From an uncultured Halobacteria archaeon (GTDB taxonomy: Bacteria; Pseudomonadota; Gammaproteobacteria; UBA9214): a stretch of DNA of 64,000 bases. Below are positions 1-64,000 of the stretch, piece after piece. The stretch lies in contig CAVYIJ010000009.1 in the NCBI GenBank assembly GCA_963768575.1, positions 27,899 to 91,898 on the forward strand. The letters run 5' to 3'. The notes under the pieces are model-generated. The model saw only the letters and a list, made by a program, of their open reading frames with translations. It was not told the DNA's origin and did not search any database. Numbering within the stretch: position 1 is the stretch's first letter; every line of letters begins with the position of its first letter. The position numbers were made by a program, and so were the translations under genes.

Positions 1-688
1 TCAGCAACAACGGCCAGTTCGCCACCATGAAATCCGAGATGCCCATCAGGATCAGGGTTGGCAGTGGCAGTTCCGCACCGAAGCTTTCAAACATGTCAGC
101 GAACGCGGGAATGACGAACAGGCTGATGATGCCGATAGCTACCGCAATGGCGGTCAGCACAAACATCGGATAGCGCAGGGCGGACTTGATTTTCTTGCGG
201 GTCTGTTTTTCCCGGTCCAGGTAAAACGCCAGCTGCTGGAAGATAGCCTCCAGGTGGCCGCTGGCTTCCCCGACCCTGACCATGCTGATGTAGAACATTG
301 AAAAAATGTCCGGGTGCTGACCCAGCGATTCGGACAGGGCGCGACCGGATTCAAGGCTGTCCCCCACGCGCTGCAGTGTCTGTTGCAGGGTCAGGTTGGC
401 CGTGGTGGTTTCAAGCGCGCTGATGGCGCGGAATATCGGTACACCCGCGCGCAGCATGCTGTGCATCTGGCGGCTGAACTGGATCAGGTCATTGGCCTCG
501 ACTTTCTTTTTGAATAACTCGTTGAAGCTGCTCTGCAGGTTGCTTTTCTCGACGTACAGCCGGATATCAACCGGTGTCATGCCGCTATCCATCAGGCGCG
601 CGGCGGCGGCATCCGTACTGCCGGCGTCTATCGTGCCCTCGATGGCATCACCGTGGTCACCGCGTGCCTTGTACCTGAATACCGGCAT
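1..688 (-). CDS. mshG: Type IV pilus/T2SS inner-membrane platform protein (GspF/PilC family), MshG-like; gene 3' end runs off window edge
   Basis: Reverse-strand translation from ATG overlapping mshE stop (ATGA) gives MPVFRYKARGDHGDAIEGTIDAGSTDAAAARLMDSGMTPVDIRLYVEKSNLQ...; typical GspF N-terminal domain; no stop before position 1; gene order M-N-E-G. Confidence 0.8.
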   Translation of the reverse strand, partial: MPVFRYKARGDHGDAIEGTIDAGSTDAAAARLMDSGMTPVDIRLYVEKSNLQSSFNELFKKKVEANDLIQFSRQMHSMLRAGVPIFRAISALETTTANLTLQQTLQRVGDSLESGRALSESLGQHPDIFSMFYISMVRVGEASGHLEAIFQQLAFYLDREKQTRKKIKSALRYPMFVLTAIAVAIGIISLFVIPAFADMFESFGAELPLPTLILMGISDFMVANWPLLL

Positions 689-2397
689 CAGTCATTCCAG
701 CCGCACAGGCGCATGACTTCTTCAATGGTGGTAATTCCTTCACGCGCGTAATCGAGTGCATTCTGTACCAGTGGCCGGTAGCCGGCCTGCGCACGCGCGG
801 CCCGCTGGAAGGCGTTCTGGTCTTCACAGCGCAATGCCTCGGCCAGTTCGTTGTCCATTACCAGCAACTCGTAGATACCGATGCGGCCCTTGTATCCGGT
901 CTGGTTGCACTGGCCGCAGCCGGCGCCCTGTTTGAAATCATGGTTGTCCAGCGTGATGCCCGCCTGGTCATGTAACCAGGCCCGCTCGTTTGCATCCAGT
1001 TCGTGGCTGGTTGCGCAGTTCTGGCACAGGCGCCGTGTCAGGCGCTGGGCGAGAATGGCCTGCACGGCAGAGGCGACCAGGTAACCTTCGAGGCCCATGT
1101 CCATCAGCCGGATGGCGCTGCTGATGGCATCATTCGTGTGCAGCGTCGACAGCACCATGTGGCCGGTCAGCGATGCCCGCAAGCCGATCTCGCCGGTTTC
1201 CTGGTCACGGATCTCGCCGAGCAGCAGGATATCCGGGTCCAGCCGCAACGCGGTACGCAATACCCGTGCGAAGTCCAGGCCCACCTTGCTGTTGACCTGC
1301 ACCTGGCTGATGCGCGGCAGCCGGTATTCAACCGGGTCCTCGATGGTGATGATCTTGCGCTGCGCCGTATTGAGTTCGGACAGTGCACTGTACAGCGTGG
1401 TGGTCTTGCCGCTGCCGGTCGGACCGGTAACCAGGATCAGGCCGTGCGGTTTGTGAATGAGTCGCCTGAAGGTGGCGAGCATTTCCGCCGGGACACCCAG
1501 CTTGTCCAGGTTTTTTATGGAATTGGTCTGGTCCAGCAGGCGCATGACGACGCTCTCGCCGTTGGTCGTCGGAATGGTGGACAGGCGCACATCGATTTGC
1601 CGGTCTGCGAGGTTGACCGAGAACCGGCCATCCTGGGGCAGGCGTTTTTCGGAAATGTCCGCGTTGGCCATCAGTTTCAGGCGCGACACCATGGCGCCGG
1701 TGATATGCCGGTCTTCGACAATCTGCTCGTGCAGTATGCCGTCGATGCGGCGTCGAATGCGCAGTACCTCGTCGCCGGGCTCGATGTGAATATCCGAGGC
1801 ATTGGCCTTGGCCGCCCCCTCGAACACGGTTTGTATGAGCCGTACAACCGGCGCATCGCTCTGACTGCTGGTGGCCATCAGCTTGTCGAGGTCAAAGGTG
1901 TCTTCCGACAGGTCCTTGCCGACCTCGTTAGCCAGTGAATTGATCTGGTCCGTATCGTGATAAATGCGGTCCATTGCAGCGAGCAGGCCTTGCTCGCTGG
2001 CGATGGCCAGCTCGACCGGGCGCTGCAGTATTTTTACCAGGCTGTCGTAACCGAAGATATCCATGGGGTCGCCCATGGCGACCATCAGGCCGTCCGGGGT
2101 TTCCTTGAGCACCAGTGCGCGATGGCGCCGCGCATCGGTTTCCGGCAATAGTTGTACCAGCGCGGGATTCAGTTCGAACGTCGACAGGTCAACATAGGGG
2201 ATGCGAAGCTGGTCGGACAAAACCTGCAGCATGGCATCTTCTTCGACAAAGCCGTTTTCGATCAGCACCCGTCCAAGCCGGCGGCCGCTTTTTTTCTGTT
2301 CGTCGAGCGCAGTCTTCAGCTGGGCGTTTGAAATCAGCTTGTGTTCTATCAGCAGGTCACCCAGTCGTATGCGGGCGCGTCGCATGTTGGCAGACAT
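688..2397 (-). CDS. mshE: MSHA-type pilus extension ATPase (GspE/PilB family) with N-terminal MshEN c-di-GMP-binding domain
   Basis: 569 aa ORF; Walker A GPTGSGKTTT; tetracysteine CQNC...CGQC; N-terminus has two tandem 24-residue motifs RLGDLLIEHKLISNAQLKTALDEQ and RLGRVLIENGFVEEDAMLQVLSDQ matching the MshEN RLGxxLLxxGxIxxxxLxxALxxQ pattern. Confidence 0.85.
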   Translation of the reverse strand: MSANMRRARIRLGDLLIEHKLISNAQLKTALDEQKKSGRRLGRVLIENGFVEEDAMLQVLSDQLRIPYVDLSTFELNPALVQLLPETDARRHRALVLKETPDGLMVAMGDPMDIFGYDSLVKILQRPVELAIASEQGLLAAMDRIYHDTDQINSLANEVGKDLSEDTFDLDKLMATSSQSDAPVVRLIQTVFEGAAKANASDIHIEPGDEVLRIRRRIDGILHEQIVEDRHITGAMVSRLKLMANADISEKRLPQDGRFSVNLADRQIDVRLSTIPTTNGESVVMRLLDQTNSIKNLDKLGVPAEMLATFRRLIHKPHGLILVTGPTGSGKTTTLYSALSELNTAQRKIITIEDPVEYRLPRISQVQVNSKVGLDFARVLRTALRLDPDILLLGEIRDQETGEIGLRASLTGHMVLSTLHTNDAISSAIRLMDMGLEGYLVASAVQAILAQRLTRRLCQNCATSHELDANERAWLHDQAGITLDNHDFKQGAGCGQCNQTGYKGRIGIYELLVMDNELAEALRCEDQNAFQRAARAQAGYRPLVQNALDYAREGITTIEEVMRLCGWND

Positions 2398-2400
2398 CGT

Positions 2401-3576
2401 TCAATCCTTCCCTGGTAGTTGTCGGTTTGTTTCATTGAGTGACACATCATCAGTCAGTCGTTGCAGCCGGTCGTTAATGTAGTCCTGCAATGTGTTGGCG
2501 AGCGGGAACCGCATTGCCTGCCGGTATGCCGCGCGCGCGTCTCCGCTGTGTCCGGCCTGCTCCTGTGCGATGCCCAGGCCCATCCACCATTCCCCGCGAC
2601 CCGGTGAAATATCAAGCGCGGTGCTGTAATACCCGGCGGCCGCCGCCGGTTCACCATTCCGCTGGTAGAGGCCGGCCAGTAATGCGTGGTATTCAGCATC
2701 CCGCGTGGCGCCGGGCAGTGCAGACTGCAGCCATTCGATGGCCTCGTTATTGCGTCCTTCCGCTACCAGCATGCGTGCCAGCAGGTGTGCATACGGTGTA
2801 TGCAAAGGATGCTGTGCAAGACCGCTGACCAGTATTGATTCGGCATTTGCATTGCGCTGCTGGCGTATCAGCAGGTTGGCGAGCAATAACCTTGCCGCGT
2901 GGTGGTTGCTGTCGCTTGCCAGGATATGTTCCAGTTTATCAATGGCATTCCGGTGATCCCCCGCGGCTGCAGCGGTCGCGGCATTGCGGTAGGCGCGTGC
3001 GAGTTGCGGCGCGGATGTCGGTGCAAGCAGCGTAATCCCGATGTGCGACTGTTCACTGTCGTCACCCTTGCTGTGCAAGGCTGCCGTTTCTATTGTCTCC
3101 GCCGTCTCTGCTGTCTTTGCTGTATCCGCCGTTTTTATCGTCTTTGCCGTGTCTGCGGTTACTGCCGTGTCTATCGTTTCAATCGTCTCCGCCGTGTTCG
3201 CATCGCCCGGGGGGCGTGAATCGCTGTTGCGGCCCGTTTCCCCCGCTGTCGATACCGCCACGACTTCAGGGCCCGCAATGCTGCCGGTGTCGCGCAAGTG
3301 TTTGTTCTCATCGACCGGGATAACTTTTACAGCCAGGGCGGCAGGTGCGACTGACCCGGCTGCATCGATGGCTGCCAGGTAGTCGGCGAACAGGGGTACA
3401 CTGATCGCCATGGCGGACAGCAGGCAGATTCCGGCCGCCGTCCACGCAATGTCCCGGCGTGTGATACCGGCTTCGATGCACCGCAGGCCCGCACCCGGCA
3501 GGGCGGTCATGTTGCCTCCAACCGGTTGCGAACGGCGGGCATCGAGGTCTCTCAGCATGTCGTTGATCAGGCTCAT
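2401..3576 (-). CDS. mshN: TPR-repeat pilus biogenesis protein, MshN-like (start taken at internal Met MSLIND; ORF extends to 3654)
   Basis: 417-aa ORF with TPR-like repeats in C-terminal half, single TM near N-terminus, internal T-A-E/K-T-I low-complexity repeat; position between mshM and mshE as in msh operons. Confidence 0.65.
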   Translation of the reverse strand: MSLINDMLRDLDARRSQPVGGNMTALPGAGLRCIEAGITRRDIAWTAAGICLLSAMAISVPLFADYLAAIDAAGSVAPAALAVKVIPVDENKHLRDTGSIAGPEVVAVSTAGETGRNSDSRPPGDANTAETIETIDTAVTADTAKTIKTADTAKTAETAETIETAALHSKGDDSEQSHIGITLLAPTSAPQLARAYRNAATAAAAGDHRNAIDKLEHILASDSNHHAARLLLANLLIRQQRNANAESILVSGLAQHPLHTPYAHLLARMLVAEGRNNEAIEWLQSALPGATRDAEYHALLAGLYQRNGEPAAAAGYYSTALDISPGRGEWWMGLGIAQEQAGHSGDARAAYRQAMRFPLANTLQDYINDRLQRLTDDVSLNETNRQLPGKD

Positions 3577-3589
3577 GGACAATGTTCGT

Positions 3590-4486
3590 TCAGTGCCACG
3601 CGGCAAACAGTCCCGCACTGGTAGCGGTAAGCAGGCCAAACAGACCGGTTGCAATTGCCAGCCGTTGTCCGCGTGGCTGAGCGTCCTCGGTATCTGCAGC
3701 TGCGTTGCGAATATGTTGTACCTTGATCACGTGGTCGCCACGGCCGTACGCGGACATCAATGCCTTGTGACTCAGCACGTTGATCAGGCGCGGGATGCCA
3801 CGGCTCTTGCGATGCAGCAGTTTCAGTGCGCGCGTCGTGAACAGGGGGCTGCCGCGGTAGCCTGCAACCAGTAACCGGTGATTGACATAGATACCGAGCG
3901 TGTTGCGGTCCAGCGCATTCAGGGTATAGCTGAACAGGATGCGCTGCCGCAGTTGTCGCAGGTCGTGTTGCCGCAGCCGGTGGTCCAGTTCCGGCTGGCC
4001 AAACAGCACCACTTTCAGCAGCTTGTCTCTTTCGGTCTCGAGGTTAGTCAGCAGGCGCAACGCCTCCATGCTGTCATCCGGCATCGACTGTGCCTCGTCC
4101 AGCAGCAGTATTACCTGCTTGCCGCCTGCATTGAGTTCCACCAGCCGCCGCGTTATCCGCGTCATAAGCCGGTGTTGCCCGATATTGTGTGCAAACCCGA
4201 TACCCAGTTCCCCGGCCAGCGCCTTGTGTAAGGCTGGCGGGTCGAGGCACGGATTGGGGATGTAGGCGGTGACGAAATTATCATCCAGTGTGTTGATCAG
4301 TTTCCGGCACAGCAACGTCTTGCCGGTACCGACTTCACCGGTGACCTTGATGAAACCCTCGCCGGACTGCAGTGCCAGTTGCAGGACATTCATCGCCTGC
4401 CGGTGGTTGCCATGGTCAAGAAAGAACCCGGTATCGGGTGTGATGGTGAACGGGGCCTGTTCGAGTCCGAAATGTTCAAGGTACAT
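3590..4486 (-). CDS. mshM: AAA ATPase of ExeA/GspA family, MshM-like
   Basis: 298 aa; MYLEHFGLEQAPF... Walker A GEVGTGKTLLCRKL, Walker B ILLLDEAQ; typical ExeA/MshM N-terminus. Confidence 0.8.
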   Translation of the reverse strand: MYLEHFGLEQAPFTITPDTGFFLDHGNHRQAMNVLQLALQSGEGFIKVTGEVGTGKTLLCRKLINTLDDNFVTAYIPNPCLDPPALHKALAGELGIGFAHNIGQHRLMTRITRRLVELNAGGKQVILLLDEAQSMPDDSMEALRLLTNLETERDKLLKVVLFGQPELDHRLRQHDLRQLRQRILFSYTLNALDRNTLGIYVNHRLLVAGYRGSPLFTTRALKLLHRKSRGIPRLINVLSHKALMSAYGRGDHVIKVQHIRNAAADTEDAQPRGQRLAIATGLFGLLTATSAGLFAAWH

Positions 4487-6258
4487 GGTTGTCTCCGCCG
4501 GTCAGGGTGTCTGTGCCTGTTCGCGCCTGCTGTTCCTCGGATGCGAGGTCCGCGAAACCTGTCTGCCGTTGAGCGCAGCTGTCCGTTCCACTGCTGGTTG
4601 CTGTTGATTACGGTCGGGCGTAACAGGATCACCAGTTCGCTCTTCGAGGCAACCGAGCGGTTGTGCCGGAACATGTCGCCAACGACGGGTACGTCACCCA
4701 GGAACGGCGTGCGGGCTTCTTCGTCGCGAACCGACGTTCTTCATCAGGCCGCCCAGCACCACGATCTGGCCGCTGGCGGCACGGATAACGGTATCGGTCT
4801 CCCGGATCGTGCTGAGCGCGAGCGGGATCGACAGCTGCTCTGTAGATGGAGGTGCTGATGGCCTTGATCTTTTCCGTCACTTCGCTGATAGCCGGATGAA
4901 TATGCAGGATGACCGTAGTTGTCCTCGCTGATTTGCGGGATGACATCCAGTGCCACGCCGGAGAAGAACGGCGTCAGCGTGACATCCACGCTGGTGTTGG
5001 ATACGGTCCGAGCTGACGGTGTCGGTCTCCGTTTCCACGTCGGTGACGAAGAACTCGTCCTGCCCCACCTTGATGACGGCTTTCTGGTTGTTGACCGTGG
5101 AGATGCGCGGGCTGGACAGCACCTGCACATCGCCCTGTGTCTTGATCAGCTCGATCAGGGAATTGAAATCTTTCAGGTTGGCATCGATCGTGAACACGCC
5201 GCCGAGCGCCGTTGTGTCGAAGCCGGTCACCTGGGTGCCCCTGACCAGCGGCACCACGGTGCCTGCGAGTGCCGAGGCGCCGGTGTCGAACACGCTGCCG
5301 CCACCGGAGTGGCCGAATAGAATCGATTTGTCGGGACCGCCGAATTCAATCAATGCATTCCAGTTGATGCCGGACTGGAAGTTGTCATTCAGCATGACCT
5401 CGATGACCTTGGCCTCCAGAATGACCAGCCGGTGTGCCGCATTCTCGATGGTCTTGAGAAATTCATCTACGTTGCGCAATTCTTCCGGCAGGGCATGCAC
5501 GACAATGACGCCGGACTGTGGGTGCACCATCACCTTGCGTCCGCCTTCATCGCCGATGATCATCTGCAGGGACTCTTGCAGGTCTTTCCAGAAGTCCGAC
5601 CTGGACTCGGTGCTGACCACGCTGCCGGAAGAGACGGATGTGCCGCTATTGTCGCTGCCGGCGGTACCGCCGCGGTCTGCTGCCATTTGACTGCCGCCGC
5701 CGAACCGCTGACCTGGCCGGAACTGACGTTGTGCGCGAGCTGCCCTTGCGCACCGCGTGCAGGTAGTCGACGGTAAAGATCTGTGTGCGGATGCGGGCCG
5801 GGTAGACCTGGTAGGTGTTGCCGTTACGACGGTAACGGTAACCGTATACGTCACGCGTGGTTGAAGGCACCTCCTCGATGGTGACATCCTGCAGCGTGAT
5901 GGAAATGGTGCCGGTCACATCCGGGATGAACCACCATGTTCAGCGTGGTGCCCTTGACCAGGCCCATGAAAAATGCCCGCGCACTGCTGTTGTTGACCGA
6001 GATATCGAAGCGCGGCTCGAAGTCCGGCACGATTTCCGGGAGCTGTCATGCGCAGGGTCGGCAGCAGTGCGGCCGCGACTTCGGGCGGCGGCTGCACGGG
6101 TGCTGTTTCCGGCGTGCCGCTTACGCTTTCTTCCAGCGCGGACGTTATTTCCGGCATGTTTCCGGTCGGTCGTCTCGGCATGAGCTGGCAGCCGGTACCG
6201 TGACTGTCGCAAGTAGCAATGTCGACAGGATGAGCAGGCAGTATTTGATGGTGTTCAT
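4477..6258 (-). pseudogene. mshL: Lipoprotein secretin (MshL/PilQ/GspD family) disrupted by at least 5 single-nucleotide frameshifts
   Basis: Secretin sequence is spread over overlapping minus-strand ORFs in all three frames: lipoprotein signal MNTIKYCLLILSTLLLATVTVPAASSC (~6258), [18 protein letters not shown]0-like [13 protein letters not shown]...FTVDYL (5646-5918 ORF), KVMVHPQSGVIVV...VQVLSSPRIST (4877-5887 ORF), C-terminal VLGGLMKNV / FLGDVPVVGDMFRHNRSVASKSELVILLRPTVI (4390-4674 ORF), and S/T-rich tail ending 4 codons into mshM. Confidence 0.75.
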
Positions 6259-6310
6259 GATTGTGTGTCCACGGTTCATGGTTGTTTTTTAACGATGTCC
6301 GGTAGCAGCT

Positions 6311-7259
6311 TCAGCGTGATCTGTCTGTTTGGCGACTGCAGTAGTACACCCGTGTTTGCGTATTTCTGAGCACCGTCGCATTACCGACGGTTTCTCCCTC
6401 GGTCACAGTGGTGGCCGTTGATGACAGCCACCCGGCGTGCGGCGATACCAGCGTGGAGTTCAGTACATAGCTGCCGGCAGTTTGCGGTTGTCGTGTTTCG
6501 TACCGGCCCGTGTCGTATGGGCGGGTAGGGTCGGTCAGTGGCGTTGCGCCGACCTCCAGGGCATTGGCAAGCGCCATGAGACCGAGTGCCATGCAGCAGT
6601 GTTTGTAATCAGCGCCATCAGGGTTTGTCTCCCGGCAGGCCGAGTGTGTAGAGATCCAGCGTGATCCGTGCGTCGGGTGGCTGGTTACCTGGTAGTCAAC
6701 GCTTTCCCAGAAAAACTTCCAGGGCAGGTTTTCCAGTGCCTGCAGGTAGCGGAGGGTTGCAAGGTAACTCCCCTCCAGCTGTAATTGCAGCTGGTAACGA
6801 CCGATGCCCGCCGCGGGCAGGTTTTCTTCGCCCGGCAGTTCAACGCCGGTCAGTGGCTGGCTGCCGGCATCGACTTCCAGCAGGTTCAGGCCCTGCTCCT
6901 GTTCCAGCACCTGCTCCAGTACCTTGACCGCATGTGCGGGTGCGAGCAGTCCACCTATCCTGCTCCTGTATCTGTTTATCGAGCATCGCCAGTTGTGCGA
7001 GCATTTCATCATGCAATGAGGTGGTCCCGCCTCCGGAGGGGCCGGACAACAGGCCGCTACGCTCGCGCAACAGCTCGAGTTTCAGTTCCAGGTCGGTGAT
7101 CGCCTGATGGCTTGCCTTCTGTTGCTTCATCACCGGCTGGATCGCAAGCGTATCAGCCACGAAAAACAGCAAGGCAAGGCAGGCAACAAGCAACATGACC
7201 CGCTGGCGCAGTTCCATGGCATCAACCCTGTTGGCGAGCTGCTGTATATGCTCATGCAT
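6311..7259 (-). pseudogene. mshJ: PilO-like MshJ (frameshift near 6955) running without clear stop into an MshK-like small lipoprotein segment
   Basis: ORF 6840-7259 MHEHIQQLANRVDAMELRQRVMLLVACLALLFF (TM + coiled coil) loses sense after ...LDKQIQEQDRW; frame +1 (ORF 6311-7012) continues GGLLAPAHAVKVLEQVLEQEQGLNLLEVDAGSQ...GIGRYQLQLQLEGSYLATLRYLQALENLPWKFFWESVDYQV (PilO C-terminal-like), then MALGLMALANALEVGATPLTDPTRP (MshK-like signal peptide + DPTRP). Confidence 0.55.
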
Positions 7260-7261
7260 AA

Positions 7262-7855
7262 TTACAGCGCCTCCGGAGTACTTTTCAGTACGAAATTGAC
7301 GTGTGGATTGGAGGGGTCGTCACGCGAGAGATGCACCGATCCCTGGTGCAGCGCAATAAACCGGGGTTCCTCGGGCATGTCCTGCAGGTAGCGGGGCACC
7401 AGTGTGGGGTCCAGCGTCGAGCCCCTGATCTCGGTCTCGCCCTCCTCGGTGAGCACGATGCCGGTCAGCCAGAGGCCGGGTATTGATCGCCTCGCAAGTG
7501 TCTCGAAGAACTCAGCGAAGCCGTTACTGTCTCTGATCGTCAGCCGCGAAAAGCGCTCGAGCAATGTCCGGCGTTCATCTATTGTTGACTGTAACCGCTC
7601 AGCCTCGCTCTTCACGCTGGCCCTGGCAAGGTCGCCGGTGTTTTCCAGAATGCCAAGCCGTGCCTCCAGCTGCTGGTACTGGTTGGACAAGGACACGGCT
7701 GTCGAGTCCAGGCCGCCCAGCGTCCATCTCGCCTGCAGGAAAAAGACCAGCAGCAGCACGGCCGCAACAACAAGGACCTGCAGCAGCGTTAGCGCAGACA
7801 GCACCTTGCGTTGCCGACGGAAGACGGGCTGGTACAAATTGATTTGCTGGTACAT
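7262..7855 (-). CDS. mshI: PilN-like MshI (MshI2-type; start taken at MYQQINLYQ, ORF extends to 7954)
   Basis: MYQQINLYQPVFRRQRKVLSALTLLQVLVVAAVLLLVFF.. single TM + coiled coil, typical MshI/PilN N-terminus; first gene after the promoter region. Confidence 0.65.
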   Translation of the reverse strand: MYQQINLYQPVFRRQRKVLSALTLLQVLVVAAVLLLVFFLQARWTLGGLDSTAVSLSNQYQQLEARLGILENTGDLARASVKSEAERLQSTIDERRTLLERFSRLTIRDSNGFAEFFETLARRSIPGLWLTGIVLTEEGETEIRGSTLDPTLVPRYLQDMPEEPRFIALHQGSVHLSRDDPSNPHVNFVLKSTPEAL

Positions 7856-7981
7856 AGCGTCCCTGTTGTGTTTACCCTTCCCTGGTAATCGACGCGCTCG
7901 CCGCAGCTGCGCACAAACACGTCTGTTCCACCCGGTGCCGTTACCTGGCAGCACCCGTTGACATGGATGTTGGAAAATGAG

Positions 7982-7998
7982 TGCAAATTCCCTGCCAA
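7982..7998 (-). promoter_or_regulatory. Putative sigma-54 (RpoN) promoter for msh operon
   Basis: Minus-strand reading TTGGCAGGGAATTTGCA = TGGCA-N6-TTGCA with GG-N10-GC spacing exactly as the -24/-12 consensus TGGCACG-N4-TTGCW; ~120 nt upstream of mshI start. Confidence 0.55.
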
Positions 7999-8003
7999 TT
8001 GTT

Positions 8004-8016
8004 TAACTAACTGATA
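8004..8016 (-). promoter_or_regulatory. 13-mer TATCAGTTAGTTA (minus-strand reading), IHF-consensus-like; identical copy at 14267-14279
   Basis: Exact 13-nt identity between the two upstream regions; matches WATCARNNNNTTR; located 6 nt upstream of the sigma-54 -24 element. Confidence 0.45.
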
Positions 8017-8175
8017 TGCAATATAATAAATTCCATTGCCCAGGCGGGTGTTGACGGTTTATTGTCGTTTCGCGGAATTATGCGCCATTATTCCGGCGCA
8101 CGTGACGGGTCAGCGGTCGCAGCTGTGCGCGGCGGTCGTGTGAGACAGGATTACGGGTAGCGGGCGTGCGGCGGA

Positions 8176-8607
8176 TCAGCGCCGGCGCCGGCGAGACAGC
8201 TGGTAGCGGGTGATATCTCCGACCAGTTGTGCGCAGGGAATAGCTTCGATACCGGCAAAACGGGTTTTCGCGGCTTCGACCAGTGATGCGATGTCAGCGA
8301 CCGTGCCGTCCGGATTATCGTTAAGCATGCGCTGCAGACCGAGCAGGCCGCCAAACTGGATTTTCGCCAGTACCCCGTGCGGGACCTGCAGCAGGTCATC
8401 CTCGACACCAAATTCGGGTAATGCAACGGCTTTCATCCGCTCGAACAGGCGGACACAGTTGGCATGTGTCGTGGCGGACCGGCAGGCGAATTCCGCGCCG
8501 CCACGACGAATAATCTGTTCTGCATGCGGGCAGGCAAAGTCATTTTTGGCCAGCGTGGCGCTGAAGGGACAGATCAGATCACTCATAAATCGGCATTTCC
8601 CGAACAA
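8176..8607 (-). CDS. Hypothetical protein with Cys-rich N-terminus (CPFS...CPH...C..C)
   Basis: 143-aa ORF MSDLICPFSATLAKNDFACPHAEQIIRRGGAEFACRSATTHANCV; no confident family assignment. Confidence 0.4.
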   Translation of the reverse strand: MFGKCRFMSDLICPFSATLAKNDFACPHAEQIIRRGGAEFACRSATTHANCVRLFERMKAVALPEFGVEDDLLQVPHGVLAKIQFGGLLGLQRMLNDNPDGTVADIASLVEAAKTRFAGIEAIPCAQLVGDITRYQLSRRRRR

Positions 8608-8719
8608 TTCACCCGGTTACTGGAATTCAGGCATACAATAATTTGCAAGTGCAGGATTGTACCCCGGGGTTGATTGATTAAAAATTGAACGGGGGAAATA
8701 CCCGCAAGGTGGTGTCTAT

Positions 8720-9070
8720 ATGATTGATAAACCGGCAATAGCAACAGCAATACCCAGGCGGCGTTACCGCCTGGGTGAATTTACCGTCACCGTGCTGGGT
8801 GATGTCGAGAGCAAGGACGGCAGGAACTACCGGCATATTGCGGCTATTATCAAAGGGCAGGACCCGGAGCCGGGCATGTACATCACCGCGGAGCAGGGTG
8901 GTGCCGGACGGGACGATGCCCTCGAAATGCGTATCATCATGCAAGACGGTGCGGAGGTGCTCGATAGCTCGGAACGCTGGCGTGATGTCGATGTCTTCGC
9001 GGAAGAAGTCATCCGTATCGTCTCGTTGATGCTGAAACTCACGGACGAGACACCTTACCGGCTGTTGTAG
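8720..9070 (+). CDS. Hypothetical protein
   Basis: 116-aa ORF; 10-nt gap to next ORF with AGGAG RBS suggests two-gene operon. Confidence 0.4.
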   Translation: MIDKPAIATAIPRRRYRLGEFTVTVLGDVESKDGRNYRHIAAIIKGQDPEPGMYITAEQGGAGRDDALEMRIIMQDGAEVLDSSERWRDVDVFAEEVIRIVSLMLKLTDETPYRLL

Positions 9071-9080
9071 GAGTCGAACA

Positions 9081-9359
9081 ATGAAAATCACAAGAATCTT
9101 TCTGTTGTTGTCGCTGGCAGGCTGCCTGTCGGTTGCGGGTTATGCACAGGCATTCTGTTTTTCGAAAGGCAACAACCAGGGCCGAACGTATAATTACTAT
9201 TATTATCCGCTGCCTGCAGTCGGTTTTGTGCAGCAGAACTACTATGCATATCCGTATGATCCTGTGCAAATGGACAGGCGGTACGGGTACGAAGAGGCGG
9301 TTACTCCATCCAGTCTGCCGGATATCGATCGCCACCGGGACGTATGGAGTTTGAAGTAG
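9081..9359 (+). CDS. Small secreted Tyr-rich protein (signal peptide + YNYYYYPLP...NYYAYPYDP)
   Basis: 92 aa; MKITRIFLLLSLAGCLSVAGYAQA signal peptide; AGGAG RBS 8 nt upstream. Confidence 0.5.
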   Translation: MKITRIFLLLSLAGCLSVAGYAQAFCFSKGNNQGRTYNYYYYPLPAVGFVQQNYYAYPYDPVQMDRRYGYEEAVTPSSLPDIDRHRDVWSLK

Positions 9360-9436
9360 CGGGAGGGGTGGCCGGATTTTCCTGAATATTTCCGGTATTG
9401 CAGGTACGTGCGCGATGATGTCAGGACAGTGCCTGC

Positions 9437-11587
9437 CTATGGCTTTACCAGGTTGATGGTCCCGGGTGTTTCCTGGTTCTGCAGCATTTTGAGAATCTCG
9501 TCCGCGGATACAGGTTTGCTGAACAGGTAACCCTGGACGACGTGGCATCCATGTTGCCTGAAGAAGTTCAGCTGCTTGACGTTTTCGACGCCTTCCACTA
9601 CCAGTGAAAGGTTCAGGCTGTGCGCCATTGCTATGATGGTCTGGGCTATCAGCGTCCCTTCCTTGCTGTCCGGTATTTCGCTGACGAATGAGCGGTCGAT
9701 TTTAACAGTGTCGATAGGCAGCTTGCGCAGGTACCCGAGCGATGAATAACCGGTGCCGAAATCGTCCATGGCAATACTCATCCCCATTTTCTTGAGTTTT
9801 TCCAGGGTGATGATTGCCGAATCGATATTACGCATGGCGACATTCTCGGTAACTTCCAGCTCGGCCCTGTCCGCGCCTATCCCGGCTTCAGCCAGTGCAT
9901 TTTCCACGATTTTTTCGAAACCCGGCCTGGAGAGTTGTGAAGACGACAGGTTGACGGCCATGGTTAGATCATCGAAGCCGGCATTGTGCCACTCACGCAG
10001 TTGTCTGAAAGCCGTGCGCAGTACCCATTCGCCGATCGGGATGATAAGTCCGCTCTCTTCGGCGATGGGAATAAACTCGAGCGGGCTGACATGCCCCATG
10101 GCCGGATGCTTCCAGCGCAGCAATGCCTCCACGCCTATGATGACATTTCGCGTTATGTCTATTTTAGGCTGGTAGACCAGGTACAGCTGCTCCTTTTCGA
10201 GCGCTGTTCTCAGGTTCGTCTCCAGTGCCAGTTTTTTGCGCGATCCGGCATTCATTTCGGCGGTGTAGAAGACCATCTTGTTGCGCCCGATCTCTTTTGC
10301 GCGATACATGCTGATATCCGCATGCTTGACGAGTGTATCCGCGTCAGAACCGTCGAATGGATATATGCTTATGCCAACACTGGTGGTGATATGCAGTTCG
10401 TGACCATGACAGGAAATGGGCCCCGTCAGGGACTTGATGATCTTGGCGCCGATCTTGCCGGCATCCGAGGCACTGTTGATGTTCGGCAGAAGGACCATGA
10501 ATTCGTCGCCGCCAAAGCGTGCAACAGTGTCGCCTTCACGTACGCAATTTGTCAGTCGACGCGAGATCACCCTCAGTAACTGGTCGCCGATGCCATGGCC
10601 AAGCGAGTCGTTAATGATCTTGAAGCGATCGAGATCGAGAAACAACAATGCCAGCATGCTTTCCTGGCGACAGGCCTGTGCAAGTCCGGACTTGATGCGA
10701 TCATTCAGCAGGCTCCGGTTTGGCAGCCCGGTTAGAGCGTCATGGTGCGCATGGTACTCCATGCGCTTTGCCACGGCTTCCGCCTGTTCTTTCGACGATT
10801 CGAGCTGTGAATTGGCAACCTCCAGTTCGCGGGTGCGCATGGTGACCCTGTTTTCCAGCTCTGCCTGGTATGTTTTCAGCTGGCTGTCGCGTGTCTGGAT
10901 CTCGTCCAGCATGGTGTTGAAGTCAACGATCAGGTTGCCGAGTTCATCCTGGCCGCGCCCTGCAACGCGCAGGGCGAAGTTCTTTTCGGTGCTGATGCGG
11001 CGGGCGATTGCTGACAGCCCGAGTAACGGATCGGTAATAATGCGCTGCAGTTGCGCACTGAGTATGAATGCGACCAGCAGCGAGGCGGCCAGTACAATTG
11101 CAACAATGCCGAGAAACCATGCCAGTCGGTCATGGATCGCATTTATGTCTGATCGCAGGTAGACCAGGCCGATGAGGTCGTCTTCGTAAATGATCGGACT
11201 GAAGGCCTCTGCATACTTGTCGGTGAATTTCAATTCCTGCTTGTGTGGTCCCGGTCGAGGTAGCTCACCGTAGAATCCTTCCCGCCGGTAGGTGGCGAAC
11301 ACGCTGCCGTCCTTGTGATACAGGACTCCGGCCTTCACATATTTTTGCGACTTCAGGAATCCAAGTGTCTCCAGGGCGGCTTCGGGGTCGCCGAACAGCA
11401 TGGCGGCGGTGCTGTTGGCGGCAATCATGGACGCCAGGGTTGTGAGGTTGTCACCGACGGTTTTCTGCGCGTACAACCTGTCCGATGTTATGAAGGCAAC
11501 ACTGGCGAGCAGCAGCGATGCCATGGTTATGGTCATGCTGATAAGCATGAGTTTGTGGCGTACTGAAATATTCTTTAACGGCTTCAT
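9437..11587 (-). CDS. Membrane sensor with periplasmic CHASE8-like domain, HAMP, GGDEF and EAL domains (YfiN/TpbB-like with extra EAL)
   Basis: 716 aa; TM1 residues ~12-35, periplasmic segment LASMIAANSTAAMLFGDPEAALETLGFLKSQ...VLYHKDGSVFATY, TM2, HAMP, coiled coil, RFGGDEF, EAL motifs EALLRW / DDFGTGYSSL / KIDRSFV. Confidence 0.85.
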   Translation of the reverse strand: MKPLKNISVRHKLMLISMTITMASLLLASVAFITSDRLYAQKTVGDNLTTLASMIAANSTAAMLFGDPEAALETLGFLKSQKYVKAGVLYHKDGSVFATYRREGFYGELPRPGPHKQELKFTDKYAEAFSPIIYEDDLIGLVYLRSDINAIHDRLAWFLGIVAIVLAASLLVAFILSAQLQRIITDPLLGLSAIARRISTEKNFALRVAGRGQDELGNLIVDFNTMLDEIQTRDSQLKTYQAELENRVTMRTRELEVANSQLESSKEQAEAVAKRMEYHAHHDALTGLPNRSLLNDRIKSGLAQACRQESMLALLFLDLDRFKIINDSLGHGIGDQLLRVISRRLTNCVREGDTVARFGGDEFMVLLPNINSASDAGKIGAKIIKSLTGPISCHGHELHITTSVGISIYPFDGSDADTLVKHADISMYRAKEIGRNKMVFYTAEMNAGSRKKLALETNLRTALEKEQLYLVYQPKIDITRNVIIGVEALLRWKHPAMGHVSPLEFIPIAEESGLIIPIGEWVLRTAFRQLREWHNAGFDDLTMAVNLSSSQLSRPGFEKIVENALAEAGIGADRAELEVTENVAMRNIDSAIITLEKLKKMGMSIAMDDFGTGYSSLGYLRKLPIDTVKIDRSFVSEIPDSKEGTLIAQTIIAMAHSLNLSLVVEGVENVKQLNFFRQHGCHVVQGYLFSKPVSADEILKMLQNQETPGTINLVKP

Positions 11588-11594
11588 TGCCCGC

Positions 11595-12182
11595 CTATTG
11601 TTTTGATTTTACGATGTTGGCGAGGGACAACAGCTTCGAGCTGATGGTGATACCGGCATAACCGGCCGCCTCGGTGTTGATATCGAACCGGACCTTGTTG
11701 TCGATCAACTTGAACCCGATAATGCCCCCATGTTGTGTAAATCCGGATATCTCACTGACAGTCAGTATGGGCAGGTCACGCAATTGATATAAAATATCGT
11801 CAAGCCTCGCTTCAAACGACTTGTCGATATAGGCGAGGTTGCATTGTTTTATGAATACCAGGCTGTCGTAGAACTCCGCAACCTCTATGTCATAGTGTTC
11901 TACAACCAGCACATTGTTGTGGACTGTCCGCCCGATAAGAGAGTCAATCAGGCTGCCAAACGGATTTTTGCCGATGATGCACAGCTTGAAGTTATCCTCG
12001 ATCGGTGCCGGCCAGCTTGAAAATCGGGAAAAGTTGTACAGGAAAGCGGTTTTTACACGGTATTCAGTCGACGAATTATCTGCAGCCGGCACGCTGGCGG
12101 GTGCCAGCCATAGCATGATCAGCGCCAGTCCAAGAACCGGGCGCCTCACAGACTGCACCAGTCGTTGAAGCGGCCTGAGCAT
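11595..12182 (-). CDS. YfiR-like periplasmic protein (DUF4154 family)
   Basis: 195 aa; signal peptide then YRVKTAFLYNFSRFSSWP motif characteristic of YfiR/DUF4154; start ATG overlaps TBDR stop (ATGA). Confidence 0.7.
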   Translation of the reverse strand: MLRPLQRLVQSVRRPVLGLALIMLWLAPASVPAADNSSTEYRVKTAFLYNFSRFSSWPAPIEDNFKLCIIGKNPFGSLIDSLIGRTVHNNVLVVEHYDIEVAEFYDSLVFIKQCNLAYIDKSFEARLDDILYQLRDLPILTVSEISGFTQHGGIIGFKLIDNKVRFDINTEAAGYAGITISSKLLSLANIVKSKQ

Positions 12183-14242
12183 TACTGAAAGGACCAGCTC
12201 ACCTTGCCATATATGCTGCGCTCGATCTCGGTCGGGTAGGACACGATGAAGTCCGGATTGAACTCGCGGTGTGTGCTGTCGAACAGGTTCTGGCCGATCA
12301 GCGACAGGTCAAGACCGGGCTTCGGCGTCCAGCCCAGTCGCGCGTCAAACGCCACGTAGTCTTCGATCTTCGTGGGAGACACGGGATTGGTATCGGTCAG
12401 GCTGCCAACGTAGCGCACACCGGCATCCATCTCGAGGTTGTTGCCCAGGTCTGCCGACACCCACAGGTTGGCTGTGTGCTCCGGTGAGGCATTCTCTGCA
12501 AGCTGTGAAAAGGGATCCGCGCTGGCGTTGATGAGCTTCAGGTCCATATCCAGGAAAGTGTAATTGGCATTGACAGCCAGCCATGGTCTGGCGGTCCAGC
12601 GCACATCGATCTCGATGCCTTGTGTGGTGCCTTCCATGTTGTTCGCAAACAGGCCCGTTGGACCCGCAAGCTCAACGGTTCTCAGGTCCTCGTAGTCGTT
12701 GTAATAAGCGGCCACGTCAACCGTAACCGAACCCGCGATTGCGCGGCGGAAGCCGAGTTCATAGGCAATGAGGTCCTCGGACTCATACGCGTCACTACCC
12801 AGGACGGTGGCGCCACCAAATGCCGGCAATACCAGGCTGACATCGTGCTCGCCACGGGCCGGAGTGCGCACGGCGCGTGAAATGCTGCCCCAGACCGTAT
12901 TGCCCACCTCCGTCACCCAGGCCGCGCGGATATTGGGCTGGAACTCGAAGCCAGTGAAATCATTCTCTTCGAACTTGCTGCCCACCGTTACCTTCAGACG
13001 GTCGCTCACGCTAATCTCGTCCTGGATGAAGCCAGAGAACAGGTCGACACTGCGGGACAGGGGTGTCAGGGTGAAAATCGGAGTGGGAACGGTGTCATCA
13101 TCGATGTTGCGGTAATTCAGCCCCCAGATGATGTCGTTTTTCGCGTTCAGGGCAATGTTATGCTGGAAATCGAGATCGATCGTCTGCCGGTCCTCGTACA
13201 ACGCAAGACTTTCGCGGCTCACATGATCGAAATACCCCTGCAGCGTGAAACTCGAGTCCGGGCTGAGAGTGCGTGTCCAGCGGTACAGCAGGTTGCCGCC
13301 TTTGTTATCGGCGGTGTCAACCGTCGGTGGTCCCGCAACGGCAATTTGTACGTTCTGGCCGCTGTTGCCCTCGTAGTAGTCACCCTGCAGGGTGTGCAAG
13401 TCCTTGCCCTTGTCCCAATCCGTGCGAAAGCCCGCCTGGGCCATATCTGCATCGTCATGCGCGGTGCTCACACCAGGGAAGGGGATGGGCTCGCCGGTAT
13501 CCTTTTCATTGCCCATGGCATAGACGCGATAATTGACGCCGGACTTGCTGACGCCGCCATGGCGGAGGTTGAGCATTCCTTCCAGTTCATTACCTGCGGC
13601 AGCGGTCACCAGCGTGCCCTGGGTGTCGGCGGAGGACTTGGTAATGATATTGATGACACCGTTGACGGCATTCGCGCCCCACAGTGTGCCGCCCGGTCCG
13701 CGAATAACCTCGATGCGCTCGACGTCTTCCAGCATGACCGTATTGGCATCCCAATAGACACCGGCAAACAGCGGGGTATAGACGGAACGACCGTCAATCA
13801 GCACCAGCAGCTTGTTGGCGAAGCGGCTGTTGAAACCACGCGAGGTGATGGCCCACTTGTTGGCATCGATGTGCGCGACCTGCAGGCCGGGGACCCGGCG
13901 CAGGGCATCGGGGATATTGGTTACACCCCAACGACGCAGATCTTCGTTCGTGATGACGAACACCGCGGCAGCGGCCTCTGACTTTTTCGTCTTCTTTTTT
14001 GATACCGAGGTAATCTCGACATCCATCAGGGCTTCGAGGCTCATGCCCATGAAGTCGTCGGAAACCTGTGCCGCGGGCACCATGACCGGCATGCAGGCCA
14101 GTGCGCACAAAAGCGCTGACAGCCAGCGCGTGGCGTGCTGCCCGGATTGCGTGTTGCGCTTCCCCCAAAATGGCAGGATGCGTGCGGGTTTCCCCTCCCG
14201 GTTCGGACCCCTGCAAGGGCTTGAGTGTGTCCCGTGATGCAT
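12182..14242 (-). CDS. TonB-dependent outer-membrane receptor (plug + 22-strand barrel); true start codon uncertain
   Basis: 686-aa ORF; plug DVEITSVSKKK...VITNEDLRRWGVTNIPDALRRVPGL...IDGRSVYTPLF..RIEVIRGPGGTLWGANAVNGVINIITK; C-terminal aromatic ...YGKVSWSFQ; signal peptide appears only after residue ~35 so the annotated ATG may be too far upstream. Confidence 0.85.
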   Translation of the reverse strand: MHHGTHSSPCRGPNREGKPARILPFWGKRNTQSGQHATRWLSALLCALACMPVMVPAAQVSDDFMGMSLEALMDVEITSVSKKKTKKSEAAAAVFVITNEDLRRWGVTNIPDALRRVPGLQVAHIDANKWAITSRGFNSRFANKLLVLIDGRSVYTPLFAGVYWDANTVMLEDVERIEVIRGPGGTLWGANAVNGVINIITKSSADTQGTLVTAAAGNELEGMLNLRHGGVSKSGVNYRVYAMGNEKDTGEPIPFPGVSTAHDDADMAQAGFRTDWDKGKDLHTLQGDYYEGNSGQNVQIAVAGPPTVDTADNKGGNLLYRWTRTLSPDSSFTLQGYFDHVSRESLALYEDRQTIDLDFQHNIALNAKNDIIWGLNYRNIDDDTVPTPIFTLTPLSRSVDLFSGFIQDEISVSDRLKVTVGSKFEENDFTGFEFQPNIRAAWVTEVGNTVWGSISRAVRTPARGEHDVSLVLPAFGGATVLGSDAYESEDLIAYELGFRRAIAGSVTVDVAAYYNDYEDLRTVELAGPTGLFANNMEGTTQGIEIDVRWTARPWLAVNANYTFLDMDLKLINASADPFSQLAENASPEHTANLWVSADLGNNLEMDAGVRYVGSLTDTNPVSPTKIEDYVAFDARLGWTPKPGLDLSLIGQNLFDSTHREFNPDFIVSYPTEIERSIYGKVSWSFQ

Positions 14243-14266
14243 TGGATATACTCCTGGTAGCCTATA

Positions 14267-14279
14267 TAACTAACTGATA
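14267..14279 (-). promoter_or_regulatory. Second copy of 13-mer TATCAGTTAGTTA (IHF-like) just upstream of TBDR operon
   Basis: Exact identity with 8004-8016; adjacent TTGCCAATT also shared with msh upstream region. Confidence 0.45.
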
Positions 14280-14465
14280 GAAATGAATTAGTTGCCAATT
14301 ATCCCCGTGAGTTCCGCGCATACCCGTGCGGCAGAGATCCCCCTTTCAGGGAAGGCTATCGGCGTGGCTGGATCCATACTTAAGCACCTGAATGGTGCGA
14401 ATTACCGGTCGCCGGGCAGGGTCCGGTCGACGGTCAAGAGCCCGCGGGCGGGGCCGGACGGGTGG

Positions 14466-14762
14466 TTAGTCTTTGTCCTTGTCGCGCTTGCCGGGCAGTT
14501 TGAGCGAGACTACGACGGAGGACTGCGGTTCATCGACAAAGCGCGGGCGTGCATCCATCGAGCGGCCGGCGGCCTTGTTGAGTTCGGTCTCTCGCGCAGT
14601 GATCAGTGACAGGCACTTGCGAATGCCATCGACGGTTTGATCGGACAATGGATGACGGTAGCCGGGCTTGGTATAGGTGTCCTTGGCAACATCGGTCAGG
14701 ACTCGCTTCATCACCCGCAGGATCCTTTCTTCCTTGCTGAATTCGGTTTTCTTGCTCATCAT
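14466..14762 (-). CDS. Hypothetical small basic protein
   Basis: 98-aa ORF MMSKKTEFSKEERILRVMKRVLTDVAK...; no family recognised. Confidence 0.4.
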   Translation of the reverse strand: MMSKKTEFSKEERILRVMKRVLTDVAKDTYTKPGYRHPLSDQTVDGIRKCLSLITARETELNKAAGRSMDARPRFVDEPQSSVVVSLKLPGKRDKDKD

Positions 14763-14824
14763 CCGGCCTGTCCGTCAACGTGACAGGCCTATTGTGACAC
14801 AGATGAATAGCAGGGGCAGGCAGC

Positions 14825-15451
14825 TCACTCCTTTATATATACATATTGCCAGTGTCCGCCTGTCAGCGTCTGCAAGGCCTGCAGCAGGGCCGGGCCGGGT
14901 ATGGCCTCGGACGGGTATATGCCACTGATTTCAACGAAGACTTGACCGAAGCCGGCGTTCTTGTGCAGGCTCCAGTCGGGCAGTTCACCGTGATAGCCGC
15001 AGGATGTGCATGACCACTGCAACGCTGCGGGATTCTCCCGCCATTGCCGTAGATGTGTCTCCCAGTCCGCGACCGGCTCGCTGCATTGCGGACAGCGCGG
15101 CGCACGGGCTTGCGGGTCGCCGCGGAAGTGCAGGATATCCGTGCACAACAGCCTGACGAAACAAAAACTGCCGTTTGCAAGCGCGGCGGCCAGTGTGGCG
15201 TTATCGGCGGGCGGTTCCAGTTCGATATTGGGCGCGCAGCCCAGGAAGCTGACCAGTTGCAGGAAGTCGTCGCCGGTCGGGTAAAATTCATTGCCATCGC
15301 ACGCGCCCGGCGCACCGATCAGGCCGATTGCCTGCAGACCGGCAGCCAGCTTGCCGCAATCGTCGAGCGTGGCATGTGGATCTGCCGGCAGCAGGATGAG
15401 TTTATGGGCGGGCACGGCTGTTCCTTGCGTGGATTCGTGGGGGTGGATCAA
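14825..15451 (-). CDS. Hypothetical protein with two CxxC pairs (zinc-ribbon-like)
   Basis: 208 aa; CPQCSEPVADW ... CTSCGYHG. Confidence 0.4.
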   Translation of the reverse strand: MIHPHESTQGTAVPAHKLILLPADPHATLDDCGKLAAGLQAIGLIGAPGACDGNEFYPTGDDFLQLVSFLGCAPNIELEPPADNATLAAALANGSFCFVRLLCTDILHFRGDPQARAPRCPQCSEPVADWETHLRQWRENPAALQWSCTSCGYHGELPDWSLHKNAGFGQVFVEISGIYPSEAIPGPALLQALQTLTGGHWQYVYIKE

Positions 15452-15486
15452 CGATAATAGCGGTTACGTCGATTGCCACAGGATAC

Positions 15487-16203
15487 GTGATCATGCCGGA
15501 AAATGTCCCGTTCTCGATACACGCGCTGGAACTCGGTCCGATGGAAAATTTCATCTACCTGGTGCACGACCATGCCAGTAATCGCGCGGCCGTGGTCGAT
15601 CCGGCCTGGGAGGTCCCGACCGTGCTGGCGCTTGCCGAGCGTCATGGCATGCGGATCACGGATATCCTGTTAACGCACAGCCACCATGACCATATCAACG
15701 GTATCGGCGCGGTGCTGGACCACACCGATGCGCAACTGCACCTGATGAAAGCGGAAGCGCAGTTCTGGGGGCAGGGACTCGATCTGCCGACGCTGCACCA
15801 CGGTGGCGACGTCATTCGGCTGGGAGAAACGGAGATCAGTGCCCTGCACACGCCGGGACATACCCCCGGTTCGGCCTGTTACCACGTCGGTAATGAACTG
15901 ATAACCGGCGATACGCTGTTCGTGTTCGGTTGCGGACGGTGTGACCTGGCGGGCGGTGACCCGGAACAAATGCATGCCACCCTGAAAGACATGGCGACGC
16001 ATTTTCCGGCCGCTACCGTGATTCGTCCGGGACATAATTACGCGGAAAAAGGTACGTCGACCCTGCAGGAGCAGGTCGAAGGTAACCCGTTCATGCATTT
16101 CGACGACAGCGATCGTTTCATCCGTTATCGCATGCATTATCACGATCAGCACCGTCACTCGCCCTACCGGCCGGTGCGCAGGGGCGAGGAGATGCCGGAC
16201 TGA
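15487..16203 (+). CDS. Metallo-beta-lactamase-fold hydrolase (glyoxalase II-like)
   Basis: 238 aa; HSHHDHINGIG (HxHxDH) motif, downstream His/Asp ligands. Confidence 0.8.
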   Translation: MIMPENVPFSIHALELGPMENFIYLVHDHASNRAAVVDPAWEVPTVLALAERHGMRITDILLTHSHHDHINGIGAVLDHTDAQLHLMKAEAQFWGQGLDLPTLHHGGDVIRLGETEISALHTPGHTPGSACYHVGNELITGDTLFVFGCGRCDLAGGDPEQMHATLKDMATHFPAATVIRPGHNYAEKGTSTLQEQVEGNPFMHFDDSDRFIRYRMHYHDQHRHSPYRPVRRGEEMPD

Positions 16204-16238
16204 ACTGCCGGCTGTACAAACTGCTGCCGGCCGCCGCT

Positions 16239-16643
16239 TTGCTGGCCGCGTGCGCGACCACGCCCGACGTTACCGGTTTCGCGCGTGTCACGCTGGAGAG
16301 TATCGAGCCGGCCGGCGATACGGGGCAGGTGCTGCTGCAACTCAAGCTCGTGAATATGACCGATACCGTTATGCCTGTGCTCGGGATGCAATACCGCGTC
16401 GCATTCGATGGCGATGAATTTGCCTATGGCGTCAGTCGCCAGGCGATCGACGTGCCGGCACGGGGCGAGGCGGTTTTCGACATCATCGCCCCCGGCACGC
16501 TGCCGCCCGCCCGGCCGGGCGTGGGCGGGCGCCTGCAGCTGGGTTATCAACTGGGCGGGACCATCCATCTTGCCGGTGACAGAGAAGCGCTGCCGTTTGC
16601 CGGTGAGGGAACGTTGAGCTGGCAGGCAGCGGCCGGTCAATGA
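16239..16643 (+). CDS. LEA_2 / water-stress-hypersensitive-response-like lipoprotein (start probably a few codons upstream)
   Basis: 134 aa; lipobox LLAACATTP at N-terminus; upstream in-frame LLPAAALLAAC suggests non-ATG start near 16210. Confidence 0.5.
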   Translation: MLAACATTPDVTGFARVTLESIEPAGDTGQVLLQLKLVNMTDTVMPVLGMQYRVAFDGDEFAYGVSRQAIDVPARGEAVFDIIAPGTLPPARPGVGGRLQLGYQLGGTIHLAGDREALPFAGEGTLSWQAAAGQ

Positions 16644-17621
16644 ATGCCTTTCGCGCATTCCGCGTGCACGCGGACACGGGTGGCGCGCTCGAGCAGCTTA
16701 CGCTCGCGGACATCACGCCGGGCGAGGTGGTGATTGCGGCGGACTATTCGAGCGTCAACTACAAGGACGCGCTGGCGGGTACCGGCCGCGGCAAAATACT
16801 GCGACGGTTTCCGCTGGTTGCCGGCGTGGATGTTGCCGGCACCGTGATCGAGTCCGCCGACTGCGCACATCCAGACGGGTGACAAGGTGCTGGTGACCGG
16901 CTGCGGACTGGGGGAAAGCCAGGATGGCGGCTTTGCGGAAATCGTGCGCGTGCCGGGCGACTGGGTGGTGCCGCTGCCGAATGGTCTGTCCCCGTTCGAT
17001 GCCATGGCGCTGGGCACCGCCGGCTTTACCGCGGCACTGGCGATCGACCGGCTGGAACAGAACGGCCTGCAACCGGGGCAGGGCCCGGTCATCGTCACCG
17101 GCGCAACCGGCGGGGTCGGCAGTATCGCGATCGACCTGCTGGCCGGTGCCGGCTACGAAGTTGCGGCAATGAGCCGCAAACCGGATGCACATGATTACCT
17201 CAGGGAGCTCGGTGCGCGTGACATACTCGATGCAAACGACAATGCGACCGGCAACAAGCCACTGGAAAAGGCGCGCTGGGCCGCCGCCATCGACAGCGTC
17301 GGTGGTGAGGTGCTTGCCGGGCTGACCCGCACTGTAAAACCCTGGGGCAGTATCGCCAGCATCGGACTCGCCGGCGGTCATGAACTGCACACCACCGTCA
17401 TGCCGTTCATCCTGCGCGGCGTGAGCATACTCGGCATTACCTCGGCCAACTGCCCGATGGAACGCCGCCTGAAAGTCTGGAAACGGCTGGTGACGGACCT
17501 GAAACCGCGACACCTGGACAGCATCGTGGCCGGGACCGTGAGCCTGGATGATTTGCCGGGCGTGTTCGAGCAAGTGTTGTCCGGCCAACACCGGGGAAGG
17601 TACGTGGTCAGGTTGCGTTGA
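16640..17621 (+). pseudogene. YhdH/AcuI-like MDR-family NADPH:quinone oxidoreductase with 1-nt frameshift near 16878
   Basis: ORF 16640-16882 (...IESADCAHPDG*) and ORF 16887-17621 (..LVTGCGLGESQDGGFAEIVRVPGDWVVPLPNGLS...VTGATGGVGSIAIDLL) are one gene; the +1 frame reads IQTGDKVLVTG across the junction; extra G in GACGGGTGAC. Confidence 0.6.
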
Positions 17622-17651
17622 TTTCAGTGTTTGTTAGCCGGGCCCGACCGG

Positions 17652-18095
17652 TTATTCAGCGCTGATGACATACTTCAGTATGTCAACGACTTGCCCGGGT
17701 GTCCGTGCCCATGCCATGGCGGCGGCGTCCACCTCCTTCAGCGGATGGATTATGTCCTCGCCGTGCAAGGTGATGTAGGGCTTGCCAAGCGCCGCGCATA
17801 AGCCTGCATCGAACGCCGCGTTCCATTGCTTGTACTTGTCACCGAAGCGCACGACCGCAATATCGCATTTCCCGATTAGCGTCCTGGTGCGAATACTGTT
17901 TACCTTCGATGATTTGTGGTCGCGCCAGAAGCTGTCGCTCTCCGCGCCCAGGACATCGCCTGCCGCATCGCTGGCTTCGTGATCGGTAACAGCGGAGGTG
18001 AATTCAACCGGCAGCCCGTGTGATTTAACGCCTTTGATGATTTGTTCGCGCCAGTCGGTGTGAATTTCTCCGGACATGTAGACTACCCAGTTCAT
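17652..18095 (-). CDS. YtoQ-family protein (nucleoside 2-deoxyribosyltransferase-like fold)
   Basis: 147 aa; MNWVVYMSGEIHTDWREQII... matches YtoQ family N-terminus. Confidence 0.7.
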   Translation of the reverse strand: MNWVVYMSGEIHTDWREQIIKGVKSHGLPVEFTSAVTDHEASDAAGDVLGAESDSFWRDHKSSKVNSIRTRTLIGKCDIAVVRFGDKYKQWNAAFDAGLCAALGKPYITLHGEDIIHPLKEVDAAAMAWARTPGQVVDILKYVISAE

Positions 18096-18147
18096 CGGTA
18101 ACTCCTGTCGTGTATCAGCATAAGAAGTGTCAGGCCCGCATTGTCCG

Positions 18148-18966
18148 CTAGAAGCCGGTCACCTGGCCCAGTGCCTTGCGGGCGATCAGTTGCAGATCGG
18201 CCGTATCGATCCGCCCGTCCGGGGTGCCGGGTGGCGCCACGTCGCCGCGCAACAACTGCGTGGCGTCCGGTGTCATTTCGTCCAGGGCGCTGCGCTGCGC
18301 CAGGAGGACATCCGCGGCATTGACCACACCGTCCTGGTTGATGTCGCCATCGGCCGGGATAATATTGTACACAACTTGCAGTTCCGCCACGGGGCTCAGC
18401 GTGGCATAGACATCCCACCAGGATACGGCGGTCACAAAGCCGACATTTTGAGTGGCGCCGACAGCCGACGCCACGTAATTGGTCACATCGATGACATGGG
18501 TCCTGTTGTAGTAACCCGAGCCGCCGCTGAGTGGAGCACTGCCTGCATAGTCAGCCGTGTTGTCAAAGTCGCCCAGGTCAATCACGCCGTCAGCCGCATA
18601 GCCATAGGCGAGTATCGAGTCGCCAATCCAGAAAAAGGTATAGGAACTGTGCAGGACCAGCGATGCAGAACTGATGCTGACGCCGGCCGAAGACAGGAGT
18701 GAAGGCAACGCGTATTCATACGCGCCGCGAAATTCCGCGTATTGGGTAAAGTCCATGCTCCGGTACTTGCGAATAAACACATCGCTGGCTGTGCCGAGGG
18801 TATCGAAAATACCGTCAATCACCCAGTTGCCGGCAGTGCCGCCATCGACGGCATAGCCGGCAACGGTCGGCGTCAGGGTGACGGTGTCTGCATTGGCCGG
18901 GGATGAAATCAGCAGGCAGATGATCGCGGCAGATATAAACTGTTTGAGTGATTGTAAATTAATCAT
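18148..18966 (-). CDS. Secreted protein with C-terminal dockerin-like (tandem EF-hand-type Ca-binding) module
   Basis: 272 aa; signal peptide ...LLISSPANA; C-terminus DINQDGVVNAADVLLAQRSAL ... DGRIDTADLQLIARKAL = two dockerin type I-like repeats. Confidence 0.6.
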   Translation of the reverse strand: MINLQSLKQFISAAIICLLISSPANADTVTLTPTVAGYAVDGGTAGNWVIDGIFDTLGTASDVFIRKYRSMDFTQYAEFRGAYEYALPSLLSSAGVSISSASLVLHSSYTFFWIGDSILAYGYAADGVIDLGDFDNTADYAGSAPLSGGSGYYNRTHVIDVTNYVASAVGATQNVGFVTAVSWWDVYATLSPVAELQVVYNIIPADGDINQDGVVNAADVLLAQRSALDEMTPDATQLLRGDVAPPGTPDGRIDTADLQLIARKALGQVTGF

Positions 18967-18996
18967 TGAAAACCCGACTACCGGTTTATTAGCCTG

Positions 18997-19746
18997 TTAT
19001 ATACTGCTCTCATCGTATACGTCACGAAAAACCAGCATCTCCGCGAGCCGCTCCTCGTTTCGGCCCGGGAACCCGCATTCGGGCATAAATTCAGTGGTAT
19101 CCCTGTAGGTGCCGAAGATACGGTCCCAGATCGGGACATCGCTGAAATTGTATTTATGAACATCGAGTTGATGGTGTATGGAATGCAGTTCCGGCGTCTG
19201 GATAAAATAGCGGAGCCATTTGGGTGATTTGTAATTACCGTGGTAGAAAAATTCTCCGGTCGCTGCAAAGAAATTGTACCAGAACGTACCCAGCAAAGAG
19301 CAGCCCAGCAACGGGAAGAGGATTGCCGCCGTCAGGAATGAGTTAAAGGCGATTTCGACCGGGTGTTTGTAAAATGAGGTAAGGATTTCAATCCGCGAGG
19401 GCGAATGATGAACCTGGTGGAAAACCTGCCAGAAACCCCTGCAGTGCCTGAGACGGTGCCACCAGTAGAAAACAAATGTACCGATGAACCAGCCCACGGC
19501 CCCCTCCAGGAGTGGAAGGTTCCAGTTCGAAAAATGGAACAGGCTCTCTGTCCCATAGATGTCATACCAAAGTCTGCCAAGGCCAAGCGTAATTGCCAAC
19601 TGGGCCAGGTTTATCGAAATTGCCCTGCAATACCAGCCCCTGGACTTCGGCAGCGGCCGCCCTGGCCATAGCCGCTCGATCGAGAAAAAAGCCACTGTCG
19701 ACAAGGCGGTCATAAACGTCGGCAGGGTAATGGACGACAATTCCAT
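18997..19746 (-). CDS. Fatty acid hydroxylase / sterol desaturase superfamily membrane protein
   Basis: 249 aa; histidine boxes HRLRH, HQVHH, HSIHH; multiple TM segments. Confidence 0.8.
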   Translation of the reverse strand: MELSSITLPTFMTALSTVAFFSIERLWPGRPLPKSRGWYCRAISINLAQLAITLGLGRLWYDIYGTESLFHFSNWNLPLLEGAVGWFIGTFVFYWWHRLRHCRGFWQVFHQVHHSPSRIEILTSFYKHPVEIAFNSFLTAAILFPLLGCSLLGTFWYNFFAATGEFFYHGNYKSPKWLRYFIQTPELHSIHHQLDVHKYNFSDVPIWDRIFGTYRDTTEFMPECGFPGRNEERLAEMLVFRDVYDESSI

Positions 19747-19865
19747 GGTCTATTTATAGCGTATAAGCCCGGCGCCACGGCTCTGCCGCGTCAGGTGGCG
19801 GTAAATTGCCGGGCGGTATGCGAAATACGAGACATGCCTTCGGAGCACCTCCCGCCTCATGACTT

Positions 19866-20213
19866 TCATGGCGCCCCGGGTCTGGCTACGTAATCACGGG
19901 CTTGCAGTGCAGTGAGGCCTGCAACGCCGGCAATAAAACCTGCGAATGCCCCGATGCAAGTTGCAAAACCGGTCGCCGTTGATCCCCACAGGGCAGTAGC
20001 AATTGGCATGGCGGCTGCAGCAATCCCTGTCAGCAGGCAAAGACGTGCCACCAGGCGCGCCAAACCGTCCTTGTCGGTAACATAAGGCGCTGACTTTTCG
20101 TTATACCCGGCAATCAACCCCAGCTTCTTTTTGATGCCAATGAGGTATGCAAACCAGAACATTAACAACGCAATGCCTTCCATTACCAGTACTTCGACGA
20201 GTTTAGCGGTCAT
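19866..20213 (-). CDS. Small membrane protein (DUF3784-like); start at internal Met (ORF extends to 20261)
   Basis: MTAKLVEVLVMEGIALLMFWFAYLIG... GYNEKSAPYV; 3-4 TM helices. Confidence 0.5.
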   Translation of the reverse strand: MTAKLVEVLVMEGIALLMFWFAYLIGIKKKLGLIAGYNEKSAPYVTDKDGLARLVARLCLLTGIAAAAMPIATALWGSTATGFATCIGAFAGFIAGVAGLTALQARDYVARPGAP

Positions 20214-20355
20214 TTTCCCTGGCCAGGTGCTCGCCGGGTATGCCGATTCAGCGACACGCACAGACGCTTCATTTCAGGTGCATTATCCATTTCCGTGTTC
20301 GCTGCATTTATTGCCAGGGTTCTGCAGCGAGTAAGGGACGACAGGAGTATGTAAT

Positions 20356-20676
20356 TCATTCTACGACGACCGCGGTCCCGCCGGCGGACACCATGAGCAT
20401 GCCATTGGCTTGCCCAAGCACTTCGTAGTCGAGGTCGACGCCAACGACTGCGTTCGCGCCCAGTTCCTGCGCGCGTTGTTCGAGTTCCTGCAGTGCAACA
20501 TCCCGCGCGCGCTGCAATTCGCGCTCGTACGTTGCCGACCGGCCCCCGACCAGGTCTCGAATACCGGCAAACATATCCTTGAAGAGGTTCGCGCCCAGTA
20601 CCGCCTCGCCTGTAACCACGCCGCAATAGCGCGTGATCTTTTTGCCTTCAATATTTGGCGTCGTAGTCACGATCAT
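20356..20676 (-). CDS. YbjQ/UPF0145 family protein
   Basis: 106 aa; [47 protein letters not shown]... diagnostic of UPF0145. Confidence 0.8.
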
Positions 20677-20801
20677 ATTGGTTCTCCAGTATCCCTGTGG
20701 CTGAAAAAAAGTGCGGCATATGGATTGTGATCAAGCCGCTCGTCACTTATGTCTGACCTTGCTGCCCGGGCGCCGGGGTTCACGACGCCTGGAGCGGATT
20801 A

Positions 20802-21185
20802 TTAGCTGTTGAGTAGATTTTTCAGCCATGCAAGAGCTTCTTTCTTTTCAGAGAAATGCTGAACTACAAATTCATTCTTGAAAGTGAACAAACTCAGCAG
20901 GTTTGAATCATCATTAATAAGGTGAGGTTGGCACCAAAAAGCCATATATATTTTATCAAGTCCCTGATCGGTCATGTGGTGACTTAATTTCAGAATTTCG
21001 TATGGGGGGACTTCCCGTTTTTCAGCAGACCTTTCATCGAGCAGGACACTTTGGTAATTCAACCTTGAGCATTCAGTGGCGATTCGAGTCAGTATTTCCT
21101 GTGCCCGTTGGGTGGTAATAACGGTGTCTGGAATGGTTGCCAGCAAATAATCACCATTTTTTTCGAATTCGATGCTTTCACTCAT
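20802..21185 (-). CDS. Hypothetical protein, low-GC, no recognised domain
   Basis: 127 aa ORF in AT-rich segment; codon usage differs from flanks. Confidence 0.4.
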   Translation of the reverse strand: MSESIEFEKNGDYLLATIPDTVITTQRAQEILTRIATECSRLNYQSVLLDERSAEKREVPPYEILKLSHHMTDQGLDKIYMAFWCQPHLINDDSNLLSLFTFKNEFVVQHFSEKKEALAWLKNLLNS

Positions 21186-21322
21186 GACATATACTCTTCA
21201 GGCCATGAACGACGCCTGAGTTCAGCGGCATTTAAGGCGACGCCTTTTTTTGCGACAGCAAAAATGGGCAGCAGGTCAAATGTCCGTTGCAACGGCTTGT
21301 CAGGCGTCAATTGCACCAGTGT

Positions 21323-21958
21323 TTACTCAATGTTCGGGGGTTTCTCAACGGGCATCAGGATTTCATTCCGCCTCAAAAACCACGGCACGAATGGAGCGTT
21401 ATATCGGGCCCATACAGGGTCTCCGGCCACGCTGAGGTTTTGTTTCTCAATCCAGGCGTTCAGCTTATCGAGATTACGACGGTAACCTTTTTCACTCCAG
21501 AAGCCAGAGTACCGGACGGCCGCAATGTATCGCGCAGGAACTTGACGCAGGATTACGTTCGGATCTTTGGGTTCCGGGAGTGTCTCCAGCGAATAGGATG
21601 AGGGCATCATAAAGCTCACGGCCCACCTGCCATTCCTGCGCTGTTGGCCGACGGGTGAAGTCATGTCAATTTTCTCGCTCACAGGCCCCTGGGTAACGGG
21701 TGCAGTCATTTCGACTTTCCGCTGGGACTTGTTGTTGCCGGAAATGTATTTGAACAGCCGGCCAAAGGCTTTGCTTCCCGCGTCTTCAAGATCTCCGTCC
21801 ACTATGGTTTCGGCAAGAACATGCGGCTCATACCGGCGCACCTCGAAGTCCTGCTCCTTGAGGGCGACTGTGTATTCGGCTTCCTCTATCGCCATAGCAT
21901 TTCCCGCTCCAAGAACCGCAACAAGAACAGCCCAGCCAACCCGTTTTATCCCGGCCAT
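21323..21958 (-). CDS. SOUL/HBP heme-binding family protein, secreted (start at internal Met MAGIKRVGW; ORF extends to 22066)
   Basis: Signal peptide MAGIKRVGWAVLVAVLGAGNAMA; YTVALKEQDFEVRRYEPHVLAE...VEMTAPV pattern of SOUL family. Confidence 0.65.
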   Translation of the reverse strand: MAGIKRVGWAVLVAVLGAGNAMAIEEAEYTVALKEQDFEVRRYEPHVLAETIVDGDLEDAGSKAFGRLFKYISGNNKSQRKVEMTAPVTQGPVSEKIDMTSPVGQQRRNGRWAVSFMMPSSYSLETLPEPKDPNVILRQVPARYIAAVRYSGFWSEKGYRRNLDKLNAWIEKQNLSVAGDPVWARYNAPFVPWFLRRNEILMPVEKPPNIE

Positions 21959-22115
21959 GAAGCTCCGCCTTCGAGTCCCCGACACGCATGCGTACCGACA
22001 CACCCCGGACTCTCCGCCATTCCGAGGGCCGCTGTCCTGGCAAAACGTTTCGCTTTTGATGTCCAACGTCCCGATTCAGTCGCGCGGCGTAGCCGCGTCG
22101 CAATGGAGGCGTTTG

Positions 22116-22667
22116 CTAGGCATTCTTTTCGATAATGCGGGTTGGCTTGCCATCAATACTCTCCTGGTTTTTTTCCTTCCAATACTCCTTTATTCCTTTT
22201 TCTCCTTTTTTATTCGCCCACTCTTTTAATTGCTCCCTTTCTCCCACGTAATCATAAAATGGCACTCCCATCCCACAGGATGTTTGGACAAGATCAACTG
22301 CCAGGTCAAATATTTGCCTCGCTCCGGGTAACGGCCTAAAGAGGGTAATTATATTTTTCCATTCAGGATCATTCTTGTGAATCACACTCGCATTCCCATA
22401 GATTCGCAGGATCATCGGGTTACCTTCCAATGCAGCGAACATTATTGTCATTCGAGGATTTTCCTGTACATGGGCAGAGGTTTCGTTACCACTTCCAGTA
22501 ACATTTAGCCATACCAGCCGATTCGCATCTAAAACCCGTAATGAGTCCATTCCTTTCGGTGATATGTTGATTCTACCGTCAGCGGCCGCTGTCCCCACGA
22601 AGAATACCTTTTGATCTTCGATAAACTGCTTCAGCTTGTCAGGAATCTCGGAATATCGTTTTCCCAT
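22116..22667 (-). CDS. Pyridoxamine 5'-phosphate oxidase-like FMN-binding split-barrel protein
   Basis: 183 aa; ...QKVFFVGTAAADGRINISPKG...; low-GC. Confidence 0.6.
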   Translation of the reverse strand: MGKRYSEIPDKLKQFIEDQKVFFVGTAAADGRINISPKGMDSLRVLDANRLVWLNVTGSGNETSAHVQENPRMTIMFAALEGNPMILRIYGNASVIHKNDPEWKNIITLFRPLPGARQIFDLAVDLVQTSCGMGVPFYDYVGEREQLKEWANKKGEKGIKEYWKEKNQESIDGKPTRIIEKNA

Positions 22668-22772
22668 TTCTCAAGTTCTCTTTTTAATACCTAACGCTTG
22701 AGTCGAGCCGCGCGGTCTAGATACTCTCCGCGAAGCGCCACAAAACTACCACGCGTCGGCTCGGACGATTTG

Positions 22773-23069
22773 TTAGCGGTCAATTCTCTCCTGCCAATAA
22801 CCAGGGCGTCGACGATGGTGGGCAACCGCAATTACCCATATCCGCTCTGACTCTATGCTATAGATTAAGGAATACGGGAATCTGGCTAGGATTATTCGGC
22901 GCAATTCCTCTCCGACACTCTGGCCGATGTGCGGTTGGTCGCACAACACTTCAACGATCCGCTCTACCTCAGCAATGAATCGACCGCCAAGACCTAGCAC
23001 TTCACCCTCATAATACGCAGTGGTTTCAACGATTTCTTCAGATGCTGCCGAATGGAATCCTGCCTTCAT
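22773..23069 (-). CDS. RelE/ParE-family type II toxin
   Basis: 98 aa; C-terminal ...RIWVIAVAHHRRRPGYWQERI typical; overlaps upstream antitoxin by 4 nt. Confidence 0.65.
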   Translation of the reverse strand: MKAGFHSAASEEIVETTAYYEGEVLGLGGRFIAEVERIVEVLCDQPHIGQSVGEELRRIILARFPYSLIYSIESERIWVIAVAHHRRRPGYWQERIDR

Positions 23070-23299
23070 CTCTTGAGTCGGGCCCTAGCCTGTGCAAATA
23101 CCTCTTCAGCTGGGATCAATTCAGCTGCTCCATCTTTCAACTCCTTATACCTTCGCTCAGCCTCTTCTATCCATGCTTTTTCGACATCTTCATCCATAGA
23201 CCCATCTAGATCTGCTATCAAATCTCGGAGAAGATGCATTCGATCATCGGCACTCAATGAGCGTATTTCATTCTCAATATCTTCTATCGTCTTCGCCAT
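23066..23299 (-). CDS. Addiction-module antitoxin (ParD/TIGR02574-like)
   Basis: 77 aa acidic helical protein MAKTIEDIENEIRSLSADDRMHLLRDLIADLDG...; directly upstream of toxin with ATGA overlap. Confidence 0.6.
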   Translation of the reverse strand: MAKTIEDIENEIRSLSADDRMHLLRDLIADLDGSMDEDVEKAWIEEAERRYKELKDGAAELIPAEEVFAQARARLKR

Positions 23300-23376
23300 A
23301 ATCCTTCTCCATACTGTTACTGATTAAATTTTACTCTTATGCGTCCATGACCGCTAACTACTATTAGAACTCAACA

Positions 23377-23706
23377 CTATGCGGCTAGACTCAGTAGTGG
23401 ATAGAACAATACTGAGAACTTCCACCATCCAAATGCTGTTACAAAAAACAAAGCAAATCCCCCAAATAACGAAATTCGTGACGCCATATTGCGCCAGAAG
23501 ATACCAACAATCATCAATGCAGCTACAACGATACTCATTACCGCAGTCATGAAGAATGAACGCGCCACCCCGTATTGCTCCGACTCTGGATATAGGGGGT
23601 CATTTATTAGCCCAAGATCCGGCTGCAACAGATAACCAACATTAAAAAATAAGCTGGCCATAATTATTGCCAGTAACGTTAATCCAATGTTTGTAATTCG
23701 TTCCAT
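23377..23706 (-). CDS. Small hydrophobic membrane protein (hypothetical)
   Basis: 109 aa, 3-4 TM helices; bracketed by 12-bp direct repeats CTAACTACTATT. Confidence 0.4.
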   Translation of the reverse strand: MERITNIGLTLLAIIMASLFFNVGYLLQPDLGLINDPLYPESEQYGVARSFFMTAVMSIVVAALMIVGIFWRNMASRISLFGGFALFFVTAFGWWKFSVLFYPLLSLAA

Positions 23707-24039
23707 ATGTTTCTTTGAGTTCTAACTACTATTGGGCGAACGAATGCTCGTTTTGTAAAGGATATGCATTGACCATAACTATAATCCAGGATCCATCAAT
23801 TCAACAGCTTAAAGCGATTAATGTGTCTTATGGAGATCTAAACTACACGGAAAAGGCGACGCCTCAGTGCTGACATAGGCGGCGTGCCGTCGTCCGGGCG
23901 CATGGAGAGGGTGAGACGCGGACGGTCGAGAGGCTGACCCGGGCTATACGCGGGGTAGAGCATTGCCTGGAGCGTCTACAGGGAAACGCGTTGTTGATAT
24001 TCCCACTCCCTGAAGGGGTAGGGAATGTAGAATTGGCTA

Positions 24040-24588
24040 ATGCCAGCACTCAAAACGCTGCCCGATTATCTTCGTCCCGGTCTCGACATCGTGTCCATCG
24101 GTCTCAACCCGTCATTGCCCTCGGTGCGCGACGGATTTTATTTCGCCAATCCGCGCAACCGCTTCTGGCGGGCGCTGAATGCCAGTGGCCTGGTAGCGGA
24201 AGAACTTGTGCCGGGTATGGCCGCCATGGAGACGCTGTTTGAAAAATACGGCATCGGCTTTACCGATGTGGTGAAACGGCCAACCGCCGGCGGTCATGCG
24301 CTGCGCGCGGCTGACTACCGCGAGTGGGTGCCGGTGTTGCAGGACAAGCTGTTAATGTTATCGCCGCGTATCGCCTGGTTCCATGGCAAGCAGGCTTATG
24401 CCAATTACCTGAAATATGGTGAGGGAATACGGCCGGCGATCGACTGGGGGGAACAACCGGCAGCCAGCCTGGAATGTCGTGTGTTTGTCACACCGAACCC
24501 CAGCCCCGCAAATGCGGTGTATTCACTCGATGAATTGACGGACTGGTTTCGCCGGCTCGCAGCCTGTCGAAATAACCTCTCCGTATAG
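24040..24588 (+). CDS. mug: G/U mismatch-specific uracil-DNA glycosylase
   Basis: 182 aa; GLNPS...NRFWR...VTPNPSPAN motifs of Mug/TDG family. Confidence 0.8.
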   Translation: MPALKTLPDYLRPGLDIVSIGLNPSLPSVRDGFYFANPRNRFWRALNASGLVAEELVPGMAAMETLFEKYGIGFTDVVKRPTAGGHALRAADYREWVPVLQDKLLMLSPRIAWFHGKQAYANYLKYGEGIRPAIDWGEQPAASLECRVFVTPNPSPANAVYSLDELTDWFRRLAACRNNLSV

Positions 24589-24644
24589 CAGCTTTCCCGC
24601 CTTCACCTATACTTGTTTTGAAGATACCGACGGAGGGTTCAATC

Positions 24645-25112
24645 GTGGCGATAGCAATGACAATAGCGGAATACCTTGCCGATCATGATGTGGCCTACGA
24701 CGTCCTGACCCATCCGCACACCGGGTCAAGCGGCGAAAGCGCGCAGGCCTCGCATGTGTCCGGGTCGCGGCTGGCCAAGTCAGTGGTCCTGGAAGACGAG
24801 CATGGTTACCTGATGGTGGTGCTGCCGGCAAACCGCCAGGTCGACCTCGGCGAGTTGCGTCGTTTGATGAACCGCAGCCTGGGACTGGCCACCGAGGGTG
24901 AGCTGGGCGCCCTGTTCTCGGACTGCGAAATCGGTGCGTTGCCGGCCATCGGCCCGGCCTACGGCATTGAAACGCTGGTGGATGACGCGATTGCCGAACA
25001 GCCGGATATCTATTTCGAGGCCGGTGATCATGAGCAACTGATCCATGTCACCGCCGAAGGCTTCAGTGTCCTGCTGGGAGACGGCACCCGCCACGGCCAT
25101 TTCAGTCACTAG
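24645..25112 (+). CDS. YbaK/ProX-type aminoacyl-tRNA deacylase domain protein (GTG start assumed; ORF opens at 24618)
   Basis: VAIAMTIAEYLADHDVAYDVLTHPHT...SVVLEDEHGYLMVVLPANRQVDLGELRRLM...; GGAGGG 7 nt upstream of GTG. Confidence 0.6.
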   Translation: MAIAMTIAEYLADHDVAYDVLTHPHTGSSGESAQASHVSGSRLAKSVVLEDEHGYLMVVLPANRQVDLGELRRLMNRSLGLATEGELGALFSDCEIGALPAIGPAYGIETLVDDAIAEQPDIYFEAGDHEQLIHVTAEGFSVLLGDGTRHGHFSH

Positions 25113-25165
25113 CCGCCGTCCGGGCGGGTTGTGTGAGACGCTATAACCTATTGTAAAATATAAAC

Positions 25166-25672
25166 TTACAGGCCATAGGCCTGGGTGCCCCAGCTGACAC
25201 CGCCAACTGCCGCTTCGGGATGGCGCCGGTGGATATCCGTTTCGACTTCGGCGACCCGGGATTCGGGGACATCAACCAGCAAGAGTATTTCGCCGTGGGC
25301 CAGTGCATCGCGGAATTTGCCCAGGTGGGTGTTGGGAATATTGGTGAAATGCAGGCCGACCATGAAATTTATCACCATGACCGCGACAGGTAGCAGCAGC
25401 CATCCGTTAAAGCCATTGAGTGCCGGCATGATGATCAGGGTGACCAGCGCGGCAGCAAAGCAGGCGAGGTTGGCCAGCCAGAAAATCTTGTTGACCCGCC
25501 GCCTGCCGCCATTCCATTGTCGTAATTCGGCATCCGGCAGCCCGTCGAGGCGGGTGCGCTGGTCGCCGATGGCGTGCATGTGCGCGGTATCGATGCCGTG
25601 CCCGACGAGTTCGTCAACCACCTCAAGGGCGTGCTGGCGGTCCGGTATTAACAAGTAGAGCCTGCGGTCCAT
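25166..25672 (-). CDS. Hypothetical inner-membrane protein (2 TM, DUF1269-like)
   Basis: 168 aa ORF; hydrophobic segments CFAAALVTLIIMPALNGFNGWLLLPVAVMVINFMVGL. Confidence 0.45.
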   Translation of the reverse strand: MDRRLYLLIPDRQHALEVVDELVGHGIDTAHMHAIGDQRTRLDGLPDAELRQWNGGRRRVNKIFWLANLACFAAALVTLIIMPALNGFNGWLLLPVAVMVINFMVGLHFTNIPNTHLGKFRDALAHGEILLLVDVPESRVAEVETDIHRRHPEAAVGGVSWGTQAYGL

Positions 25673-25882
25673 AGTCTATCCCCCGATAGCCTATTGATAT
25701 TTATAATTAATCTATGCCTGTCGAAACAGGTCGTGTACCTCGGTTCCGCGCCCCGGGACACTTTGTTGTTGGCGCCTATTCTGGAACAGACCCGCAGGGA
25801 AGACAATAGTGAATAACAGATTTCGCTGTCGGATAACTTTGCGACGATGCCAGTTACTTTCTCCAATCAACCGCTATTTCTG

Positions 25883-25911
25883 TTGACACCCTGAGGGTCC
25901 TGCAAGACAAT
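25883..25911 (+). promoter_or_regulatory. Sigma-70 promoter of tRNA-tufB operon (TTGACA-17-GACAAT, GC-rich discriminator)
   Basis: TTGACAccctgagggtcctgcaaGACAATagcgggc ~20 nt before tRNA-Tyr. Confidence 0.55.
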
Positions 25912-25928
25912 AGCGGGCTTGCATTTTT

Positions 25929-26013
25929 GGAGGGGTTCCCGAGTGGTCAAAGGGATCAGACTGTAAATCTGACGGCTCAGCCTTCGGAGGTTCAAATCCT
26001 CCCCCCTCCACCA
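25929..26013 (+). tRNA. tyrU: tRNA-Tyr (GTA)
   Basis: GGAGGGGTTCCCGAGTGG...CTGTAAATC anticodon loop, long variable arm, TTCAAATCC T-loop, CCA end encoded. Confidence 0.9.
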
Positions 26014-26063
26014 GATGGTGGAAGCACATGATTAGAAAGTAAATTTACAGGGGCGATAAGCCT

Positions 26064-26137
26064 GGCGGGTGTAGTTCAACGGTAGAACCTCAGCCTTCCA
26101 AGCTGATGATGTGGGTTCGATTCCCATCACCCGCTCC
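26064..26137 (+). tRNA. glyT: tRNA-Gly (TCC)
   Basis: GCGGGTGTAGTTCAACGGTAGAAC...CCTTCCAAG...GGTTCGATTCC...CACCCGCTCCA. Confidence 0.9.
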
Positions 26138-26189
26138 AAATTTAAATGGGGTCAGACTCTGAAATCGGGGCCTGACCCCATTTAAATTT
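26138..26189 (+). repeat. 52-nt perfect hairpin (18-bp stem AAATTTAAATGGGGTCAG/CTGACCCCATTTAAATTT) filling the tRNA-Gly/tRNA-Thr spacer
   Basis: Exact inverted repeat seen directly; related GGGGTC-GACCCCATTT element at 28640-28675. Confidence 0.7.
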
Positions 26190-26265
<76 letters not shown>

Positions 26266-26326
26266 GGTCAGAACGGATTTATCTATTTATATACGTAAGC
26301 ACTAACCGTTACGGGAGTCAGGCGAA

Positions 26327-27517
26327 ATGTCCAAGGAAAAATTTGAGCGTACCAAACCGCATGTGAACGTAGGCACCATTGGTCACGTTGATCATGGCAA
26401 GACGACGTTGACGGCGGCGATCACGAAGGTGATGGCGGAGCTGCAGGGTGGCGAGTTCAAGGCGTATGACCAGATTGACAATGCGCCGGAGGAACGCGAG
26501 CGCGGCATCACGATTGCGACGGCGCACGTGGAGTACGAGTCGCCGGCGCGTCATTACGCGCACGTGGACTGCCCGGGACACGCGGACTACGTCAAGAACA
26601 TGATCACGGGTGCGGCGCAGATGGACGGAGCGATTCTGGTGGTGAGTGCAGCGGACGGACCGATGCCGCAGACGCGCGAGCACATTTTGCTGAGTCGTCA
26701 GGTGGGTGTGCCTTACATACTGGTATACATGAACAAGGCGGACCAGGTTGATGACGCCGAGCTGCTGGAGCTGGTGGAGATGGAGATTCGCGAGCTGCTG
26801 GACTCTTATGATTTCCCGGGTGATGACACGCCGATCGTGACGGGTTCGGCGCTGAAGGCGCTGGAAGGCGACACCAGTGATATCGGTGTGCCGTCGATTG
26901 TGAAGCTGGTTGATGAGATGGACAAGTACATACCGGAGCCGGAGCGAGCGATCGACGGTGATTTTCTGATGCCGGTTGAGGACGTATTTTCGATTTCGGG
27001 TCGTGGCACGGTGGTGACGGGGCGCGTGGAGCGCGGCGTCGTCAAGGTTGGCGAGGAGCTGGAGATTGTCGGCATCAAGGACACGCTGAAGACGACGTGC
27101 ACGGGTGTTGAGATGTTCAGGAAGTTGCTGGACCAGGGTCAGGCGGGAGACAACGTGGGTGTATTGTTGCGTGGCACCAAGCGTGAAGAGGTGGAGCGTG
27201 GCCAGGTGCTGTGCAAGCCGGGGAGCATCAAGCCGCACACGAAGTTTGAGTGTGAGGTATACATTCTGAGCAAGGACGAGGGTGGTCGTCACACGCCGTT
27301 TTTCAGTAATTACCGTCCGCAGTTTTATTTTCGCACGACGGACGTAACGGGTGCGTGTGATTTGCCGGAAGGCGTGGAGATGGTGATGCCGGGCGACAAC
27401 ATCAAGATGACGGTGTCGCTGATAGCGCCGATTGCAATGGAAGACGGACTGCGTTTCGCGATTCGCGAGGGTGGCCGTACCGTGGGCGCCGGCGTGGTGT
27501 CGAAGATCCTTGAATAA
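26327..27517 (+). CDS. tufB: Elongation factor Tu (copy B)
   Basis: 396 aa [28 protein letters not shown]...; follows tRNA-Thr as in thrU-tyrU-glyT-thrT-tufB arrangement. Confidence 0.97.
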
Positions 27518-27607
27518 CGGGTTGGGGGCGGCGTTGCCGTTCCCGCATGTTTTAGGAGCGGACTGCGTCCGCGAATTGCGCCCGAAGGGCGCGCCTATTG
27601 AAGAGTT

Positions 27608-27683
27608 AGGCCAGTAGCTCAATTGGCAGAGCGGCGGTCTCCAAAACCGCAGGTTGGGGGTTCGATTCCCTCCTGGCCTGCCA
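27608..27683 (+). tRNA. trpT: tRNA-Trp (CCA)
   Basis: AGGCCAGTAGCTCAATTGGCAGAGC...TCTCCAAAACC...GGTTCGATTCC...CTGGCCTGCCA. Confidence 0.9.
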
Positions 27684-27723
27684 ATATGAGCTGGACAGGC
27701 AAGTGTGCTGTCCCTGGGGAAAC

Positions 27724-28101
27724 ATGAACGCAAAAGCTGAAACAGGAGGTGGTGCGCTGGATAGAATCAAATTATGGGCGGGTGTTTTGATCCTGGCCAG
27801 TGCGATTTTTGCCTTTTACCATTTCGAGGACCAGATCCTGGTGGTGCGGGTGCTGGGATTGCTGGCGGCAACCGGTGTGGCGATTTTTATCGCGGCCCAG
27901 TCCAGTACGGGTAAAAGCATCATGGGATTTATCAGTGGTGCGCACAGTGAAGTGCGGCATGTTGTCTGGCCGACGCGCGCCGAGACCACGCAGACTACGC
28001 TGGCTGTGCTGTTCATAGTTTTATTGGTAGGTATCGCGCTTTGGTTGCTGGACATGCTCCTGCTGTCGGCGATCCAGACACTGACCGGACAAGGTGGCTG
28101 A
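27724..28101 (+). CDS. secE: Preprotein translocase subunit SecE
   Basis: [32 protein letters not shown]...; three TM; stop overlaps nusG region. Confidence 0.85.
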
Positions 28102-28103
28102 CG

Positions 28104-28637
28104 ATGTCTTTGCAATGGTATGTGGTACACGCTTACTCGGGCTTCGAGAACCAGGTCAAGCGCGCCCTCGAGGAGCGTATTGCACGCGAGCACATGAACG
28201 ACTCCTTCGGCGATATCCTGGTGCCGACGGAAGAGGTGGTCGAGATGCGCGAGGGCTCGAAGCGGCGCAGCGAGCGCAAGTTCTTTCCGGGTTACGTGCT
28301 GGTGCAGATGGACATGAACGAGGACACCTGGCACCTGGTCAAGGATGCGCCCAAGGTGCTTGGATTTATCGGTGGCACGACTGACAAGCCGGCGCCGATC
28401 ACGCAGCGCGAGGCCGATGCAATCCTGCAGCGCGTGCAGGAAGGTGTCGACAAGCCGCGTCCGAAGGTGCTGTTCGAGGTCGGGGAAGTGGTGCGCGTGA
28501 CCGATGGTCCGTTCAACGATTTCAACGGCGTTGTCGAGGAAGTGAACTATGAAAAGAGTCGGCTGCGGGTCTCGGTACTGATCTTTGGTCGCTCGACACC
28601 GGTCGAACTCGAATTCGGCCAGGTGGAAAAGGCGTAA
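28104..28637 (+). CDS. nusG: Transcription termination/antitermination factor NusG
   Basis: [26 protein letters not shown]... KOW motif [21 protein letters not shown]. Confidence 0.95.
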
Positions 28638-28639
28638 AT

Positions 28640-28675
28640 CAAACGGGGTCTGACCCCATTTGATTTTTTAATTTA
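28640..28675 (+). terminator. Rho-independent terminator after nusG
   Basis: AATCAAACGGGGTCTGACCCCATTTGATTTTTT: GC stem + T-run. Confidence 0.6.
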
Positions 28676-28718
28676 CAGGGGAGCCGCAAGGCGTTCGCAC
28701 CCACAGGAGTTACACGAA

Positions 28719-29147
28719 ATGGCCAAGAAAATCGAGGCATACATCAAGCTGCAGGTTCCGGCGGGTGATGCCAATCCGAGTCCGCCTGTCGGTCCTGCAC
28801 TGGGCCAGCATGGCGTAAATATCATGGAGTTCTGCAAGGCCTTCAACGGCCAGACGCAGAAGGTCGAGAAGGGTCTCCCGATCCCGGTCGTGATCACGGT
28901 TTATAACGACCGCAGCTTCACCTTCATTACCAAGACGCCGCCGGCTTCGGTGCTGCTGAAGAAGGCGGCCGGTATCCAGAAAGGCTCAGGTGTCCCGAAT
29001 ATGGACAAGGTGGGTACGGTCACACGTGCGCAGCTGGAGGAAATTGCAACCACCAAGATGGCTGACCTGAATGCCACCGATATGGATGCAGCCGTACGTA
29101 TCATCGCCGGAAGTGCCCGCAGTATGGGCCTTGATGTAAAGGAGTAG
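28719..29147 (+). CDS. rplK: 50S ribosomal protein L11
   Basis: [43 protein letters not shown]. Confidence 0.97.
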
Positions 29148-29152
29148 GGACC

Positions 29153-29848
29153 ATGGCCAAACTGAGCAAGCGGGCGAAAGCCATCCAGGAAAAAGTAGAG
29201 CACGGCAAGCAGTACCCGATTGACGAGGCGCTCGGACTTTTGCGGGAACTGTGCACCACGAAGTTCAAGGAGTCCGTCGACGTCAGCGTCAATCTCGGCG
29301 TTGATCCGCGCAAGTCCGACCAGAATGTGCGCGGCGCCACGGTGCTGCCGAACGGCACCGGCAAGACCGTACGGGTAGCGGTATTTACCCAGGGGGCGAA
29401 TGCCGATGCGGCGAAGGAAGCCGGCGCGGATATCGTGGGCATGGATGACCTGGCGGAAGACGTGAAGAAAGGCATTATGGATTTTGACGTTGTGATTGCC
29501 TCACCGGATGCCATGCGTGTCGTCGGCAAGCTTGGCCAGATACTCGGTCCGCGCGGCCTGATGCCGAACCCGAAGGTCGGTACGGTAACCCCGGATGTGG
29601 CTACCGCCGTAAAAAACGCCAAGGCGGGCCAGGTGCGCTACCGCACCGACAAGGCGGGCATTATCCATTGCCCGATTGGCAGGGTTGATTTCGAGGTGAA
29701 TGCGCTGAAGGAAAACCTGGACGCCTTGCTGGCTGACCTGAACAAGGCGAAGCCGACGTCGGCCAAGGGTATTTACCTGAAGAAGGTGTCGATATCGACC
29801 ACCATGGGGCCTGGACTGCAGGTCGACCAGGCTACGCTGGATCTTTAA
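29153..29848 (+). CDS. rplA: 50S ribosomal protein L1
   Basis: [27 protein letters not shown]... Confidence 0.97.
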
Positions 29849-30216
29849 GGGCGGCGAGATACAGAATTACGTGATTAACCGGGGATCTCCCGGTACAGAA
29901 TTTAGCGGAGAGGCCTGGCAGCCTTTCCGGAAAAGGTTTGGCGCTGTTTGGTGCGGGATGAAGTGTTTCCCGGATCGGTGGCCGTCAAAGACCGCAGGCA
30001 GCCGACAGGGTTATCCCGGAGTCGGGTTTAATTGTTCCGTAGTGACGGGGCGGCCTGCGCAGAGGGTGCGCAGAATGACAGTCTTCGATGTGCAGGGATG
30101 TACGTATGTCGTGGTGTCTGAAAGCCACCAAACAGAGTGCACCGGTGAAATTGACCGGTGAATTGTAACTGGACGGGAATGCGTGCATTGCGTGTGTTCC
30201 CGATGAGGTAAATGCA
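29849..30216 (+). promoter_or_regulatory. rplJ leader (L10 autoregulatory leader region, ~370 nt untranslated)
   Basis: Long non-coding spacer between rplA and rplJ, conserved position of L10(L12)4-binding leader in proteobacteria. Confidence 0.5.
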
Positions 30217-30747
30217 ATGGCATTAACTTTTGAAGAGAAAAAGGCCGTTGTTGCTGAAGTGTCTGATGTTGCGAAGGGCGCTTTTTCAGCCGTTGCCGCC
30301 GAGTATTGCGGCCTGACGGTCGAAGAGCTGACCGACCTGCGAGTCAAGGCGCGCGAAGATAACGTTTATCTGCGTGTCGTGAAAAATACGCTGGCCCGTC
30401 GTGCCCTGGAAGATACCGACTTTGCATGCATGAGCGACAGGTTGACCGGACCATTGATCCTGGCATTTTCGCAGGAAGATCCGGGTGCGGCCGCGCGCGT
30501 GGCGAAGGACTTCGCCAAAACGCATGAAAAGTTCGAGGTCACCATGCTGTCCGTGGGTGGCGAGTTGCTGGAAGCGTCGGCTATCGACAAGCTTGCCAGC
30601 CTCCCGACCCGAGACCAGGCAATCAGTATGCTAATGGCGCTTATGTTGGCTCCGACGGAGAAATTCGTTCGTACGCTCAACGAGGTGCCGGGCAAACTGG
30701 TTCGCACGGTGGCGGCTATTCGCGATCAGAAACAACAAGCAGCCTGA
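30217..30747 (+). CDS. rplJ: 50S ribosomal protein L10
   Basis: MALTFEEKKAVVAEVSDVAKGAFSAVAAEYCGLTVEELTDLR. Confidence 0.97.
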   Translation: MALTFEEKKAVVAEVSDVAKGAFSAVAAEYCGLTVEELTDLRVKAREDNVYLRVVKNTLARRALEDTDFACMSDRLTGPLILAFSQEDPGAAARVAKDFAKTHEKFEVTMLSVGGELLEASAIDKLASLPTRDQAISMLMALMLAPTEKFVRTLNEVPGKLVRTVAAIRDQKQQAA

Positions 30748-30786
30748 ACCATTCACACATATGATTATTGATTAGGAGTATTTGTT

Positions 30787-31164
30787 ATGGCCGTTTCACA
30801 AGAAGAAATTCTGGAAACTATCTCGGCAATGTCGGTAATGGAGGTCGTCGACCTTATTTCCGCCATGGAAGAGAAATTCGGTGTATCCGCTGCCGCAGCT
30901 GTTGCAGTTGCACCGGCTGCGGGTGGTGGCGAGGCAGCTGCTGCTGAAGAACAGAGCGAGTTCGATGTGGTTATGTCCAGCTTCGGCGACAACAAGGTGT
31001 CGGTCATCAAGGCGGTTCGCGGTATCACCGGCCTGGGCCTGAAAGAGGCGAAAGAGATGGTGGAAGGCGTCCCTTCAACCGTGAAGGAAGCTGCATCAAA
31101 GGACGAAGCGGAAGCCGTCAAGAAGAAACTCGAGGAAGCCGGCGCTACCGCCGAGCTCAAGTAA
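30787..31164 (+). CDS. rplL: 50S ribosomal protein L7/L12
   Basis: [39 protein letters not shown]...ELK. Confidence 0.97.
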
Positions 31165-31365
31165 GTAGGTCGCAATCAATCCATTTGTGATTATTGCAAA
31201 CCTGGAATTACAGGACAGGCTGGTCGCAGATAATGCGTCCGGCCTGTGCCTGTCGTTTGAGAATACACGGGTGCCCTGCGCAAGAATGCAGGGCTCCTGC
31301 CTGTCCCGGTTGACTGAACGGCGGCGGCAAACAAATTCCTTCATCTTTATTGGAGAGGAAAACTG

Positions 31366-35613
<4,248 letters not shown>

Positions 35614-35692
35614 AACAGTAGCCAGTAACCGGTAGCCAGGCAAGCCTCGCAACCGTAACCGGCAACTCGATACTCCATTTACAGGAGAGACG

Positions 35693-39910
<4,218 letters not shown>

Positions 39911-39930
39911 CGCCCGGCGGAGCATCCCCC

Positions 39931-39975
39931 CGCGCCGCGATCGTGACGATTCCGGTTCACGGCGCGGCGCGGGGG
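39931..39975 (+). terminator. GC-rich inverted repeat downstream of rpoC (possible terminator/processing hairpin; no clear U-tract)
   Basis: CCCCCGCGCCGCG ... CGCGGCGCGGGGG arms. Confidence 0.35.
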
Positions 39976-40161
39976 CGTCGGGGCGTAACAAGGATTTGGG
40001 CCAAAAGAGACCGGTCCCCAAGGGGTTGCGCCCGGGATGCCGGCCTCCGGTGTTTTCTGCCTGCCGGTATCGAGTTCTGCGCCGGGGGCGCAATTTGCAG
40101 GCCCGCATCCCGGACAATAACGCGGCCCACGCAGTATGATGAGATTGTTTCTGATTCCAGC

Positions 40162-40190
40162 TTGACAGGGCGCTGCCCTGTTACTAGAAT
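40162..40190 (+). promoter_or_regulatory. Sigma-70 promoter of str operon (TTGACA-17-TAGAAT)
   Basis: cTTGACAgggcgctgccctgttacTAGAATtcc; consensus -35, 17-nt spacer, near-consensus -10. Confidence 0.65.
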
Positions 40191-40200
40191 TCCGCTTCTC

Positions 40201-40238
40201 TCGACAGGCCGGCCTTGCCGGCCTGTCGTTTGTTTTCA
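40201..40238 (+). promoter_or_regulatory. Leader hairpin + U-rich tract between str promoter and rpsL (possible attenuator)
   Basis: CGACAGGCCGGCcttGCCGGCCTGTCG perfect 12-bp stem followed by TTTGTTTTC. Confidence 0.4.
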
Positions 40239-40284
40239 TGACTTTAGAATTAATTCCCATTTCAAACTTCAGGGTTTAGGTTTA

Positions 40285-40659
40285 ATGGCAACAATCAATC
40301 AGTTAGTGCGCAAGCCGCGTTCCCGCAAGCGGGAAAAAAGTAATGTACCCGCACTGGAGGCCTGCCCCCAGAAGCGCGGTGTTTGTACGCGCGTGTACAC
40401 CACGACCCCGAAAAAGCCGAACTCCGCGTTGCGCAAGGTCGCCCGCGTGCGGCTGACCAACGGTTTTGAAGTAACCACATATATTGGTGGTGAAGGCCAT
40501 AACCTGCAGGAGCACTCGGTGGTGCTGATTCGCGGTGGCCGCGTGAAGGACTTGCCGGGTGTGCGTTATCACACCGTGCGCGGCAGTCTCGACACCTCCG
40601 GTGTCACCAGTCGTCGCCAGGGCCGATCCAAGTACGGCGCCAAGCGTCCGAAGTCCTGA
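40285..40659 (+). CDS. rpsL: 30S ribosomal protein S12
   Basis: [52 protein letters not shown]; start by codon arithmetic within ORF 39943-40659. Confidence 0.97.
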
Positions 40660-40682
40660 TACCCATTGAAACGAACGGATAG

Positions 40683-41165
<483 letters not shown>

Positions 41166-41207
41166 CACAGCAAACACCTTATTATATATACGATCCGGAA
41201 CAGAACA

Positions 41208-43307
<2,100 letters not shown>

Positions 43308-43340
43308 TTATTGAACTGACGAATAAAGAGGAAAACAGTC

Positions 43341-44531
43341 GTGTCCAAGGAAAAATTTGAGCGTACCAAACCGCATGTGAACGTAGGCACCATTGGTCAC
43401 GTTGATCATGGCAAGACGACGTTGACGGCGGCGATCACGAAGGTGATGGCGGAGCTGCAGGGTGGCGAGTTCAAGGCGTATGACCAGATTGACAATGCGC
43501 CGGAGGAACGCGAGCGCGGCATCACGATTGCGACGGCGCACGTGGAGTACGAGTCGCCGGCGCGTCATTACGCGCACGTGGACTGCCCGGGACACGCGGA
43601 CTACGTGAAGAACATGATCACGGGTGCGGCGCAGATGGACGGAGCGATCCTGGTGGTGAGTGCGGCGGACGGTCCGATGCCGCAGACGCGCGAGCACATT
43701 TTGCTGAGTCGTCAGGTGGGTGTGCCTTACATACTGGTATACATGAACAAGGCGGACCAGGTTGATGACGCCGAGCTGCTGGAGCTGGTGGAGATGGAGA
43801 TTCGCGAGCTGCTGGACTCCTATGATTTCCCGGGTGATGACACGCCGATCGTGACGGGTTCGGCGCTGAAGGCGCTGGAAGGCGACACCAGTGATATCGG
43901 TGTGCCGTCGATCGTGAAGCTGGTTGAGGAGATGGACAAGTACATACCGGAGCCGGAGCGGGCGATCGACGGTGATTTTCTGATGCCGGTTGAGGACGTA
44001 TTTTCGATTTCGGGTCGTGGCACGGTGGTGACGGGGCGCGTGGAGCGCGGCGTCGTCAAGGTTGGCGAGGAGCTGGAGATTGTCGGCATCAAGGACACGC
44101 TGAAGACGACGTGCACGGGTGTTGAGATGTTCAGGAAGTTGCTGGACCAGGGTCAGGCGGGAGACAACGTGGGTGTGTTGTTGCGTGGCACCAAGCGTGA
44201 AGAGGTGGAGCGTGGCCAGGTGCTGTGCAAGCCGGGGAGCATCAAGCCGCACACGAAGTTTGAGTGTGAGGTATACATTCTGAGCAAGGACGAGGGTGGT
44301 CGTCACACGCCGTTTTTCAGTAATTACCGTCCGCAGTTTTATTTTCGCACGACGGACGTAACGGGTGCGTGTGATTTGCCGGAAGGCGTGGAGATGGTGA
44401 TGCCGGGCGACAACATCAAGATGACGGTGTCGCTGATAGCGCCGATTGCAATGGAAGACGGACTGCGTTTCGCGATTCGCGAGGGTGGCCGTACCGTGGG
44501 CGCCGGCGTGGTGTCGAAGATCCTTGAATAA
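43341..44531 (+). CDS. tufA: Elongation factor Tu (copy A)
   Basis: 396 aa; identical to tufB product except D/E at one position (VDEMDKY vs VEEMDKY). Confidence 0.97.
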
Positions 44532-44570
44532 ACCTAACAGGGGACAGGTTTAAGCCTGTTCCCGGACTGA

Positions 44571-44888
<318 letters not shown>

Positions 44889-44901
44889 CCGGGATATAAA
44901 C

Positions 44902-45543
44902 ATGACTATCGGAATCGTTGGGCGCAAAGAGGGAATGACACGCATCATCAAGGATGACGGCGTCGCTGTGCCTGTTACAGTCATTTCGGTCGAGCCGAAT
45001 CGCATTACGCAGATGAAGACCATCGAAAATGACGGCTACCGTGCACTGCAGGTGACTACCGGCGCGCGCCGCGCGTCACGCGTTACGCGCCCGATGGCCG
45101 GGCATTTTGCAAAGGCCGGCACCGAGGCGGGACGCAAGGTCTGGGAATTCCGCCTTACGGAAGGTGAGGGTGAAGATCTGCAGCCGGGCAATGAAATCAA
45201 TGTCGAGATGTTCGAGGAAGGGCAGCACGTCGATGTGACCGGTACATCGATCGGCAAGGGATTTGCAGGTGTGATCAAGCGCTACAATTTCCGTATGCAG
45301 GACGCAACCCACGGCAACTCGATTTCGCATCGTGCGCCCGGTTCCATCGGCCAGTGCCAGACGCCCGGCCGTGTATTCAAGGGCAAGAAAATGTCCGGTC
45401 ATATGGGAAATGTCCGCCGCAGCACCCAGAACCTCGAAGTGGTTCGAGTGGATGCCGAGCGCAAGCTGTTGCTCGTGAAAGGCGCGGTGCCCGGGTCAAA
45501 GGGTGGCGATGTCATTATTCGCCCGGCAGTGAAGGCACGTTAG
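44902..45543 (+). CDS. rplC: 50S ribosomal protein L3
   Basis: [20 protein letters not shown]... Confidence 0.97.
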
Positions 45544-45550
45544 GAGCGGC

Positions 45551-46156
45551 ATGATGAAATTGCAGTTACAAGGTTCCGGTTCCGTCAGCGTCTCTGACGA
45601 AAACTTTGGACAGGCATTCAGGGAAGCGCTGGTTCACCAGGTCGTGACCGCCTGCATGGCGGCAAACCGTGCCGGCACGTCGCAGCAGAAGACGCGTTCA
45701 CAGGTCAGTGGAGGCGGCGTCAAGCCGTGGCGGCAGAAAGGTACCGGCCGCGCCCGTGCCGGAACGATCCGCAGCCCGATCTGGCGTGGAGGCGGCGCGA
45801 CGTTTGCGTCGACGCCGCGTGATTATGCGCAGAAGATCAACCGCAAGATGTACCGTGCTGCGATGCGTTCGATCCTGTCCGAACTGGTGCGCCAGGACAG
45901 GCTGGTGGCGATCGACAAGTTCGCTGTCGATGCGCCCAGGACAAAAGAGCTTGCCGGCAAACTTGCCGGTCTTGGCCTCGATAATGTCCTGATTATCAGC
46001 GACCAGCCGGATGACAACCTGTACCTGGCGGCCCGCAACCTGCCGCGCGTGGCTGTCTGTGACGTTGCAGGAGCAGACCCGGTCAGCCTGATCGGTTTCG
46101 AGAAAGTGCTGGTGACCGCAGAAGCCCTGAAACAACTGGAGGAGCGGCTCGCATGA
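45551..46156 (+). CDS. rplD: 50S ribosomal protein L4
   Basis: 201 aa; ...[30 protein letters not shown]. Confidence 0.96.
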
Positions 46157-46449
46157 ACCAGGAAAGATTGATGAATATACTGCTGGCGCCGATCGTGTCG
46201 GAAAAGAGCAGCCGTATAGCAGATGAAAGCCGGCAGTACGTTTTCAGGGTAATGAAGGATGCCAGCAAGCCGGAAGTGAGAAAGGCTGTTGAGTTGATGT
46301 TTGACGTAAAGGTAGACAGCGTACAAATCAGCAATATGCGCGGCAAGGTAAAGGCGCATGGACGTTCCGTCGGCCGTCGTTCAGACTGGAAGAAGGCCTA
46401 TGTCAAGTTGTCAGAAGGCCACGATATCGATTTTATGGGAGCAGAGTAA
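46153..46449 (+). CDS. rplW: 50S ribosomal protein L23
   Basis: [33 protein letters not shown]. Confidence 0.96.
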
Positions 46450-46490
46450 CCGGCGGTTGACGCCTGGTACTTGCTGCAGGGAATACTGAG

Positions 46491-47318
46491 ATGCCACTTG
46501 TTAAGTCAAAACCAACATCGCCGGGCCGCCGGTTTGTAGTCGGCGTTTCCACGCCCGGGCTGCATAAGGGCAAGCCGCATTCGGCGCTGGTCAGCGCCAA
46601 GTCGAAGACGGGCGGCCGCAATAATGGCGGGCGTATTACCACGCGTCATCGTGGTGGCGGCCATAAACAGCGTTACCGGCAGGTTGATTTCAAGCGTAAC
46701 AAGACCGGTATTCCGGCGAAAGTGGAGCGCATCGAATACGATCCCAACCGATCGGCCCACCTGGCGCTGCTGTTATACGCGGATGGTGAGCGCCGCTACA
46801 TCCTGGCGCCGAAAGGTGTGAAAGCGGGAGATGAAATTCGCAACGGCAGTGATGCACCGATCAAGGCCGGTAATGCTATGCCGATGCGCAATATCCCGGT
46901 TGGCACGCTGGTTCACAACATTGAAATGAAGCCGGGCAAGGGCGGCCAGATGGCCCGCAGTGCCGGTAACAGTGCCCAGCTCGTTGCGCGAACCGCCGAG
47001 CATGCGACGTTGCGGTTGCGCTCCGGGGAAATGCGTAAAATACTGGCTGATTGCATCGCCACAATTGGCGAGGTCGGCAACGTCGAACATGGCCTGCGGT
47101 CGCTCGGCAAGGCAGGGGCAGCGCGCTGGCGCGGTCGTCGCCCGACGGTGCGTGGCGTTGCCATGAATCCGGTTGACCACCCGCATGGTGGCGGCGAAGG
47201 CCGTACCTCCGGCGGCCGTCATCCCGTGAGTCCGTGGGGCACGCCGGCCAAGGGTTATCGCACGCGCAGTAACAAGCGCACCGATGGCATGATCGTTAGA
47301 CGCCGTAACAAGAAATAG
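46491..47318 (+). CDS. rplB: 50S ribosomal protein L2
   Basis: 275 aa; [23 protein letters not shown] motifs. Confidence 0.97.
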
Positions 47319-47335
47319 AGACTGAGGACTTAACC

Positions 47336-47608
47336 GTGGCACGTTCAATCAGAAAGGGACCGTTTATCGATACTCACCTGCAGAAAAAGGTGGAGAAGGC
47401 GGTTGCGGAAAACAACAAGCGTCCGATCAAGACCTGGTCGCGCCGTTCGATGGTGCTGCCCGAGATGGTTGGCCTGACGATCGCTGTACATAACGGCCGT
47501 CAGCACGTGCCGGTCCTGATCAATGAAAACATGGTCGGCCACAAGTTGGGCGAGTTTGCCCTGACGCGTACCTTCAAGGGTCACGTTGGCGACCGGAAAG
47601 CGAAGTAA
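47336..47608 (+). CDS. rpsS: 30S ribosomal protein S19
   Basis: [20 protein letters not shown]... Confidence 0.97.
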
Positions 47609-47620
47609 GAGGATAGTCTG

Positions 47621-47950
47621 ATGCAGGTCAGCGCAACATTGAAACAAGTACATATTTCGCCACAGAAATGCCGTCTGGTCGCTGACCAGGTGCGCGGCAT
47701 GCCGGTTGAGAAGGCGCTCAACCTGCTGACCTACAGTCAGAAGAAATCGGCCGAACTGGTTCGCAAGGTGCTGGAGTCCGCAATTGCGAATGCCGAGCAT
47801 AACGAGGGCGCCGATATCGATGAACTGAAAGTGGCGGCCATTTATGTGAACGAAGCACGCACCATGAAACGCTTTCGTGCACGTGCCAAGGGCCGTGGTA
47901 CACGAATTCTGAAACGCAGCAGTCACATCACCGTAACCGTTGCTGATTAA
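47621..47950 (+). CDS. rplV: 50S ribosomal protein L22
   Basis: 109 aa; ...[25 protein letters not shown]. Confidence 0.96.
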
Positions 47951-47975
47951 CAACCAGGCAGAGGCATAAAAGAGA

Positions 47976-48653
47976 ATGGGTCAGAAAGTACATCCAACAG
48001 GAATCAGGCTGGGCATCGTCAAGGACTGGACGTCCACGTGGTATGCCGACTCGGATAATTTTGCCGATTACCTGAATATGGATCTCGAAATCCGTGCTTA
48101 CATCAAGAAGCGCCTGTCGCAGGCCTCGGTGAGCCGCATTCAGATCGCGCGTCCTGCATCCAATGCAGTGATTACTATCAATACTGCGCGTCCGGGTATC
48201 GTTATCGGCAAGAAAGGCGAGGATATAGACCGGCTGAGAAAGGAAGTTTCCGAGCGCATGGGTGTCCCGGTAAGCATAAATATCGAGGAAATCCGCAAGC
48301 CGGAGCTGGATGCAACCCTGGTTGCGGAAAGCGTGGCGCAACAGCTGGAGCGCCGTATAATGTTCCGCCGCGCCATGAAGCGTGCCGTGAGCAATTCAAT
48401 GCGTATAGGCGCACAGGGAATCAAGATCAAGGTTGGCGGGCGCCTGAACGGTGCGGAGATTGCCCGTAGCGAGTGGTACCGCGAAGGACGGGTGCCGCTG
48501 CACACTTTACGTGCCGACATCGATTACGGTACCGCGGAAGCCAGCACTACCTATGGAGTGATTGGCGTCAAGGTGTGGATATTCAAGGGTGAAATCATCG
48601 GCAAGGCCGAGGAGCCCGAGGCCGAAACACCACGCAAGACGGCAGCTTCCTGA
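47976..48653 (+). CDS. rpsC: 30S ribosomal protein S3
   Basis: [24 protein letters not shown]... Confidence 0.97.
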
Positions 48654-48678
48654 TTACAGGCAAGCGCGGAGAGCATTC

Positions 48679-49092
48679 ATGTTACAGCCAAAGAGAACAA
48701 AATTTCGCAAGCAGCAGAAGGGCCGCAATCGTGGTCTTGCGCAGCGCGGCAGCAAGGTCAGCTTCGGCGAGTACGGCCTGAAGGCGACTGACCGTGGCCG
48801 CATGACTGCACGCCAGATCGAGGCTGCACGCCGTACCATTACGCGCCACGTCAAGCGCGGTGGAAAGATCTGGATTCGCGTATTCCCGGATGTGCCGATC
48901 ACCAAGAAGCCGATCGAGGTTCGCCAGGGCAAGGGCAAGGGTAATGTCGAATACTGGATTGCCCAGATACAGCCGGGTCGCATGTTGTATGAAATCGAGG
49001 GCGTATCGGAAGAGGTTGCCCGTGAGGCATTCAAGCTGGCAGCTGCAAAACTGCCTTTCAGGACAAAATTCATAGCACGGACATTATTGTGA
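48679..49092 (+). CDS. rplP: 50S ribosomal protein L16
   Basis: [21 protein letters not shown]...; internal Met of ORF 48562-49092 chosen by homology. Confidence 0.96.
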
Positions 49093-49295
49093 TGAACGCC
49101 CAGGAACTTAGATCAAAGACGGTCAGCGAGCTCAGGATAGAGCTGCATAATCTGCTGCGCGAAAAATTCAGTCTCAGCATGCAACGTGGTACCGGACAGT
49201 TGTCCCGTCCAGACCAGGTCAAAAAGGTTCGCAAGGATATTGCACGCATTAATACCGTATTGACCGAAAAAGAAAAGGCGAGTGACGCATTATGA
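49089..49295 (+). CDS. rpmC: 50S ribosomal protein L29
   Basis: 68 aa; overlaps rplP stop (ATGA). Confidence 0.95.
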
Positions 49296-49552
49296 GTGAA
49301 ACGACACAGGCAGCGCGTACGGTCACCGGCAGGGTGGTCAGCAACAAGATGGACAAGTCCGCCACCGTGCTGATCGAGCGCAAGGTAAAGCATCCGGTCT
49401 ACGGCAAGTATATTCGCCGCTCCACAAAGCTGCATATCCATGATGCAGAGAATGTCTGCAATGAGGGCGACCTGGTGTCCATAGAACAGTGTCGTCCGCT
49501 TTCGAAAACCAAGTCATGGAAACTGGTTGAGGTTATCGGGCACAGCGAGTAG
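49292..49552 (+). CDS. rpsQ: 30S ribosomal protein S17
   Basis: ...[32 protein letters not shown]... Confidence 0.96.
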
Positions 49553-49591
49553 CGGTCCCGGTTGGCATAACGAGATAAATGGAATAACAGC

Positions 49592-49960
49592 ATGATACAG
49601 ATGCAGACAATGCTTGATGTGGCGGACAACAGCGGCGCGCGCCGACTGATGTGCATCAAGGTATTGGGTGGTTCGCACCGCCGCTATGCGCGTATAGGCG
49701 ACATTATCAAGGTCAGCGTCAAGGAAGCGATTCCGCGCGGCAAGGTAAAAAAAGGCGAGGTTTATAACGCGGTTGTGGTGCGGACTCGCAAGGGCGTGCG
49801 TCGCCCGGACGGTTCCCTGATACGTTTTGATGGTAATGCAGCTGTTCTGCTCAATACGCAGCTGCAGCCGATCGGGACACGTATTTTCGGCCCGGTAACC
49901 CGTGAGTTGCGCAGCGAACGTTTCATGAAGATTATTTCGCTGGCACCTGAAGTTCTGTAG
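49592..49960 (+). CDS. rplN: 50S ribosomal protein L14
   Basis: [28 protein letters not shown]... Confidence 0.97.
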
Positions 49961-49969
49961 GAAGAGACC

Positions 49970-50287
49970 ATGAACAGGATCAAGAAGGGCGATGACGTTA
50001 TCGTGATCGCAGGTAAAGACAAGGGCAAGCGCGGCAGCGTGCTAAATGTGCTGGCGGATGGTCGCCTGGTAGTGGCGGATGTCAACATGGCAAAGCGCCA
50101 CACCAAGCCAAACCCGAACCGTGGTGTGCCGGGCGGTATTATTGAAAAGGAAATGCCGATTGACCCGTCCAATATCATGTTGTTCAACCCGCAGACCGAG
50201 AAAGGCGACAGGATCGGGTTCAGGATACTGGAAGATGGTCGCAAGGTGCGTTATTACAAGTCCACAGACGAAGTTGTGGACGTCTGA
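49970..50287 (+). CDS. rplX: 50S ribosomal protein L24
   Basis: ...[22 protein letters not shown]... Confidence 0.96.
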
Positions 50288-50304
50288 TCGAACGGTAAAC
50301 AGAT

Positions 50305-50844
50305 ATGACCAGGTTAAAAAACTATTACACTGAATCAGTCGTTGGGCAGCTCAAGGAGCAGTTCGATTACAAGAATCCCATGGAGATCCCGAAGATCACC
50401 AAGATCACCCTGAACATGGGTGTCGGTGAGGCTGTTGCCGACCGCAAGGTCATGGAACATGCCGTCAGTGATATGACCAAGATTGCCGGCCGGAAACCGA
50501 TTGTGATCAAGGCGCGCAAGTCGGTTGCCGGTTTCAAGCTGCGTGAAGGCTGGCCGGTTGGCTGCAAGGTAACCCTGCGCCGTGAGCAAATGTATGAATT
50601 CCTGGACCGCCTGATCAATATAGCCATACCGCGTATCCGGGATTTCCGCGGGATGAATCCGAAGGCCTTCGACGGACGCGGCAATTACAACATGGGCGTG
50701 AAGGAACAGATAATTTTCCCGGAAATCGATTACGACAAGATCGACGAGCTGCGCGGGATGGACATTACATTTACAACAACTGCCAAAACGGATGAAGAAG
50801 GGCGCGCGCTGCTGGCTGCGTTCAATTTCCCGTTCAGGCAATGA
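50305..50844 (+). CDS. rplE: 50S ribosomal protein L5
   Basis: 179 aa; ...[20 protein letters not shown]... Confidence 0.97.
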
Positions 50845-50853
50845 GGTAGGAGC

Positions 50854-51159
50854 ATGGCCAAGAGTTCAATGATCGCCCGCGAGCACAAGCGTACCCGGGC
50901 CGTTAAAAGATATGCCGCCAGGCGTGCTGAACTGAAGGCGCTCATCAAGAGCCCTTCCAGTTCCTATGATGAGCGATATGCGGCGCAGTTGAAGCTGCAG
51001 GAGCAGCCGCGTGACGCCAGTCCTGTGCGCGGACGCAACCGCTGCCGCGTGACTGGCAGGCCGCATGGCTATTACCGTAAATTCGGACTTTCCAGAAACA
51101 AGCTGCGTGAGGCCGCCATGCGTGGCGACATCCCGGGGCTGATCAAGGCAAGCTGGTAA
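50854..51159 (+). CDS. rpsN: 30S ribosomal protein S14
   Basis: [13 protein letters not shown]...[21 protein letters not shown]. Confidence 0.96.
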
Positions 51160-51165
51160 ACTATC

Positions 51166-51558
51166 ATGATGACTGATCCCATAGCAGATTTTCTGACCCG
51201 TATTCGCAACGGGCAGTCCGCCAGCAAGGTGGAAGTGTCGATGCCGTCTTCACAGCTGAAGTGTGCGATTGCCTCTGTGCTGAAAGACGAGGGTTATATA
51301 ACCGATTTCTCCACGGCGGACATGGAAGGCAAGCTGGTACTGACCGTCATGCTGAAATACTACGATGGCAGGCCGGTGATTGAGAAAATCCAGCGTGCCA
51401 GCCGTCCTGGCCTGCGCCTGTACAAGGGCAAGGACGACATCCCCAGTATCCAGAATGGCCTCGGTGTTGCGATTGTCTCTACCTCCAAGGGTGTGATGAG
51501 CGACCGCCAGGCACGTGCTGCCGGCCAGGGCGGTGAAGTCCTGTGCATAGTGAGTTGA
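51166..51558 (+). CDS. rpsH: 30S ribosomal protein S8
   Basis: [19 protein letters not shown]... Confidence 0.96.
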
Positions 51559-51573
51559 TAGGCGGATAACGAC

Positions 51574-52107
51574 ATGTCCAGAATAGCGAACCAACCAATT
51601 CCCGTCCCGGCTTCGGTCGAGATTACAGAGAGCGGCCAGCACATCACCGTGAAGGGCCCGAAGGGCACGCTTGAGCATACGATTCACGGTCAGGTGGAAA
51701 TGTCCCGTCAGGATGCCGAGTTGATGGTCAAGGCGCGCGATGGATCCAAGGCGGCCAATGCGCTGGCCGGGACCACGCGGGCGGTCCTGAATAACCTGGT
51801 GGTCGGTGTCAGCGATGGTTTCGAAAAGAAGCTGGAACTGGTCGGCGTGGGCTACCGCGCCCAGTCGAAGGGCAAGGTGCTCAACCTGACGCTGGGCTTT
51901 TCACACCCGGTTGATTACACATTACCCGACGGCGTGACTGCGGATACGCCCAGCCAGACTGAAATCGTCATCAAGGGCTGCGACAAGCAGAGGGTCGGGC
52001 AGGTTGCAGCCGAAATACGCGCATTCCGTCCGCCGGAGCCGTACAAGGGCAAGGGTGTTCGTTACGCGGATGAACAGGTCGTCCGCAAAGAAGCGAAGAA
52101 AAAATAG
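51574..52107 (+). CDS. rplF: 50S ribosomal protein L6
   Basis: [18 protein letters not shown]... Confidence 0.96.
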
Positions 52108-52115
52108 GTAGAGCT

Positions 52116-52469
52116 ATGGACAAGAAAGAGACACGTTTGCGCCGCGCCCGTCGTACCCGCGCGCATATCAAGACACTGGGCGCCAACCGCCTGTGTATTC
52201 ATCGTACGCCGCGGCATATTTATGCACAGGTTATTTCGCCTGACGGTAACAAGGTCATGGTCAGCGCATCCACGCTCGACAAGGAAGTTCGCAAGGATGT
52301 GAAAACGACCGGTGGTGCGGCGGCTGCAACAATGGTCGGCAAGGTTGTGGCAGAGCGTGCAAAGGCTGCCGGTATCACGCGGGTCGCATTTGATCGATCC
52401 GGATTTAAATTTCATGGCCGCGTCAAGGCGCTGGCCGATGCCGCGCGTGAAAGCGGCCTCGAATTCTGA
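52116..52469 (+). CDS. rplR: 50S ribosomal protein L18
   Basis: [19 protein letters not shown]... Confidence 0.96.
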
Positions 52470-52483
52470 GCAAGGGTTCTGTT

Positions 52484-52990
52484 ATGGCAAGAGTAGATGC
52501 ACAGGCGCAAGGTGATGGACTGCTGGAAAAGCTCGTTACCGTCAATCGTGTTGCAAAGGTTGTTAAGGGTGGCCGGCAGTTCGGCTTCACTGCGCTGACG
52601 GTCGTCGGTGATGGTGAGGGGCGGGTTGGTTATGGCTATGGCAAGGCGCGTGAAGTGCCGGTTGCAATCCAGAAAGCAATGGAAGCGGCCCGCAAGAACA
52701 TGATCGCCATCAACCTGAACAACGGTACGCTGCAGTACGCGCTGATCGGGCGCCACGGCGCGGCCAAGGTGTTCATGAAGCCGGCCTCCGAGGGTACCGG
52801 TATTATTGCCGGCGGCGCCATGCGCGCCGTGTTCGAGGTGGTCGGTGTTCACAATGTGCTCGCTAAATGTATAGGCTCGAATAACCCGAATAACGTGCTG
52901 CGCGCCACCATCCGCGGCCTGGCGGAGATGAGTTCACCGGAAGACGTGGCAAGCAAGCGTGGCAAGTCAGTCAAGGAAATTCTGGAGTAG
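52484..52990 (+). CDS. rpsE: 30S ribosomal protein S5
   Basis: ...[28 protein letters not shown]... Confidence 0.97.
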
Positions 52991-52993
52991 GAC

Positions 52994-53176
52994 ATGGGCG
53001 CAAAGAAAATTACGGTTACACAGACGAAGAGCTCCAGTGGCCGCCTTGCAAGTCACAAGGCAACGGTACAGGGCCTGGGATTGCGCCGTATCCGTCATTC
53101 AGTCGAGCTGGACGATACGCCCGAAATTCGCGGCATGATTCACAAGGTTGCTTACATGGTCAGGGTTGAGGATTAG
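52994..53176 (+). CDS. rpmD: 50S ribosomal protein L30
   Basis: [33 protein letters not shown]. Confidence 0.95.
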
Positions 53177-53614
53177 ATGATGCGTCTGAATACATTAAAG
53201 CCTGCCTCCGGCAGCAGACAAACAGGCAAGCGAGTGGGCCGTGGTATCGGCTCCGGGCTGGGCAAGACCGGTGGGCGCGGCCACAAGGGCCAGAAATCGC
53301 GGTCAGGCGGTTTTCACAAGATCGGGTTTGAGGGCGGCCAGATGCCGCTGCAGCGTCGTTTGCCCAAGGTTGGCTTCGTTGCCCGCAAGACACGATTTGT
53401 CGGCGAATTGCGGTTGCACGAACTCGCGGCCGTGGACGCAGCAGTGATCGATCTTAAGGCGCTGCAGGATGCAAACATGGTGTCACGCTGCACCCGCAGT
53501 GTGAAAGTCTTCCTGTCAGGCAAGCTCGACAAGGCCGTGACGCTCAAGGGCATCAAGGTTACGAAGGGTGCTCGCGCAGCCATCGAAGCTGCCGGGGGCA
53601 AAATAGAAGACTGA
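53177..53614 (+). CDS. rplO: 50S ribosomal protein L15
   Basis: [45 protein letters not shown]. Confidence 0.96.
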
Positions 53615-53615
53615 A

Positions 53616-54971
53616 ATGGCTATCGGGTCCTCAGTAAAAGATGCTGCCGCAGGGGTAGGGCAGTTGAGAGAGCTGCGTCAGCGGCTCTTTTTTGTCATTG
53701 GCGCCATTATCGTTTTTCGTATCGGCACCTTTATTCCGTTGCCGGGAATCGATCCGGTGGTGTTGTCGGCACTGGTCGAGCAGCAGCGCGGCACTATCCT
53801 GGAAATGTTCAACATGTTTTCCGGGGGCGCACTCGAGCGTCTGTCGCTGTTTGCGCTTGGAATCATGCCCTATATATCGGCTTCCATTATCATGAACCTG
53901 CTGACGGTGACGGTTCCGTCGCTCGAGCAGTTGAAGAAAGAAGGCGGTGAGGCCGGACGGCGCAAGATTACCCAGTATACCCGTTACGGTGCTGTCGCCC
54001 TTGCCACCATGCAGGCCTTCGGTATTTCAACGGCCCTTCAGGGCCAGCAGATTGCGGGTGGCAACCTGGTGATCAATCCGGGTCCGGCTTTTATACTGAC
54101 CGCGGTCGTTACCCTGGTCACCGGTACAATTTTCCTGATGTGGCTGGGTGAACAGGTCACCGAGCGCGGCGTGGGTAACGGTATCTCCATAATCATCTTC
54201 GCGGGTATTGTCGCCGGGCTGCCTTCCGCTATTGGCGGCACCCTGGAGCTGGCACGCACCGGGCAAATGAACGTGCTGACCATACTGGTGTTGTTCGCGC
54301 TGGCTATTGCGGTGACGGGCTTCGTTGTTTTTGTGGAGCGCGGACAGCGGCGAATAACCGTCAACTATGCCAAGCGCCAGCAGGGCCGCAAGGTATATGC
54401 CGCGCAGAGTACCCACCTGCCGCTGAAGCTGAATATGGCAGGCGTTATACCGCCGATTTTCGCATCCAGCATTATCCTGTTCCCGGCTACCATGGGCAGT
54501 TGGGTCGGACAAAACGAGGGTATGGGCTGGCTTCGGGATATTTCGGCCGCCTTGTCGCCGGGGCAGCCGTTGTACGTGCTGTTCTATGCGCTGGCCATCG
54601 TGTTTTTCTGCTTTTTTTATACTGCTTTGGTATTCAATGCCAAGGACACGGCGGACAACCTGAAAAAGTCCGGCGCATTCATACCCGGAATCAGGCCCGG
54701 CGAACAAACGGCCAGGTATATCGATGACGTCATGACGCGGCTGACCACTGCCGGTGCCGTGTACATCACGCTGGTTTGCCTGATGCCGGAATTTCTGATT
54801 CTGTACTGGAATGTACCGTTTTATTTCGGCGGTACATCGCTGTTGATTATTGTCGTGGTGACCATGGACTTCATGGCGCAGGTTCAGACCCACCTGGTTT
54901 CGCACCAGTACAAGGGGTTGATGGAGAAGGCGAACCTGAAAGGCTACGGCGGGAAAGGCATGCTGCGTTAG
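53616..54971 (+). CDS. secY: Preprotein translocase subunit SecY
   Basis: 451 aa, 10 TM; ...[12 protein letters not shown]... / [15 protein letters not shown]. Confidence 0.97.
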
Positions 54972-54998
54972 CAGCCGGCCAACAAGAGGTAAAACGAG

Positions 54999-55112
54999 AT
55001 GAAAGTGCGAGCATCGGTCAAGCGTATTTGCCGTAACTGCAAGGTCATCCGGCGTAATGGAGTGGTGCGGGTCATCTGTAAAGACGGCCGCCACAAACAG
55101 CGCCAGGGCTAG
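54999..55112 (+). CDS. rpmJ: 50S ribosomal protein L36
   Basis: Short ORF below track cutoff: [37 protein letters not shown] (zinc-ribbon C..C...C); GAGG RBS upstream. Confidence 0.9.
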
Positions 55113-55282
55113 GCAGCCGAGCATTTATGCAAGCCATTGATTTATTTATATATATGATAAGTGAACGTGAGGCGGCCGCCTGCCGGCGGGTGTCTATTTG
55201 TGTTTGATTTATTGGCGGCCCGAAGCTATCCTTACCTGCTTTTCGCGCCGCGCTCTTGAAGCGTGTGCTGGAGACGATTTAA

Positions 55283-55639
55283 ATGGCCCGTATAGCCGGA
55301 ATTAACATTGCAGATCACAAACATGCGGAGATCGCCCTGACGGGTATCTACGGCATCGGCCGTGTTACTGCGCGCAAAATTTGTGGCGATTCCGGTATCA
55401 AGCCGGAAATCAAGATCAAGGACCTGACCGAGGCCGAACTTGATTCACTGCGTAACGAAGTGACCAAGTACAACATCGAGGGTGATTTGCGACGCACCAT
55501 CTCCATGAACATCAAGCGCCTGATGGACCTGGGTAGTTACCGGGGTATCCGGCATCGCCGTGGCCTGCCGTTACGCGGGCAGCGGACACGAACCAACGCA
55601 CGTACCCGCAAGGGTCCGCGTCGTCCAATCCGCAAGTAA
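55283..55639 (+). CDS. rpsM: 30S ribosomal protein S13
   Basis: [26 protein letters not shown]... Confidence 0.97.
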
Positions 55640-55671
55640 GTTAAACAGAAATCCGGAACCGGGAAACAAGT

Positions 55672-56055
55672 ATGGCAAAGGCACCAGTACGCAAGAAAGT
55701 GAAAAAGAATGTCGCTGACGGCATTGCTCACATTCATGCTTCGTTCAACAACACGATCATCATGATTACTGACCGGCAGGGTAATTCCCTCGCCTGGGCA
55801 ACGGCGGGAGGTTCCGGTTTTCGCGGGTCCCGTAAAAGTACGCCATTCGCGGCACAGGTTGCTGCCGAGCGTGCCGGTGAGAAGGTGAAAGAGTACGGCA
55901 TGAAGAATCTCGAAGTCGAGGTCAAGGGCCCGGGCCCGGGCCGTGAATCGGCGGTGCGTGCCCTGAATAACTGCGGTTTCCAGATAACCAATATTACTGA
56001 CGTGACGCCGATACCGCACAATGGCTGTCGTCCGCCGAAGAAGCGTCGGGTCTAG
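55672..56055 (+). CDS. rpsK: 30S ribosomal protein S11
   Basis: ...[30 protein letters not shown]... Confidence 0.97.
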
Positions 56056-56074
56056 TCGGGGAAAGGAAAAGATT

Positions 56075-56701
56075 ATGGCAAAGTATATCGGCTCCAAGTG
56101 CCGCCAGTGCCGGCGCGAAGGTGGCAAACTTTATCTGAAAGGCGAAAAGTGTTTCACATCCAAGTGCGCGGTGGAGAGCCGGCCATTTCCGCCTGGCCAG
56201 CATGGCCAGCGCCGGACACGCCTGTCGGACTACGCCAACCAGTTACGCGAGAAGCAGAAAGTGCGGCGTATTTACGGTGTACTCGAGCGGCAATTCCGCA
56301 ACTACTACAAGAAGGCAGCTTCCACCAAGGGTTCTACCGGCGATAACCTGCTGCAGTTGCTGGAAGGCCGCCTCGATAATATCGTATACCGCATGGGTTT
56401 TTCGGCATCCCGCAGCGAGTCACGGCAGCTGGTGCGCCACAACGGGATCAGCGTAAACGGTTCGCGGGTGAATGTCCCGTCCTACCAGGTGCAACCCAAT
56501 GATGTTGTCAGCATAAACGAGAAGTGCCGCAAGCAATTGCGCATACAGTCAGCCATGGATCTTGCACAGCAGCGCGGCATCTCTGACTGGATCGATGTGG
56601 ACATCAAGAAAATGGAGGGTGTGTACAAGACACGCCCGGAGCGCAGTGAACTGCCGGCCGACATCAATGAACACCTGATTGTCGAATTGTATTCCAAGTA
56701 A
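56075..56701 (+). CDS. rpsD: 30S ribosomal protein S4
   Basis: [32 protein letters not shown]...; internal Met of ORF 56021-56701 by homology. Confidence 0.96.
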
Positions 56702-56720
56702 TCGGTGAGGGTCTAAATTC

Positions 56721-57728
56721 ATGCTCGGTAATATCAACGAATTTCTCAAGCCGCGCATCGTCGATGTGCAGGCAATCAGCGAGAGTCACGCCAGGGTTAC
56801 ACTGGAGCCGCTGGAACGCGGTTTTGGCCATACGCTCGGCAATGCACTGCGCCGCATACTGCTGTCGTCAATGCCCGGATCGGCCATTATCAATGCCGAG
56901 ATCAACGGTGTACTGCATGAGTACTCCACGCTCGAAGGTGTGCAGGAAGATGTCATCGATATCCTGCTGAACCTGAAAAAAGTGGCGCTGCGCATGCACA
57001 ATCGTGACGAGGCAAAACTGGTCCTGAACAAAAAGGGTCCGGGTCCCGTCACCGCCGGAGATATTACGCTCGACCATGATATCGAGGTCATCAATCCTGA
57101 CTTCGTGATCGCCAACCTGACCAAGGCAGGCGAGCTTTCCATGACGCTGAATGTTGCCAAGGGCCGTGGTTACCAGCCGGCAACGCGCCGCGATACCGAG
57201 GAAAGCGAGGGTCGTGCCATCGGCAGTCTGCAGCTGGATGCTTCATTCAGCCCGGTTAGCCGTATCTCCTATAACGTCGACCGTGCCCGCGTCGAACAGC
57301 GCACCGACCTCGACAAGCTGATTATCGATATCGAGACGAATGGTACGGTAGATCCGGAAGAGGCGATTCGGCATGCCGCTACCATCCTGCAGGACCAGCT
57401 GTCTGCGTTCGTCGACCTGCAGGCAAGCGCCGAGGAAAGCACCATTGCTCCAGAGGCCGATATCGATCCCATCCTGCTGCGGCCGGTGGATGATCTCGAA
57501 TTGACCGTGCGTTCGGCAAACTGCCTGAAGGCGGAGAGTATCTACTTCATCGGTGACCTCATCCAGCGTACCGAGGTCGAGTTACTGAAGACCCCGAACC
57601 TGGGCAAGAAGTCACTGACCGAAATCAAGGATGTCCTTGCCACCAAGGGCCTGTCGCTCGGTATGCGACTGGAAAACTGGCCACCCGCCAGCCTGGGTGC
57701 GCGTGACACCGAAGCAGCGACCGGCTGA
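56721..57728 (+). CDS. rpoA: DNA-directed RNA polymerase alpha subunit
   Basis: 335 aa; ...[46 protein letters not shown]. Confidence 0.97.
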
Positions 57729-57761
57729 TCACAGCTGATCACCTAAACAGGGAACAGGAAA

Positions 57762-58148
57762 ATGCGTCATCGTAAGTCAGGACGGCAATTAAACCGCAAC
57801 AGCTCTCATCGCAGCGCCATGTTCAGGAACATGACTGTTTCACTGCTGCGCCACGAGGCCATCAAGACCACCTTGCCAAAGGCCAAGGAGCTGCGCCGCG
57901 TGGCCGAGCCGCTGATAACCATGGCCGGCAACGATACCGTGCACAAGCGCCGCGTCGCCTTCAGCCGGTTGCGTGACCGCGATGTCGTCGGCAAGCTGTT
58001 CAACGAACTGGGCCCGCGTTACAAGGACCGCCCCGGCGGTTACCTGCGTATCCTCAAGATGGGTTTCCGTACCGGTGACAAGGCCCCGATGGCGTATGTC
58101 GAACTGGTCGATCGCCCGGCAGCCGATGAAGAGGCGACTGCCGAGTAA
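57762..58148 (+). CDS. rplQ: 50S ribosomal protein L17
   Basis: [24 protein letters not shown]... Confidence 0.97.
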
Positions 58149-58165
58149 TTGCACGGGATAACAAC

Positions 58166-58206
58166 AACAAAAAAGCCGGGCATTGCCCGGCTTTTTTGTT
58201 GTCAAT
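58166..58206. terminator. Bidirectional rho-independent terminator (perfect palindrome ACAACAAAAAAGCCGGGCattgCCCGGCTTTTTTGTTGT)
   Basis: GC stem flanked by A-run and T-run; ends alpha operon. Confidence 0.85.
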
Positions 58207-58362
58207 CGCGCCTGCGGCGCGCCCCTGCAATGGATATTTCAGCTGCAGGAGCGGACCGCATCCGCGAACAAAAATTCACCTCGGAGCAGGTTCGCGCCTG
58301 GCCGCTCCCGGCATCCTGCCTCCCGCGGCACTTGTACATCCATGTACATCGCAAGGCGCGAA

Positions 58363-60069
58363 TCACTGCGTATCCAGCAACACCGCCTGTTCGGGCATAT
58401 CCCGAATAATTTCGCGGTCCCGGAAACTGAAACCGTCTTCCAGGCCGCTGATGATCGGCAGGTCCCGTTCGTAGATATCGCGATTGAACATGACCTCGCC
58501 ATCCTCGTTTACGGTGACCGTCCAGTAGAGCATGACAATGGTGACCGGCTCCGCCAGGTTGACGGTCTTCGTCCGGAAGGAATCCACTGTTACCTGTAAC
58601 CGTTCCCGGTCCCAGCCGGTATTGCCTGCGAGCAGCAGCTCGGCAAGATCGTAGGGCTTCTCGATACGTATGCACCCCGAGCTGAACGCGCGATCGGCTT
58701 TTTCGAACAGTGATTTGCTCGGTGTGTCGTGCAGGTACACGGAGTGCCGGTTCGGAAACATGAACTTGATTCTGCCCAGGGCGTTCTTCGGCCCGGGCTG
58801 TTGGCGAATCAGGTAAGGGAAATTCTTTCCCGTGTACCGGGTCCAGTCGATGCTGTCCGGATCGACCGGATTGCGATCGTAATCGATGATCTCCATGCCC
58901 TTGACATCCAGGTAGCCCGGATTGGCACGCACTTCAGGCAATACATCCTCGTCGAGGATGGTCGGCGGCACTGTCCAGGTGGGATTGATATCCATGTAGG
59001 TGAGCATTGAGCGGAATACCGGCGATTCGCGCACCGGCCGTCCGACCTGGGCGCGTGACTCCCAGATGACTTTATTGTCGCGGAAGAAGCGCGCCTTGAA
59101 ACCGGCGATATCGACCATGATGTAGGTGTTCGGCAGGTCATGCAGCACCCAGCGCGCACGTTCCAGGTTGGCGCGAATCTGGTCGATGCGCGTGTCGACC
59201 GGTACGTTCATCTCGGCAAGCGTCTTGCGACCGACGCGACCATCATCATGCAGTCCGTGACGGCGCTGGAAGTGTTTGACGCCTTCGGCAACGGCATCGT
59301 CGAAGACCGGGAAAAACATGTCCTGGGTCGACAGGTCGCCGGTTGCGATCAGCCGTGCGCGTAATGCGAGGACCCGCTCGCCCGTGCTGCCCGGCTTCAG
59401 GGTCGGGCCGGGCGGTACCGGGCGCCAGCCACCCAGTAAATCGAAAAGACGGTATTTCTTCAGCGCCATCCGCAGTTGTTCATAGCTATCCGACTGTGGC
59501 CGCAGCAAATGGACCAGCTGGTCGACATTGCCGTGATCGATGGAGTCGCCAAGCAGCAGCAGTTTGTCCAGGTCATCGAAGTAACGGGACATGTTCCAGT
59601 TCGAGTCGAGGGCCTCGGGGTCCACCTTGCCGAATTGCAGGTGGTAACCCAGGCGTACCAGGCTGTCGGTGAGCAGCAGGTCAAAATCCGCTGTCAGCTG
59701 CGGGTCGAATGACGTCGTGGCTTCGAGGCGCTGCCGGTAATCTTTCAATACGTCGAGGTTGTAGTCCGAGGGTTTCAGCCCGTCATTGTCGATGGCCTCG
59801 ATCGCATCGAGCAGCTGCGAGGCGGACTCGGGATTGACCCAGGCCGGGGCATAGTTGCGCTGCTGGTAAAATGCGGGCAGGAGAATGCGCGAAGCGATCC
59901 TGGTGGCGCCGATCATGACGGAAAGGCCGGCATTGATGTCTTCAACCCGCGACTGGATTGACTCGCGCAGGGTGATTTCAGCCGGTGCGCCGGTGGATAC
60001 CAGCACCAGCGTAATCACCAGCAGACAGTTGACTGGAAAGCCGCGCTTTCCTGTTGGCAGTTTTTTCAT
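58363..60069 (-). CDS. L,D-transpeptidase (YcbB/LdtD-like) with peptidoglycan-binding domain
   Basis: 568 aa; signal/TM N-terminus; PG-binding segment GSTGERVLALRARLIATGDL; YkuD catalytic motif HDTPSKSLFEKADRAFSSGCIRIE. Confidence 0.85.
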   Translation of the reverse strand: MKKLPTGKRGFPVNCLLVITLVLVSTGAPAEITLRESIQSRVEDINAGLSVMIGATRIASRILLPAFYQQRNYAPAWVNPESASQLLDAIEAIDNDGLKPSDYNLDVLKDYRQRLEATTSFDPQLTADFDLLLTDSLVRLGYHLQFGKVDPEALDSNWNMSRYFDDLDKLLLLGDSIDHGNVDQLVHLLRPQSDSYEQLRMALKKYRLFDLLGGWRPVPPGPTLKPGSTGERVLALRARLIATGDLSTQDMFFPVFDDAVAEGVKHFQRRHGLHDDGRVGRKTLAEMNVPVDTRIDQIRANLERARWVLHDLPNTYIMVDIAGFKARFFRDNKVIWESRAQVGRPVRESPVFRSMLTYMDINPTWTVPPTILDEDVLPEVRANPGYLDVKGMEIIDYDRNPVDPDSIDWTRYTGKNFPYLIRQQPGPKNALGRIKFMFPNRHSVYLHDTPSKSLFEKADRAFSSGCIRIEKPYDLAELLLAGNTGWDRERLQVTVDSFRTKTVNLAEPVTIVMLYWTVTVNEDGEVMFNRDIYERDLPIISGLEDGFSFRDREIIRDMPEQAVLLDTQ

Positions 60070-60344
60070 TGTTATTCTGGCTGACCCACTGCAAGTCCTT
60101 GTAATGTATCAATTATAGGACAAATATGGCGGGCGCGTATACCTTGTTTATTATCCGTTATGGCCCCTTTTTGGCTGGAATTACCCGTGCTTACAGGCTT
60201 TCCGGGGTGTTGTTTGCATTATATTCGGCGCTCATGCACCGCCATTCGGCAGGCTTCGGGCCTGTAGAGATATCATGCCATAGCCGTGGTGGCAGGGAAT
60301 TGTCCTTAAGTCCTAGTCGGGCGAGCCCGCCAGGGACGCCTGTA

Positions 60345-60623
60345 TCAGAGGCGCTTGCCGGCCAGGGTCGGCGTCTTGTCGGTGCGGGTTTCCAGCTTCA
60401 GGTAGCTGACCAGGCGGACGCTGCCACGTGCATGCATGGCCTCGTGTACCCGGCCAACGGCGGTGAGGATGTCCGCCAGTTCGCCCTCGATATTGGTGCC
60501 GGCGGCGTGGGTCTCGAGGATAAAGTCAGAGTCCTGCAGCAACTCGACGATTTGTTTGACCTCCGCCCGTACCGAGACGCCGCTGCCCACCGGGATGACC
60601 TGTAATTCTGCGGTTGCTTTCAT
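60345..60623 (-). CDS. MTH1187/YkoF-family (DUF77) small protein (start at MKATAELQ; ORF opens at 60689 with GTG)
   Basis: MKATAELQVIPVGSGVSVRAEVKQIVELLQDSDFILETHAAGTNIEGE... Confidence 0.6.
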   Translation of the reverse strand: MKATAELQVIPVGSGVSVRAEVKQIVELLQDSDFILETHAAGTNIEGELADILTAVGRVHEAMHARGSVRLVSYLKLETRTDKTPTLAGKRL

Positions 60624-60692
60624 GGTATTGAACTCACTATGGCGGCACCAGTCTATAGTGTAGCTGTAAACCGGCATGACAGGAATCACTCG

Positions 60693-61403
60693 ATGAAATT
60701 TGCATGGTCCCCGTTGCTTGCGTTACTGGCCTGTACGGTCAACGCCGATACACTGTCAATGAACAGCGGCGAACGCCAGGTAACCCTGCTGGAGTTGTAT
60801 ACATCCCAGGGTTGCAGCAGTTGTCCGCCGGCCGAGCGCTGGCTGAATGATTACGTCGACGATGACAATTTATGGGGCAAGATCGTCCCGGTTGCCTTCC
60901 ATGTTGATTACTGGGACTACATCGGCTGGAAGGACGGCTTTGCAACACCTGGCAACGGTGAACGGCAGCGGGACTATGCCCGTGCCGGGAAGGCGCGCAC
61001 CGTCTATACGCCGGGATTCTTCGCCAATGGCCGCGAGTGGCGCGGCTGGACCTTCGGCATGGGACCGCGCGCGAGTAACAGTCGTCCGGGCAGTCTTGAG
61101 GCGACCCTTGACGGGCAGCGGTTGACCGCACGTTATGCGGACAACAAGCAGCCGCTCGAACTCAATATAGCGATCCTCGGTTTCGGCATCGATACCCGTG
61201 TGGAGCGCGGGGAGAACCGCAACAGTACCCTGCGCCAGGAGTTCGTGTCGCTGGCGCACGTGACCCACCCCTCAAGCAACGGGCAATGGCGAGGTTTCCC
61301 TGCCTGGATATTCACGCAACGGTGCTGCCCGGCTTGGCATCGCCGTCTGGGTCAGCGAGCCGGACCACCCGGCACCCTTGCAGGCGACGGGTGGCTGGCT
61401 TGA
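60693..61403 (+). CDS. DUF1223-family secreted thioredoxin-like protein (C-terminal ~35 aa look out-of-frame)
   Basis: MKFAWSPLLALLACTVNA signal; LYTSQGCSSCPPAE motif; tail ...QRCCPAWHRRLGQRAGPPGTLAG is non-protein-like, suggesting a late frameshift. Confidence 0.55.
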   Translation: MKFAWSPLLALLACTVNADTLSMNSGERQVTLLELYTSQGCSSCPPAERWLNDYVDDDNLWGKIVPVAFHVDYWDYIGWKDGFATPGNGERQRDYARAGKARTVYTPGFFANGREWRGWTFGMGPRASNSRPGSLEATLDGQRLTARYADNKQPLELNIAILGFGIDTRVERGENRNSTLRQEFVSLAHVTHPSSNGQWRGFPAWIFTQRCCPAWHRRLGQRAGPPGTLAGDGWLA

Positions 61404-61465
61404 ATGAGGCCGTGATCGGTCCATAATCAGGGCATCACGAATCCGTTTCAGGACTTGCCAGCAGA

Positions 61466-61831
61466 ATGGTTGAATATCCCGGTACACGTTTGCCCGCTGC
61501 CCTGCGCGACTGGGGGACGAATGATTTTGAACGGACATTGCAAGCCGAAATCATGGCCCTCGATGCCGGCATCCTTCCGCTGCAGGGTGTCACCGGCCGG
61601 GGCGGCCGGGTTGATAGCCGTGTGGACGTCACGTTAATCAGCAGTCACGATGGCGGACAGGTGATACAGGCGAAGGTCGGGGTATTCTTTGGCGAGATCA
61701 TCGGTGGATGCAGCTGTGGCGACGATCCGTTTACACAACCGGCGTACTGCATGCTGCTCGTCACAATAGAAAAGCAAACGGCCAGCGCCGGCTTTGAAGT
61801 GATCGAAGAGCCGGAACGGGATGGTATATAA
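61466..61831 (+). CDS. Hypothetical protein
   Basis: 121-aa ORF; no family recognised. Confidence 0.35.
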   Translation: MVEYPGTRLPAALRDWGTNDFERTLQAEIMALDAGILPLQGVTGRGGRVDSRVDVTLISSHDGGQVIQAKVGVFFGEIIGGCSCGDDPFTQPAYCMLLVTIEKQTASAGFEVIEEPERDGI

Positions 61832-61848
61832 ATGTATGGAGGTGCGAA

Positions 61849-62271
61849 ATGACTGACAAACCCGGGAAGGGCGGGTGCCTGTGTGGTGCGGTGCGTTTCA
61901 GTGCGGTGGCGTGCAGCAGTCACGTCGGTGCCTGTCATTGCGGCATGTGCAGGAAATGGGGCGGTGGCCCGTTGCTGGCGGTGGATTGCGGCAATGATGT
62001 CACCTTTACCGGCGAAGATTCCATTGGCGTGTATTCGTCCTCGGACTGGGCCGAGCGCGGCTTCTGCAAGCATTGCGGCAGTCACCTGTTTTACCGCCTC
62101 AAGGGCAACAACCAGCACATCATGCCGATCGGCCTGTTCGATGACATCGATACGCCGGTATTCGATCACCAGGTCTTTATCGATGCGAAGCCGGACTGGT
62201 ACGAGTTCGCCAACCAGACGAAGAACATGACGGGGGAAGAGGTGTTTGCCCTGTATGCACCAAAAGACTAG
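61849..62271 (+). CDS. GFA-family (glutathione-dependent formaldehyde-activating / CENP-V-like) zinc protein
   Basis: GGCLCGAVRF...CHCGMCRKWGG...CKHCGSHLF cysteine pattern. Confidence 0.75.
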   Translation: MTDKPGKGGCLCGAVRFSAVACSSHVGACHCGMCRKWGGGPLLAVDCGNDVTFTGEDSIGVYSSSDWAERGFCKHCGSHLFYRLKGNNQHIMPIGLFDDIDTPVFDHQVFIDAKPDWYEFANQTKNMTGEEVFALYAPKD

Positions 62272-62517
62272 CGCGCCTGATGCCACGCGTCATTGCGCGC
62301 ACGATGTCTATGGAAATACGCGTGTCGCTCTCGCACATCCCTGTGCTCCGTGACACTCGGGCTTTCCTGTCCGTCGCCGCCGTGAGGCGGGAAGCCGTGA
62401 GTGGTCAGCGCAGCAATCCCGAACAAAGCGGGCCATGTCCTGAAAATCATTCCGTCACTTCGCTCTTCGCAATGACGCGACATCTGATGTAAAAAAAATG
62501 TTGATACAGCGTAAATC

Positions 62518-63441
62518 ATGATCGTTTTGTTCACCGACTTCGGCCTGGAAGGTCCCTGGATCGGCCAGGTCGAGGCCGTGCTGCACCAGCAGGCTCCGGG
62601 TGTACCGGTGGTGAACCTGTTTGCCGATCTGCCGCCTTTCGATATCCGCTCGGCCGCCTGCCTGTTGCCGGCCTACAGCTCGCGCTTCCCGTCCGGCACG
62701 GTATTCCTGTGCGTGGTCGATCCCGGTGTCGGCGGAGAACGGCCGGGGGTCATCGTGCAGGCCGGCGACCACTGGTTTGTCGGGCCGAATGAAGGCCTGT
62801 TTGCATTGCTTGCGCGACGTGCGGCACAAGTGAAATGCTGGGAATTGCCGGCAGCTGGAGCGGCATCTGCCAGTTTCCACGCGCGCGACGTGTTTGCGCC
62901 GGCCGCCGCACGGCTGGCACGGGACAACAAGGTTACGGGAGAGCCGGTGGCAGCCGTGACGCTGGAACAGCCCGGACTGGCCGGATGACTTGCCGCAGGT
63001 TGTCTACATTGACCGTTTCGGCAATGCCATTACCGGTCTCCGGGCGGCGTGATTGCCGCGGACACGGTACTGACGGTGGCCGGACAGCGCGTGCAGCGGG
63101 GACGCACCTTTTCATCCGTCGCGGTCGGTGAAATCTTCTGGTATGAAAATTCCAACGGGCTCGTCGAGATTGCCGTGAACAGGGGGAGGGCAGACGCAAT
63201 GGCGGGCTTGTCAGTTGGTACCGTGATTGATTGTAGGAGCGGGCTTGCGTACCGGAATAAGGCCGCTATGCAGCCTTGTAGTCAAACCGCGGAAGGCATG
63301 GAGAAGGAGACCGGGAACCCCGGTCGAGAGGCTGGCCGGGCCATGCCGTTAGCTGCCAGCCGTGATACATGTCTCGCGCCAGGCCGCAAATTTGTTCTTA
63401 CGCGAATGTCTGCAGGAAATACAGCCGGGTCGCGGAAATAA
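62518..63441 (+). pseudogene. SAM hydroxide adenosyltransferase (DUF62, fluorinase/chlorinase-like family) with two 1-nt frameshifts at ~62975 and ~63040
   Basis: Frame 1 MIVLFTDFGLEGPWIGQ...FLCVVDPGVGGERPGV...FVGPNEGL...TLEQPGL; frame 2 PDDLPQVVYIDRFGNAITGLRAA then TGA; frame 3 IAADTVLTVAGQRVQRGRTFSSVAVGEIFWYENSNGLVEIAVNRG. Confidence 0.6.
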
Positions 63442-63449
63442 AACCAGCT

Positions 63450-64000
63450 TCAGGCAGTCAGGTCTTGCAGCTGTTCATATTCGAATTCGATGAACCCGTC
63501 GCGGTTGTTTTCCAGCCAGTAGAGCAGTTCGGCCCAGGTTACACGGTCTTTCTGCGCGTCCCGGTCATTCAATTCATGGATGCCGAGCCCCTGTCCGGCG
63601 GCACTGACGTAGTGCTGGGTATCGCGAATGCGTGCAATGACGGGAATTTCCAGTTTTTTGAGAAAGCGTTCCAGTTTCTCAACCGCCCGAGTGCGGATGC
63701 GCGTGCGGTTTGTGACGATGGCGAGGCCGGTGTTGTGGGTGCGTGCCTTGCCGATCAGTAACACGTCCCTGATGAAGTCGGCGGTCGAATTGATATCGAT
63801 CGTGGAGGGTAACACCGGAATGAGTATAAAGTCGGCATCAGCGACACGGTCCTCGATATCCACCAGTCCGCACCCGGCCGGCGTGTCGGTAATAATATAA
63901 CGGGTATCTTGCGGGACCTTCATCTGCCAGGCGCGCGTGGTGCCCACGCGTGGCGGTTCATATGCGGCAACCCCGTGAATCGATGGCTGGCCGGGCGGGC
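63450..64000 (-). CDS. ParA/MinD-like ATPase, C-terminal part (N-terminus beyond window end)
   Basis: ...YIITDTPAGCGLVDIEDRVADADFILIPVLPSTIDINSTADFI...; reading frame stays open to position 64000. Confidence 0.55.
   Translation of the reverse strand, partial: PPGQPSIHGVAAYEPPRVGTTRAWQMKVPQDTRYIITDTPAGCGLVDIEDRVADADFILIPVLPSTIDINSTADFIRDVLLIGKARTHNTGLAIVTNRTRIRTRAVEKLERFLKKLEIPVIARIRDTQHYVSAAGQGLGIHELNDRDAQKDRVTWAELLYWLENNRDGFIEFEYEQLQDLTA

Follow-up and report, generated by a model that had tools for sequence, protein, structure and literature searches.

Two identical 13-mers with the IHF consensus, at a predicted sigma-54 promoter of an msh-type pilus operon and in the predicted leader of a neighboring c-di-GMP operon

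Described systems and the two loci

Sigma-54 promoters assisted by IHF form a well-known class, such as Pu of the TOL plasmid, Klebsiella nifH, and E. coli glnHp2. Another familiar IHF site is H′ of lambda attP, TATCAATTTGTTG, which is preceded by an A-tract. In E. coli, the c-di-GMP gene pdeH (yhjH) is controlled by FliA. A c-di-GMP enzyme of P. putida, BifA, is likewise expressed from a sigma-28 (FliA)-dependent promoter (PMC5300878), and the published sigma-28/FliA consensus is TAAAGTTT-n11-GCCGATAA (PMC2859248). The orp operons of Desulfovibrio have IHF-assisted, enhancer-dependent sigma-54 promoters (PMC3897727), and at the hcp (T6SS) promoters of Vibrio, IHF sites are found 16 bp from the sigma-54 motifs; the IHF consensus is cited there as WATCA(A/R)NNNNTTR (PMC5963220). 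In V. cholerae, c-di-GMP drives MshE (PMC4624765, PMC4624772), and a GGDEF-EAL-like gene, mshH, heads the msh-I operon (bioRxiv 10.64898/2026.09.27.754871). The same recent preprint on msh promoters has no mention of a sigma-54/IHF architecture of the V. cholerae msh promoters (bioRxiv 10.64898/2026.09.27.754871).

The window (the whole 64-kb stretch of DNA analyzed here) contains an msh-type pilus assembly operon (locus 1) and an operon for a TonB-dependent receptor (TBDR), a YfiR-like protein and a GGDEF-EAL protein, that is, a c-di-GMP module (locus 2; Table 1). The 13-mer TAACTAACTGATA is present on the + strand before each of them, and a first-pass annotation had pointed to this pair as IHF-like sites in the same orientation relative to the two minus-strand operons. 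Indeed, exact matching and the genes identified by Pfam confirmed both positions and the common orientation, and the 13-mer as read on the minus strand, TATCAGTTAGTTA, fits the IHF consensus WATCARNNNNTTR at 9/9 specified positions in both copies. There is no third exact copy in the window, and the sole near-copy, with 2 mismatches, is located at 15891-15903 within a metallo-beta-lactamase-fold gene.

The motifs predict that the msh promoter belongs to the class of IHF-assisted sigma-54 promoters: as in its known members, activator boxes are followed by an A/T tract with a WATCAR-N4-TTR core and then by the -24/-12 element. Unlike the case of Vibrio hcp with its 16 bp, the core ends 6 bp from the -24 element, closer than in many characterized IHF-dependent sigma-54 promoters. 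The msh promoter also differs from the known IHF/sigma-54 promoters in its operon, which encodes MSHA-type pilus assembly in a gammaproteobacterial clade that is uncultured. Like lambda attP H′, the sites have a 13-bp asymmetric core with T-ATCA-R-N4-TT-R as its fixed letters, preceded on the 5′ side by an A/T-rich element; they differ in that position 6 is G, not A, in both copies of the window and in most orthologs, and the context is transcription instead of recombination.

The TBDR operon resembles bifA and pdeH in that GGDEF/EAL genes lie behind a TAAA-N15-GCCGATAA-type promoter, by which late flagellar expression would be linked to c-di-GMP turnover. It is unlike them in having T(T/C)AAG as the -35 element and a leader of ~105 nt with a conserved IHF-like site, and in encoding also a TonB-dependent receptor and a YfiR-like protein. 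The pilus operon, in turn, shares with V. cholerae msh the order mshI/J/K/L/M/N/E, including the MshEN-domain ATPase, and a GGDEF-EAL-type gene upstream of the assembly genes; in contrast to V. cholerae, its first gene is short and PilN-like, and the GGDEF-EAL gene is in a separate operon three genes away.

Table 1. Genes, predicted promoters and candidate sites at the two loci (positions in the window; promoter-relative numbers refer to the inferred msh start).
Feature	Position	Strand	Remarks
PilN-like first gene of msh assembly operon, 197 aa	7262..7855	-	ATG 7855; homologs named PilN or with PF05137
Predicted sigma-54 promoter TGGCAGGGAATTTGCA	7982..7997	-	GG at -25/-24, GC at -13/-12; perfect spacing
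Octamer TGCCAATT	7993..8000	+	its TGCCA is the complement of the sigma-54 -24 TGGCA
IHF-consensus core TATCAGTTAGTTA, locus 1	8004..8016	-	~-45 to -33 relative to inferred sigma-54 start ~7971; exact match
A/T-rich tract AATTTATTATATT	8020..8032	-	directly 5′ of core, as in canonical IHF sites
Proximal enhancer-like imperfect inverted repeat ACGACAATAAACCGTCA	8052..8068	-	~-97 to -81; conserved block in ortholog alignment
Distal enhancer-like inverted repeat GCGCCGGAATAATGGCGC	8082..8099	-	~-128 to -111; homologous block palindromic in orthologs
Small gene, 136 aa	8176-8586	-	no Pfam/NCBIfam family; position conserved across clade
Small gene, 116 aa	8720-9070	+	no Pfam/NCBIfam family; position conserved across clade
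Small gene, 92 aa, signal peptide	9081-9359	+	no Pfam/NCBIfam family; position conserved across clade
TBDR/YfiR/GGDEF-EAL operon	9437..14242	-	Pfam; same gene order in relatives
CHASE8-HAMP-GGDEF-EAL protein	9437-11587	-	Pfam
YfiR-like DUF4154 protein	11595-12182	-	Pfam
TonB-dependent receptor (TBDR)	12182-14242	-	Pfam
IHF-consensus core TATCAGTTAGTTA, TBDR-operon leader	14267..14279	-	exact match; 24 nt upstream of ATG 14242
Predicted sigma-28 (FliA)-type promoter TTAAGTATGGATCCAGCCACGCCGATAG	14356..14383	-	TTAAG-N15-GCCGATAG
Small gene, 98 aa	14466-14762	-	no Pfam/NCBIfam family; position conserved across clade
Small gene, ~200 aa, weak zinc-ribbon-like match	14825-15451	-	no Pfam/NCBIfam family; position conserved across clade

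The msh upstream region in orthologs

With the PilN-like protein as query, graded metagenomic relatives from 99% down to ~35% identity were obtained, and their source names point to uncultured marine Gammaproteobacteria. Synteny is kept in the contigs of the relatives, with TBDR, YfiR, GGDEF-EAL, two small divergent genes, the 136-aa gene and the msh operon. Ten further orthologous TBDR upstream regions came from scanning metagenomes with a TBDR alignment. Species-representative genomes scanned with TBDR yielded only relatives of at most 40% identity, too distant for footprinting, and the 13-mer is absent from 13 distant loci. In the window, Pfam found a secretin, AAA_22, TPR, and an MshEN+T2SSE ATPase (MshE) after the PilN-like gene, in agreement with the earlier assignment of an msh-type pilus assembly operon; the genes assigned downstream of the second 13-mer were found by Pfam as well.

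The sigma-54 assignment was made on GG and GC exactly 10 bp apart within TGGCAC-N5-TTGCW, and TGGCAGGGAATTTGCA, which has both, is the only such motif of the window to lie outside coding sequence and ahead of a gene. In a gap-free stack of orthologous sequences anchored on the -24 element, TGGCA-N7-TTGC is invariant with fixed spacing in 11/11 distinct sequences, including that of the distant relative L048. Taking G7984/C7983 as -13/-12, we infer that msh transcription starts near 7971. The first-pass annotation had the msh copy of the 13-mer abutting the -24 element, and a gap of 6 nt from TGGCAGGGAATTTGCA, next to a promoter invariant in the orthologs, bears this out.

The core was compared in 10 distinct sequences with ~61-99% identity in the adjacent PilN-like protein. 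Its variants are TATCAGTTAGTTA, ATTCAGTCAGTTA, ATTCAGCCAGTTA, AATCAATAGGTTG, AATCAATAGCTTG, AATCAGCAACTTA, AATCAGTAACTTA, TTTCAATAATTTA, AAACAGTTACTTG, and TTTCAGTTACTTG. C-42, A-41, T-35 and T-34 are invariant (10/10), positions -40 and -33 hold a purine and positions -45 and -44 an A or T in every sequence, and position -43 is T in 9/10. By contrast with these positions, variation is free in the N4 middle and in the 6-nt stretch that separates the core from the -24 element, while no indels occur between the core and the invariant promoter. Scored against the consensus, five of the ten sequences reach 9/9 and the other five 8/9, and the positions homologous to the A/T tract AATTTATTATATT are A/T-rich in every ortholog. 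This conservation is the pattern expected of the IHF consensus WATCA(A/R)NNNNTTR, and an asymmetric, bipartite core behind a 5′ A/T tract is what has been published as the signature of IHF sites. A point against the IHF reading comes from L048, in which the sigma-54 promoter and the A/T tract are kept and the core is lost (2/9).

Farther upstream, there are two conserved, partly palindromic boxes of a CGGC-N5-8-GCCG type, which are probably sites of an enhancer-binding protein. Their counterparts in the relative L028 are ACGGCAAAAAGCCGTCA for the proximal box, a block also given as ACGGCAAAAAGCCGT, and CGGCAGATTTCTGCCG for the distal box. The proximal box is loosely like what we take to be the FleQ box, GTCaNTAAAtTGAC.

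In the proposed mechanism, the msh promoter would be an enhancer-dependent sigma-54 promoter of the classical kind, with this site as its bending element. The boxes at ~-128/-111 and -97/-81 would be followed by the A/T tract and WATCAR-N4-TTR at -63/-33, and these by TGGCA-N7-TTGC at -26/-11. An IHF bend near -50 would then loop the bound activator ATPase onto the closed complex of sigma-54 RNA polymerase. The midpoint of the proximal box (~-89) and the promoter (~-18) is ~-53, where the IHF bend would fall.

Two further observations concern the neighborhood of this operon. The metagenomic contig of the relative L014 is otherwise 99.7% identical to the window, and 161 of the 191 mismatches and all 41 indel positions between the two fall in 5660-6970, which covers the mshJ 3′ end, mshK, and the 5′ part of mshL. 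In this tract, tblastn with MshL/J/K of the relatives jumps between reading frames, and therefore the secretin gene and its neighbors are frameshifted in the window; pseudogenes, a recombined divergent tract, or an assembly/consensus artifact may be behind it. In L048 (1-8000), the msh operon is located beside csrA and a flagellin/fliD/fliS/fliT cluster, in place of the c-di-GMP module.

The TBDR operon, its promoter motif and its leader

The most conserved feature of locus 2, ahead of the 13-mer, is a sigma-28-type promoter motif. Its -10 element GCCGATAG is at 14356-14363 on the minus strand, and T(T/C)AAG-N15-GCCGATA(G/A) is kept in all of the 14 close orthologous sequences that were compared, the window included. 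A 42%-identical relative outside this set, L039, has no such motif. Compared with the published consensus, the window promoter agrees at 7/8 positions of the -10 element and 6/8 of the -35 element, with a spacer one base longer. Furthermore, the flagellin gene of L048 has a promoter-like motif, TAAAGTTT-N11-GGCGTTAA. By the conserved motif, the c-di-GMP module would be part of the late flagellar regulon, the role of FliA being predicted from it. Other promoters were also sought: a simple sigma-70 promoter scan gave none near either 13-mer site, inspection of the A/T tracts by eye gave no consistent -35/-10 pair, and in orthologs with long leaders no sigma-54 promoter with correct GG-N10-GC spacing was found downstream of the locus-2 site.

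The locus-2 core starts 77 nt (about 70) downstream of the end of the -10 motif, and therefore it is in the predicted leader, which is long in the window (~105 nt), not upstream of the promoter. The two copies had been taken as upstream-region sites of the same kind, which does not hold for the second one in view of this conserved promoter. A site downstream of the promoter is a non-classical arrangement, a point against the IHF reading. Among the 14 sequences, the core is 9/9 in the window, L030, L040, L041, and L047, and 8/9 in L032, L033, L034, L036, and L038, so that at least 8/9 is reached in 10/14; it is 7/9 in L019, L028, and L046, and 5/9 in L035, four weak matches that speak against IHF. 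In most orthologs, no other stretch of the 200 nt following the -10 element fits the consensus better than the core. An A/T tract precedes the core here too: in the window, A/T makes up 68% of the 25 nt on the 5′ side of the core vs. 35% of the rest of the leader, and in the orthologs the values are 52-72% vs. 21-47%. L030 and L047 are without the TBDR gene, and L030 is also without YfiR; both keep the promoter, the leader and the IHF-like site, now ahead of whichever genes of the operon are left.

Some side observations belong to this leader and its gene. The regions of the two relatives without TBDR are 5600-6200 in L030 and 3350-3830 in L047, and L047 retains a remnant of the TBDR N-terminus. 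The start of TBDR is uncertain, which affects the closeness of the 13-mer to the translation start: the ORF, with ATG 14242 and a good AGGAG, begins ~35 codons before a signal-peptide-like segment, and a gene caller placed the start in the 99% relative 50 codons further downstream. In a subclade (L032-L034, L038, and L040), the leader has an extra block of ~70 nt, which follows the IHF-like site and precedes the TBDR start. It contains hairpin-like motifs with GGA and, directly ahead of the ribosome-binding site, a conserved ...GGCTTGA(A/C)NNTTTGATGCAAC... box. One idea is that this block is a CsrA-type target.

Taken over both loci, we think it probable, with room for doubt, that the 13-mers are binding sites of IHF or an IHF-like heterodimer, as predicted from the footprints. 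IHF at locus 2 would most likely act in the early transcribed region, where a roadblock or a bend would modulate transcription from the sigma-28-type promoter. Of the earlier proposal, the IHF/sigma-54 reading is supported by ortholog footprints at the consensus positions, a free N4 and an invariant sigma-54 promoter. The other part, specific co-regulation of the pilus genes and the c-di-GMP module by a common protein, is not sustained: IHF is a global architectural protein, and hence two IHF sites do not show specific co-regulation, and the two operons appear from their motifs to differ in sigma factor, the pilus operon using sigma-54 and the c-di-GMP operon sigma-28. This pair of sigma factors is the more informative regulatory inference. 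The architecture itself is that of ordinary promoters with nothing categorically new, and co-regulation is at best of a trivial kind. What is gained is a testable map of the promoters of an MSHA-type pilus operon and of a neighboring c-di-GMP module in an uncultured marine gammaproteobacterial clade, in which the predicted promoters would place both operons in the flagellar sigma-54/sigma-28 hierarchy governing the motile-to-attached switch. The argument is carried by ortholog footprinting, an exact short repeat between two promoters being weak evidence alone.

Alternative readings of the exact repeat

Among the alternatives, the one that survives best is a dedicated sequence-specific regulator other than IHF, which would co-regulate the pilus operon and the c-di-GMP module, the identity of its sites resulting from selection for equal affinity. 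In the clade that conserves both elements, the two operons lie side by side without exception, and the operons are functionally linkable because MshE has a c-di-GMP-binding MshEN domain (PMC4624765, PMC4624772). Moreover, from the observed column frequencies, the probability that the locus-1 site equals the locus-2 site in 13/13 letters is ~7e-4; even when the post-hoc selection is taken into account, the coincidence is sizeable, and it is a point against the IHF reading. We nevertheless consider such a regulator unlikely: conservation falls precisely on the IHF-consensus positions and leaves the N4 free, the two sites are at non-equivalent positions (-45/-33 of a sigma-54 promoter vs. ~70-80 nt downstream of the inferred sigma-28-type start), and no candidate regulator gene is conserved beside either locus.

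Evidence against such a regulator also comes from the relatives. In five of them (L019, L028, L030, L046, and L047), the two sites within one genome agree at only 6-8/13 bases, and two identical copies are found only in the window and in the 99%-identical L014, so the argument that had been drawn from exact identity is not supported. For the IHF-type sites preferred here, the exact identity would be a coincidence of two independently evolving consensus sites, confined to the lineage of the window. Gene conversion between the two sites was also considered and is unlikely, since identity ends exactly at the 13-mer and does not extend into the flanks. It seems quite unlikely, too, that the sites are a functional pair, through which a single architectural or dedicated protein couples expression of the c-di-GMP sensor-enzyme module to that of the c-di-GMP-driven MSHA pilus, and that in the lineage of the window they converged on one identical high-affinity sequence.

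A different possibility, to which we also give a rather low probability, is that the locus-2 element works at the level of mRNA, for instance as a translational enhancer rich in A/U or as a target of a small RNA or protein, its likeness to IHF sites being incidental, or that its A/T tract is a second, sigma-70-type promoter. The core falls within the predicted 5′ UTR at a distance of 24 nt from ATG 14242, adjacent to the AGGAG ribosome-binding site ahead of that codon, the leader has several GGA motifs, and -10-like hexamers occur within the A/T tract of some orthologs. However, the same bipartite pattern is present at locus 1 upstream of the start site, and in other orthologs the element is ~70-100 nt from the ATG and so is not tied to the ribosome-binding site. 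A riboswitch or structured leader was rejected, since an Rfam search of the leader with E values as high as 10 gave no match and the leader folds no better than shuffles (z = 0.58), and no consistent -35 element was seen for a second promoter.

That the repeat arose by pure chance and has no function at either place was weighed against the repeat content of the window. The annotation had given a chance expectation of ~0.002, which is the wrong null, being the value for recurrence of one pre-specified 13-mer and not of any 13-mer. The window has ~120 maximal exact direct repeats of at least 13 nt, some from a tuf duplication and ~110 others scattered. When crude non-coding segments (~10.8 kb total) were shuffled segment by segment, 75% of the shuffles had at least one 13-mer common to two segments, with a mean of 2, and p was ~0.001 only if these two promoter regions were fixed in advance. 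The consensus WATCARNNNNTTR is also degenerate, with 7 matches in the window, several of them inside genes. The repeat alone is no evidence of function. Pure chance is nonetheless a very improbable account of the sites, being largely refuted by the ortholog alignments with their phylogenetic footprints at both loci and by the position of the locus-1 core, fixed relative to the invariant sigma-54 promoter.

The octamer TGCCAATT had been listed as a second shared feature. It does occur on the + strand at 7993-8000 and 14293-14300, but on opposite sides of the 13-mer and at 3 nt in one case vs. 13 nt in the other, and the sharing is coincidental. At locus 1, AATTGGCA is the -24 element plus three unconserved bases, and the copy at 14293-14300 is not conserved in the locus-2 orthologs.

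Finally, a fragment of a dispersed repeat or the end of a mobile element is hardly credible: the + strand word TAA-c-TAA-c-TGA has stops in all three frames, as in some termini and engineered linkers, but both copies are at orthologous, vertically inherited positions, the 13 distant loci have none, and a linker or element end was rejected on the grounds of only two copies in 64 kb and unrelated flanks (20/60 identical over 30 nt on each side), from which it also follows that the 13-mers are neither a duplicated segment nor a repeat element. The long exact repeats of the window have their source in two near-identical tuf (EF-Tu) copies at 26327-27517 and 43341-44531, which are in the usual tRNA-tufB-secE-nusG...rpoBC...rpsLG-fusA-tufA-S10 context. 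An alpha-operon leader is found at 55209-55315 by Rfam.

Follow-up and report, generated by a model that had tools for sequence, protein, structure and literature searches.

Within the window, as we call the whole 64-kb stretch of DNA analyzed here, a gene for a TonB-dependent receptor (TBDR) stands directly ahead of genes for a YfiR-like periplasmic protein and an inner-membrane sensor with GGDEF and EAL domains, raising the question of whether an outer-membrane receptor might serve as the input to a cyclic di-GMP (c-di-GMP) switch. The three minus-strand genes described in the initial annotation were recovered as open reading frames at precisely the coordinates in Table 1, the peptides it had quoted (YRVKTAFLYNFSRFSSWP, EALLRW, and DDFGTGYSSL) were each located in the translations, and Pfam searches upheld all of its domain calls for the TBDR, the 195-aa protein, and the sensor. 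The three genes probably form one transcription unit. The sensor gene begins after a 7-nt gap, as had been reported (TAG gcgggca ATG); at the TBDR/DUF4154 junction, a shared ATGA had been described, whereas the sequence reads cagTAATGctc, with TAA and ATG sharing 1 nt. The TBDR start codon is preceded at 8 nt by a Shine-Dalgarno sequence (AGGAG), and both elements align among orthologues. No OmpA/YfiB-like gene was found in the operon, consistent with the earlier claim, and a tblastn search with E. coli YfiB extended this absence to the entire window (no homologue; best E = 0.74).

Table 1. Coordinates of the three-gene locus, its domains and motifs, and its candidate promoter within the window
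Feature	Position	Strand	Basis
TBDR, TOL_0244 family, 686 aa	12182..14242	-	Pfam, NCBIfam
TBDR Plug domain, residues 87-196	13655..13984	-	Pfam PF07715, 4.1e-22
Extended TonB-box region SLEALMDVEITSVSKK, TBDR residues 68-83	13994..14041	-	Conserved pattern
YfiR-like protein (DUF4154), periplasmic, 195 aa	11595..12182	-	Pfam PF13689, 6.6e-37; AlphaFold model; Foldseek
Inner-membrane sensor, 716 aa: TM, CHASE8, TM, HAMP, coiled linker, GGDEF, EAL	9437..11587	-	Pfam, NCBIfam
CHASE8 periplasmic domain, residues 42-144	11156..11464	-	Pfam PF17152, 3.4e-15
AAMLF motif, sensor residues 61-65	11393-11407	-	Aligned to E. coli DgcN AAVVF
HAMP, residues 182-231	10895..11044	-	Pfam PF00672, 1.3e-07
GGDEF domain, residues 280-437	10277..10750	-	Pfam, 7e-51; DLDRFKIIND, I-site REGD, GGDEF, KEIGRN
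EAL domain, residues 458-692	9512..10216	-	Pfam, 2.5e-74
Sigma-28 (FliA)-type promoter candidate, TAAG-N15-GCCGATAG	14356..14382	-	Conserved in orthologous upstream regions

The TBDR combines its Plug with a β-barrel domain (TonB_dep_Rec_b-barrel, 9.4e-34) and scored 676.8 bits against NCBIfam model NF053590 (cutoff, 645); the nearest solved plug domains were those of CirA and BtuB. An STN N-terminal signaling domain was absent by both Pfam and structure comparison. The N-terminal segment DLxxxSLExLMxxEVTSVSKK was conserved unusually strongly across phyla: among 56 cassette TBDRs of diverse phyla, 80% or more keep the pattern S.E.LM....TS.

The 195-aa protein, assigned by Pfam to the "YfiR/HmsC-like" family DUF4154, has the YfiR fold. 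Its AlphaFold model had a mean pLDDT of 80.4 (>84 across most of the folded core, residues 41 to 190, and ~61 at residues 101 to 110), and its best Foldseek matches were Pseudomonas aeruginosa YfiR structures (4ZHU and related entries; target-normalized TM score of up to 0.78). A profile of the subfamily matched YfiR at 1.5e-11. Identity to P. aeruginosa YfiR was only ~17%, pairwise BLAST against E. coli YfiR detected nothing, and the protein fell under the NCBIfam cutoffs for both YfiR-type models, reaching 100 bits (cutoff, 125) with that of the TOL_0243 family. Two cysteines, C68 and C114, were invariant throughout the subfamily and align with C71 and C110 of YfiR.

The sensor's input module is homologous to YfiN: the first 250 aa are collinear with E. 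coli YfiN/DgcN (27% identity; E = 6e-17), with DgcN aligning along its full length, and residues 8 to 231 exceeded the cutoff of NF053592, "sensor histidine kinase, YfiR-like protein-associated" (208.1 bits; cutoff, 194). The AAMLF motif, conserved among orthologues as AA(I/L/M)(I/L)F, corresponds to the AAVVF proposed as the YfiR-binding site (Malone et al. 2012, PMC3375315). The EAL domain had been called intact from EALLRW and DDFGTGYSSL, and this held for its further motifs (N, ELEVTE, KIDRSF, EGVE, and QGYLFSKP) as well as for the catalytic motifs of GGDEF; the former were kept among gammaproteobacterial orthologues and the latter in 12 to 15 orthologues. Both catalytic sites look competent.

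Taken by its parts, the locus resembles the YfiBNR and HmsCDE systems of P. aeruginosa, E. coli, and Yersinia, in which a periplasmic protein of the DUF4154/YfiR fold is likewise encoded beside a CHASE8-HAMP-GGDEF inner-membrane sensor; collinearity with YfiN, the AAxxF patch, the first YfiR cysteine pair, and a predicted c-di-GMP output are all shared. In contrast to those systems, the outer-membrane component here is a TBDR and not the OmpA-like lipoprotein YfiB, the order is outer-membrane protein, YfiR-like protein, and sensor as opposed to yfiR-yfiN-yfiB, the YfiR-like protein lacks the second disulfide (C145-C152, essential in P. aeruginosa YfiR), and the sensor has an intact EAL domain as well.

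A survey of gene neighborhoods bore out the association between TBDR and YfiR-like genes. Where enough upstream sequence was available, a TBDR lay directly 5' of the YfiR-like gene on the same strand at 67 of 77 loci (87%) and was divergently oriented at 3 more; directly 3', a CHASE8-HAMP sensor was found at 70 of the 75 loci with enough downstream sequence. Reciprocally, the trio was present on each of 5 contigs for which TBDR similarity had been the sole selection criterion. Because this gene order recurs in both sets, the arrangement is far beyond chance, and its evolutionary conservation is the strongest argument that the TBDR association is functional. Cassette loci spanned about ten phyla (Gamma-, Beta-, and Alphaproteobacteria, Acidobacteriota, Desulfobacterota, Nitrospirota, Verrucomicrobiota, Planctomycetota, and others), with junctions mostly of -13 to +30 nt and overlapping stop and start codons at many loci. 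Sensor outputs were mostly hybrid histidine kinases, with GGDEF-EAL in a gammaproteobacterial clade that includes the window. Fused GGDEF(-EAL) sensors numbered 15 among related loci, and in kinase-type loci 19 of 27 downstream genes encoded receiver domains, 8 of them with GGDEF and 3 with EAL, suggesting c-di-GMP as a recurrent output of the cassette.

Alignment of 11 orthologous loci revealed a sole conserved island, TAAG-N15-GCCGATAG, in upstream intergenic regions that were otherwise unalignable. In the window it lies ~115 nt 5' of the TBDR start codon and resembles the sigma-28 consensus used here, TAAAGTTT-N11-GCCGATAA (PMC4866697). The pattern matched once within the window, where 0.49 matches are expected, so that the motif alone is not significant there; the exact pattern recurred at the homologous position in L001 to L004, L006, L007, L009, L011, L081, L083, and L084 and, with a spacer of 14 to 16 nt permitted, also in L005, L014, L085, L086, L087, and L089. 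The operon is probably driven by a sigma-28-type promoter, and from this candidate motif we infer FliA dependence, which suggests expression in motile cells.

The initial annotation had presented the circuit as not known to be characterized experimentally. We found no functional study of the trio in the literature, but the novelty was overstated: NCBIfam release 20 (2026) covers all three proteins with the linked models NF053590 ("TOL_0244 family" TBDR), NF053591 ("TOL_0243 family YfiR-like"), and NF053592 ("HK, YfiR-like-associated"), an independent recognition of the trio by its curators. The three-gene cassette is the same and the window's TBDR and sensor input score above the curated cutoffs; that family is defined by annotation alone, and the window differs from it in having a GGDEF-EAL output, not a histidine kinase. 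The names derive from the tags TOL_0244 and TOL_0243 of Thalassolituus oleivorans MIL-1, in which proteomics recorded a 7-fold rise of TOL_0244 on the n-C28 alkane, interpreted as alkane uptake (PMC6304351); this is the single published expression datum for the TOL_0244 family. Malone et al. (2012, PMC3375315) had likewise described YfiR-YfiN[PAS] core modules that are widespread, lack YfiB, and keep the interface residues, the output domain being exchanged for GGDEF-EAL, HPT, histidine kinase, or MCP; the present findings agree with that description. As that paper's text and available supplements do not mention TonB receptors, a conserved outer-membrane partner adds to this picture; the conserved sigma-28-type promoter ahead of the cassette is a new observation.

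What, then, might the receptor do? The best explanation, held tentatively and at somewhat less than even confidence, is a three-compartment cassette in which ligand import through the TBDR, as dedicated input, operates a c-di-GMP switch. The TBDR would reside in the outer membrane, a secreted YfiR-fold protein in the periplasm, and the YfiN-type sensor in the inner membrane; by homology with YfiR-YfiN, the YfiR-like protein would bind CHASE8 via the AAxxF patch and lock the sensor in one signaling state. Powered by TonB, the TBDR would import a ligand into the periplasm and, since the cassette lacks an inner-membrane transporter, no further. There the ligand may alter the YfiR-like/CHASE8 interaction and shift the enzyme between c-di-GMP synthesis and degradation, and the flagellar-type promoter would place this switch in motile cells, in which it might select between swimming and settling. 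We infer the YfiR-like/CHASE8 binding, the TBDR as input, import over docking, and the direction of the switch. Counting against this reading are the low identity of the YfiR-like protein to P. aeruginosa YfiR, its missing C145-C152 disulfide, its sub-cutoff scores with both YfiR-type models, and the lack of significance of the promoter motif taken by itself in a single window.

At the output, and compatible with any input model, the enzyme might instead be essentially a phosphodiesterase whose activity, as with E. coli PdeH, holds c-di-GMP down while cells are motile, leaving the GGDEF domain only a regulatory or GTP-sensing role. We consider this unlikely, if still a serious contender. E. 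coli yhjH/pdeH is FliA dependent (PMC4866697), in keeping with the sigma-28-type promoter, and the closest full-length NCBIfam similarities of the sensor are phosphodiesterases (DibA, PRK10060, and DosP), every score being below cutoff. However, the orthologues keep the catalytic residues of GGDEF and its RxxD I-site without exception, a conservation that a regulatory-only domain would not need, and in L005 and L008 it is the EAL motifs that deviate (EALILW and KIGQSF), with GGDEF intact.

At the input, the TBDR could substitute for YfiB by direct relay, the model of the initial annotation: ligand or TonB would expose a periplasmic surface, the extended N-terminal TonB-box segment being one example, that captures the YfiR-like protein and frees the sensor. 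We judge this improbable. The TBDR does fill the outer-membrane slot beside homologues of YfiR and YfiN, and the unusual conservation of its N-terminal segment and the overlapping codons would fit such contact, as would one locus (L053) whose order, TBDR, TBDR, YfiR-like, TBDR, YfiR-like, sensor, resembles unit duplication of receptor/YfiR-like pairs. Yet ligand import into the periplasm accounts for the data at least as well, and is favored because the plug, barrel, and TonB box are normal and a FecA/STN-type signaling extension is lacking, because the YfiR fold resembles one half of a periplasmic binding protein (PMC4655355), and because vitamin B6 and L-Trp are both ligands of P. aeruginosa YfiR (PMC4887326). 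Import is also favored by loci that suit cognate docking less well, namely, two with three TBDRs per one YfiR-like protein (L027 and L054) and the ~9% with a YfiR-like/sensor pair but no TBDR. Pairwise distances correlate weakly between TBDR and YfiR-like protein (rho, ~0.3), compared with 0.5 between YfiR-like protein and sensor, which counts against direct relay and import alike.

Least probable is that the TBDR is a co-expressed or co-regulated nutrient transporter unlinked to signaling and the YfiR-like/sensor pair is autonomous: the invariant cysteines aligning with the redox-sensitive C71-C110 of YfiR, the commonness of YfiB-less YfiR-YfiN pairs (Malone et al. 2012), and the TBDR-less loci, among them L009, which shares the window's synteny and retains promoter, YfiR-like gene, and sensor at a site that has lost the TBDR, all agree with it, but a TBDR adjacent in fixed order and strand at 87% of loci in about ten phyla while output domains vary freely, the linked NCBIfam families, and cassettes (the 5 TBDR-selected contigs included) in which no inner-membrane uptake system was found to make the TBDR nutritionally useful argue against it. 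Periplasmic redox sensing via C68-C114, as proposed for YfiR and HmsC, is one example of how an autonomous pair could work.

Unlike FecA-FecR-FecI transducers and Bacteroides SusC/hybrid two-component systems, the window locus has no STN domain, anti-sigma factor, or ECF sigma factor, and its periplasmic and inner-membrane partners are a YfiR-fold protein and a CHASE8 sensor. In LuxP-LuxQ and TorT-TorS, a soluble binding-protein-like periplasmic protein modulates a membrane sensor, the role that the YfiR-like protein may play here; it differs in being a single α/β half-domain with putative ligand binding, encoded in an operon with a dedicated putative outer-membrane importer. LuxP/LuxQ was among the weak Foldseek fold matches of the YfiR-like model.

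The TBDR-YfiR-like-sensor operon reported in the initial annotation was confirmed. The coordinates it had given for the three minus-strand ORFs matched exactly, all of its domain calls were upheld by a Pfam profile search, and the gap between the YfiR-like and sensor genes was 7 nt, as claimed. The junction between the genes for the TonB-dependent receptor (TBDR) and the YfiR-like protein, described there as a shared ATGA, was incorrect; it reads cagTAATGctc, a 1-base TAA/ATG overlap. The stated lack of YfiB, the OmpA-like lipoprotein of the known YfiBNR system, also held: no OmpA/Pal-like ORF lies in the operon, and a tblastn search of the 64-kb window with E. coli YfiB recovered no homologue (best E = 0.74). 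No intrinsic terminator was found after the sensor gene, whose 96-nt tail folds like shuffled sequences (z = 0.19).

Features of the operon and its surroundings in the window
Feature	Position (nt)	Strand	Description
MSHA-type pilus cluster	688-7954	-	Downstream of operon; secretin, AAA protein, TPR protein, and MshE ATPase with MshEN at end
116-aa ORF	8720-9070	+	Convergent with sensor gene; conserved in 11 loci; no Pfam match
92-aa ORF	9081-9359	+	Convergent with sensor gene; signal-peptide/lipoprotein-like N-terminus MKITRIFLLLSLAGC...; no Pfam match
Sensor	9437-11587	-	716 aa; CHASE8 3.4e-15, HAMP 1.3e-07, GGDEF 7e-51, EAL 2.5e-74 (Pfam)
YfiR-like protein	11595-12182	-	195 aa; DUF4154 "YfiR/HmsC-like" (Pfam PF13689), 6.6e-37
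TBDR	12182-14242	-	686 aa; Plug 4.1e-22, TonB-dependent barrel 9.4e-34 (Pfam)
Candidate sigma-28/FliA-type promoter motif	14356-14382	-	TAAG-N15-GCCGATAG, full TAAGTATGGATCCAGCCACGCCGATAG; upstream of TBDR, outside the span initially annotated
98-aa ORF	14466-14762	-	Just upstream of operon; no significant Pfam match
208-aa ORF	14825-15451	-	Just upstream of operon; weak DUF3716 match below gathering cutoff

There is good support for a YfiR-YfiN-type pairing of the YfiR-like protein with the CHASE8 sensor and for the TBDR as a conserved third member. By pairwise comparison, the YfiR-like protein had no detectable similarity to E. coli YfiR (BLASTP) and marginal similarity to P. aeruginosa YfiR (phmmer, E = 0.02), and it scored under the cutoff of the NCBIfam equivalog "regulatory sequestration protein YfiR" (NF053586; 36.6 bits, cutoff 85); a profile built from its own subfamily reached YfiR at 1.5e-11. 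Its exact sequence was not on record, and a 99%-identical protein from L081, a metagenome contig 97.6% identical in DNA, served as the stand-in. The AlphaFold model had a mean pLDDT of 80.4, with values >84 over most of the core (residues 41-190) and a fall to ~61 at residues 101-110. Its best 15 PDB matches were all YfiR structures (target-normalised TM 0.68-0.78, 15-19% identity), with 4ZHU, 4YN9, and 4YN7 the best among them (target-normalised TM 0.71-0.78). Two cysteines, C68 and C114, were invariant across the subfamily and aligned with C71 and C110 of YfiR; in P. aeruginosa, this pair is redox sensitive and a second pair, C145-C152, is essential for folding (PMC4655355). In the alignment, no subfamily member had cysteines at the C145/C152 positions. 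A signal-peptide-like segment was recognized by eye at the N-terminus. The "substrate-binding protein" 5Z6V of Rhodothermus marinus was a fold neighbor, yet we do not count it as a member because the subfamily profile does not match it. Three relatives of 340-380 aa (P0121, P0122, and P0125) carry two tandem DUF4154 domains.

The sensor is of the YfiN type in its order of transmembrane segment, periplasmic PAS-like CHASE8 domain, transmembrane segment, HAMP, and GGDEF. Its residues 1-250 and the N-terminal 245 residues of E. coli DgcN/YfiN aligned collinearly (27% identity, E = 6e-17), and full-length DgcN aligned over sensor residues 6-407 (28.7% identity, E = 2.8e-37). The patch AAMLF (sensor residues 61-65), kept in orthologues as AA(I/L/M)(I/L)F, aligned on AAVVF of DgcN, which in the YfiN periplasmic domain is the proposed hydrophobic YfiR-binding surface (Malone 2012, PMC3375315). 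All GGDEF catalytic motifs were present (DLDRFKIIND for DxD..ND, the RxxD I-site, GGDEF, and KxxGRN), as were all standard motifs of the EAL domain, which had been called intact from the outset (EALxR, N, ExxE, DDFGTGYSSL for DDFGxGYSS, K, EGVE, and QG). Nearly all of these motifs were conserved among gammaproteobacterial orthologues at 55 to 80% identity. Judged by its motifs, the protein is a candidate bifunctional GGDEF-EAL enzyme, in which both catalytic sites look intact. The locus thus resembles YfiBNR in its YfiR-fold DUF4154 protein, its YfiN-type sensor, and the YfiR-binding patch, but differs in lacking both YfiB and the C145-C152 pair and in the extra EAL domain of its sensor.

The TBDR is compact, with a plug that begins ~25 residues past the signal peptide and is nearest to those of CirA and BtuB among solved structures. 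FecA-type transducers combine an STN domain with an adjacent anti-sigma/ECF sigma pair; in contrast, Pfam found Plug and barrel alone on the window TBDR, with no STN-type N-terminal signalling domain, and no sigma or anti-sigma factor genes were found among the operon neighbors. An AGGAG Shine-Dalgarno sequence lies 8 nt before the ATG; this pair is aligned in orthologues, which makes it probable that the long N-terminal region ahead of the hydrophobic signal segment is real. Conservation is strong around the TonB box (SLEALMDVEITSVSKK), with S.E.LM....TS present in at least 80% of the 56 TBDRs compared, which come from cassettes of many phyla. A possible Fur box in the AT-rich stretch just before the ATG was rejected, with ~10/19 matches by eye and no conservation in orthologues.

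Searching one genome per species with a YfiR-like profile gave 543 relatives. The best 80 loci were retained, and their genes were annotated using the domains of the window proteins together with profiles derived from the matches. Among these best 80 of 543, 77 loci extended far enough upstream for the neighborhood survey; in 67 of them a same-strand TBDR gene immediately precedes the YfiR-like gene (in 3 it is divergent and in 7 absent). A CHASE8(+HAMP) protein is encoded directly downstream in 70/75. The cassette loci span Gamma-, Beta-, and Alphaproteobacteria, Acidobacteriota, Desulfobacterota, Nitrospirota, Verrucomicrobiota, Planctomycetota, Latescibacterota, and others. GGDEF sensors (n = 15), all but one with EAL as well (14/15; the exception is L016), occurred mostly in the window's gammaproteobacterial clade. 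The 48 other sensors were hybrid histidine kinases, with HisKA in 45, HATPase_c in 46, a receiver in 31, and Hpt in 15. Even in kinase cassettes, c-di-GMP is a recurrent output, since the genes immediately downstream (n = 27) encode receiver (19/27), GGDEF (8/27), EAL (3/27), and HD-type (1/27) domains. The YfiR-like family as a whole comprises 28,450 clusters at 50% identity with E <= 0.001, and 7,916 with E <= 1e-30.

Gene content varied at individual loci. L053 has the order TBDR, TBDR, YfiR-like, TBDR, YfiR-like, sensor; L027 and L054 each have three TBDRs per one YfiR-like gene; L056 has two of each; and L017 has two YfiR-like genes without a TBDR. The gammaproteobacterial orthologue L009 (5166-8625) retains the window's flanking genes and the sigma-28 motif and has lost the TBDR, so the YfiR-like/sensor pair can persist without a receptor. 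In a reciprocal check based on the collection's own gene calls and Pfam matches, 5/5 contigs chosen by TBDR similarity (54 to 59% identity) and size carried the TBDR, DUF4154, and CHASE8/HAMP/GGDEF/EAL genes; this says little beyond the clade because all five belong to the same syntenic gammaproteobacterial clade. Mirror-tree Spearman correlations, from distances near saturation, were 0.28 for TBDR/YfiR-like, 0.50 for YfiR-like/sensor, and 0.45 for TBDR/sensor. L002 (JABDRC010000064.1), which carries the closest relative of the operon, is labelled a "Halobacteria archaeon" MAG, yet its synteny is fully gammaproteobacterial; mis-binning of the contig is the probable reason.

Annotators have recognized the cassette as a unit: NCBIfam release 20 (June 2026) includes a set of three linked, consecutively numbered models whose names derive from Thalassolituus oleivorans locus tags. 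The window TBDR matched NF053590, "TOL_0244 family TonB-dependent receptor" (676.8 bits, cutoff 645; residues 65-685, profile 3-604 of 604). NF053591, "TOL_0243 family YfiR-like periplasmic protein," was the top-scoring NCBIfam family for the YfiR-like protein, though below cutoff (100.2 bits, cutoff 125; full profile 1-150), and the sensor matched NF053592, "sensor histidine kinase, YfiR-like protein-associated" (208.1 bits, cutoff 194; residues 8-231). Whereas the output of the NCBIfam cassette is a histidine kinase, Pfam found neither HisKA nor HATPase_c in the window sensor; the locus is a GGDEF-EAL-output variant of the recognized TBDR/YfiR-like/CHASE8-sensor cassette. We found one paper naming these locus tags, a proteomic study of T. 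oleivorans in which TOL_0244 was up seven-fold on n-C28 and was proposed as an alkane importer, with OmpS of Alcanivorax dieselolei as a proposed relative and no mention of the genes neighboring TOL_0244 (PMC6304351). YfiB-less YfiR-YfiN[PAS] cores had been described as widespread, with outputs swapped to GGDEF-EAL, HPT, kinase, and MCP; TonB receptors are unmentioned in the text and supplements examined of that work (Malone 2012, PMC3375315). These NCBIfam models and Malone 2012 came earlier and reduce the novelty of the locus. The initial interpretation, a ligand-gated version of the YfiBNR circuit, stands in part: the cassette is real, conserved, and YfiNR derived, and our literature search for YfiR, YfiN, DUF4154, or CHASE8 with TonB receptors found no functional study, but the relay from receptor to sensor is a proposed mechanism, and the claim of novelty is cut back by the existing family names and the YfiB-less cores.

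How the receptor might act on the pair can be read in several ways. We infer, tentatively, that it feeds the YfiR-like/sensor pair by import-coupled sensing, the reading we favor while placing it somewhat below an even chance: the TBDR would import a molecule that is sensed by the pair rather than consumed. In carrying a TonB box but no signalling domain, the TBDR resembles an ordinary transporter. An inner-membrane uptake system is missing from the cassette, which suggests that whatever is imported is there to be sensed. The YfiR fold is half of a periplasmic-binding-protein fold (PMC4655355), consistent with the fold matches obtained here, and vitamin B6 and L-Trp are ligands of P. aeruginosa YfiR (PMC4887326). 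That the number of receptors per YfiR-like protein varies, with a minority of loci having none, also agrees with import. The initial annotation proposed a relay from the TBDR through the YfiR-like protein, which can be read as direct docking of the two; the very conserved N-terminal segment of the TBDR, the duplicated receptor/YfiR-like units of L053, and the analogy with YfiB fit such docking, which we consider rather unlikely. A further reading, in which C68-C114 lets the pair sense redox conditions in the periplasm and the TBDR is just co-expressed, is improbable given a TBDR adjacency fixed across ~10 phyla.

Because most of the surveyed YfiR-like relatives (67/77 loci) sit behind a TBDR, the ancestral input of the YfiR-YfiN core is suggested to be something imported or reported by an outer-membrane receptor. 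With nearly even confidence, the cassette may represent a third mode of TonB-dependent signalling across the envelope, one that works by its own mechanism and is very widespread. On this view it would run from a TBDR through a YfiR-fold adaptor to interchangeable outputs, and canonical YfiBNR would be a derived offshoot where YfiB replaced the receptor. Such a mode would stand beside the FecA-type transducers and the SusC-linked sensors of Bacteroides, its adaptor gating c-di-GMP enzymes in the window and hybrid kinases elsewhere, and would offer a new route by which external cues reach c-di-GMP or two-component signalling in Gram-negative bacteria. YfiR-YfiN serves as a paradigm of c-di-GMP control from the periplasm. 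The window by itself is of modest value, as one ordinary member of a cassette already named by annotators; as a class, the cassette is interesting and testable, with Sphingobium nicotianae H33 (locus L050, GGDEF-EAL output) and Thalassolituus oleivorans MIL-1 (TOL_0244 to TOL_0242) among its cultured carriers.

Upstream of the TBDR, TAAG-N15-GCCGATAG can be read from its sequence as a candidate flagellar-class promoter, the FliA/sigma-28 consensus being TAAAGTTT-N11-GCCGATAA, equivalent to TAAA-N15-GCCGATAA (PMC4866697). A single match in the window against 0.49 expected by chance has little meaning alone. When the intergenic region was aligned over 11 orthologous loci, (C)TTAAG...N...GCCGATAG was the sole alignable island. 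The exact pattern was found at the homologous place in L001-L004, L006, L007, L009, L011, L081, L083, and L084, and, with spacers of 14 to 16 nt allowed, also in L005, L014, L085, L086, L087, and L089; in all, the motif keeps its position in ~17 other loci if L081 (97.6% identical to the window), L083, and L084 (the last two near-identical to each other) are each counted. By our estimate, a 400-nt spacer would contain the pattern by chance with a probability of ~2e-4 per locus. L009, which lacks the receptor, has the motif immediately before its YfiR-like gene. A promoter scan found no sigma-70 promoter on the minus strand upstream of the operon, and no flagellar genes occur within the 64-kb window. 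In an acidobacterial cassette (L051, 3803-3829), a sigma-28-like CAAAG...GCCGATAG lies ~80 nt upstream of the TBDR ORF, which hints that such a promoter is perhaps not confined to the gammaproteobacterial clade. The E. coli c-di-GMP phosphodiesterase gene yhjH/pdeH is FliA dependent (PMC4866697), and a PdeH-like role, with the sensor acting mainly as a phosphodiesterase in motile cells, is possible. The promoter candidate would give the cassette a physiological setting, namely the decision whether to swim or to settle.

The window belongs to the core chromosome. Two ORFs at 31366-39910, of 1415 and 1405 aa, match rpoB/rpoC in size, and the operon is part of a syntenic block, found in a large clade of uncultured Gammaproteobacteria, of a metallo-beta-lactamase-fold gene, two small ORFs, the trio, and small convergent ORFs. 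The MshEN domain binds c-di-GMP, and the sensor might act locally on the MSHA-type pilus cluster downstream. A functional link between the two was set aside, since the adjacency is common to L002, L083, and L084 only and not to other gammaproteobacterial loci; we record it as a side note. Within the cluster, positions 5660-6970 differ from L081 by 41 indels and ~165 mismatches in 1.3 kb, compared with 27 mismatches and no indel over 7000-15319. In the window, the secretin and mshJ-like genes are broken up among three reading frames, whereas L081 and L083 have them intact; the disruption reflects either pseudogenisation or a local artefact of assembly or strain mixing. On the other side of the operon, the 98-aa and 208-aa ORFs were conserved in ten gammaproteobacterial loci (E = 1e-40 to 1e-82).
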